From: Hormiphora californensis
Taxonomy: Eukaryota > Animalia > Ctenophora
Assembly: GCA_020137815.1 (NCBI GenBank)
Contig: CM035350.1
Coordinates: forward strand, 7,564,001 to 7,628,000
DNA length: 64,000 nt
Reading direction: 5' to 3'
Below the pieces are notes generated by a model. The model made no database searches. It was given only the letters and a program-made list of their open reading frames with translations, and was not told the DNA's origin. Each line of letters starts with the position of its first letter. The first letter of the stretch is position 1. The position numbers and the translations under genes are program-made. Below are positions 1 through 64,000 of this stretch, piece after piece.

Positions 1-1191
1 TCAGTGTTTTGGGTCTACCATTTTTTGATATACGTCTTTAAGTAACCGCTCAGATCGCCTCTCAGTGTCAGTGTCAGTTCTACTACACTGGCCCTGTGAG
101 GTAAGGGCGGCATATAAATAGACATATTATTATTATTATTATTAAAGAGAGGTTGGTTGGTTGACCGTTGAGAAGGATCGTGAGTGAAAGAAATTGGATA
201 AATTTGTTGAGTTAGCAAATACCAAGGATTACTGGCGGTGTGAACATATAGCATTTATGTTCATATGCTCATAAGAATTAGTCAGATCAATTAAACAAGG
301 CAACATTATATGGTGTCAATCTTGTTGTCGCTCCTGACGAGGCTAAAGTTAGTTCTGAACAAATCGAGTTGGATGGATCCCAGGGATAGATAGATAGAGA
401 GAAAGGGAGAGAGAAAGAGAGAGAGAGGGGGTTGATAGTTACTACAGGCAACCACACATATATACTGAGCTCTCTCATTAGATGATTGTGCTACAACCGT
501 CTTTCTGAAAGGACGATGAGTGTGCTCCCCGATACAATATCATCTATAAGAAACGTGTAAAACAGATTTCAAACTGTGGCACATGGCAGCTACACATTTC
601 AACCAGTCCTGTGGGAGAAATGAATCTATAACACACTACGCTCTGTGCTGGTATTGTATTAGATAATGGTCTAATGTATGTACTGTTATAGTAGTAATGG
701 CGTTCTCTGCAGTACATTCGGAACTCTCTGAACTAAGTTTTTTGCTTCCGACTTGGAAACACGTACCAGTTAGATGATCTGAAAAGAAGGCAAAGTTTGA
801 AATATCCCACAAAGATTACTAGATACCCGTCACCCGATACAGAATAACGGTCGCAGGAACACTCATGGACTGTCATTTTCCCAACGCAAGGTTGACAAAA
901 GGTCGGTGACTCATGATGAGATGTGTGTCATGTTCAATAAAGATGGCAGTGACGTGTCAGCCATTGTTTAAACGACCCTGAAATGTAGGAGTGAAGTTGA
1001 GAAGTATGTTTTTGAGGGCAGCCACAACACCCAACTGTACTGAGAAACAAAGCAGCTCACGACCCTTTATTGTTTACAAACGCAAATTCACTCTACTTAG
1101 TAGAGTCTACTATACAGATATATATATATAGGACACTATACACGCAGACAGCTCAGCTCTAAAGTAGCACATAAAAGCGTTCATCACGTCT

Positions 1192-4100
1192 TTACTGTCG
1201 CGTGAGTAGCTGCAAAAATATGACACTTAGAAGGAGAATGACATTGATCGCTACTGACAAGCAACCACACACAGCATCTATAGTCTTATCATCGTCATTC
1301 ATGAATCTACCCTCCTCACACACAAAGTTATCAGTGGCATTTTTGTTTACACAGGTAGCAGTTACCAGCTCCCCCTCCTCAAACGTGGCCTTCATCGGAA
1401 CTACCGTTGCCCATTCCTCATCAGGGGCGTAGCACGTAGTCACTTGAGATTCGCACGCGGTAATGGTAGGTGAGAAAGACCCACTCTGGCATTCATGGTA
1501 GGTGGTAGAATTATCAGGACATTTGATAGTAACCTGCGCTCCATTATTAAAGGAGCTCTTGCTTGGATTAATAGTGCTGCCCGATCCAGCCTCGTTGTTA
1601 TACGTGCAGGAAACTGGAGGAATGGTTATCTGTTAGATTCACAAGGACACACATGATATGCATTGAAGCATTTCCACATATTCAGATAGAGACAGATCAG
1701 CGGCAATCAAAGCAAAAAAAAAGTTTCACACAGCAAGAAAAGACACGGATAGCAAGCAGAAACCACAACCAATGTGAGGTGTCATAATATATAATCAAAC
1801 CACAAAGATATAATATGCAGTGCACGATAGGTCGTGTTGCAAAGACCTGGAGATATTCATTAGGACACATGGCGACATGCAGATGTAGCAGGTGCTGTTT
1901 AAAGATTTAACCGCTAATTTCCCATGCTTCGCAATATGCATAATAATTTTCTGTAGCATGTAACAACACGAAATAATGCTGTTCAAACCTGTGGATCCTC
2001 CACACGTGGGAATATCGTCGCTCCAAATGCCGCTGTTACATGTTAGGGTGGAAGCTCCACTTAGAGTACCTGAGTCGCATACAAATGATGCAGTTGTGCC
2101 TTCGGTCCGGGCGTCGTCGCTATATGTAACGGTCGCCCCGGAGACATATGAACTGAGATCCCAGCACGTGGCTGAAGAGGAAGAGGTGTTAAAATATAAC
2201 TAGCACGATCATTGATGCAATATATTAGAGCGTTTCAGAAATAACTTCGTGTCCCAATATCTCCAAAAGTATAAAAGATATCTACACGAAACCTTTTCTA
2301 GCATATTATTTGAACTCTTGACTACACACAACAGTGGTCACTTTGAAAAATTTAATCAAGGTTGGCTCTGGGCGAACCCGGAAATGTACCTTACTCAAAA
2401 TGCCGCTGCACGGGAAAAACGCGCGTAGTACTGAAACTGCTGTACTTCTCAAAAATTGGTTCTAAGGGATATTTTATTGCATTATACTTGTTCATTAGAC
2501 AATTCTCTTTCATTTAAGATGTAATAGAAGGTCCTAGCTTCATTCGTTGCTGAGCAATGGGTCTTTGAAAATCCTTGGCAAAATTTTGAAATTTTCACTT
2601 CCGGGTCTCTTCACGTTTTATAGGACTGACGTATAACCGATATCTTGGCAGCAAAAGATAGCTCTAAGTAAGCTTTAAGCCATTGTGAAGTCAATTATTC
2701 GCTTCGTCGGCTTATTGAAGTCAAAAATTGACGTTTTCGAACATACCCCTAAAACAAGCCAAAAATTGAGGTCAAATTTCGGTATTTTTCGTTTTTTCAT
2801 GTTACATCTACTATTCTAAATGTTTTTAGTGAACGCGTCGAGACCCAAATCACATATATATCTCATCCTTAGACGATTTGCTATCGATTGAGCACTACGG
2901 GAAGTCAAAAATCTTTACCAGCTTTCTTCCAGTGGCGTTTAGAAAAAGTTGGTAACGCCGTGCAGCGGCAGCACGACTTATGGTGCCAACGAACCAAATT
3001 TCGAGTACTTCAGGTTGTCATATATAATTCAAAACATGTTTCTAGGAAGAGAATCGTCCAATGAACAGGATAAAACTAGGTAGAAGTCTCTATCTCTTAT
3101 AGATCCCGAAATATCGCGACACGAAGTTATTTCTGAAACGCTCTAGTATTAGGGAATGAGAAACCTACTTGGTTTACTGCACAGTCCTCGTGACTGGAAG
3201 TTTTCCGAGTTTTTGGTGTACCACTCTCCCGTGATCTTGTGAATGAGACCCCACTTTTTATGGTTTGTATAAGACTCCCTGTTGTCGTATCCGGCGGGGG
3301 TATAGCCGTCAATCCATTCGACGTATCCTGTCTTTTCGAGATCTCTGAATGGGAATTCTCATAGTATTTGACGTAACTATAAGATGACCCTGGCCCTAGA
3401 ATTGCTCATACCTCACACCTACACATGTATACCTCCCACCTATAACACCCCTACACACATATAATATATCAGAAGTTTCGTTATTTTTTATTCCAGCTTT
3501 ATTATAATACTTGTATTCTCAACTTACATAAGTCCCATCCATAAGAGGTTGTCATTATCGGTCGAAGCCTCGGTAGATCCGTAATCAGCCTGAATCATTG
3601 CCACAACTATGTCGTTGTGGTACTCTGTTGGAATAACAGCAAGTGTGAGACCCTGCTCTTCACAACTAGCTTTACAGACGTCATATGTTGTCTTTTCAGC
3701 ACCGTTGCAGTAACTGTACTCAAACTCTGGAAAGGTGGATTAATTTGGTGATGAGAAGCTAGATAAGAAGGCCTTACCTTATAACAGTGTCAACTTTTCT
3801 TAGTTCATTAAGTTATTATTACCTCGGGCCTGTGTCACGCGAATGGTATAAGCGTTCTTGAACATATTGCAGTTATTGGCGTTATCGTCTCTGTTGTAGT
3901 TGATATACCCTCCATCGCCCCAGTCCGCACCATAACTGATGGATGTAGTGAGTTTTAAAGGATTTTATAGTATTTTATTTGTGCGACAACTCAGGGACCT
4001 CGAGTAAGTTACCTTGCCCGGATTCGGAAAGTAGTCTCTGTGTATCCAACAAGGAGCATAATGTGGGACAAAGCATCGGTTGCACAGTCTACATCGGTAT

Positions 4101-5634
4101 AGTCGCCTGAAAGATGCGTGACTTAATTGCTAGAAACATGTCTGGCGCCAGACCCCGTTTTCATTGTCCTACAGTGCGCTCAGATCGGGTCGGCTCCAGT
4201 CATCTTAGAGACCAGATCTTAAATATGGTTGATGAGCCGGATGACTCTTTTAGTCCTCTTTTAACGTCAACTACATCATACATGGTTGCCATGGCAAGTG
4301 TATCAGTAACCAAAGAGACTCAATTGCTGAAATTTCTTAACAGCTTTGGACATTTCCAAACTATATTAACTGTTTTCCCAAAAAATATAATAGAGAGTAG
4401 AAACTTGGCCTTGGTTGATTATGTGCCTAGCCAATAGCCATACATGGGATGAAAAGAATAGTGTCTACCAGAAAAGTGTATTTACCACCAGAATAAGTTT
4501 GGAGGTCGTTGCTGATGTATGACAAGTATGCCACGGGCGATGTGCTTGTTAGACCCTCCAGGAAGCTTGTCTCGTCATTTGCAAGTCTTTCGTAGTCCTG
4601 GAACCATAACTTAGTGAATGCGTTACCAGTCCGGGTCGCATAATCATCATCAAAAGTACAGGGTCGATCTGGAAAGAATTTTATATATTACGTCAACTAA
4701 CATTTTCCAATGGTTTATAACATTTGACACGAAACTTACAATATGCAGTGTACTCGAAATCCTCTGTTGACTTCATATATTGCCGAGATTTTATTACTAT
4801 AAATCCATCTTTGGTAGTCCCACCGCCACATCCATCAAAATCAAAGGTGCAGTCAACAAAATACTGCTCAGAAAAGTCAACAAGCTCACCAGTCAGTTCC
4901 TTGTATAGCGCTTCAACACTTCCCGTCTAGAATAATTATGGTGTGTGTGTGTATTAGCGCCATCAACTATTTATAGTATCTGACTAGTGTCCGGTTAGTC
5001 GTTGTCTCAGTGTCTGTTTAGTCTCTGTTGGTCTCCATCGTCTCACCGTTGGGAATGACCAACATGATCCACAGCTCAGCTGATCCTTTGGGGGTACAAA
5101 TCCTACGGTATTTTCCCAGTAATCGTAAGTGGCAGGGGAGACTGCTGGACCGTTTACTGCGCCTAGGAGCTGGACTTATACTGCGCCTAGGAGGTCTTCT
5201 TCCTCGCTTGGAGTCTTCTTCCTCGCTCACAACAGAGGTGGCGTTCATACGAGCCTGATATATCTTGTAACGCTCAAACTCCGCATTATTCTAAAAAGGG
5301 GCGGGGGTATTATTATAGTACTAGAGAGCCCAGGCAAAAGACCCAAAACTCCTCTCGCCCCCTACTGACTCCTCCCACCCCTATCGAATCCTCCCAATAT
5401 CTATTGACTGCTCTCGTCCCACATTCTTCAGCACCCTCCCTCCCCGCCCCCGGGCTATGTTGACCAACTCACCCCATAACCCCCTTACAGCCAGTTGGAG
5501 TCCTACAACAACCCCCCCCCCCCCCCGGTCTCTATGTCTCTCTCCCCCTCTCCGTCTCTTTCCCTGTCCCCTCTCCAATGGATAGTCTCCATCTATCCCC
5601 TTCTCTCTTTATCCCTCTCACCCCATCATTCCCT

Positions 5635-5701
<67 letters not shown>

Positions 5702-7136
5702 ATCTCTCTCTCACTCTCTCACCACAAAACACGACAGGAACACGCAATACAACACCCAACAACATGCACGTGCAGTATTAACACTCTTGCCCACCATCAT
5801 GGCAACTCCCCAAACCCCCACCAAACACCCCTAACAACACGTCAATTTTCCACGTGCAAGTCCTAAAACCCCCTCCCCCAAATTTTGTCTTGCAACCATC
5901 TCTGCTTTATAATATAGACTAGAAAGCCCATTGAAGTCCTAAAACAGCCCCCCACCCGTCTCTAATCTCTATGCCCCCCCCTCTCACTCTTTGTCTCTCC
6001 ATGTCGGGGTAAAGAATACGGAGGTTGGTAGTGGTAGAGCGCTGGTGATAAACATCAAGGGAAATTCCGCTGAATAACATGTAGAATCAGGTGATAAAGA
6101 TCCGTAGAATTGTAGCTAAGTAGAGAATCAATGGGGTACGTAGGTAGAAAGGCTTTGCAATCATGGCGGCCCCAGCAGTAGATCCCAAAACACCACAGGA
6201 AAACCACAGGAACACGAAACAAACAACCAACAACATGCACGTGCAGTATCCCCCCACAACCTCCAACCTTGGCAACCCCCTCTATTTGCACGTGATGATA
6301 GGTCATCATACTCACCACGACGTTCATTTGTACTTTATAATATAGACTAGAAAGCCCATTGTTAAGTCCTATAACAGCCCCCCACCCGTCTCTATGCCCC
6401 CCCCCCCCTCTTACTGATCTTCGTCTCTCCATGTCCGGGTAAAGAATATGGAGGTTGGTAGTGGTAGAGCGCTGGTGATAAACATCAAGGGAAATCCCGC
6501 TGAATAACATGTAGAAACAGGTGATAAAGATCCATAGAATTGTAGCTGTGTAGAGAATCAACGGGGTACGTAGGTAGAAAGGCTTTGGCATTCATCGGGG
6601 CCGCAGCAGTAGATGGCAAAACACCACACAGGAACACACAACAAACAACCAACAACATGCACGTGCAGTATCCCCCCAAAACCTCCAATACCCCTCCCAA
6701 GCCACCTCCTTGGCAACCCCCCACCATTTGCACGTGGGATACTACATCATACTCCTCACTACGACGTTCATTTGTACTTTATAATAAGGACTAGAAAGCC
6801 CGTTGGCTGGACCCCGTTGATGTCTCTCTCTCACTCTCTCTTCCCCCCCCCCTCTCTATCTATCTCTATCTCTCTCTCTCATCTCTCTCTCCTCCTCTCT
6901 CCATCCTCTCTCTCTCTCTCAATCTCTCTCTCTCTCTCGTCATCTCTCTCTCCTCATCTCTCTCTCTCAGGCTACATCTCTCCTCTCTCCTATCTACCTT
7001 CTCTCACTTCATCTCTTCTCATATCCTTTCTCTATCTCTCTTGTCCCTCTATCTCTCTTTCCTCTATCTCTCTATCTCTCACTCTACTAGCCGCTATCCC
7101 TTGTATCTCTACTCTATCTTTCTCGCTCCTCTTTCT

Positions 7137-7181
<45 letters not shown>

Positions 7182-7963
7182 AGCCTCTCCTCTCTATCTC
7201 TCTTTGGTCTCTATCTCTAGCCTCTCTTCACTCACTCCTCTCTCTACCACTCTCTCACTCCATCCTGCCGGGCTGAAGAATATGGAGTGGCTGGTAGAGT
7301 GGTAGAGGATCGTGATGTAACATCAAGGGTCATCGTTAGATGTTGCTGCTTGAAACGTGTCGAAATTAGGTGATAAAACATCGTAGAATATAGAATTGTA
7401 GCTGTGTAGATAGAGTAGTTTACGTGGGTACGTAGGTAGAAACGCTTTGTTATTATCGGGGGCCGACGCAGTAGATTGGCCAAAACACCCGCAGGACAAC
7501 GAAACACAACACCCAACAACATGCACGTGCAGGTATTCACATCCTTGCCCACCAACCATAACCAACCCCTGATCGCACGGGCAAATGGTGGCAAAATTGT
7601 TTGCACGCTAGTGTTGCAAGCTAGGGATACTCCCATCACCAACGCCACGCTATTTGTACTTATAATAAGGACTAGAAAAGCCGTTGGCTGGACCCCGTTT
7701 ATGTATCTCTCTCTCAACTCTCTCTTCCCACCCCCACTCCTATCTATCTCTATCTCTCTCTCTCTCCTCATACTCTCTCTCTCTAGTCCTCTCTTCTCTC
7801 TTCTCTCTCTCTCTCTCTACCCATTCTCTCACTTCATCTCTTCATCATATCCTTTCTCTATCTCTCTCTGTCCCTCTATCTCTCTTTCCCTCTATCTCTC
7901 TATCTCTCACTCTATCTAGCTCGCTATCCCTCTGTATCTCTATCTTTCTCGCTCCATCTCTCT

Positions 7964-8006
<43 letters not shown>

Positions 8007-8887
8007 AGCTCTCTCCCTCTCTATCTCTCTTTGTCTCTATCTCTACCTCTCTCACTCACTCTCTCTCTCACTCTCTCACTCCATCATGCCGGGCTGAAGA
8101 ATATGGAGGTTGGTAGAGTGGTAGAGATCGTGATGAACATCAAGGGTCATCGTTAGATGGCTGCTTGAAACGTGTCGAATTAGGTGATAAACATGCGTAG
8201 AATTGTAGCTGTGTAGAGTAGTTAACGGGGGTACGTAGGTAGAAACGCTTTGGTATTCATCGGGGCCGAAGCAGTAGATGGCAAAACACCGCAGGAACAC
8301 GAAACACAACACCCAACAACATGCACGTGCAGTATTCACATCCTTGCCCACCAACCATAACAACCCCTTGATTCGCACGGGCAAATGGGGCAAATTGTTG
8401 CACGCTAGTGTTGCAAGCTAGGATACTCCATCACCACGCCACGCATTTGTACTTTATAATAAGGATAGCTGGTTACGGCATACGGAGTGTGTACCTGTAT
8501 AACAGTGCACAATGGGATTAATGACTAACTAACTAATAACTAACCATTATAGAGAGCCTGTTGAGGGATTGGAGCATAGTATTTGTGGTTGTTTTTTCTA
8601 CGCTTTTTTGGAACTGAATTAACCGTGCATACCGCTCACTGAAATAGGTAGTAGTAGTATATCAGGGACGGATAGTTTATCAACAGGGAATTATGTTCGG
8701 ATAGGGGGAAATCCTGTTCGTACTCGCTAGTCGTTCGAATGTCTTACCTTCTGTCTTTTCCTTGAACTGATTCAAAACCCCATCTCTTTAGAGTGTTTTG
8801 GAACAGCTGGGCCGTTGGAACTGTTACCTTTCCTGCCTGGGTCGAGACAAGGACAAGCCCCAGGAAGAGCAAAACGCGAACAAACAT
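1192..8887 (-). CDS. Multidomain papain-family (C1A) protease-like protein with C-type lectin domain, three sushi/CCP-like modules and C-terminal GPI/TM segment (spliced; apparent frameshifts)
   Basis: Hand-spliced exons: 8887-8748 (signal MFVRVLLFLGLVLVSTQAG), ~8638-8545 (prodomain-like), ~5291-5047 (KDQLSCGSCWSF), 4926-4740 (LVDFSEQYFVDC..GCGGG), 4668-4486, 4106-4013 (SHIMLLVGY), 3935-3823 (SYGADWGDGGYI), 3726-3528 and 3344-3169 (CTL: CKASCEEQGLTLAVI..EWIDG..GEW..GLC), 2171-1989 (sushi), 1613-1192 (two sushi-like modules + hydrophobic tail). GT-AG junctions are phase-compatible except for +1 indels near 3540 and 5135. Confidence 0.88.
2228..3143. mobile_element. Non-autonomous Tc1/mariner-like DNA transposon (MITE) in intron
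   Basis: Perfect 26-bp TIR GAGCGTTTCAGAAATAACTTCGTGTC at both ends (extends imperfectly), flanked by TA on each side; no coding capacity. Confidence 0.85.
5320..8465. repeat. Head-to-tail array of ~5 compound units (430-880 bp) with embedded (CT)n tracts
   Basis: Blocks AACATGCACGTGCAG (~5761, 6231, 6652, 7517, 8318), TACGTAGGTAGAAA and TTTATAAT..GACTAGAAAG recur in the same order. Confidence 0.85.
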
Positions 8888-9721
8888 TAAATCTGAAAGA
8901 TTTGTTAGAACAAAACAGCAGCTACCTGCTTCATGGAATGATGAGAATGTGCTTGATTGCTACTGTAGGAGAATGCAGCTTGTGCGCTGTATAATGCCAC
9001 TGTAATTCTAAACACTACTACGGCTTTAAAAGTGCCATGCCACCACTGTCCACAACTATGAAGCAGGAAGTGTCTTTACATTACACTTTTACAAACAAGC
9101 GTGTGGTGGTGTCAACCCTAACTGCAGATATATATTGCACTTTCTAGGCTAGCACAAATTGGATCAATTAGATATTGGAGACATACACGCCATGTGCATA
9201 ATGATGGCTGCATAGTGTTTTGATAACTCTGCAAGCACGATCGCTGACACCTTGCTTTTATACATACGTTATTTATATGTTAAAACTCCATGTCCAAGTG
9301 ATATGGATATATAATATGCAGTTATAGAGTTAGCTAGAACGCTCGCCCACTGCTGCTGTAATAGAGACCTATTGTGTTCCCTGCATGTTGGGTGGGAAAA
9401 TGAACTCTATTGGAGACCCACTGTCACCTTGCCGCCCTAGGCATGAACTGCGGGCGGTGCCTACAAAGATTGTGAAGGATCGGCAGTATAACTGAGAGAG
9501 AGAGAGAGAGAGTGTCTAGAGAGAAGTTGGAGTTTCTAGAGAGAAGTTGGATGAAGCCGTGGGTGGTGTAAAGCCGAGAAGGCGGCGCTGTATGAATTGT
9601 ATTGATCTCTTGTATGGATCTCCATATTGCACTCTCGTTACACAGGGCAACGACCAGTGACCACAGCAAGCTTGATATATTTAATGCACAAGCAAACCGA
9701 GCAAACTGGTGTTGGGATAGT

Positions 9722-9768
<47 letters not shown>

Positions 9769-10872
9769 AAACGTAGGTCATTCGAGCTAGGATGAATGCG
9801 AGTAAGGACATGAATGATGAAGTCAGCTCTCGTGTATGTTAAGAGACTGGAGATAAGGGCGAGTGACTCCTGGGTAATGAATGTATTCCTAGGAACAATA
9901 ACTTCATGTGCCCTAGCATAGTAGCATTTTAACAGTTGGGCTCTACCAAAGGATAATATTAATATAAACCTGGTAGTGGTAATAAACAAAACAAAAGTAA
10001 TTTTAATACAAATCTACAACATCCACTGTCAGTGCTGCAGTAGCTGCTGTCTTCGCGTTGCAGCACGGAGATATGATAATTCACACTCAACACTCAAGTG
10101 TCGGTGAGGTGTCGGTAATTCCTGCATATATTTGTATCACGAACACGCGTGTGTGTATCATAATATGAGATATCCGAAGGAGATATCTATCACCCGATGA
10201 TTAGGCACAACAACATTGCGAATACAATATCCCTCTCTTTCTTTCTCTCTTGACGGTCCTCTTTGAACCACATGACTTTGTTGTAATAATATGCAAAACA
10301 CTAGCAGCTCGATGTTGTTTAGTAGAATGTGATACAGTGTATGTTACTTTGGGGATATTATATACCCGAGCTATTACAAACTATACAAAGTTACAGTGTA
10401 TGTTATGCAGTGGGTGAAGCTAGTGCAGTGAAAACTGGATGATCAATGCATGAAATGGTTGGCAAACACAAAGAATCACAATTTTAGAGTGCTATAGTTT
10501 CCATGGAATCTTTATTTGTTTCTCATCGCATCACTGCCTGCTGACTGGAGTGAGAGAGACTGTTTGGCTCCTGCAAATGACAGAGCATAATGATTAAGAG
10601 GAGGAGGACCTTGAGAAAACAAACATGCGCGGTGAGAAAGGGTCAAATGAGTCGGCGTGCGTGTCTTTGTTGTTTGTCTAGTGAGTCTACGCCATCACAC
10701 TCATATACCGTCACACTAATGTAATGGCTAGTGAAGTACATCACACACTGTAAACAATACTATCACCCAACACTACAGTGATACATGGTACATGCATAGT
10801 GGTACCTCACGTAACCCAATAGCTAAGATAAGGACCGAAATATGGACTTTGGTGAACGCATTGACCTCTCCC

Positions 10873-10984
<112 letters not shown>

Positions 10985-13065
10985 ACGCATGCACCAAATG
11001 AAGACCCAGGAGAATGAAAGCAGAAATTTATGCAAATCCGATCAACAAGCAATATTATTTCTACCTTTATATTGAGCACCTATTAATATTATAACACACC
11101 AATACAACTTTCCCTGCGGGGTGTTAGCTATGTAAGAGAACCCCGGGCCGGGAGAACGGAATACTTCTCTTGAGTTGTGTTAGTCTTGAGCAGTAAAACC
11201 ACCATTCACCAAGTACAATGCATATTTATTGCCCCACACGGTATTATGCCGTACGCTACCCATGTTAGGGGGTTTGTCATGTACATCACAACTTGAGTAG
11301 CTGCAGGATGGCCAATCGGAGCACGCGAGAACTGTGGTCATAGCATTGGCCTGACAGTATTTTAACTACATTTAACTATTGATCCATAATTTGAATTGTA
11401 TTATAGGGATCGTACATTTGAATGCCAATAACAGTAGATCTTCGTTGCGAAAACAAAACAACAACATAGCAACATCATGTGACTCATTCAAAGGCGAACT
11501 CAGACAAAGGAGGTACCCGCGGGAGCCACCGTGTATTAGGGCGTATTACCCTGGACCTTGGTGGCTCAATTCAAGAGTGCAGTAATTTTGAACAATAAAG
11601 AGGGACTGAGAGAGGGAAAATATGTAACAACTTAGTTCCAGTCCTGAAGGAATCACACAACAGAAATGTAAATGACAGTCTAGCTTGGCAAACAGAACTA
11701 ATGATACGCTGAATGGTTGAATGTGTGTGTATGTGATAAAAAAAAAAGGTGAATTGAACTGCCTGTCCGTGTTTGATGCTAAGCTTACATTCCGGCTAAC
11801 GGCGGCTAAGAGCTAGCATATTCAGACACATGTTATTGGCCGCTTTTCCCATTAAATCGGATACAGGACTATCATGGGATCATGGGTTAGAGTAATCCAG
11901 GTATCTACTGCTAATGACCATGAATCCTCGTTTACATAAATGTTTATATCTTTACCCATTATAGCTAGTTTGCATATAAACACAATAATTGTAGGTTAGG
12001 CGGCCTAACATAGACAGGAATAGAAAGGAAAGAAAGCAAAGGGGACGCGTTCCAAAGGAGTAAAGGGGCGGGAGGGGATAACGGGGAGAGTAAAATTTAC
12101 CCTCTCCCCTCTGTCCTTTTCCGTAAATTGAGGAACTGAGGAACTTCTGTCCCTTTGTCTTCCTAATTAGGGGTCACGTTCATAATGTTCATAATATATT
12201 CGTTCTTGCCATTTTATGTGGCACACTTTTCCCGCCAATGTTTCTCCTCTTGTCGCCAGTGTTGCTATGGTGACCTTCTATATCTGGCGCTTGTCCGGAA
12301 GCGGCAATGACTTCATAGTGTGAAAAGCAATCAAAAACTCGGGGTTGGACGCGCGCGGGTCATGCGCGCCCAAATGAAGGATTCGTGGAGATCCGGCACC
12401 ACGCCCCTTTCCAGAGCTATAATTGTTCACGACCAGGCCTTGTTAGTGCGGTATCCTACAACGTGAACACGTGGTTACCTCTTCGCAGCTCTTGATGACT
12501 GTGAGGGCAGTGGCCACCCTCTGCTTTGTTTACATTAGACACAGCTCATTAATAGCCAGTGTTGCTATGGTGACCTTGTTTTCCGTCCCGTCCGATCCTG
12601 TACCGGGGACCCCTGGACCGGGCAAGAGCTACATAAATCCAATGAGAGCTCGATACCAATTATTGGTAAAAAAAGAAGCTGAAAACACAATATTTTGTGC
12701 TATTGTAATGTGTTATACCACGTGGTACAATTACAAAATACACTCTCTCACACACATGATCCAATCAAACAAAATAAAGATCCACGAGCTCAAATTATCT
12801 CTCGTTCTCCCTCCAATCCATTCATTTTAATCTCTCTCCGCAGGGTTCTCAGTCTCCGGGGAGTCACATAAATTTAAAAGTCATTGATTTACAACCAATT
12901 AATTCTCTCAATTGACAATTCGAATGTTCACAATTTATAGCCTATCGTTGCGCCGGCCCTATTTAGGTCATTGCATAATTTCACCTAAATAATCACCCGA
13001 AGCGAGAAGTTTCTATCTGTCTTTCAATGTGGATGGGGCTCTGTAATTACTGGACATGCCATTGT

Positions 13066-16000
13066 CTATTTGATCTTAGTCACTTTATAATTGGTCAGTA
13101 GGAGCGATACAATTGCTGCAGCGCCACAAAGGCTTGTCATGGAGTGGTATATCACGTCCCAACTCTCAAACATGTCCACATATTTTAGTAGGAAACTGAA
13201 ACCCAGAACGGCCAGACCAGGACCAGCTCTCACTAGGCCATACTTGATACCAAAGTCTCGTTTCCCAAAGTATGTGTAGAGGCAGGTCGTGAAGAGGATT
13301 TGAGAGGCGAATATAGCACCGTTCAGACACATGCACACCAGATAGAGAATGTCTGGGTAGAAGTTACTGAAAAAGAAAGGGGATTTAGTTTCAAATTGTT
13401 TAAAACAGCACGTTTGACTAAAACGAGACTACTAATACGGGGAATGGGATACAAAAAGAATTGTTGACTGAGTATTGAAGTCCAAGTACCTGAAAAGGGA
13501 CCAGTAGACTGATTCCACACCCGCCATTCCCAAAATAGCTGCCCCAATAATAAGATACTTGCTCCGGAACCGGTCCGATAAAGCACCCCACATCAGACGG
13601 CCGAGGGCGTTCACAAAGTTTCCCGCTACTGCTATCGTGGTCAGAAACTGGTCACCTGATGTATGGGGAGAGAGGTCAGGTATTGAAATTGTGAGAATGA
13701 TTGGGGGTGAGGCGCATGCAGCATATTTTATAAGTCTGTTAAGTGTCCTACAAGTACATTATGTGACAATATGTGATAATATGTGGTTTTTGGTGGGGAT
13801 TTCGGGGTTTATTACATCTCCACCTCTCACTTTAACCTACTTTTGATGACAGTCAGACCGTATGCTTTGTAGTAAGTGTAAAGCATTGTCCGGCAGATTT
13901 TAGCAACACTGTACACGATAGTGATGATGTAGAAATCACATCGATAGAAGAGGGAGGTCCACGGGCCACTTAGATCAGCCTTGGAACCTGATTCATCATC
14001 ACTCAAATTGAGACCCTCCTCCTCATCCTCAAGAATCTCATCTATAATGACTGTATCCGCTTTGGTACGGTAGGAAGACTGGGACTGCGATATCTTTCGG
14101 ACTAACTGAGGGGAATTATAGATGGGGATGGTTTAAAGTTGAACTATCCATGTCTGATTAGACGGAAATGAGAGTAGTTTTTAATTCGGATATTAAATAT
14201 TATGTGAAATATATGAGGGTTTCTGCAGGCAACTATCCAGATCCTTGTTATAGTTGTTAGATCGATCAGACGGAAATGATGCAGGTAGTTTTCAAATATA
14301 TGAGGGTTAGCAGGTGGCCCAGCTAACATGCAACTCAGTAACTAGGGCATCCGGATATTCGGTGACCTGGGACATATATTGCCTCTGCTCTCGCGGGCAT
14401 ATTATTATATTACTATTATATACACGTACATATTTATCAGAGATAGCACATGTATATATTTATCAGAGATAGCACTAGCACCACTAGCCTACCTACCTTG
14501 TAGTCAGGGAAGGAAGCGTGGGAAAGGTCATAGTTGAGTGATCGAACAGAACGGACGTAAGCAATGTCGTCCGACTCTTCAACCAGAAATTCGCCCTCCT
14601 CAATGAGCTCTTCTTCTGCAGGGGTAGTAAGGTTTAGAAATTGAAGTTCGGTGACATATGTCAGTGTCATATATTCTCAGAGGGAGTAATATATGAACAG
14701 AATTCCGTTTAAAAAGTTAACTCGTTTAAAAATATAGTAAAATTTTCAAGACTCTAACCGATCTCGTCATTACCACCCTTCTCTTACCCTGTGGTAAGGA
14801 AATGAAGCAAGCAGTTAGGGACGAGAGGTTACAAAGGTAGCAATACCAAGTCCCAGGAAGTAGATTGGGATCATATTGAGTACGGCAGGTTCCTCAAAAT
14901 AACCGCTCTCTGCCACAGGTAAGTTGGAGGGGTTGATGACAAGGTTCCCCAGGATGGAGAAGAATGTGGACCCAATACTCTCTGAGAAACTGATGATCCC
15001 TATGGCAATACCCTTGTTCCTCTTGCCCCACTCCATGCACACCACTGTATAGGGGGAGAATTTCCAGTTAGAATTGCTGTTGATTAACAAGCTGACATTG
15101 CGTAGCTGCTATGATTAATCAATATGCTGCTGTAAACTACAGTAGTTTGGAATGTTTTGGAAATATATGGGGCTACATCTTTGAGTTTGGGCAACAGAAG
15201 TAACAGACTCTGATGTCACTAGAAATGTGTATCAACAACTGAAGTACCTATAATGGTGGCTTGAATGATAGCGCTGAAGAAAGACAGGGCTGAGGTGACG
15301 AACACAAATGCCCAATAACTCTGAAGTGCGAAATAACAGGACGCCGTACAGACAGAGAGAAACAAACTTGCCAACACTGCCGTCTGTTTTATACCTAGCA
15401 TACTGGGGAGGAGGGATGTTAGTATGTTTTATACCTAGCATACTGGGGGAGGAGGGATGTTAGTATGTTTTATACCTAGCATACTGGGGGAGGAGGGATG
15501 TTAGTATGTTTTATACCTAGCATACTGGGGGAGGAGGGATGTTAGGCTCTTCTAAGTTTGTCACGTACCCCGCTACTTCTCTTTTTTATTTGTTTTCTCA
15601 TGCAGAGAGGGGAGGTGGAGGTGACTACATATTATTATTATATAAAAACCGCAGCTCAATCTCGCATGCTTTTCTTTGTGACAATCATGCTTTTCTTTGT
15701 GACAATCATTATGAATCGCTGAAATATACTAATCTCTCTAGTAGTAGTCAAGATGTCTAGTCTTGATGTCACAGTGACATCTTGACTAGACAGTCACTCA
15801 TAGTTAAACTATTAAGTTATAAATACCAAAAGAATAAATTTCATAATCATAATGCTCCCAAAATGTATTCAAAACCCAATGTTTTAAAGGGAAAGCTTGA
15901 ACAAATCATTGTTCATGTTAAGCCTCTTCAACATCAATAAAGATGCCTGATCATGTCCATCCCGCACGGTGCAGTGCACCACGATGACCTTCAGGAAGGT

Positions 16001-16406
16001 CTTACCTAACACCTACAATCGTTACACTACCCTTGAGCACGCCGTGCCCTATTATATACTCACTTGATCATGAATCCGGAGCACCAGGAGAGGGTGTTAA
16101 ATGCCACGTTGTTCAGTGCTACCAGTAACGCTATATCGCTGAAAAAGGGAGGGGTAAAGGACCCGTTTACAAAAAGTACCCGGGTATTACGATACTGGAA
16201 GTGGAAACACAAATAGTCTATGGGATGGCAAAAATTAAAACTTATATCACGAATATAAAATCAAAAATTTACCTGTATTTCAGCGTGAGATCGTACAACC
16301 GTAGATAGCTGAGAATGTAGGGCACGTAGGTTCCAAAAGCACCAAAGACGGCGGATATCATAATGTTGCAGATGCACCCCGCTATGATCATTAATACCGC
16401 CCTCAT
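13066..16406 (-). CDS. MFS transporter, oxalate:formate antiporter / monocarboxylate-like (spliced, ~8 exons)
   Basis: Start MRAVLMIIAGCICNIMISAVFGAFGTYVPYILSYLR (16406); exons near 16064-16139, 15247-15402, 14790-15047 (EWGKRNKGIAIGII..LVINPSN), 14498-14677, 13839-14107, 13488-13655 (NALGRLMWGALSDRF, MFS motif A), 13066-13367 (FGKRDFGIKYGLV). Many hydrophobic helices. Some boundaries approximate. Confidence 0.85.
15385..15545. repeat. 4x 40-42 bp tandem repeat spanning a splice acceptor of the MFS gene
   Basis: TGTTTTATACCTAGCATACTG(n)AGGAGGGATGTTAGTA repeated; units differ only in G-run length. Confidence 0.9.
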
Positions 16407-17929
16407 CCTGCCTGCTCCTGTGAGTGCAGGGGTGGAAGATTAGTTGAAACTAAAACTGCATGATATAAGTAAGACGTTAATAATTAACTTAATCGGGGAT
16501 ATCAAAACAGATAGATCAATTCTGGATTTCGAAGCGGCTTTAAATTAAACACCCCCCTAATATGATAAAGAAGTAAATGTATGCGGATGTAGAGATTAGA
16601 AACAGATAAAGTAGGGAGATGAAGAGTATAAATTAGGATTTAAAGGACAAATCTTACTAAGCACGCATAATAAAGGCGTGAAGCCGGATGCATCTAGACA
16701 TCTAAACGAATATATTGTTGTAAAACAGTAGAGTAGTTAATAACGGTAAAATCATAGTTTTGAATATTATAAGTATTCATAAGTTTAGTTCTTAAGAACT
16801 TCAATCAAGATAAGCAAACCGTACACTTTGATAACGCGTAGAGTTATTATATATGGACGGCTGCAATCAGTATAATAATACAATTTAAAGCTCCTAGGAA
16901 CAGCTGATATGACTGATTAGGCCTGGGAAACCCTAACACACAATTCGAATATTCGATTCGGCATATAATTAATTTTTCATAGGCCAACATCATATAATAT
17001 GCCTTTATACTTAGTAACTATCACAAATATTAAAAGTTTAACAACATTCACATGTGAATGTCGATTGTCGAATGATTTTGATCACAATTATGATTGTTTT
17101 AAAGTTTTAACATGTCGTTACCATGTCGTTACCATGTCGTTACTATCAGGCACAACAATCACTTGTCCAAGCACAAGACGTGTTGTTGCAGAAGTTATGG
17201 AACTCATGGCATGTTTATGGAACTGAACAAGGCCAAGGGACGTTCTTACTAAAGATGATAGTACAGATAGATAATACATAACCAAGATATAACTCCTGCT
17301 TTCCACAACTATTTGAGGACCGCGTTGGGAGAACTGTTTAGTCGGTAATGATAGTAGATCAGATGTATCAATATAGAGATCTGGAACTACCTCTGACATC
17401 AGAGATGACACCACACCCAACATAGAGGGGACCCCTCCCTGCACTGTACGTCCAACTAGATCTACTCACTCTCCAGAACTCTCACCCCTCCTTACTCACT
17501 GATCTCCACAACTCTCACCCCGGCCCTTCTTGCTATAGAACAGCCCCCCCCCCAACAAAAAGCTGTAGCTCTTTTAACAATAACAATGACTCGCGCTAGG
17601 AATTAATTTGCTTCTAATACCATTGACTGACCATTATATGCACCACATCTCGAGAAGCTATGCCTCACGCAACTAGACTACTGTACTATAATACTGACCA
17701 GACTACCGTGCTATTATAGCCAGTTTTCACAACGCAGTGGCGCGGTCCATGAAAAAGTGGGCACGAGGAGTTACACTTACAGAGTACTTAATTTATAGTT
17801 AGTATCATGTATAATCAATAATCCCGGGTTTATATCCCCACTTTGAGGCGAGGTTTTTAATTGTCTGGGTGTCTAATTGGGTTTCGTCTAACTGCTATTT
17901 ATAGACTCCGTGAGGAAAAACTAGTATTA

Positions 17930-18101
17930 CAGTCGGACCCCGATTTAACGGCACCCTCGGTGGAAAGGGTTTTATCCGTTAAATCGGGGTGTCCGCTAAA
18001 TCGGGGTCGAATACTGTTAGTTTCCTATATCGGGGGAAGATTATCATGCCGTTAAATCCGGGTGCCGTTAAATCGGGGGCCGTTAAATCGGGGTCCAACT
18101 G
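17930..18101. mobile_element. Tc1/mariner/pogo-type MITE (CAGTCGGACCCCGATTTA family)
   Basis: TIR CAGTCGGACCCCGATTTAACGGC / GCCGTTAAATCGGGGTCCAACTG with TA flanks; related copy at 57124-57280. Confidence 0.85.
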
Positions 18102-20158
18102 TACTAATGTTTTGCGGCCGAATCCTCACAGAGCATGAAAAAAATGCAGTGTGAGATACACAATATTAAAGTTCTCAGTGGCACTCCCGTGAAACTAATT
18201 TCGAGATCTCGAGATATATATCTCGGCGGTCACACACCAACCACCAAATACCAAGTACAAAGATCATATCACACAAGACTCGTATCAAGGCGAGACTAAT
18301 TAGTAATTAACTGTCTGACGAAGCGTTCAACCCAGCTACATGCCTATACTAGGTGTTGCGACAATGCGTGACAGCAAATGACAAGGTGGGAACACCCTGC
18401 ACCGTTAGCTAAACACATTACTAGCTGTAGAGTGCATTGAAAGACCCCATTTTGTGTTTTCGCCATGACCAGGAAGACGTGTTACTCTAATTGGGTAAAC
18501 CCTCTCTCCTCTTCTCTTTCAGCCACTTATACTCTGTCCCTGCCTGCCCAACACCGGCTCCGCGGAAACACTGGAAGGAACTGTACCGCGGGCACTACCA
18601 GGGCCGGAGACTGAGCGGCGACACGATACATAAAGGCATGCTATCCTAGTGGAGAAACGATTTTCAAAAACTGTACGCAGACGCATCGTTTGTGTAACGT
18701 GTGGGTACTAAACTAATTAAGTGCACTTTTTCAGCACGATCTAGGGCTGTGATTGGTCAAGCTTGGGGTCTCCTAACGGTATATTTCATCGAAACGGTTT
18801 GTAATTGCGACACCGTTTTCCACTACAATCATACCTAAGAAAAGTTCATTCTGATTGCACACATGTGTGTGTGTCCCACCACAATTGCAGCTATTGGATT
18901 TCTGGGGACATTGCATTATTATAATGGCATAGACTTCAGAGATCACGGACAACCTAATAATATCGACTAGTATAATACTGATCTATATACAGCAAGCGGT
19001 ATCTTAAATTATAATGTTTTTAGGTGATCTCCAATGAGAGATTGACTTATGATTACCAATAAACTACATTGGCCTACTGTTTAAACAAAAGGACTGCAAG
19101 AATGTCAATCATGATTGTCTCGTCCGAATTAACGGCCAAAGATGGCAAGGCAAATATATGGGAAACCATGTGATATGATGCTTGTTAAGATAAGAGAAAT
19201 GAGAGTGGATAGGAAGTGAGTTTAAAAGAAAGATTATAGTGAGCGAAGGAAAATTAACTGAGCTGCGTGTACTACAACGTCATGTTCCAAATGTTTTTTT
19301 AAATTTCATTATCGCCCATAAAAAGAGGCACTTGGCCACTGTGCCAATTTCAATCATCAGCTACTCCAGATCCCAGCCCCTGTCCAAAAAAAGGGGTAAA
19401 CTATTTTATTGAAGTCTAGAAGTGGATTCAGAGAACACACTTTATATAACATGTCATTGAGTTCTGCTGCAGGCGAGTAAATATTCGATCGACTATTCAA
19501 AAACACAGAACCAAGACTATTCTGAGAATTTTGTAGGCGACATTAATTACTTTATCGTAACTAAACTCCAAGAATTTGGGAAATTGCTTTAGACTTGGAA
19601 CTGGAAAGGAAGTTATTAAATGGATTATGAAGTTGAACCACCTAACAACTTCTGAAGGTGGTTGCTGTGAGGAAACACGTCTCAATCAACTACATACTCC
19701 TAGACATGGTACTACCATGGCTAGGAGTACCGAGTAGGTACTAGTTGTGTTAGTGTCAAACTATAATCACAATTCACATTTCACCCTAATTCGTGTAGGG
19801 GTAAACAAGGGGTCAAGGGATGAACAAGGCCCGTGGGACCCTGTAGATATCAAAAAACAGAAATGGTCCCTCCTTCCCCTCCTCTCAAATTACATTAATA
19901 TCTCAAGTCAGCAATATCACAAATATGCTCCAAATATGCTAATAGCATCACATACTAATCAGGGTGTAATGACATGCATGGTCTGACAAGTAACCAGCCT
20001 TCTCACATGAGTGATACAATTAAACACATATTATATGTGTGTCTCGTCGTGTGGGTCGCGTCGGGTTAGTGCAATTATTTGGGTTCCTGGAATACTAATA
20101 TTATACACAATATTATGCCGCGTAGTACTTATACACAGATGGAATCCAGGTAGGGCCA

Positions 20159-20540
20159 GTGTCCACTAATCTAGGTAGGGGTGTCACTAATCTAGGTAGG
20201 GGTGTCACTAATCTAGGTAGGGGTGTCACTAATCTAGGTAGGGGTGTCACTAATCTAGGTAGGGGTGTCACTAATCTAGGTAGGGGTGTCACTAATCTAG
20301 GTAGGGGTGCCACTAATCTAAGTAGGGGTGCCACCAATCTAGGTAGGGGTGTCACTCATCTAGGTAGGGGTGTCACTAATCTAGGTAGGGGTGTCATTAA
20401 TCTAGGTAGGGGTGTCACTCATCTAGGTAGGGGTGTCACTAATCTAGGTAGGGGTGTCATTAAGCTAGGTAGGGGTGCCACTAATCTAGGTAGGGGTGTC
20501 ACTAATCTAGGTAGGCGTCATGGGTGTCACTAATCTAGGC
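20159..20540. repeat. 21-bp minisatellite (GTCACTAATCTAGGTAGGGGT) x ~18
   Basis: Direct tandem units visible in the sequence. Confidence 0.95.
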
Positions 20541-21307
20541 TATGGCCAGTGTCATTATCAGAGCGTGTTTTGGAGAAAGCAGTTCAGGAAGTTTCACTCA
20601 GTATTTCCACAATTCAATCTTGTCAAACCGTAATATCAGAACCTGAATTTGCCCCATGGTAGCCATAGACCCTAGCTGAAGTAGGCCTAAATATGAAATA
20701 CTTGATTGTTATTCAGAATTCCTATATAACTACCATATGACGTATGAGGTAGTAGAAGAACAGACGAATTAACGCGAGTGGAAGTAAATTGCTAGAGAGC
20801 TAGTTATGTGACTAGAGGAACAATTCCAGAGTACCCCGTACAATTCCCTTCAGTCTGACTAAAGAAATAGCTATTATATTTTCTAAAATCCCCTCCCTTA
20901 TAACGTTCTGACCTAGTTTGACGGTTATCGCCCCCGCCGTGAAAATTCTCAGGGTGGTTTCACTGGTTAAGTCATCCGATTTTTTAGAGAGAAAAATGCC
21001 GAATTTCGCTGTGGGAAAAGAAATAAAATCTCAGTTCATGACAAGGTGTTCAACTGCTGTAGTAGTAAAATTATCGGGGTAAAGTAAAAGTCGCCTCTAC
21101 AAAACGGACGGTTTTTTGTAGGCCAAAATTTTTTGGTTCGGTTCATAATTTTTGCTGAAAACCGTCCGTTTCCTAGTTACCTCATGAAAATGGTACTTCC
21201 ACTTAAATTCTCCTAAAACATCACACCAGAAAACAATAGCAGAATATAAATCAGTGATTATATAAGACCTACAATATTGCGATCACACTACGTGAACCTC
21301 CTAATTA

Positions 21308-23269
21308 TCACGTGACCTGGTCCTCGTTTGTATAATAATGTTCCTCCATATGTCGGGTAAACTTGGTTACAATTACCGTGAGGGGCAGCGACAGGAAAAT
21401 AACCCCGGCCATAATGGCCACTGATGCAACACTAAGACCCATCCAACTAGTTGGCACAACATCCCCATACCCAATGCCGGTAACGGTTACAACCGCCCAC
21501 CACATGGATACTGGAATGGAACTAAACCCAGGTGTCCTACCATCCAAACACTCTATATAGTGGATCACACTTGCAAAGACGAGGGTGATGATGAAGAACA
21601 GCCCGCACAGTACACACAGTTCCCGGGTTGATTTGAAGAGGAAATGGAAGATGGTGGTGAGGCCGTGGGAGTGTCTGATAACCCGGAATATCCGAGTTAT
21701 CCGGAGCATCCGGCTAAATCTCAGCACCACAAGAGTTTTGACATCCTTCTCGTCTAACAGCTTGATAATAACGGGAATGTAGTAGGGAAGAAGGGAGGTT
21801 AGGTCACAGAGATTCATGGAGCTGAGGAAGAATGTCTGTAATCTCGGCCAAGATAGCATTCGGAGAATAAAATCTGTGGTGAAAAACACCCAGCTGGTTA
21901 TTTCAATGATTGCATTAGTTTTTAATAAGATGTAACCCAGACCAATCGTAGTCTTCTCATCTTCTGTCCTGGTTGAATAACGTTTGGTATAGTCCTGCAT
22001 GTAGGGTTCAGATTCAACCATTAGCGCACTGATAGAGAGGAGTACAAGGATATTATCAAGGATCATCCAGAGAAGAGAAAACAGGGAACTCTGGGGGTTG
22101 GTAAGAAACAGGTACAACTTCAATTTGGCCAACTTGAGTCTGTTCCACCCGGGCCCATCTCTGATGTTCTCCAGTATTGTATCGCCGTCGTCTCCTGATC
22201 CGGACACCGCTGAGAACCTTCTCAATGCATATTGTATCCTGAAAAACTCCAGCTCCCTATTCAGGGCATCTCTATTTTTGTTGTCGTTAAGAAACCCAAC
22301 TGGTAGGTTGAGTGCGCCCGTTTGGTAAAACTGCAACACATACTCAAACAAGAATCGGCTTCTGTCAAAGAAATAACAGCCCATATCGAGTCTGTAGTAT
22401 TTGTTGATGGCTGCTGACCCCAGGAGTGTATCAGGATATTGTCGGAGAACAACATGTCTTACAACAAACTCTTCACCTCCCACATTAATTAGGATGCTAT
22501 TGCTGAGTGACCCGGGTCTCGTGCCCCCTCCACCGCTTGGACCCTGGGTGCACGTTGTCAGTGATTTGCTGTCATCCCCTTCCTGGGGGTCTGGTGACAA
22601 CATTGACATACGGGACTCCCGGACAAAGTGTTTGATACTATCCCCAACGTTCATCTTAACCTCAAATATGTCCGCCACTTTTGATGAGTCCATGATGGGT
22701 GTCCGGAAATAATCGGACAGGGAGACATGTGAGCTGGATGCAAAGAGGGATGGTGTTCGTCGTTTCAGGGGTAGATTGTTTGGTGCCTGCCTGATGTACC
22801 CTGGACTGATTGTATTGAGAATGTCCCTCAGCCCGTCACCCCGTCCTGTCCTCCATTGCTGACTACCATCCGATATATTTCCCAGAGAGGGTCGTCTCTT
22901 TTTCTTGGACATCTTCACCGTGCACCCACTACTCCCCCCGACCGAGGGTGTGGGTAGGGATTTGTGGGTCAACATGAGGGGAACAGCTTCAGGTGCCTGA
23001 TCACGATGTATAGCAAGGCTCCTAGGAGACATCTCTGGAACATTGGACAGAGCAGTCTCGTAGGACTGGGAGGAAGGTCCCCTCGATTTGGGTTTCCGGG
23101 GTTGGCGGAGAGTGTTCAGGTCTGGAGGTTCCTTCTTCTTCCTCCTTCGGTTGTGTCGTGGTCTGTCTCGGGGTGCAGGAGCAGTGGGAAGGAGGAGGTA
23201 GACACCATCGTTAGATACCCTACTGGAGGAGATGTCACTTGCTGCTCCGGCTGACGATGAGGATTGCAT
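21308..23269 (-). CDS. Intronless Shaker-family voltage-gated K+ channel subunit (653 aa)
   Basis: T1 domain (ILINVGG..YPDTLLG..FFDR), S1-S6, S4 LRFSRMLRITRIFRVIRHS, pore WWAVVTVTGIGYGD, S6 LSLPLTVIV. Confidence 0.95.
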   Translation of the reverse strand: MQSSSSAGAASDISSSRVSNDGVYLLLPTAPAPRDRPRHNRRRKKKEPPDLNTLRQPRKPKSRGPSSQSYETALSNVPEMSPRSLAIHRDQAPEAVPLMLTHKSLPTPSVGGSSGCTVKMSKKKRRPSLGNISDGSQQWRTGRGDGLRDILNTISPGYIRQAPNNLPLKRRTPSLFASSSHVSLSDYFRTPIMDSSKVADIFEVKMNVGDSIKHFVRESRMSMLSPDPQEGDDSKSLTTCTQGPSGGGGTRPGSLSNSILINVGGEEFVVRHVVLRQYPDTLLGSAAINKYYRLDMGCYFFDRSRFLFEYVLQFYQTGALNLPVGFLNDNKNRDALNRELEFFRIQYALRRFSAVSGSGDDGDTILENIRDGPGWNRLKLAKLKLYLFLTNPQSSLFSLLWMILDNILVLLSISALMVESEPYMQDYTKRYSTRTEDEKTTIGLGYILLKTNAIIEITSWVFFTTDFILRMLSWPRLQTFFLSSMNLCDLTSLLPYYIPVIIKLLDEKDVKTLVVLRFSRMLRITRIFRVIRHSHGLTTIFHFLFKSTRELCVLCGLFFIITLVFASVIHYIECLDGRTPGFSSIPVSMWWAVVTVTGIGYGDVVPTSWMGLSVASVAIMAGVIFLSLPLTVIVTKFTRHMEEHYYTNEDQVT

Positions 23270-23400
23270 TGCTAAAAGTAGGAGATAATCAACGAGATGG
23301 AAGAAGTACGGAAGTGAAGTAAGGAAGGTTTGATAGAGAGCGGTGGTAAATACGAGACAACTATACTGCTAATACCAGTCAAACGTCGTGTGTTTTTGGT

Positions 23401-23466
<66 letters not shown>

Positions 23467-23882
23467 TCTCTCTATCTCAATTCGATTACAGCTGAGCAAG
23501 CAGTAGGGAGATGCATCCCCCATACTGGAAACACATACACATTTGCTACTGTGGCACAATGAAGGCCACTGTAATGCAATTAAACGAGCCCTCTCTACAT
23601 CTAAAAGCAGGGTAGCGCGTGTGACAAGCAGTCCTAGGTGTGTGTGTGACCTTGTCCTAATGTCCCTGAGAGTCTACCCCCAGTTCTCACATACACACAC
23701 ACACAACATGACACAAGTCCTAACCTGGTGCGAGAATTGTTGGGCCCTGCAAACTGTTTAGGTCACTCCCATACGAAGTTTTTCCACCACGTGTATACTG
23801 CTGCAGTAGGTTTCATCATTCCGTAACTTTCTTCCGGAAACCTGGAGAAATATATACGGATTTAGAATAATAGAGAGAGAGA

Positions 23883-23915
<33 letters not shown>

Positions 23916-23944
23916 TGAGTGAGAAAGAGTGAGTGAGAAAGAGG

Positions 23945-24033
<89 letters not shown>

Positions 24034-24463
24034 TGTGTGTATGTGAAGTTTTGATGTAGGGCGTTTGTAAACTTGTCAGAAACGCGGCATATATGTTCAA
24101 TTGGATAAAACTTTAGTGCTTCTAAAAATCGTTCTATCACCACACTAAACCGTTATAAGGAATAGTATAATAAGTATACTATTCCTTCAGGTTTTCTTTA
24201 TTTTATCGCAATCACACTGTCTCTTTAATATATATTCTCGGACACCCCCCTCTATTATTTTTGGATGAATCCCGCCATCTAACCACTTAGCCTCTTCTGT
24301 CTGACTTTGACCCTTCCTCTGCTACTCACTAACCACAAGGGCATTATAAATGGTGCAAAGAGGGAGGGTATTGTACTGGGGATGGTGCAGAGAGAGAGGG
24401 GGGTATTGTACTGGGGATTTTGACCGGCAACCATTATTCACACCACGACATAAGAGATGAGGT

Positions 24464-26377
24464 TCAGAGAGTCTGTAAAGTTGGGGGTTCATACTCATCA
24501 TCATCTGCAATCCCCTTCCACAGAGTAGACCCCTTTTTCTTCATATACTTGGCAAACTCGTGGAGGATGATAGCAAGAGGGAGGGCCAGGAAGACTAGAC
24601 CACTAACTATGGCAATGGATCCCACCACCTTGCCCATAGAGGTCCGAGGTGTGACGTCACCATATCCAATACCCGTCAGGGTGACAACCGTCCACCACAT
24701 GGCACTGACAATGGACACTAACCCCGGGTCTCCCTCCCCTGGGTGCATTGTCTCCGTCGAGTAGATGGCAGATGCGAAGAATACCACCATGATGAGGAAG
24801 AGCTGGAGGAGGACCACCAAGTCACCAAGACTGCTCACCAACATGAATTCAAAAACAAACTGGAGCCGTTGGGAGTGCCTGACAATCCGGAATATCCGGG
24901 TAAATCGGAATGTCCGGATAATCCGGATAACAACCAGGCTCCTGACCTCGCTGTGGCCCACCAGTTGTATAATCTGGGGTACGTAGAATGGAACCAGGGA
25001 GATAAAATCACAGATGTTACTTCCGTTCGTTATGAATGATTTCACTCCTGTCATGGTGTTCTTACTAGGCCACGCTATCAACCTTAACATAAAGTCCACG
25101 GTGAAGAAGGCCTGTATACTGGGCTGTACGACACGGTTTACAATATGGAGGGCGCCTGATTGGAACGCGTGGTAGAAGATGTCCTCAGACTCCAGGAGGA
25201 TGAATGATAGAGAGAGAACGACAAGGAACACATCAACCACCATCCACAACATGGCCAGTTTGGAACTGTTAGGATTTGTTAGGAACACATACAGGGCCAA
25301 CTTCCGGGCAATCCACTTGCCGAGATCAGGCTCTAACTTCACTAGCATTGCAGCCGCCTCCTGTCTCTGTTCCTCAAGAGTTGGCTCTATTTCCTCTGTA
25401 TCCCCTCCCACTAGCTCATACCTGATCCTGAAATAGTCCAGTTCCCGTACCAGGGCTTCCTCTAGTTTCCCGTAACAATGGGGCTCGGGGGAGGCGGTGG
25501 CAGCGAAAAACCCTCCAGCCACAGTCAGTTGACCCTTTTGGTAATACTGGAGGATGAATTCAAAGAGCATTCTGTTCCGATCAAAAAAGAAACACTCTAG
25601 GTCAGTTCTGTAAAAGTTAAACAGTTCGTCTGATCCAAGGAGGGTATCTGGGTACCGCCTGAGAGACCCTAACCGCACTGAAAAATCCTCCCCGCCAACA
25701 TTTATCGGAATAACCCAATTCATGTCAAGTTTATAATCAACATCTCCAGGTAGAGTAAGATATGATGTATCATCTAGTGTGGGTATGTTGGGTGTGGCTC
25801 GGGAGGAACGTGGAACTGGCAGTGTCCGGGGTCTAGTCGGGGGTATCCTAATCTCACCCTCCTCTTTGAGAAACTGCTTGATTGTATCCGCTACACTGGC
25901 AGTAAAGGGGCTCATGGCCCTTGAGAAGTTATCATAACTTGTATAGTTCTCCTCTACGTGGATCCCACTTGTTGATCCCCTCTTACTGAGGGACCCTGCT
26001 GGTACCAACATCTTCTCAAGGTTGCCTCCGAACCATCCTACCCCGGGCCCACTGGGACCCACTACCACCACCGTGGGGGAGAGGGAGTATTTGATGATGG
26101 GAGGAGGGAGCGTGGCATCCGGTGCCGAGTGGAATATCTCTGAAGTGGATGTGGAGGCGGTGGACTCTCCGCCCAATGAGGAGGAGGATGAGGATGAGAA
26201 GGTTTCTTTGATCCGGGGTCGGTGTGCAGCTGGGGAGGGAGGTTCCACCTCATCAGGACTAAACAACAAAGTTCCATCTGTAACTATCCTCCGACTGGGC
26301 TTCGTCCTCCTTCTAGCTGCCCTTCTCCTAGCTGCCCCTCCCGATCCCCCGGCACGCTCCGAGGACCGTAGTAACAT
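24464..26377 (-). CDS. Intronless Shaker-family voltage-gated K+ channel subunit (637 aa), tandem paralog
   Basis: T1 (INVGGEDF..YPDTLLG..FFDRNR), S4 IRIIRTFRFTRIFRIVRHS, pore WWTVVTLTGIGYGD, S6 LALPLAIIL. Confidence 0.95.
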   Translation of the reverse strand: MLLRSSERAGGSGGAARRRAARRRTKPSRRIVTDGTLLFSPDEVEPPSPAAHRPRIKETFSSSSSSSLGGESTASTSTSEIFHSAPDATLPPPIIKYSLSPTVVVVGPSGPGVGWFGGNLEKMLVPAGSLSKRGSTSGIHVEENYTSYDNFSRAMSPFTASVADTIKQFLKEEGEIRIPPTRPRTLPVPRSSRATPNIPTLDDTSYLTLPGDVDYKLDMNWVIPINVGGEDFSVRLGSLRRYPDTLLGSDELFNFYRTDLECFFFDRNRMLFEFILQYYQKGQLTVAGGFFAATASPEPHCYGKLEEALVRELDYFRIRYELVGGDTEEIEPTLEEQRQEAAAMLVKLEPDLGKWIARKLALYVFLTNPNSSKLAMLWMVVDVFLVVLSLSFILLESEDIFYHAFQSGALHIVNRVVQPSIQAFFTVDFMLRLIAWPSKNTMTGVKSFITNGSNICDFISLVPFYVPQIIQLVGHSEVRSLVVIRIIRTFRFTRIFRIVRHSQRLQFVFEFMLVSSLGDLVVLLQLFLIMVVFFASAIYSTETMHPGEGDPGLVSIVSAMWWTVVTLTGIGYGDVTPRTSMGKVVGSIAIVSGLVFLALPLAIILHEFAKYMKKKGSTLWKGIADDDEYEPPTLQTL

Positions 26378-27223
26378 GGGAGAGTCCCAGATATATCAAT
26401 TTGAGAGATTGATGGTATAATACAACTTGTATTGTGAGTACGTGTGCAAATACAAATAATCAAGTGGTAGTGAATTTTCGTATAAACTTCTCTCAGCTGG
26501 CCAGATTTAGCTGGTGTACAGCTAAAAGTATCTCTATTAGATTAACAGCTCTGAAGCCATGTCAGATGGTGTGATTGTAGCGACTCCTGCCAGGTGTATG
26601 GGTTATGGGATGGGTTAAAACACCCCGCAGCCAACCAACCTGGTATATGATGTGTGGGTGTGGTTTGTATACGTCCTCATCCTCTCCATGTCGCCATATT
26701 GCAGTAGTTGGGGAGGAGGGTTGTAGTTGTACACATGCAGCACAGCATTGACAGCGAATAAATACATGCAGCTATATGAGGAGTGTTTTTAATAGGGGGG
26801 GGGGGGCTTTAGTACAAAAAAACACAACAAAAACACGTGATTTTTAGGAAATGTTGGAACTGGAATTTAAATAATAGGAAATCAACTCAATTTCTCTTTC
26901 TCTCTGATTATGCTTTGGTAACTGATTCTCTTTACATTGGTACTACAGTAAACTAACACATAACACAACTAAATAAACTAACAACAGCTACAAAGATCTG
27001 TACAAAACTAAAAACGTCATAATAATAATATAATTCTCGTCATGCTACTTTATGCCACGCCTGGTTTCTTAAATAGATCTGGTAGGCGTTACCAGTCAGA
27101 TATAACAAGTAGGCATCAACATATTATATCAACATAATGTTTATCACCAGTAATGACTTGTCAGAAATGGGGGTGACAATGCCATATCAGAGTCTCTCTC
27201 TCTCTCTCTCTCTCAGTCCACAC

Positions 27224-34738
<7,515 letters not shown>

Positions 34739-34834
34739 CTAAATATTAGGAAAGGGTTTGAAAGACTTGAAAGGTGCTATTGCCTAGCTCTTTCTCCCCC
34801 GCAAACACATAGTAAATTAAAGGAATACCTCTAA

Positions 34835-35460
34835 TTTATTAACTCATTATTATCTACATTACCCTATAAAGTGATTTAGGTGTGACTCTGCGGCGTAAGC
34901 GTCTAATAGGCCTGCCTCAATTGCTCTATATACAGGGACTTAAATATTATATTTTTATGTGGATACTTTTCCTGTATATGTTGCAAATTAGTTAAAATCA
35001 AATCAATTCAGTCGGGAAAACTATCCCACTTGGATAACATTGTACGGATAAAAGAGAAGCCGTCTGGATCTTCTAGTCGTATCCGTTTCAAGTGGGAACT
35101 GAGAGCTTTTTGCTCCTTCAGTTAGATCCGGAGATAGATAACAGCCGAAAACTGTTGGAGTCTTTGAGGTTTCGTGCTTTTTGAGAAGCGCCAGGAGAGT
35201 CGCTCTCCTCTCCAGGGATACTAAGAGCGGTCTAGGACGTTTCTCATTTCTTTCCCCGATGCGTTTTTATCGTTGTCACTTTCGGTTTCTCTTGCAGTTC
35301 CTCAAAAAGTTCGTCTAAAGTAGTTTTAGCTACTCTATCGGTTGTTTCTTGGAGACCAAACACAATCAGGTTCTTCTCTCTTCCGGGCTGTTGGACGGGA
35401 GTAGGGTGGTGCGACGTTAGTGGTTTTACCACTTTAGGGGAGGTTGCAGCACAATTCTGT
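34835..35460 (-). mobile_element. Degenerate CR1/L2-type LINE remnant (ORF1 C-terminal fragment)
   Basis: REKNLIVFGLQE..RPRPL..YLSPDL motifs typical of CR1/L2 ORF1, frameshifted. Confidence 0.6.
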
Positions 35461-35603
35461 GCAATTATTATTATTATTATTATTAAATCTTGTATACAAA
35501 ATACATAACGCTTCTTTCTTGTAAGCTATACGGAATTAACTACTGAAAAGATTCACTGCTGATTAGATTCTATGCTCTTGATTTCTCTAAACTTAGTGAT
35601 AAG

Positions 35604-35634
<31 letters not shown>

Positions 35635-36059
35635 TATATTATATTAGTGCTGTAGTAATATAATAGTTGTAACAGATAATGATTAATACAGTTAATAAAT
35701 TAAGTAATGTAATAAGTTAATTAATTAATGTAATAAGTTAATAAGATAACAATAGTAATAATGGTTAATTAAGCTATGTAATGTAGTAGAGAAAAGCTAC
35801 ATTACTAGGCTATAGTAAAAATAGTGAAAAAGATTATTTTCACGGAATCACACGTAATTCAAATTTTAAAGACGAATATTTAAGATAAGTAGAAAACTTA
35901 AGACTAATTTAGGACTAATTTAAGACTTAATTAAGACTAATTCAAGACTAATTTAAGAATATTTAGAGACTAATTTATGACAATGAAGCTTGGATAACTA
36001 ATTTACCTACTAAATAAAGTATAAACTTACGATAGCTGCTACGTTACGTCAATAGATTA

Positions 36060-38973
36060 TCATCAAATGTAGAATTCTCTAATATATGTGCTACTAGCAT
36101 TCTGAACTTGCGTTTCACGTTTTTGTCTTGACAAAATATTAAGGGGATACGGTAGTTAATTCGTAGATGGCTAAAGAACTGAGCTCCTGTCTTAGAGCAG
36201 ACACTGCCCCTGCAGATACACATTCAAATAGTTTGTGGTAAGATGAGTCGGGCAACAACCCACACTCTAGGCATGTCGGAACGGACACCGTGCTGTCATG
36301 CTGCAGATACCGGAACGCAAAGTTCTGAAAACGTAGATTATGACCGTGAGTGAAGTCGATAATCGCCGTAGATTCTCCTCTACTGAGAGCTCGATGGAGA
36401 AGAGGGGTGAGAACAACTTCCCTTGTGTTGACCAGTCTTCTCAAGTCCTCCACCGTGTGACTAGGTTCCAGCGTATATTCATCGGTTTTGAAAAGGTGTT
36501 CCATTTGTTGTTTGACGGTATCATCCCACAGTTTGTATCCGTAGTCGTCTATTTCTCCTTTGGTGTACAATAGCTGATCTCGCTCATAGTTTATCAAGTC
36601 ACATCTTCTGAGAAAGCTCCTTCTTCTCGTAGCTGCCGGAACATTAGCATCTGTGCTCTCCTGATCCTGGTCCTCCACCCATCGGAGATAGCATTTGGTC
36701 ATGGTTAGATGATGTGCGAACTTATGGTACGGTTCCGAGTCAATTTGTAGAAGTTTGGCACTGATGCTATCCTCAGCTAGCAACCCTTTCAGCACAAATT
36801 TGATCGTCAGAATCCTCAAGGTGACTGCAAGAGGTGGTACTGTTGTGAGAAGGTCTCCTATCATGTTTGGGACATGAAACTGACTTCCCAGGATTTTCAG
36901 CTTGGCTCGAGCCATGAGGTCTTTAAAGCTTGATATCCGGTCTTCCAGCCAGAGAGGGGGCCGCGTATAGTAGCTTCGTAAGCACCACTTTTTTGAAAAG
37001 TAAAGCCAACGAAGTACTATTCAGTCCATCCGTTCTAGTTGTGGATGTCGAGAGTCTACTCCATGCAAACCAGCATTTCTTTAAGGTAAAGGACGCATGT
37101 TGTTGAAAGTTCAGGTCTTTGTCTAGGTAAACGCCCAAAACCTTGCTGGAATCTGCATATAAAATTTCTTCATTGCCGAGGTAGAATTTTGGAAGTACTG
37201 TCGGTGGTTCTGATCTTTTAGGACGTACAACAAGGATTTCAGTCTTGTCTTTTCCACAGTTCACCACCAGCCGCCAAGTCCTACACCATTCGTAGATGTA
37301 TTGTAGTACTCTTTGCATAGATGATTCACATTCTTTGTCTGTACCAGTGATAACTACAGTTCCATCGTCTGCAAATTTGAATGTTTCAGTGTGGTGACGA
37401 ATATCAGTTGGTAAGTTTCTCGTAGTCAGAAGATCTCCGATGTAAAGGATAAATAGGAGAGGCGAAAGTACTGCTCCTTGTGGTAATCCTGTGGTTCCAC
37501 AGATTCTGGCTCGTCCCACCTTTCCGTTGCCCGACCTCCCATATGTTTCAGAGTTCTCGGGTGAACCCCATCTCCATCCGCTGCCTTTCCACTCCAATCC
37601 TGTGCTGAGATCGCCTGTTCCACTTCTCTTCGTTCCACTTTGCTATTCAGTAGGTTCTCCTCTCCAGGTTCCTCGTCCGTTAAATCCACTGACATGATGT
37701 CCTCCACTTGCCTGCATATCCGCCTGTACTCCTCTTCATCGAAGTCCCTGTTCTTGAGGTGTTCCCCTTCAAAGTACGTCCTAAACAGTATATCTTCTTT
37801 TTCTGATTGACTGTGTTTCAGGGTGCCTTCAAAATCCAAACACCCTATGAAATTTTCCTCTTGGGCCAAGAACAATCCTCTGTAGCGCTTCCAGAAAAGA
37901 TTACTGTCGTGCACATTTAACCCTTGAAGTCGTTCATGTATCCACTTGTTCTTACTCTTAATCAGCGTCTCCTTGAAGATGGCTTTCGCTGCTTCCACGA
38001 GTTCTTTATTCCGAGTTGTTCGCCTGAATTGATAGTGTCGTAGAGCTCCTTGGAGATTTTTTGATAGTCCCGACAGTTCATGTGTCCAGAATGGTTTGCT
38101 ATATCGACAGATAGTCTTCTTCGAGATGAATAGTTCACATGCTTCTCTATGTATCCTCAGAAACTCCTTGTACAAGTCCTCTGGATCTTCAGTTCCACGT
38201 ATTTCCGGAAGATGACGCTCCAAAAATTCCTTCCACTCGTCCCACTCTGCTTCCTCGTAGTTGAATACCCTCTTCCGCTGTATGTGTTTATTGACCTGAC
38301 CAATTGTTATATGTACTGGTATGTGTCCTCGATCCGGCGCTCCAGTGAACAGACAAAGCCCTTCGTCCTGATCGACCCAAAGTCCCCTAAGTGGTCCAGA
38401 GTTGCCAAATATCAATGTTAGATCTATGACACTACCTCCTCCAGCGCATAGAAACGTATTCCTCATCGGTGATAAGATCCGGGCCCCCTGCTGGTTACAA
38501 AATGTCTCTAGTAGATGACCATTGCTGTTGTAAAGTCTATCGCCCCAAGCTTGTCCTCTCGCGTTAAAGTCCCCCATGACTTGGAGAGTAGCAACCCCGT
38601 TTGCATAACAGTATCTCCAAGCCTCTTGAATGGTGCTCAGTAGTCTGCTGAGGTCCGACGACGGGCTACTGTATACCGAAGCATACATCACAGGTCGCTT
38701 TGAAGGTGTTGCAATCACGAAAACAGCTGCAACACCCTTTACTTCTAAACTGGGAATTCTCTGAGGATAGAACGACTTATCAACCGAGATGGTGACACCT
38801 TGATCGTCTGCAACTCCAAAAGTTCGTAGGTTTTTGAAAACGTCCTCGTTTGGTACCGTACCGGTTTCCTGCAGTGCCAGTACCGTGATGTTTCTATCGG
38901 AACAATAGTGGTCAATCGCTGTACTGGAATGAGAAGAGAGGCCCGAAATATTTAGTTGACAGATACTAACCAT
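36060..38973 (-). pseudogene. LINE ORF2 (APE endonuclease + reverse transcriptase), disrupted
   Basis: LALQET, MGDFNA, SVIDL (EN); GLPQGAVLSPLLF, FADD, KVLGV (RT); CLECG..H..C. Frame breaks near 37530, 36950 and 36150; the N-terminal RT subdomains are missing. Confidence 0.9.
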
Positions 38974-40615
38974 GATGAAGATCGTTTTGATGGGCAGTAT
39001 ATACTGGACAGGTTGTACTGTTGGAGTTGTGATTTCCACTGCAGTGGATACACTTGGCCTCGGCTTGACAGGGATCTGCTGTATGCGTGCTTACCCTCTC
39101 ACCACATTGAACGCAGGCCTCGTTGTTATTGCACCATGCGGTCCAGTGCCCGTATTTCCAACACTTTCGACATTGGAGCGGTTTGATCACCCGTCTGTCG
39201 ATATACTCACGTATACGGAAGTGCCTTGTGTCTATGTTTAGTCCCATAGTTATAGCCTTATTCCTCAGATCTTCCGATTCAAAGATTAGCCGTACAGAGT
39301 ATCTTGGGTTTCCATTGTTATCAGTGAATCTGTAAACTTTTGGCGTTGTTCCCAGTTCTTCCGAGCAGGCTTCCATAATCTCAGTATCAGAGACTTCTAG
39401 AGGAACATGATCCATAACTGCCTTTTGACTCGGACCTGTGTTAGCGAGGATGACGGCTGAGGTTTTAGTCCCTTCACCCCCAAAGAATTTATGTTGCCAC
39501 CCGTCAACTACCTTATGTGCATCTGCAGGGGATGTCAATTCTATAAGCAATGAACCCCTAGTGGTAGGTTTAAATTGGTCTACTGGCATGTTAGGATAGT
39601 TTAAATTAAATTCAGTCAAGATTAAATGTCCCTGTGCTAAATATCTACTATAATTAACCACCCCTCTCACTTGTACAGTCCGTTTTGGATCACATCTCGA
39701 CTTCCCTACTTCTCTCGTTCCCTCAGGCATCTTAGGCCTCACCGTTCCACCGATTGACTGTCCCATGGTGTTCACTCTTCCGGCATCTTGCCATGTTGAA
39801 TCATTGGCTGGTTCACGGATCAGGACGTCCCTGCGACGGGCTGGGCTGAATGTTACATTGTTTGAGCTCACAGCAGATGTTGTACTAGCAGTGTTCAAAG
39901 GAGGAGTCAAGTAACTCTTGTTCAATGATTTACCGACTTCCTCTACAATATTGGTGTTTATATCGGTAAGAAACGCGGTAACTTTGCCTATCATGGCCTG
40001 CTCAAAGTTTTCTAAACGATCGTCCAATATCTTCTGGGTAAGTACAGACGGTTCGTTGCTCATACTCTTAATAGTACAGTTCAGTTCATCGTCCCTACAG
40101 CTGGGACAGAACCATGCTAAACCCTCGTATTCGTTTATCAGCAAACAGGTTTTATCATCATCTAGAACGGCAGAACAGTCACTATTTCGGCATGTTACAG
40201 TATACTCTCCATTGATGGTTGACGGGGCATTAGATGCCTGCTCATGTAGATCGTCCAAAAGTTCAAGCGTGAGACAGTACGCACTCCTCAATAACTGTAG
40301 TATATCAGTACGGCTGGGCTTGGAAGACGGGGGATTTGGTGATCCCTTGGTGACAAAATTCATTAACCCTTTCTGTTCAACTGCGGCTTTCAACGCAAGA
40401 AATCCATCGTGGGTGTCTCGAACAGCAAGCACAGAAGAGTAGGCTTTCACCTTCTGCACCGAAGTTGACACTGCACTTAGTTGTTGCTTTTGGGCTTCAA
40501 TAACCGTTTGCTGAAGCTCAATCACGCTAAGACGGTGGCGATCAAGTTCTTCTTTGCATTCACGTAGTTGCTTCTCGAGTTTTTCTGCGCTGATAACATT
40601 TTCAAAATTGTTCAT
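38966..40615 (-). CDS. LINE ORF1 (coiled coil, PHD-like Cys cluster, RRM-like region, three zinc knuckles)
   Basis: QCRKCWKYGHWTAWC, CVQCGERVSTH..C, CIHCSGNH..C; WFCPSC; first ATG at 40615. Confidence 0.88.
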   Translation of the reverse strand: MNNFENVISAEKLEKQLRECKEELDRHRLSVIELQQTVIEAQKQQLSAVSTSVQKVKAYSSVLAVRDTHDGFLALKAAVEQKGLMNFVTKGSPNPPSSKPSRTDILQLLRSAYCLTLELLDDLHEQASNAPSTINGEYTVTCRNSDCSAVLDDDKTCLLINEYEGLAWFCPSCRDDELNCTIKSMSNEPSVLTQKILDDRLENFEQAMIGKVTAFLTDINTNIVEEVGKSLNKSYLTPPLNTASTTSAVSSNNVTFSPARRRDVLIREPANDSTWQDAGRVNTMGQSIGGTVRPKMPEGTREVGKSRCDPKRTVQVRGVVNYSRYLAQGHLILTEFNLNYPNMPVDQFKPTTRGSLLIELTSPADAHKVVDGWQHKFFGGEGTKTSAVILANTGPSQKAVMDHVPLEVSDTEIMEACSEELGTTPKVYRFTDNNGNPRYSVRLIFESEDLRNKAITMGLNIDTRHFRIREYIDRRVIKPLQCRKCWKYGHWTAWCNNNEACVQCGERVSTHTADPCQAEAKCIHCSGNHNSNSTTCPVYTAHQNDLHHG

Positions 40616-41263
40616 TGTTGCTCTGGCGCCGTTACGATCTGGGTGTTTGGTGGCCTGTTTACAGGTGCGAGCTGCCAAAAAAGCTTATTCACTAAAACGA
40701 CTCAACCGTTTTGGCTAATGCAAAGCTTTTCCGCTAGGTAATGTCAAGGCCTAACCCCAACACAAATCCCAACCCTAACCCTAACCCTACTTTAGCCCCA
40801 ACTCTTAAAAATCGTTTGTCAGCACTCACGAAACACCCAGATTTTAACGCTGGCCGCGACTCACTTGGCCAACGCTGCACTGCAGGCCCTGAAGCCGTGG
40901 GAAACGCCCGCACTAGGGGTCTGCAACGCATGCCAAGCGACTCACGAGCTGCACTTTTTCGACAAAAAAGCGATCTCAATTTCTTTTTTTTATCGGCAAA
41001 AAATAAAAATTTAAGGGCGCGCGCCGTGTTTATAAAGTATTTCGCGCGGCTCATTATTTGCGCGTGCAAAATCTTCTACCGCTGCCCCTGGCCCTACAAT
41101 TTAATTACTTCCAATTAATTTAAGTATTTTCGTTATAGACGAAACTTCGAAACAATTAACAACTCAGATATCAAATTCAATATTAAACTTAAAGTGTTGT
41201 TACACTTACACAATCAAATAGCCTTCCCCAGTGAAAGTGAACCCTTTCCAGAGCTGTCAGGCC

Positions 41264-42448
41264 GGCAGGTGAGTAGAACTTCGCTCCTAATAAAAGGCTG
41301 CAATAAAAGGCTGCAATAAAAGGCTGCAATAAAAGGCTGCAGAAAAAGGCTGCAATAAAAGGCTGCAATAAAAGGCTGCAATAAAAGGCTGCAATAAAAG
41401 GCTGCAATAAAAGGCTGCAATAAAAGGCTGCAAGGGATCACGTATCCAACCAGACTAAAGCGGGGGATAGACCGAATCGTCCTCCCCTAATAGTGTTTCG
41501 TATCACGTATCGGCTGTAGTGAGACCGAATCACCCTCCCCTAATTATAGTGATTCGTGTCACGTATCCAACTAGACCATAGGCAATAGAGAGAGACCGAG
41601 ATAGAGAGCGAGTACGAGTGAGAACTGAGAGTGTGAAAAATCAGAATCACGGTATGGTATCACGTACCATGGTATCCTCTAATGAAAAGCGGTTACCAAT
41701 TGACAATGAGACCTCATCGGTCCCGATACGTGATTCTCTACCGCTATGTATTCTCCATTAGTCTTTCCGTATCGATCCACGATTCAGTAGAGGTAGTCAG
41801 TAACTACTGAGAGTGTTGGTCTAATGAGGTAGGGTAGATCTATTGATTGAGCGTGTAGCACAATCACAGGTGAACCACCCAACCACTTGGTTCACCTATC
41901 ATAGTATTATGTGTGATTCCGCTCTACTGAATTGTGTACATAAAGACTATTGGCGAATAACGGTAGAAAATCAGTAATCACGTATTGGCACCGATTAGGT
42001 CAAATAATAGGTAACCGCCTTTCATTTAATTAATTAGAGGATATCATGAAACGTGATACAATACTTGATTAGTCGCCCATGATTCGGATCTCTCACTCTC
42101 ACCTCTCTAACTCTCTATCTCCGTCTATCTACCGCCTATGGTTTAGTTGGATACCAGGCACGAATCACTATAATTAGGGGCGGGTGATTCGGTCTCTCTA
42201 CCGCTTATGGTAGAAACCGATACGTGAAACAAAACACTATTAGGGGAGGACGATTCGGTCTATCTCCTGCTTTAGTGCTTTAGTCCAGTTGGATATGTGA
42301 TCCATTGCAGCCTTTTATTGCAGCCTTTTATTGCAGCCTTTTAATGCAGCCTTTTATTGCAGCCTTTTTCTGCAGCCTTTTATTGCAGCCTTTTTCTGCA
42401 GCCTTTTATTGCAGCCTTTTATTAGGAGCGAAGTTCTACTCACCTGCC
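41264..42448. mobile_element. Foldback-type non-autonomous DNA transposon with 8-bp TSD
   Basis: TIR GGCAGGTGAGTAGAACTTCGCTCCTAATAAAAGGCTGC, inverted (AAGGCTGCAATAA)n arrays, near-total palindrome, TSD GTCAGGCC at 41256-41263 and 42449-42456. Confidence 0.92.
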
Positions 42449-42544
42449 GTCAGGCCAATGCTCTGACCTGGACCACAGATCTCGCGCTTTGAGAGAAATG
42501 AGAATAGGGTCAGGCCAATGCTCTGACAGTTCCAGAGCCTTTAA

Positions 42545-43013
42545 AGTGAGAGTGGACCGAATCAGAATTGGACAAGTTTGTTGTAGGTGGTAGAGATTAG
42601 CTTTCTGAGCATTTTCCGTTTTTGCCGCTCAAAATCGACCCACCCATCACTGAGATATTTTTGTTATGTTGGGAGAATTCCTGCTTGATCAGTATTTATC
42701 AAACAGGATAGAAACAATCCTTGTGTTTTACTAACACATTCTTTAAATTTTCAATATACTATCTTGCATTGTTCTGCTTCTGTGCATGGACATGTCAACC
42801 TCACTGCTTATATTCAGAATGTGTTAGTAAAACACGATTATTGTTTCTATTCTGTTTTTTACATACTGATTAAACGAGAGTTCTCCCAACATAACAAAAA
42901 TATCTCAGTGATGGGTGGGTCGATTTTGAGCGGCAAAAACGCAAAATGCTCAGAGAGCTAATCTCTACTACCTACAACAAACTTGTCCAATTCTGATTCG
43001 GTCCACTCTCACT
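42545..43013. mobile_element. TTAA-flanked palindromic MITE (Kolobok-like)
   Basis: ~200-bp TIRs starting AGTGAGAGTGGACCGAATCAG; TTAA at 42541-42544 and 43014-43017. Confidence 0.85.
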
Positions 43014-43451
43014 TTAAACATGCACTCGTTCCTGCATGCACCTCCCCCTTCTTTCTGTTTTAATCTTCCCGTCGAGATCTGCAGCAGTTTTGCAGCTGAC
43101 TCTCCTCCCCGGCTCCCTCCTTAACCTAATTATTTTCAGGACAGTGGCACGATACCATCTTATCTCAGTTCTCAAGGTCTCTCCCTAGTAATCCCCTAGT
43201 CTGTCCATTCCAGCATTGAACCCTTTTCTCAACTAATTTACCCAATGTCTCAGATTTATTGGTTCAACCAATTTGAGCCTAGAGGACTGTTTTCGTTTTC
43301 CCCCATCCTTACCTCTGCGGCCTCTCTCTCTCTCTCTCTCTCTCGCTCTCCCTCTTTCTCCCTCTCCCTCCCTTATCTCTCGCTCTGTCCTCCTCTCTTT
43401 TTCTCCTTCCAGACCTTCTTCTCTCAGCACTATCTCTCTCTCTCGCTCTCT

Positions 43452-43537
<86 letters not shown>

Positions 43538-45866
43538 CTCTCTCTCTCTCTCTCTCTCTCCCCTCTCGCTGTTGTCATAATAATATTATAATAATAATAT
43601 TATTAATATGTCAATGGGAGCCAGCCAGGATCGGATCTTGTCCTTATACATTGTGTATATTGATTTTATCCTTTTCTTTCTATCTTTCTCTTCCCCCTCT
43701 CTCTTTCTCTCTCTCTCTCCCTTACTTCTATCGTTTTACAACACCTGCTAGGGTGCAGTCCCGACCCACATTACCGTACGTAGCTCGTAAAATTTAGGCT
43801 CTTTCTGAAAAAAGAGAGTGGTCGGGACGGCCCTGGCAGGTTCACCCCGCGCTGGCCAAGCGCTGTATAAGGTTGTGCCGTCGGAACTAATGCTATCCCA
43901 AACTATGTTGTCTAGCTGTTATACAACCACGCTGCTCTCTCGTGCGACTCTTGATTGAAGAGCAACCATCAATGTTGATATTCAATTAGCAGTCTATACT
44001 CATGTGACGGAGAGAGCAGGGCTGTGCAGCGTTCGTGTCGAGAAGACAGAGGGCAAGATGGGGCGCGGTGAATCCATGTTTTGTAAGGCAGCCCTTGAGA
44101 TACAGAAACAGAGGTTAACTCCTTGCAAAACTATGGATGCGGAGAAGATACGAAAAAAAAAAACAAAAAAAAAAAACAGAGCCTTGAAATTCTTCTCTCA
44201 GTCCATATGCCTTCTTTTTCTTTTCTCTCTCGGTATCCCTTGTTATGTTCTAACCCTCCCTTTACATTTGTAAAGGTAGGTGTTTCGGGTGCGGGGCGCC
44301 CGAAACACAGTCTAGCCAGGCAAGGTATCCCTTGCACCTCCGGAATATCCCGAAGATCTCCGGAGGTGCGAGGGAGGCCGTTATCCAAAAATAATATTAA
44401 TAATATTTCAAGATATATATGCACTATGAAGCGTGTAATTTGTCGGGAATTGTCTGATCGATAGACAGGAATGCTTTTTCTGCGTCTACCACCCCCTGGT
44501 CGGCGGAGATGTGTAACCCATATAAACATGGCGATATGAACGAGAACAGAGAAAGAGTACCCCACCCCCTCCTACCATCCCCTCCTATTATTTGCTAGCC
44601 CTGTCTACTGAATCAGCTGCTGTGGATTAGAATGCTGCATATGTGGAACACCATGCTGACAGATAAAACACAGGGAATAGACAGATGCGAAATGTGAGGT
44701 TTAGGCACTTCATATGAGACTAGTCTAGAAAAGACATTGTTATATGCACTAGGAATAATACGGGAATAATCGCATACTTTCCGGTCCATTCATAGCACAT
44801 CTCCCATTTCTCTCTCCCACTAGACATAGCTAACTGATTAGGAATAGGACGGTGAAGGACGCTTCTACTACCTCTCTTATTCCCTTACAAAACATCTCTC
44901 TCTTCTAACATCTCTCATCCATACAACATATGAGAGGAACTTCTTCTGGAGGTTCCGTATAATCCGCAGCTCCTCTTTCATTTTGTAACAATTTACGTTC
45001 CACTGAATGGGAGCGCTTGTAAATATTTCTCTGTCCGGTTGATGAAAGGTTTACAGATTCCATGCAAGGCAGAGTTATATACTGAATAGACCATATAATA
45101 TAGACAGTGCACACTTTCTATTTGGACTTGTTTAGTTGGTGCTACTCAGCCTGGCAGAGAGAGAGACCACCCCCTCAACAACTCAAAACTAGCCTTTTGA
45201 GATGATCTATGGAATTATTACAAAAACTAGCTTCTGGAGATTATCTGTCGTCACCTTCTCATTGCCTCATCATTAGCTACTCAAGTATAGACATTGCGGT
45301 TCCCTTTGATTCATGTCCTGCATGACAGTGACACATGTGACATGTGCATTACGGTATGGTAGTTCCGCTCCCTGAATTCATTGACGTGTGTGACATAGTA
45401 ACATGTAACAAAGAACAATACAGAAGAATTATGACGTCACGTGCTCTTGCTACCTCTCCCTGCATCTATCCTAATCTAATCTATTGAACAGTATGGATTC
45501 CATCAGGATCTATTGATAATAATTGTTACATGTTGATGTATCGCTTTTGATTTTCTTCGTCAGCCGTGGTTGATTTGTAGAGACATTATAGAATAATAAT
45601 AATGTCATTATCAATTGTATTCAGGGTGAGGTGCGGTGATCTGTCTGGCGCCGCCGACCCCATTGAGCGCATCTGAGAATCAAATTGGGGTATGGCGCCG
45701 CCATACAGGGTGCGGTGTATCACATGACCGCGTTGCCTTAATTTGTAAGCCTATCTGACCTCGCTAGTAAATAATATTGTCTTGATTGCAAACTGTTACT
45801 TGCAACAGTGAACGGGTTTAGGGAGGCCATGCAGTGCGGGATAGTTGCCAGCACTATGTTGGAATG

Positions 45867-45908
<42 letters not shown>

Positions 45909-48900
45909 CCTCTCTCTCTCTATGTCTCTCCCTCTCTCTCTACTACACTCCGATATATAGACACGTCTGTCTCAGACATCTACCAGCTCCCTATAACTGT
46001 CTGAGCTTTGTCTAGGCCACCGCCCTCTGTGCTTTTTACTGTCCCGCCCAGCTTCTGATTTCTTTATTACTTCTCGTGAATGACCAATTGAGATCTCAAA
46101 TGGTCATTCATAACCCTTGAGTGAAGTAGCACGAGTAGCCTTATCAAAATCTCAAATTCTTTTGTTCTCACTACCTTTTCTTGATCTCTCTATCAATCTC
46201 TCTGACTCTCTGACTCTCTATCTCTCTCTATATCAGTTTGTCTCTCTCCCCAGCAGCATAGTCTTATTTGCTCTCTATTTGATTTGCCCCATGCTGTAAA
46301 TTCTATCACAAGGGGTATCTTTAGTCTGGTTCCCAGCTAGCGGGGGGGGGGGGGGAGCTTCCTCTCTGTCACTCCTCACACTGTGATATATCCCCGACAA
46401 TCACCTGAAATGGATAACATGGTTAGGGGCGGCAATTACCAGAACAAGCAATCAATTTGGTGAATTTGGTAGTCAATTTAAAGGTCAATTTGAACTGTCT
46501 AGACGGTCTAAATTTGATCTGTGATCATTCGAGTGACCTAATAAAACTGTGAAAATGATACGCTATAGAAGTCTCTCTAACTCTAGATCTTTCTGCTCCA
46601 TCTAAATAGTTCAATTTTTCAATGTCTTCCTCTTCCAATGGAATGAGTGGCCTTCAAAGCATATCTTAGCATAGTCAGCTTCTAAGCAATTCACCGCATA
46701 GAGATGCAATTTCTACAACTATAGTGTGTGAAGTGTGAACTTTCCTCGACTTCTGTATATTTTTCTAACTCTAACTTATCGCCCCCCTCCCCCCCTGGCA
46801 GCCCTGGAAGATCTCCTGGAAGTGCAAGGAAGGCTTTTTCTAAGTGCAATGCCCCGTGTCGATTGCCGCGAAAATAACATATTTCAGGTTATTCAGTATT
46901 CCGTTCGCCTTTGATCATCGTATTCCGATAGATCCTTTGCCAACAAAGTTTCTGTAGAACTATAATTGTCTCTCTTCTTAATTATTCTTCATTGATGCGC
47001 TTAACACTGTGTCCCACAACCCTTTGATTTATTGCACTTGATAAATAATATCTAGCTCACTGCATAAGACCATTGTTGATCACGTTTAAAGACACAGACA
47101 ATGCCACTCTGTGTTGAAATACCAGCAGCAGCAGTAGGTCTGCTGCACTACCGATCCACACTCTCCCATGTGAGAGATATTGTGAGTGTATAACCCCGTC
47201 TTTCGTCTTTCTTCCATCCAATAGCAGACTATGCCTCTACTCCTCTTTCTCTCTGCATTTCCCTCCTTAATTTCCCATCTCTTGTTGATTCACAGTGCAG
47301 AAGAGCTACAAGATATATACGTTCTATAGTCGTTCTAATCAATTATTAATGCTACTGTCTTGTCACGTGAAATCATAGCTGTCTTTAAAAAATACTGCTG
47401 TCATATATGCCACCCTGATATTCCCGTTAATTCGCTCACATATCATGCAGCTCCTTCCCTTTATCTCTCTCTCTCACCCTCTCTCTCTCTCTCTCTCTTT
47501 TTTCTCTCTCTCTCTCTCTCTCTCTCTCACCCTCTCTCACCCTCTCTCTCTCGCTCTCCCTCAACCTCCCTTTCTTGCCAGACCAACGCCCGCCACACTC
47601 TCACGCTCAAGCGTGACCCGTACCGCTGCAGCAGCGCCTCCTCCAGCAGGGGGTTATATAAAGCATGCGATCAGAGCTATAATATCTTGTGCTGTAGATA
47701 GCGGGTGGGTGCGAAAAGTTGGAGAGAGAAATGGTCATGGGTGATATAGTACGAAAAAGGAAATTCTCTCAATCCCTCATCCATGGAAAAAGGGGGGGGG
47801 GGGAAGTCTCTCACCCGTGAATATGTCATCAATAATATTGTGATGATATATGAGGGGCGGCTATGTTAACTCAAAGTACTTCTTACGTTCTAGTTCTTCT
47901 TTGTGTTGTGACGTTATCTACTAGCCCTCCTCCTCCTGGGTGTGTGAATGTTTTATTTTAGAAACACATAATATTATATAATATTCGCATACGGCGACCG
48001 GGCGACGTCTGAGGTGTGTTTCCTGCAATTATCCTACCTCATATAATATTATTCCTGCTTTCCTTTGTCGAGTGGACTTACTCAACAGTAAACAAGTCTT
48101 GCTATCTCAGCTATATTGCATGAAAAGAATGCAAGTGCTTATAGAATAATTGTGGTATTGCCGAACTGTTGTATAACGCCTTCAGTGATTAGAGGCACAG
48201 TGTCGCCCTATAGTAACCAGCTTTATAAACTGTTGACAATTGTGTTACAAGTTCTCTCTGTCGACAACATTAACAATCGTCAATCGATAGTCGTTTTAAG
48301 GGCGTATTGCCATACGATTACAACTGTTATCTTGCAGTTGTTTACTGTACCAACCCATCAAGCTCTATTTTTATTGATCTTCAATCTTTCAACACTACTT
48401 TTATACATATATAGGCTACAAATGTAACTGTGAATCAGGATTACTTTTAAACTTGATCATTCGTATTCCTAGCTGACCTAGCTCAACCCAACTTAGAAAT
48501 TACCTCCGAGTCTCTATAACTAAAATATTGGGCTCTAGTGCAGACAATTTTAAATGATAAAAGGGGTTGAACAAAAACAAAAAAGGGTTTATTTTATTGA
48601 TAATGATAGCGCACACCTCAAAAAATTACCGCACAAATCAGTGGACCGAGATCAATTTGAATTAAATATTTGACAATGATTATATGCAGTGAATATAAGG
48701 GCTGGGAAATATAATAATAAACCCTATTTGTGTAACTTTTCTTACATTAGCAAACGTGATGTTGCACCTTGTCTATTTTTCTGAGAGCAAGCTCCTGTTA
48801 TAGGGTTCAAGATTTTAAATAGATTGGGAATCTAGAATCTGAAATATCGCCCTACTATAACAGCTCCCACCGCCTCTCTTACAGCATATATCTCTTCCAA

Positions 48901-49113
48901 TGCTTCTAACGTAGTCTACTTCGAGATCCTAACTTAGTCTCTTTTAACAAGCCAGTCTCTCTCTCTAGAGCGCAGACTTACCACGCGAGAAGGGAGCGAG
49001 AGCGAGAGAGAGGAGGATAGAGAGAGAGCGAAGCGAGAATCGAGATATATCTAGAGATAACGCTAGTCTCTCTCTCTCTCTATCTCTTCTCTCTCTCTCT
49101 CTCCTCCCTCTCG

Positions 49114-49165
<52 letters not shown>

Positions 49166-49818
49166 CCCTCATAGTTTCTCTGACTTTCCCTCTTCCTCCA
49201 TGACCGCCGGTCGTTTAGTTACAAATTTTAGGGTTTTCTTTCATTTTGCAAAAATAGACAGGGAGACTAAGAGAATCGACTTTCCCCTAGTTGGCACCTC
49301 AGTCTAGAGACACACTTTTTATATTTAAATACCGATCCAACCCTCATGCGCATATTTTATAGCTGGGTAGATGACGCGTGATAATTCATCTCTCTCCCAA
49401 CTTGTTAATTTGCTACGTTCCATGGGGGGATTCCGCTAGATCTTTAGCAGCTCTTGGGACTATACTACTGATCGTTTGTTATCGGGATCACTCTACCAAA
49501 TCATTGAATTGTAACTTATGAAACACACTTTTGTTTGATCCCATTCTATAGAACATTTCTACTAAACATTACGATAAATCCTTTCCAACAGCTTAATGCT
49601 TCAGTCTATAACAGCTTATAACACCGTATAATAAAACTGGTATATGAAATATATATTCCCACTTCTACATATTATATTATATCAGTAGCTGACAGGTCAC
49701 ACCCCGGCTCTTTGAACTCTCTGTTTATCCCGTACCGACACACACACACTTTGAATACCATTACCAGGGAGATGTTTTATAAAGTCAATAACACGTCCCC
49801 CCACTCCGTCTAGTATAT

Positions 49819-52800
49819 ATGGACAAGCTATCTACTACTACTACTAAAGCTGATGACAGCCAATGTCCGGGCGACAACACTTCCCGGCCTTCTTCATCCG
49901 ATTGTAGCTCTGCTTCTCCCTTCATGGATTCCAACTCCCTCACCGTGAGTGATATTCATAATGTGCAGTACTATTATAATAATAGTCCTAGATAGAATGC
50001 ACTGTTTCGTGAATATATAATATGGGACTTTTCACTGTCAGAGCATTGGCCTGACCCATTCTCGTTTCTCTCAAAGCGTGAGAACTGTGGTCAGAGCATT
50101 GGCCTGACAGACTTTCCACCTATATATAAGTTACCCTATCTCTAGTCTCTACAGTAGACCCTTCAATCATATCTCATATCAGCTGAGCTGTATTAGACCG
50201 GATGCTACCCTATTATACCCTTACAGTTATCCAATCTGCTGCTATAAACCCTATAAGTTATTATCATACTGCAGTAGACCCCTCACCCTATCTGGTATTA
50301 TTATAAGAGACCATTCCCTTGCAAGTCTTGTACCGATCCGTATTTCCACAATTTGTCATGCACCGATCCTATAAATAATAGTAATACAGCTCCAAAATTA
50401 AAGGCGGGTACCCTCTCTTTTGCATAGTGACGTATTGATTATGCAATTAGAGTGGTCGGTGTGGCGTCTAATTTGATCATGCAACTCTGTTTATGACGGC
50501 ATTACTATTACTATACCTTATGTAATGTTATTTACATACATGTCAATATTTTGACATGTTGATAGTGTCTCCATGTCTCTTCTGATGTAATACTATTAAC
50601 AATAATTGTACCCGTCACATATGTCCCCGGCATTATAATGATGTCAGGAATTTAGAGGTAGAGAGGGGAGAAAGATAGCAAGACAAAGGGAGGGGAAAGA
50701 GGTTTACTTAGTCGACGATCAAATAGCGCGGAAAATCTGATTCCACTTTCTATTCTCTCCTGCATTGCGAATAATAACACATCTCCCATTCTTTCTCACT
50801 TACCCTCACTCTCATTCTGTCAGAATAATATTATGCAGCAGTCTATAATTTCCCCGCTTCACGTCGCATAATCCAACTACTTTGATCAAACCTAGAACGG
50901 CCAGAGAAAGTCAAAATTTCCTGGCGGTGCAAATAATCCAGCACACTTTTGTCTAGTGCCCCATGCTATTGAATTACTTGGGGCCCAGCCAACAACAAGT
51001 CCTAAGTCTCTAATATAGGTCTATCTCATATATTAACATTAACCCCCACCCATATGAAATGTTTACTACTGATTACTAAAAAGTGACCCCCTTGTTTACA
51101 CAGGTGGAGGATGCGTACGCCCGTATGTCCGATACCCCTCCCAAGGACCAGGGGTGTCGTATGATACACAACCGGGCCACCCTTCTCATTTGTTTGGTGA
51201 TCAGCCTCTTTGGGGAGACACTCGCGCCCTTTGTCGTCCTCGCCCCGATATTCCAGGTAACGACAAGACGTCCTCTGAGGGGGCGATCGGGATCGTGACA
51301 AATTAGGAGGGTTACAGTACTTGAATGCCATCCGTGTCCAAATACATTATATATCAATAACCCTCTCTTCTTCCCCAGAGCCAAGTGCCAGCTAAAGAAT
51401 GCAGTGACGTCGCTAATTGTACAGAGGAGACTTTGTGCAGCTGGAACTGGGAGACAAACAAGCACCGTACAATAGTGACAGAGTTTAACCTGCAGTGCAA
51501 TGAATTCTACCGGGCACTTGCCAGCGCTGTCTTCTTTCTTCCAGGGATGGCCGTGGGACTAATTCTAGCTGGGTAGGTACAAACACTTACACACACATTT
51601 TGGTGTTCTAGATCCTTCCCCCTACTTATCTCCTATTTATGTTGGCCTGTTCCTATCCCTACCAATATTTATAGTCGCCACGGACGCTCCAGAGCTTGAC
51701 AAATAGAGCACAGATTCTTAACCGATTCATCCTGGTACTGCTTTACCCTTCCTTACTCCCCTTCCTAGCTATACTCCTCTTGTCTTGCTCAGGGTATTAA
51801 CATGTCACAAACTCCCTCAGCTTCCTCTCGGATCGATTGGGTCGTCGGGTAACGAATGTCAGCCTCATGCTCATTTCAGCAGTGTTCTCCCTAGCCCTCT
51901 CCTTCTCAACTACATTCCATATGTACCTGTCCTTCCAGGCGCTCCTAGGTAAGAGAGAGGGGATCTTTCCAAGGGGGATGGAAGATGTGATGAATAGAAG
52001 CAATAAAGTGGGGTTATAGAAACCCCGAATAATCAGACACACTTCTATTTCTAAAGAAAGACTATTATATCCAAAGATGTGATAGAACAGAGAAAACATT
52101 TATTTTCCAATTGTAATAACAGGGTGCATCTTGACAGGTGTAACGCTTGGCGGTACCATGGTTACAAGGGTTGTATGGATGCTGGAATTTGTTCATGATG
52201 ACTCCCGAGCCTACGCTTCCGCTATCTCAGTAAGTAATATAGCTCGGAGAACTAATAGCTCGGAGAACTAATTCTCGAGAAGCGGCCGGAAGCAGACCAA
52301 TCTAAACGATGTTTAAACACTTATCTGATACCTTAAACCTTAACGTCCGTTCGACGCACAATTCAAACTAACACTTAAACCCGATAAGTGATACTATGTA
52401 ACACTTCAACCTAATATTGTTAACGAGCTATGTGCCTCACATTTAACATTTTACAGGCCCAATTCTACTGCCTGGGAACAGCGTTGGTTCCACTTGCAGA
52501 CTACCTTCTCCAAGACTGGAGGTATCTACACTACATCATTGCAGCCTATGCTCTTATTGGAGGTGAGTGTCTGAGTTCATCAGTTGCATCCCGTCGAGGC
52601 CAACAAAGTTGCAATATTAGTTAGATGCAGGGGTCAGATCTCCATTTGCACGTGCAGATTTGTTATGACACAGGGTACCACCTGGTACAGGGGGGATTCA
52701 GTTGCACTTTTGTAAAGGACAGCATTCCAACCAAGACTAGACTATCTCCCTCTCTTTCACTATCTTTCACTATCTTTCTCTCTGATCTCTCGCTCTCTCT

Positions 52801-55800
52801 ATGTTTCCATCCAACATCAGTTGTCTCAATCTCTCTATACATAATTGCAGTCAATATCCTGATAATATCGGGTAAACTCAGTTAGGCTGCGGTGAAACCT
52901 AGATTTATCCCCTTTGCTCCTATCCCTAACTAGCATCCCCTAGACAACTGCAGAGTCTAGTACGAGCCTGACACGTTTAGTTCCCAAAGCAACGCAAACT
53001 TTAGTGTCCTCTATATACCCCCTTTTCCTAACCCAATGAACTGCCTAGGCATCGTTCTGATGTGGGTGCCGGAGAGCCCTCACTGGCTAATTGCAAACCA
53101 CAAGACCGAACAGTTACGTAGCACACTCCAACGGATGGTAAACTTTAACCGCCAGGATATTAACGTTCAGGTGAGAAAGTTATTACAAATGGGGGGGGGG
53201 ACATGTTAATTTTGTTAACTTTGTTAATATTAACATCGAAAAAACAGGTGATTTATTAACATAATTAACAAAAGTTAACAAATATTAACAAATGCCATTT
53301 ATACCATCTAAAGTCCCTTTAGCACGTGTTTTTTGGTATTACACATGCTGCATGTTGTTCTGCGAAGAAAGATGTTCCTTCTGCATGATTTGCATACCCC
53401 CAAGCCGTCTAATACAGCCTTCCCACAACGATTTGTTCCATTTTGTAAATTCGAACAAAAACTAGCCAACCTGAACCGCAATTGAGGTCAAATGACACTA
53501 ATCCGCATTTTTCAACTTAATAAGACTTAATAAGACTCATAAATTTACCTTCAATCGAAAAATATCCCAAAATAATTTTTTCTAAAAAAACACAAGGATT
53601 TGTAGCGAAGCAAATTTTCAATTTTTGACCAAAAAAAGCAATTTTGGGAATTTTTTCGTATTTTTCAAACAGAAACGTTGTACATCACTTTCTTTCGTCT
53701 GAAGAATGGATTATCAATGAAAAAATTACATTCAAGTGACATTTTACACGCTAAATTGAAATATTCGTACTCTTTAAATTTTGATCGATTTGGAGCCAAA
53801 AAACTTGTATGTTGGACTCATGCTATCGGAGGAGGCCTTGCATGGGTATACAAACGTTAGATAAGTTATTAAACTACAAAATTAAATCAGTTTAAGTCGT
53901 ATTTTCAACCGAAAACATCAATATTTTAGCATTTGTTAATTTTGTTAATTTTGTTAATTAACGTTAATTAACAAAATCGGAAAAAAGAGGTGATTTATTA
54001 ACAATTAACATGTCCCCCCCCCCTTACAAATATATAATATGTCCGACAGCTACTCCGAGCGTTAACTTGATTTATTAGTTGCAACAATAGTTAGAGACTA
54101 GAGAGGGCCGGGTCACTAACATTCTGTAACTATTAGTTGCAACAATAGTTAGAGAGGGCCGGGTCACTAACATTCTGTAACTACTTCTACCCTAATCCCG
54201 GGTAATCCCTCGTTATCACATCCCATAATCCATGAAGTACCTTTGCCCAGTAAAATATCACTTTTTACAGTTTACACAAGCCCATAAGCACCAAATTGAG
54301 TCTACCGCGGGTCTACTGTCCTCAACTCTAACCCTCCTCAATCTCCCAACTATCTCACCACGTTCTATCCATTATATTAGTATCCGTCACTAAGTCGCCC
54401 CGACCCCGGGGCTGCATTTTATGCGTTTAATTTACGATTACGACAATTTATGAGTTACATATTGTCTCCACTAGACACGCGGAGCGGTCACCAACGACAA
54501 GCACATATGGAATGTCGCATCCACCTCTCGCTTATTCTCTCACTTCCAAATCACGCACTATCATGTAACCGCCCTCTCTCTCTTGATACTTCAAAATTAC
54601 CACTTCAAATAAACACTTGAACTCTCGTGTGAGCACGGGGACGATAAAAACACTTCTATCTCTCACCACTTCTATCTCCACGTAACCACTTCTATCTCCA
54701 CGTAACCACTTCTCTCTCCATCTAACCACTTCTATCTCCATCTAACCACTTCTCTCTCGTACAGGAACTAAGGATGAGGGATGTCCCTAAGCACAAGGAA
54801 TCGGGTAACCTGTGTCTGGTGTTTAGCAACCTGCGGACTGTCCTTCTCCTGGCAGGTGTCACCTTCCTCTGGGTTCAGACCAGCTTCCTATACTACTCCT
54901 TCATTCATATGGTTGGGGAGCTCAACGGCACAATTCACTGGAACATTGCCATAATGGCCCTACTTGAGGTATATTATATCGGTGTGGGGATGGTAGGGGA
55001 AATATGGGGCATTGAATCATTGAATGATATAACCTGGTACTGGTAACTCTTCATACCATGGGAATGATGCATGATTAGGCGTGAAGGAATAATGCATGAT
55101 TAGGTGTGAAGGAAGGATGAATGAAGGGGGAATGGAGGCTCCTATAGCGAATAAACAGGGTGTGGTGAAGATTGGGTGTAAACTAGGACTGAATAGCGTC
55201 AGAACATGATGCAGCTGATAATCTGCTGGAAATATCTTGAGTTGGATGGGAGAGGGAGCGGTATTATAGGGACATGTAGACTGGGATAATGTAGTGCAAT
55301 ATATACTGTTAGGGCGGATAATATAGGGGGGTTGAACAGGTAGTTGGATTGGAGTGCGGTAAAGGAAAAGAAAATGTCCCCGCCACCAATTGGGTCAGAA
55401 TAATTACAGAGCGGCAATTCCAGCACGCCCTCTCCGTCTCTATCTGTCTGTTTGTTTCATTTGAGAGGGGCCGCATTATTATATATGCGATGGGAGAATT
55501 ATATCCCGCCCCCATGTCTGAGAGAGAGTAGATGTTATTGTATCAAAATTCTACTTAGAGTGACCACAACAATAAAATTTCCTAAATTGACCCCCTACTT
55601 CAGGGACCGTGCCTGCTTCTTACTGGAGTTATAACAACACGATTTGGACGGCGATCAACCCTTCTTGGACTATTCCTGGTTGTAATTGCAACCTCTACAG
55701 GCTCCCTATTCAACGTGCCCTTCTCCCCCCATTGGGACCTCCGGTATGCGAACCTTTTTATCTTCCAAAAGGGCAATTTTCAAAATTATATGGAATCAAA

Positions 55801-56426
55801 ATTATAATATGGAATTTGTGAATGCTTTGAAAACTTCTCGAATGGAAGGTTAAAGAGAAAACTCTAACACGCCCTAAATGTCGCCTCTTTCAGGAGAATT
55901 CTATCTCTGTTGGGTAGCAAGGCAGGCAGTGGTCCAATGTGGTTCGTGGTCTACATCATTACCATTGAGGTTAGTTACGTCTAGATCTGTATAGAGGGTC
56001 AGAGAATCCACCAACCACTAACTCGATATACACGGGATACTGAACTATTATAAACCACTACCCCACTGCAGCACGGCCACTAATTCGTTAAACAACTACC
56101 GCACCACTAACTCCATACTTCAGGTACTACCGACCTCAGTACGATCTATTGGAATGAGCACATGTTCAATGGCAGCCCGGTTCGGAGCGGCAGCCCCATC
56201 CTTTCTTATCTCGGCTACTACCCGGGTCCACCCCAACTTCCACTACCTACTCTACATAACTCTCAGCTGTATTGGCATTGGAGTTACTTGGTTGCTACGG
56301 GAGACCAAGGGACAGGGACTCCGAGAGACATTGGGAGAGGTAGCCAAGGGACAGTCAATTCACAGGAGTAGAAGAGATAGTAGGGAAAGGGCATTTCAAA
56401 AGATAGAGATTTATAATGATGTTTAG
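49819..56426 (+). CDS. SLC22-like organic cation/carnitine transporter (MFS, ~11 exons)
   Basis: Exons ~49819-49944, 51104-51256, 51379-51572 (TIVTEFNLQC), 51821-51948 (SDRLGRR), 52122-52229, 52457-52562 (QDWRYL), 53049-53170 (VPESPHWL), 54765-54968, 55603-55742 (RFGRR), 55894-55969, 56123-56426 (VLPTSVRSIG..LRETKG). First exon is less certain. Confidence 0.88.
50036..50110. repeat. ~75-bp dispersed repeat with paired GTCAGAGCATTGGCCTGAC motifs
   Basis: Related copies at ~11321-11358 and, inverted and interrupted, at 41254-42529. Confidence 0.7.
53191..54023. mobile_element. Non-autonomous DNA transposon with G10/C10 termini and 8-bp TSD
   Basis: GGGGGGGGGGACATGTTAATT ... AATTAACATGTCCCCCCCCCC; TSD TTACAAAT at 53183-53190 and 54024-54031. 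Confidence 0.9.
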
Positions 56427-56714
56427 TATGCCTTTACAAAGACTATTTTTTGTTTGAATTTCGTAGATATATTCCTAATGTTTATGTGAGCCTGTTTGAA
56501 ATATTAAGAGCCTTGCTTTACGGCTATTGTGAACCATCGTGTTTGGTAGTGTGAGAATTTAAAAAAATCAGTTACCAATAAAGGAAATTCCAATCAAAAA
56601 TAGCCCTTACTTGTTTATTGTGACCGTGGGAAGTTTCCCAAAAATCGAGCGAGGGCTAGTTTTTATTGGGTTTAACTTTAATCATTTAACGAATCAACAT
56701 CATCCCGAACCTGC

Positions 56715-59700
56715 TCATTTATCCTTGGCGAAGGATGACATTGGATCAGCTCTCATGTGTTTCCGGAGTTTATATGCTTCCATTTCCTCTTCAGTCGGCA
56801 TGGCACCCGTGTCGGCTGCCATGGAGTTATAGGTTCTCTTCCTCTCGTCCAGACTGTCCGCCTTCTCTTGGGCACTCCGGGCATCCAGATCTTGTAATAC
56901 CTGTACAGCAGAGGGATCAATGGGGTGTCGATCATTTTAATTATATTAATTGTGCACGGTGAGCATGGGATAGATATATGGAGGGATTTGAGACAGTAAG
57001 TCAGGATCCGTGAGGGATATTGGGACATTATAATCGTATCACGATTGCAGGGGGGGGGGTGGGTAGAATGTTACAATTTATTAAGAGATAATAAAGTGGC
57101 AGGGTGAGCATGGGATAGATATACAGTCGGACCCCGATTTACCGGGATGCTCGGGGGAAAGGTTTTTGCCCGGTAAATCGGGGTGCCCGGTATATCGGGG
57201 CAAAATACTGTCAATTTCCTATATCGGGGGAAGATTATCCTCCCGGTAAATCGGGGTTCCGGTAAATCGGGGCCTGACTGTATGGACTCCATAGATATAT
57301 GGAGGGATTTGAGACAGTAAGTCAGGATCCGTGTGAGGGATATTGGCCCAATATTATTGGGACATTATAATCGTATCACGATTGCGGGGGGGGGGGGGGG
57401 GGTACCGGGTAGAATGTTACAATTTATTGAGAGATAATACCGGGTAGAATGTTACAGTTTATTGAGAGATAATACCGGGGTAGAATGTTACAATTTATTG
57501 AGAGATAATACCGGGTAGAATGTTACAGTTTATTGAGAGATAATACCGGGGTAGAATGTTACAATTTATTGAGAGATAATACCGGGTAGAATGTTACAGT
57601 TTATTGAGAGATAATACCGGGGTAGAATGTTACAATTTATTGAGAGATAATAAAGTGGCTAATGTCCAGCTATTGACTAGCACGGCTTCGCACTGCAATA
57701 TACTATTTACTTCAATCTAACTATAATATAACACTGCAGTGCACTACATACAACAAATCTTAGGACCAAAACCGGATATGTTCCAATCGACCTATCATAT
57801 CTGCATTGAACTTAACAGACAAACTATCCTTCAAAAACCGGTACTATTTCTGTTCTTAGAGGCTGAGGAATACCGGAAGGTACTCCGGTAATGCTCCCTC
57901 CCCATGTCTCCTGATTCTCTCACTGAATCGCATTTTCACGGTGGAATTCACCCTTTTCGCGTGCAAGCGGAGGGAACGCCATTCTAAAGCTCAGGCTTAA
58001 GATGGCTACTTCCTTCACTCTTCAGCAAGATTTGAGACCATCTAATGTTCGGAGGTCTCTGGAAGAAGGTGTTTTGCTTTGTGCCTTGTTGGCTCAACTC
58101 ACAATAACTCAGTGTGTTAAATGACAGCTACCTGCTACATAGAAGATAAACATTGAACCAATTCGAGGTGGTAACTGTTGAGAATAAATAAACAATGGTC
58201 AATTGGCCAAAGTATATATATTAGGTCCACCTCTCTCTCGGGGCCATGGTGTTTTTTGGTTTCTCACAAAACATGGTGGGTGAACCGTAGGAACCGGCGA
58301 TAATATCGAATCGAATCGAAAGATCGAGAGATCGGATCGAATCGAATCGAATCGAGTAGTTTTTTGAGCCCAAAGATCGAATCGAGATCGAATCGAGATT
58401 TTTTGACCGCCCAAAGATCGAATCGAGATCGAATCGAGATTTTTTGAACCCTCAAAGATCGAATCGAGATCGAATCGAAATTTTTTGAACGCTCAAAGAT
58501 CGAATCGAGATCGAATCGAAAGTTTTTGAACCCCAAAAGATCGAATCGAGATCGAATCGAAAGTTTTTTATCACCCAAAGATCGAATCGAGATCGAATCG
58601 ATATTTTTTGAACCCCGAAAAATCGAATCGTGATCGAATCGATATTTTTTGATCCCCCAAAGATCGAATCGAAATCGAATCGAAAAATTTTGATCGGTCA
58701 CCCAAAGATCGAATCGGGATCGAGAAGAAAATATCAAGAATCTTCGGTTCCTAGCCAGTAGAAACCGGCGTTTTTATAGGATCGAATCGAAGGATCGAAA
58801 GATCGAATCGAATCGAGATCGAATCGAAAGTTTTTGATCGCACAAAGATCGAATCGAGATCGAATCGATATTTTTTCATCCCCCAAAGATCGAATCGAGA
58901 TCGAATCGAAATTTTTTGAAAACCGAAAGATCGAATCGAGATCGAATCGAGATTTTTTGAAAACCGAAAGATCGAATCGAGATCGAATCGAAAGTTTTTG
59001 AACCCTCAAAGATCGAATCGAGATCGAATCGAAATTTTTTGAACGCTCAAAGATCGAATCGAGATCGAATCGAAATTTTTTGAACCCCAAAAGATCGAAT
59101 CGAGATCGAATCGAAAAATTTTGGTCGTCCAAAAAAAGATCGAGATCGAATCGAGAAAAAAATATCCGGTATCGCCGGTTCCTAGTGAACCGACACAAAA
59201 TATAGACTATTTAGTTTTGCTTGCGGGCCCCACGAAAGCAAAAAGTCAAAAGTTCTGCTAATCAAATTTCCTTGCACGAATGTGAGACTTCATCAGATTA
59301 CTAGGACACGGTCCTATTTTTCCTTGTTATACCGTACATGCAACTGTTGGTAAAGAAGTTACCCCTCCCTTGTCAGCACGCGAAGGGTTTATTTCGTAAC
59401 CAACATCACTGTAACATAACTGGTAACTTCGTGCACGCAGTTCAAGTTACTTTAAATGTTGCCTATGTGGCTGTCCTTTTCGATCAACTATTCAATTTCA
59501 AAGAAAGTTGTTTTGGCTGTTGCAAGTCTAAACATATTCCACATTGCTTTGTACTTTCTTGGTAACAACAATATAACCATTCATACAGGAAATGGCTTGT
59601 TTACGGTGCCTACTCGTTCTGGTGGTTGTAATTCCAGCAATTTCCACGAAAGGCGTTTCCCAGTGGTGTCAATACGATAACAAATTCCTGTACACCTACT

Positions 59701-62700
59701 CGTCTGGATCAAGTGCCTACCCGACCCTGGGTAAAGCCAAGGCAGCCTGTCTGGAGACGGAAGATTGTACAGGGATCACCCAAGAGCCTTCCAATGGGGG
59801 TAGATACACCCTTCGGAAGGACATGGTCCTACGTGACAGCCCCTCGGGGGAAAGAACATACGTGCCCTGTGCAGGTTACTTCTCCTGTGAAGCAATCGGC
59901 TTGAAGTCGGTCCATGGAAAGTTTCTGAGTGCCCAGACGGATGGTTCCGTCGACTGGGATAGGACTCAATATGGTGGTTGGGAAAGTATCAAGTTTGAGC
60001 AGTTTGGTAAAGACACGTTTTTCCTGAAATCAACCCATGGCAAGTACCTAGCAGCTACCCCAAGAAACAGACTGGAGTGGAACCGAAGGGCAGCTAGTAG
60101 CTGGGAGCTGTTCAAGGTATCCCAATATGAGGACAAGATCTCCCTGAAGTCAATACATGGCAAATATCTGTCCGCGCAGACCGATGGCACTGCTGACGTG
60201 GACCGAACCGCGTCTTACTCCTGGGAGTGGTTCACTGTTCACCCTCAGGAATGCCTTAACAACATTGAGTGTGACTGCAGTCAGAGCATGGACAAGGATA
60301 ATTATGAGCTAGAGAATATTGAGTACCAGGTTGAGGAAGCATTGGTTCACGAATATCCCCCGGAGACAGTGGCCTATCAGCGGATAGACAATTCGGACGG
60401 GACTACTGAACAGAATAGCAGGTTCATGGTGAGTGAGACCCTGTCTGAGTCAACCAGTTTCACCCATAAAGCTGGGGCTAGTGTGACAGTTGGAACTGAG
60501 TTCTCCACTGGAGTTCCACTCCTAGCAGAGGGTAAGGTCTCTGTGGAGATGTCTCTCAGCTACGAGTTCTCCTACGGAACTGAGAGGGTTGAGGAAAGCA
60601 CAACAGAAGCGGAGTACAAGTGTAACGCCCCGGCCGGAAAGAAAGTGAAGTGTTCAGCTCTACTGTTTCGATACCAATCATCGGTGCCCTACAAGCAGAC
60701 CTGGACCCACAAGCGACTACCCTGTTCCTGTGAGAGTTCTGGGGTATTCAGCCAGATCGCTGCTCACGAAATGCAGCTTGTAATTACCGAGGAGTGACGT
60801 CAGTGGATGAGTGTTTTGGACTTTCTAATAATTGCTAGCCTGGTAAATGAGTAATGTATAGTTTCATTTTGAATTTGTCGTTTCGTTTAGTTAAAGGAGA
60901 ATGAACGTTAGACGGGTAGAACATGCACGGTTACTAACAAGTGCTATGTTCTCTTACCTTTTTCAATCGTTCCTCTCGGGCGAGTGGGTTCTCCCTATCT
61001 TTCTTCTCCTCCTGCTTTTTTCTCTTTCTCTCTTCGATCATCTTCTCCGCGTGAATCTGAACAAAACATTCAACAATTAAGTATGTGTACTACTACCCTG
61101 ACAACTACATGTTACCCTGACAACTACATGTTACCCTGACAACTACATGTTACCCTGACAACTACATGTTACCCTGAGAACTACATGTTACCCTGACAAC
61201 TATATGTTACCCTGACAACCCTCCATACCTCCATGAGCGGTTTACTTCTGTCTGCAGCCTCTGTGTCCACACTACCATGATCCTCCATACTTCCACCCTC
61301 GTTCAGGGGCACATCAGCACCCGCAGTTCGGCCCGTGCAATAGGCCTGCTTGTAGGTGGCCCTACAGCACCTGTAGCCCCACTTGCCCTCTGAGTAGAAT
61401 GACCCATAGACGGTGGTGTGACCGTTAACGTGGATATCCTCCTGGTATTTTGACTTGGGTACCACCTTCTCTTGACCTGGGGAGGATGCGGGGGTGAGAG
61501 GAACTGGGAAGTAAAATGGTCGGCTAAACTTCACTACGATGGATGGAAATAAAGTCAGAACCGGGTCGGTCTAATATCAGTCCTATCAAAAGACCGATTG
61601 GAAAGGTTGGTTTGTTAAAAAGGTTAGGCCGGCGAGCAGAGGCGCCTAAAGGTCTGCTTCTCTGGAGTTTAGTACTTGAAATAATATTAAAAAATAATCA
61701 CAGCTGGGAGGATTCTGCGGTTGATTATTGTGTTAGTGCATGGATATCTAGAAATAACATATTAATCTTCAATTCTTCAAGTTTAGAAAATAACAGACAG
61801 ATACGTCTAGATATAGACAAGGATCCACATAATATAATAACTAAATCAATTTCCTCTCAGGACTCGGATCCTATCTTTCTCCCCTAATATCTATGCCAGG
61901 CATAGCATGCCTTGTAGTCTAATGCAATGTGTTTTCTTGATATGAAATCGTCTATCAAGATCAGATAAACTCAATCAGTCTCCATAATGCAGCCAACCGA
62001 GATATTTATTGTCCAAAACTAATTCACAATAAATAGTATGGAGACACTATAAATCCTAGATATATCGATAATATCGATGGAGCGTTTCGATATCACGATA
62101 GTTAGTCCCGGTACCAATGACATTGACAGTAACTCATTCCTAAATAGACAGATCAGATCTCACCTTTCACTATTTTTCCAGTTCGGGAATATTCCACATA
62201 CTCTTCAGTAGATGCAAAGATTAGCTCCTTGGGAGGCGCCTGCAGATGCTCTTTCCCTCCGTATCGGTCTATAATAGATTTGCTTACCTGAGCGGGAAAA
62301 ATAGATTACTTTACCAAGGAAACATATTATTGTAGTCGCCATAGCTTTTCTTTACCAAGCCACATGAATGCATCACATATAAGCCAGGTTTATGTGTTTT
62401 TTATGTCGACACCCTGACTGTCATGGTATCTTGAGGACATGTTAAATTACAGGAAAGTAGAAACATTTTGGAGAGAACTCGGGGGAAAAAAAAGAGAGGA
62501 AAAGGTTTTTGGAAATGCCGAGATAAAACTCGTATAAGGCTCTAAAGTAGAAAAAAATTAAAATCCTTAGAAAGGAGACCAACGCCCATCAAACCCCGTA
62601 CCTCTGTCTTAAAATCATCCTTCCTCTTCTCGTATTCAGTGTGAAGTAGAGCTGCCTTGGTAGGTTCCGCCTGGAGGTGCACGCTGGAGCCCCTCTGGTT

Positions 62701-63435
62701 AGCTTCCCACGCAAACAACTGGAGTTTTGATATCTCCTTAACCTGGCCATGTACTTCTCACAAAGTTCTCGCCGGAGAATGATAGCTCAGAGGGCTTCTT
62801 GTGGTCTAGCCCGGCAAGGGGGTTATCTCGCATCGACCGGGACTTGGGATCATAATGCGCCGAGGCATCGTCCAGATTCAGCAGGTACTAATAGAAAATC
62901 CTGTTAGTAAAGCAAATATAGGACACATCATAAACCAATTAACATCATGTCTAGGTACACCAAATCTTCTACCCACCTTAGCTGTGTCCTCTCTAATCCT
63001 CAGATTCCTCACTGTCTGCCTCTTCTTGTTATCAAACTTGGTCCCGGGCATGTTCGCCTGCTCTGTATATTTGTATTCATCCTCCACTATCTCTTCATCG
63101 CTATCGTCTTTAGACGGTCCTGGAGCTACCACAACAGTAGGATCATTGAGGGCCTCCGCTTTTAGATCCTGCTTCACCCTCTCTATCTTCGCAAATTCCT
63201 CCAGATACCTCTTTGTGATCGATGGCATCGTACCCCACCCAACGGTCCCTTTTACCCTCGAAATCTAGTTTGGGCATGTCCTAGGGGGAAATGGTGTTCG
63301 GTTTCATTATGTCATAAGTACTTAGGGGAATTGTGAATGGGTGTGGGCTGATTGTCATTCGTCATATTATATCGTCTAGACAAATAGTACAGTTGGCACA
63401 GACTATCACACGATGTCTCTCCCACTGTCTCTCTC

Positions 63436-63508
<73 letters not shown>

Positions 63509-64000
63509 GGCGTTTTAAAAGATAGTGGAAGGGCAGTAGTGATGCAGTGAACCACCTCAAGTGTTTTATAGACAGTGTCTGGTAAAGGGAACTGTTTAAC
63601 ACCATCAACAACAGACACACCTCTCCGGATTTTACCAGTTAATAATTCGCTAAATTCCTAAATGAACTGCTTTTAAAACTCACTGGTATGTGTTCGTCGG
63701 GTGCAAAGTCCTTGCCGGTCCACCGGGCTCCCACTTTTCGTGGTTTCTCAAGGCAGTCTATTTTCTTGTGGGTAATTGCCCCACAGTTTTGGCACGCTCC
63801 CTTCCGAAACTTGGTCGCAACTCTCTGGAATAGTAATGAGAATTTAGAAATGGATCAAAGAGGGATAAAGATAAATAGAAGCCGCTAAAAATGTCTTGAT
63901 ATGAATTGACCTAGACAATTCATTTAAAAAATTGTGGTAATTTGTTGATCAGTCTATCCCTTACGTTCGTGAGTCCTTTCTTATAGAGCTTGTCTGACAG
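56715..64000 (-). CDS. SLU7: Pre-mRNA splicing factor Slu7 (5'-partial, spliced)
   Basis: Zinc knuckle [24 protein letters not shown]; [13 protein letters not shown]; [19 protein letters not shown]; VHLQAEPTK; YVEYSRTG; [20 protein letters not shown]; last exon 56900-56715 [26 protein letters not shown]. Confidence 0.95.
57124..57280. mobile_element. Tc1/mariner/pogo-type MITE
   Basis: CAGTCGGACCCCGATTTACCGG...CCGGTAAATCGGGGCCTGACTG with TA flanks. Confidence 0.88.
57404..57652. repeat. 35/36-bp minisatellite x7
   Basis: ACCGGG(G)TAGAATGTTACARTTTATTGAGAGATAAT units. Confidence 0.93.
58288..59184. mobile_element. Non-autonomous hAT-like element filled with ~39-bp GATCGAATCGA repeats
   Basis: 15-bp TIR TAGGAACCGGCGATA / TATCGCCGGTTCCTA; 8-bp TSD GTGAACCG at 58280-58287 and 59185-59192. 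Confidence 0.9.
59592..60797 (+). CDS. Secreted aerolysin/natterin-type beta-pore-forming protein with Cys-rich N-terminal module and fascin-like beta-trefoil (intronless, nested in SLU7 intron)
   Basis: 401-aa intact ORF: signal peptide; three LKSxHGK[FY]L..W[E] repeats of ~40 aa; Ser/Thr-rich alternating segment [43 protein letters not shown] followed by APAGKKV..VPY, typical of natterin/ETX-MTX2 pore domains. Confidence 0.85.
   Translation: MACLRCLLVLVVVIPAISTKGVSQWCQYDNKFLYTYSSGSSAYPTLGKAKAACLETEDCTGITQEPSNGGRYTLRKDMVLRDSPSGERTYVPCAGYFSCEAIGLKSVHGKFLSAQTDGSVDWDRTQYGGWESIKFEQFGKDTFFLKSTHGKYLAATPRNRLEWNRRAASSWELFKVSQYEDKISLKSIHGKYLSAQTDGTADVDRTASYSWEWFTVHPQECLNNIECDCSQSMDKDNYELENIEYQVEEALVHEYPPETVAYQRIDNSDGTTEQNSRFMVSETLSESTSFTHKAGASVTVGTEFSTGVPLLAEGKVSVEMSLSYEFSYGTERVEESTTEAEYKCNAPAGKKVKCSALLFRYQSSVPYKQTWTHKRLPCSCESSGVFSQIAAHEMQLVITEE
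61092..61219. repeat. 19-bp minisatellite (ACTACATGTTACCCTGACA) in SLU7 intron
   Basis: About 6.5 tandem units. Confidence 0.9.

Follow-up and report, generated by a model that had tools for sequence, protein, structure and literature searches.

A papain-family protease gene with C-type lectin and sushi modules in the ctenophore Hormiphora californensis, predicted to encode a surface-held enzyme

The window analyzed here is a 64-kb stretch (64,000 nucleotides) of the Hormiphora californensis assembly. On its minus strand lies a gene that runs from an ATG at 8887 to a stop codon at 1192-1194. Manual splicing of the window gave 11 exons and 10 introns, all 10 with GT-AG borders, and a product of 677 amino acids comprising a signal peptide, a propeptide, an RSKR motif, a C1A (papain-family) domain, a C-type-lectin fold, sushi modules and a hydrophobic tail (Table 1). 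Pleurobrachia bachei (P. bachei) models are 83% identical to this product. A preliminary description of the locus had given the gene's extent and its C-terminal sequence exactly as recovered here, and its order of signal peptide, prodomain, furin-like site, C1A and C-type lectin agrees with the spliced exons and with Pfam. For exon 11, the first AG (1632) was dropped as acceptor because a stop falls in the required phase, and 1613 was taken. No second copy of the gene was found by tblastn within the window.

Table 1. Coordinates of the gene and associated features in the window.
Feature	Position	Strand	Description
Exon 1	8748..8887	-	Signal peptide (~residues 1-19) and propeptide start; tblastn to P0173/P0003 59%
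Exon 2	8545..8638	-	Propeptide helices
Intron 2	5291..8544	-	3254 nt; CT microsatellites and degenerate tandem repeats
Exon 3	5047..5290	-	Propeptide end, RSKR, mature-domain start with oxyanion Gln148 and catalytic Cys154
RSKR furin-type site	5150..5161	-	Residues 122-125, exon 3
G4 run, one surplus base in assembly	5135..5138		Apparent frameshift, exon 3
Cys154 codon (papain Cys25), catalytic	5062..5064	-	
Exon 4	4740..4926	-	C1A domain; RNA contig over 4768-4925
Exon 5	4486..4668	-	C1A domain
Exon 6	4013..4106	-	Catalytic His297 (4063-4065); Ala313 (4015-4017) at papain Asn175 position
Exon 7	3823..3935	-	C1A domain end; Tyr at papain Trp177 position
Exon 8	3528..3726	-	C-type lectin-like domain, first half
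Exon 9	3169..3344	-	C-type lectin-like domain, second half; without EPN/QPD/WND
Element with terminal inverted repeats, 925 bp	2222..3147		Intron 9
Exon 10	1989..2171	-	Sushi module 1; Pfam E 8.9e-5
Exon 11	1192..1613	-	Sushi-like modules 2 and 3, hydrophobic tail (~1195-1260), stop; RNA contig 1106-1415
AATAAA, candidate polyadenylation signal	1066..1071	-	From sequence

As assembled, the coding sequence measures 2035 nt, and the surplus base in the G4 run of exon 3 produces a +1 frameshift that, left uncorrected, would end the protein at residue 164. All four DNA runs covering the site (X1, X2, X5 and X6, from two studies) have one base fewer at 5134/5135, so the frameshift is an assembly error. 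A mini-intron was ruled out, as the nearby GT..AG pairs span just 12-16 nt and the DNA runs differ by a single base. The frameshift had gone unmentioned in the preliminary description; a single error of this kind can conceal such a gene. The 925-bp element in intron 9, missing from one X6 contig and one X2 contig, is a polymorphic insertion.

RNA evidence came from six records in all (two metatranscriptomes), with contigs over exons 4, 8, 9, 10 and 11, which answers the concern that the locus might be untranscribed. Splicing as modelled was seen for two of the ten introns, at the exon 8/9 joint (3343/3528; X7 and X9) and the exon 9/10 joint (2171/3169; X7). Intron 7, at the protease-lectin junction, and seven other introns were crossed by no RNA contig among the six records, and run X11 contributed no match. 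In relatives, three cDNA-like contigs of 2.0-2.3 kb (L001-L003) carry an uninterrupted ORF of 604-661 codons with C1A, lectin fold and sushi, and in P. bachei model P0002 the protease runs into the lectin at the position matching the exon 7/exon 8 junction. The frameshift in the assembled window and the want of spliced RNA over intron 7 would fit a pseudogene, or two neighbouring genes merged in the first reading. This is exceedingly improbable, given the corrected base in every covering DNA run, the RNA over five exons and the 54 proteins, out of 283 examined, in which C1A and the family's lectin domain share a polypeptide. The locus is an intact, transcribed gene, and the earlier proposal of a single fused gene is upheld by exon joining and by the single-ORF relatives. 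Leaders on contigs L001-L003 suggest trans-splicing, and an AG acceptor at 8892, 5 nt upstream of the ATG, may be a trans-splice site.

Per-exon Pfam searches matched Peptidase_C1 on three exons, and full-length homologues matched it at E 1e-23 to 1e-33. An AlphaFold model of the Bolinopsis homologue P0173 (pLDDT 87.5, pTM 0.80), which is 47% identical to the window protein, has a papain fold and not a trypsin fold (Foldseek E 4.8e-18; pro-cathepsin H at Z 28.5, rmsd 3.6, 292 aligned). From residue 20, its proregion superposes on pro-cathepsin H and pro-papain, although propeptides of family members are unmatched by Pfam I29. The predicted furin-type site held up, and R-x-K-R is common to P0004, P0005, P0173, P0177, P0182 and P0186; many Gly-type paralogues lack such a site.

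Alignment of the family was used to assess conservation of the catalytic residues. The window protein keeps the nucleophile Cys154 (Cys151 corresponds to papain Cys22), His297 and the oxyanion Gln148, which among covered rows are conserved in 32/33 (Cys), 35/36 (His) and 32/33 (Gln); only in paralogue P0006 are all three missing together. Ala313 replaces Asn175, the third triad residue, a loss that the first reading overlooked, and Tyr315 stands at the Trp177 position. Across 36 members the Asn175 site holds Gly (14), Asn (13), Ala (8) or Gln (1), leaving 23 of 36 without Asn, and Trp177 is replaced in 35 of 36, mostly by Tyr. As a control, hits scoring below the gap were screened with the pattern: 53 of 96 failed it, and of the 43 that matched, 41 have Asn. 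A Gln two residues past the catalytic His occurs in 13 of the 36 rows, and in each of them the Asn site is Gly or Ala; since 12 of these form a single clade, it would reflect one or two events. Loss of the third residue in papain, in work by Vernet from 1995, reportedly lowered activity about 150-fold. A strong reduction is described for papain (PMC12313940), and Cys-His dyads suffice for catalysis in many papain-like families (PMC10318531). With Asn175 so often Gly or Ala, and Ala and Tyr in the window protein itself, its sequence places it as a divergent lineage of the papain fold and not a canonical cathepsin.

These substitutions, together with the fully dead P0006, raise the alternative of a nearly inactive pseudo-enzyme serving in adhesion or binding (e.g., in mucus or in colloblast glue), in which the papain fold would hold on to peptides. 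Colloblast candidates show an enrichment of sushi and lectin terms (PMC6278862); however, the three C1A proteins in colloblast and tentacle lists, compared by annotation and not by sequence, carry no lectin or sushi annotation. Because Cys, His, oxyanion Gln, propeptide and maturation site are kept across a deep clade, we consider a pseudo-enzyme improbable.

In the phylogenetic analysis, the family clade (35 rows) split from 11 cathepsin-L-like outgroup rows at 100/99, in a midpoint-rooted tree drawn without cathepsins B, C and X. All nine clade members that have names come from ctenophores and are annotated as uncharacterised proteins, in line with the earlier suggestion of a lineage-restricted system, and by sequence the family is large and expanded, with named members so far only from ctenophores. 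These include Mnemiopsis ACHWQZ_G007711, G007710, G013812 and G006506 and Bolinopsis LOC134821236, LOC134813221 and LOC134815761. A metagenome scan with P0001 gave no match. No description of the family was found in the literature searched, mostly at title or listing level, and the main text of a survey of multidomain C1A proteins contains none of 'ctenoph', 'sushi' and 'GPI' (PMC10380794).

The Pfam match of Lectin_C to exon 8 was weak (E 0.018), and the domain exceeded the cut-off in P0001, P0004 and P0173. The lectin domain of the P0173 model aligned with the lectin CEL-I (Z 16.8, rmsd 2.0, 122 aligned), giving a CTLD fold as originally proposed. Almost no linker separates it from the protease. 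In the window protein it has four Cys forming the two outer pairs, the inner disulfide being missing, and EPN or QPD was present in none of 37 family lectin domains. Among the three sushi/CCP-like modules described earlier, the first is clear (four Cys with Trp before the last) and so is the second (hhalign probability 96% to module 1, with Phe in place of Trp), while the third is weak (four Cys; hhalign 44% to module 2 and 5% to module 1, from 4 rows only). The sushi modules were hardly probed by the fold search, because protease and lectin matches filled the P0173 lists.

The C-terminal tail has a hydropathy peak of 2.6 over 19 residues and only 2-3 residues beyond it, leaving no cytoplasmic signalling domain. 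It is predicted to be a GPI or membrane anchor, in keeping with the tether anticipated earlier; its GPI form is a prediction, with an omega site poorer in the window protein (Cys-Leu-Ser) and in Pleurobrachia P0001 (Cys-Leu-Pro) than the good triplets of P0003, P0017, P0024 and P0173. Among 37 relatives, 7 tails are hydrophobic and 13 are basic and Lys-rich in place of a membrane anchor. With lectin motifs and a cytoplasmic tail missing, the tether and protease fusion of the proposed membrane-bound recognition receptor remain, but sugar recognition and signalling are unsupported, and Lys-rich tails in 13 of 37 relatives also speak against a receptor. The best reading of the sequence is a furin-activated, surface-tethered Cys-His dyad protease.

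An innate-immune sensor, in line with the earlier suggestion, would work like Factor C of horseshoe crabs but with a papain domain: binding of microbial surfaces by the lectin fold would switch on the cysteine protease. Module types in common with Factor C (PMC10581989), the expansion and varied tails of the family, and the 42 CTLD genes of Mnemiopsis discussed as immune candidates (PMC11797021) are consistent with it, and calcium-independent binding would be compatible. We nevertheless regard it as unlikely: sugar motifs and a cytoplasmic domain are lacking, paralogues share a conserved and not a hypervariable lectin domain, and a furin-type site would suit constitutive rather than ligand-triggered activation.

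C1A enzymes generally act in acidic compartments, and the mature part has a pI of 4.2, which would suit an enzyme bound to the membranes of secretory granules, endosomes or phagosomes and not to the plasma membrane; ctenophore gland cells have acidophilic vesicles (PMC6733828). Such a location is very unlikely, as three disulfide-rich sushi modules, the furin-type site and the Lys-rich tails of paralogues would fit extracellular proteins better. The product of this intact, transcribed gene is instead probably secreted, activated by a furin-type cut at RSKR and held at the surface by its GPI or membrane tail, where it would act on extracellular proteins as a likely Cys-His dyad protease. The propeptide would plug the cleft until a convertase cleaves at RSKR, so that lysosomal acid self-activation would be unnecessary. 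The sushi modules may form a stalk and the lectin fold may dock substrate or mucus independently of calcium, while loss of Asn would reduce turnover, though not to zero. Anchored and secreted Lys-tailed paralogues may represent two ways of holding one enzyme at the surface.

Compared with known systems, the family resembles cathepsin L-like C1A enzymes (papain, cathepsins L, H and K) in pro-domain, catalytic fold, Gln-Cys-His and signal peptide. It differs in its separate clade, Asn175 to Gly/Ala, Trp177 mostly to Tyr and I29-silent propeptide, and it adds a furin-type site, a lectin fold, sushi modules as a presumed stalk and a tail that is either a membrane anchor or basic. Granulin-tailed plant enzymes carry a C1A domain with a granulin module, and PF00396 (granulin) was also observed here. 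MASP and C1r are zymogen proteases with complement-control modules. Factor C, also a zymogen, unites its protease with modules of the lectin-like and complement-control kinds (PMC10581989). Factor C, MASP and C1r, in contrast to the papain-fold family, are trypsin-fold serine proteases whose catalytic domain lies at the C-terminus; they are soluble or stored in granules and are activated by ligand. Other eukaryotic C1A lineages (26/29 kDa, type 1 long C1, vWFA-C1) also fuse C1A to extra modules, but none described in the main text of the multidomain C1A survey has the C1A-lectin-sushi-anchor architecture (PMC10380794). Clostridioides difficile Cwp84, in which a cathepsin-L-like domain precedes a lectin-like domain on a surface-associated protein (Z 20.4 on P0173), may be a works-like analogue; it is bacterial and without sushi, and its lectin-like domain is not termed C-type in the published abstract (PMC4089489). 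In selectins, a sushi stalk over a membrane anchor bears a C-type lectin fold (L-selectin, Z 14.8 on P0173), whereas the window protein has no EGF module, calcium/sugar motifs or cytoplasmic tail and has a protease domain in front.

The usual picture of papain-family enzymes in animals is of soluble lysosomal proteins whose Cys-His-Asn triad is invariant. The C1A clade described here, expanded in a phylum that branched early among animals, mostly lacks the Asn, and its members are predicted to be held at the surface and activated by convertases. As a tentative first guess, which we hold with some doubt, the site of action could be the pharynx or gut lining. Pharyngeal juice of Pleurobrachia has a cathepsin-like cysteine-protease activity, termed cathepsin B-like, without an assigned enzyme (PMC6733828, section 7), for which the family offers named candidates; the activity could also come from ordinary cathepsins. 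A broader scheme, speculative and improbable as a whole, would see a papain-based extracellular protease system in ctenophores, furin-activated and anchored or Lys-tailed, that drives the digestion of prey or a defence cascade resembling that of Factor C, with Asn175 repeatedly dropped and the triad rebuilt with the post-His Gln in one clade. The natural series of Asn, Ala, Gly plus Gln, and dead forms provides a test of the role of the third triad residue.

The gene comprises 11 coding exons (see table) separated by 10 introns of 71-3254 nt, every one GT..AG. The preliminary description had recovered the gene by manual splicing; a frame break in exon 3 had gone unmentioned. As assembled, the CDS is 2035 nt with a premature stop at residue 164, and the frame changes in a G4 run (5135-5138) immediately past RSKR. 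Contigs from DNA runs X1 and X2 (one sample) have one base fewer at 5135, and those from X5 and X6 (a separate study) one base fewer at 5134; X1 and X2 may themselves be the source reads of the assembly, yet they disagree with it. Because the extra base is missing in all four DNA runs covering the site, the break is an assembly error, and bridging it gives a product of 677 aa. Of the 13 differences listed for the exons when other individuals are compared, six are silent (one being TAA to TGA) and seven change a residue, none of them catalytic. The inverted-repeat element listed in the table is present in the assembly and missing from X6 contigs and partly from those of X2.

Coding exons of the papain-lectin-sushi gene (spliced model) and other features of the window
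Feature	Position	Strand	Description
Exon 1	8887-8748	-	
Exon 2	8638-8545	-	
Exon 3	5290-5047	-	
Exon 4	4926-4740	-	
Exon 5	4668-4486	-	
Exon 6	4106-4013	-	
Exon 7	3935-3823	-	
Exon 8	3726-3528	-	
Exon 9	3344-3169	-	
Exon 10	2171-1989	-	
Exon 11	1613-1192	-	
925-bp element	2222-3147		Terminal inverted repeats, multi-copy
Transporter-like exons	around 13066-13846		
Potassium channel gene	21308-23368	-	Voltage-gated, single ORF (BTB/T1 + Ion_trans)
Potassium channel gene	24464-26395	-	Voltage-gated, single ORF (BTB/T1 + Ion_trans)
Kinesin exons	28809-33160	-	
LINE-like retroelement	36139-40684	-	ORF1-like frame, endonuclease and reverse-transcriptase-like pieces across several frames
Single ORF, 406 codons	59577-60797	+	Start resembling a signal peptide; repeats of beta-trefoil (fascin-like) type; ETX/MTX2 domain (Pfam E 6e-6)
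Slu7 (splicing factor) exons	61181-63264	-	

That this is one transcribed gene, as initially proposed, is supported by RNA joins and by relatives that hold protease, lectin fold and sushi in single frames. Two metatranscriptomes (X7 and X9) cover a small share of the locus with genuine pieces: 3528 is joined to 3344 (intron 8) in both, and X7 RNA has 2172-3168 spliced out (intron 9, lectin-to-sushi) and also spans exon 4 as well as exon 11 and its 3' flank. Two of the 10 introns are therefore seen spliced; no X7 or X9 contig crosses the protease-lectin junction, and RNA run X11 yielded no contig at the locus. The Pleurobrachia bachei model P0002 makes its protease-to-lectin join at the exon 7/exon 8 join of the window gene; model P0001, unlike P0002, retains introns 7 and 9 in frame. 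Three of 18 loci (L001-L003; cDNA-like contigs of 2.0-2.3 kb) have unbroken frames of 604-661 codons with all three domains. All three open with A/T-rich sequence that runs up to TTGAG a little upstream of the ATG and resembles ctenophore spliced leaders. The window gene has a candidate acceptor for such a leader 5 nt upstream of its ATG.

The last exon, used as a query, had a single protein match among 91 candidates, P0001 (88% identical; 83% over the length of P0001), so that a Pleurobrachia-like ctenophore is the most likely source of the window. The family search returned 23 proteins at 391-638 bits, the next scoring 147. Nine of the 23 bear species or name labels (Bolinopsis microptera, 3; Mnemiopsis leidyi, 4; P. 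bachei, 2) and are annotated as 'uncharacterized', 'hypothetical' or by id only. All nine are ctenophores, in keeping with the lineage restriction first suggested as possible; the assignment covers these labelled members, more distant ones from another search bearing no names. A midpoint-rooted tree was built from 46 catalytic domains, leaving out P0001 and P0186 because of their shortness; in it, 35 rows formed one clade (100/99) apart from 11 cathepsin-L-like rows. A C1A and a family lectin domain shared one chain in 54 of 283 proteins examined, 49 of them also with sushi, as counted with a lectin profile built from the family, which unrelated fusions may escape. The gene is real and represents a papain-like ctenophore lineage, apparently undescribed, whose architecture is new and whose triad has eroded. 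The Mnemiopsis paralogues P0177 and P0186 are a tandem duplication: their locus tags (G007711, G007710) follow one another and their C-terminal parts are almost identical.

No description of the family was found in the open literature, subscription journals and domain-architecture databases lying outside the search; the sequences themselves are already public. The available text of a Mnemiopsis immune-repertoire paper mentions CTLD-sushi proteins and contains neither 'cathepsin' nor 'papain', and its table S2 may still include these genes. The accessible portion of a papain-family survey (PMC10380794) names neither ctenophores nor sushi. In the part covered, the colloblast and tentacle candidates of PMC6278862 include three C1A proteins, for which neither lectin nor sushi is annotated. 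PMC10876535 contains neither cathepsin nor lectin. Of the other papers, PMC4089489 bears on Clostridioides difficile Cwp84 and PMC10581989 on horseshoe crab Factor C, and PMC2679143 is not relevant.

Gln148, Cys154 and His297 are present in the window protein and conserved among covered rows of the 37-member family alignment (Gln 32/33, Cys 32/33, His 35/36). The Asn175 site (papain numbering) is Ala313, and across the family it holds Gly (14), Asn (13), Ala (8, three from Pleurobrachia) or Gln (1); the Trp177 site is Tyr in 33 of 36 rows. In the comparison set below the score gap, Asn occurs in 41 of 43 pattern-matched rows (53 more had no pattern match). Gln stands at His+2 in 13 family rows, in all of which the Asn site is Gly or Ala. 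Since 12 of these form one clade (97/90), the rows are not independent instances of the correlation; the Gln may be a third catalytic residue that has migrated. Because it has Met at His+2, the window protein is predicted to be a plain dyad. Cys-His dyads are described as common across papain-like families (PMC10318531, in part), and papain activity as falling strongly without the third triad residue (PMC12313940, in part). One member, P0006 (on 1.9-2.2 kb contigs), has lost the oxyanion Gln and catalytic Cys and His, a pseudo-protease.

An AlphaFold model (109 sequences; pLDDT 87.5, pTM 0.80) was made of Bolinopsis P0173, a homologue 47% identical, with Ala at the Asn site and a hydrophobic tail. 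The propeptide is predicted to have the inhibitor fold, though missed by Pfam I29, because the model aligns with pro-papain (Foldseek E 4.8e-18) and, from residue 20, with pro-cathepsin H (Z 28.5, rmsd 3.6, 292 aligned). Over residues 343-474 the model aligns with C-type lectins (Z 16.8, rmsd 2.0, 122 aligned). The lectin domains lack the inner disulfide, and neither EPN nor QPD occurs in any of 37 rows; calcium-dependent sugar binding is unlikely, though binding of other kinds may occur. A profile of the family C-terminal parts matches factor H and complement receptors; of the three sushi modules originally described, the first is clear, the second likely and the third weak.

The GPI-like C-terminus proposed earlier holds as far as a hydrophobic run followed by 2-3 residues. 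Of 37 family rows, 7 have a hydrophobic tail of this kind, 13 a Lys/Arg-rich tail and 12 another ending, and 5 are fragments. Several relatives have good omega-type triplets, whereas those of Pleurobrachia are weak, so the predicted tail may be either a GPI signal or a terminal membrane helix; with either, no part of the protein would be able to signal intracellularly. Most likely, the zymogen would enter the ER and gain its anchor, a convertase would cut at RSKR, and the enzyme would be shown on a sushi stalk, the lectin fold serving as a docking surface next to a slow Cys-His active site. Ctenophore pharyngeal juice is proteolytic and, in the available text of PMC6733828, the enzymes responsible are not yet named, which makes the gut lining a first guess for the putative site of action; immune sensing, adhesion or an endosomal site are rival readings.

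Other C1A fusions were seen in L005:7-1785 (with CUB), L006:4-2148 (with ShK) and Mnemiopsis P0189 (with EGF), all cathepsin-L-like with intact triads. Since L005 and L006 start with the same TTGAG-ending leader as L001-L003, the shuffling of domains onto papain may be more widespread among ctenophores. Elsewhere in the window, the 406-codon ORF appears to encode a secreted ctenophore pore-forming protein of the aerolysin type, and the two potassium channel genes form a tandem pair, both with GYGD in the pore.
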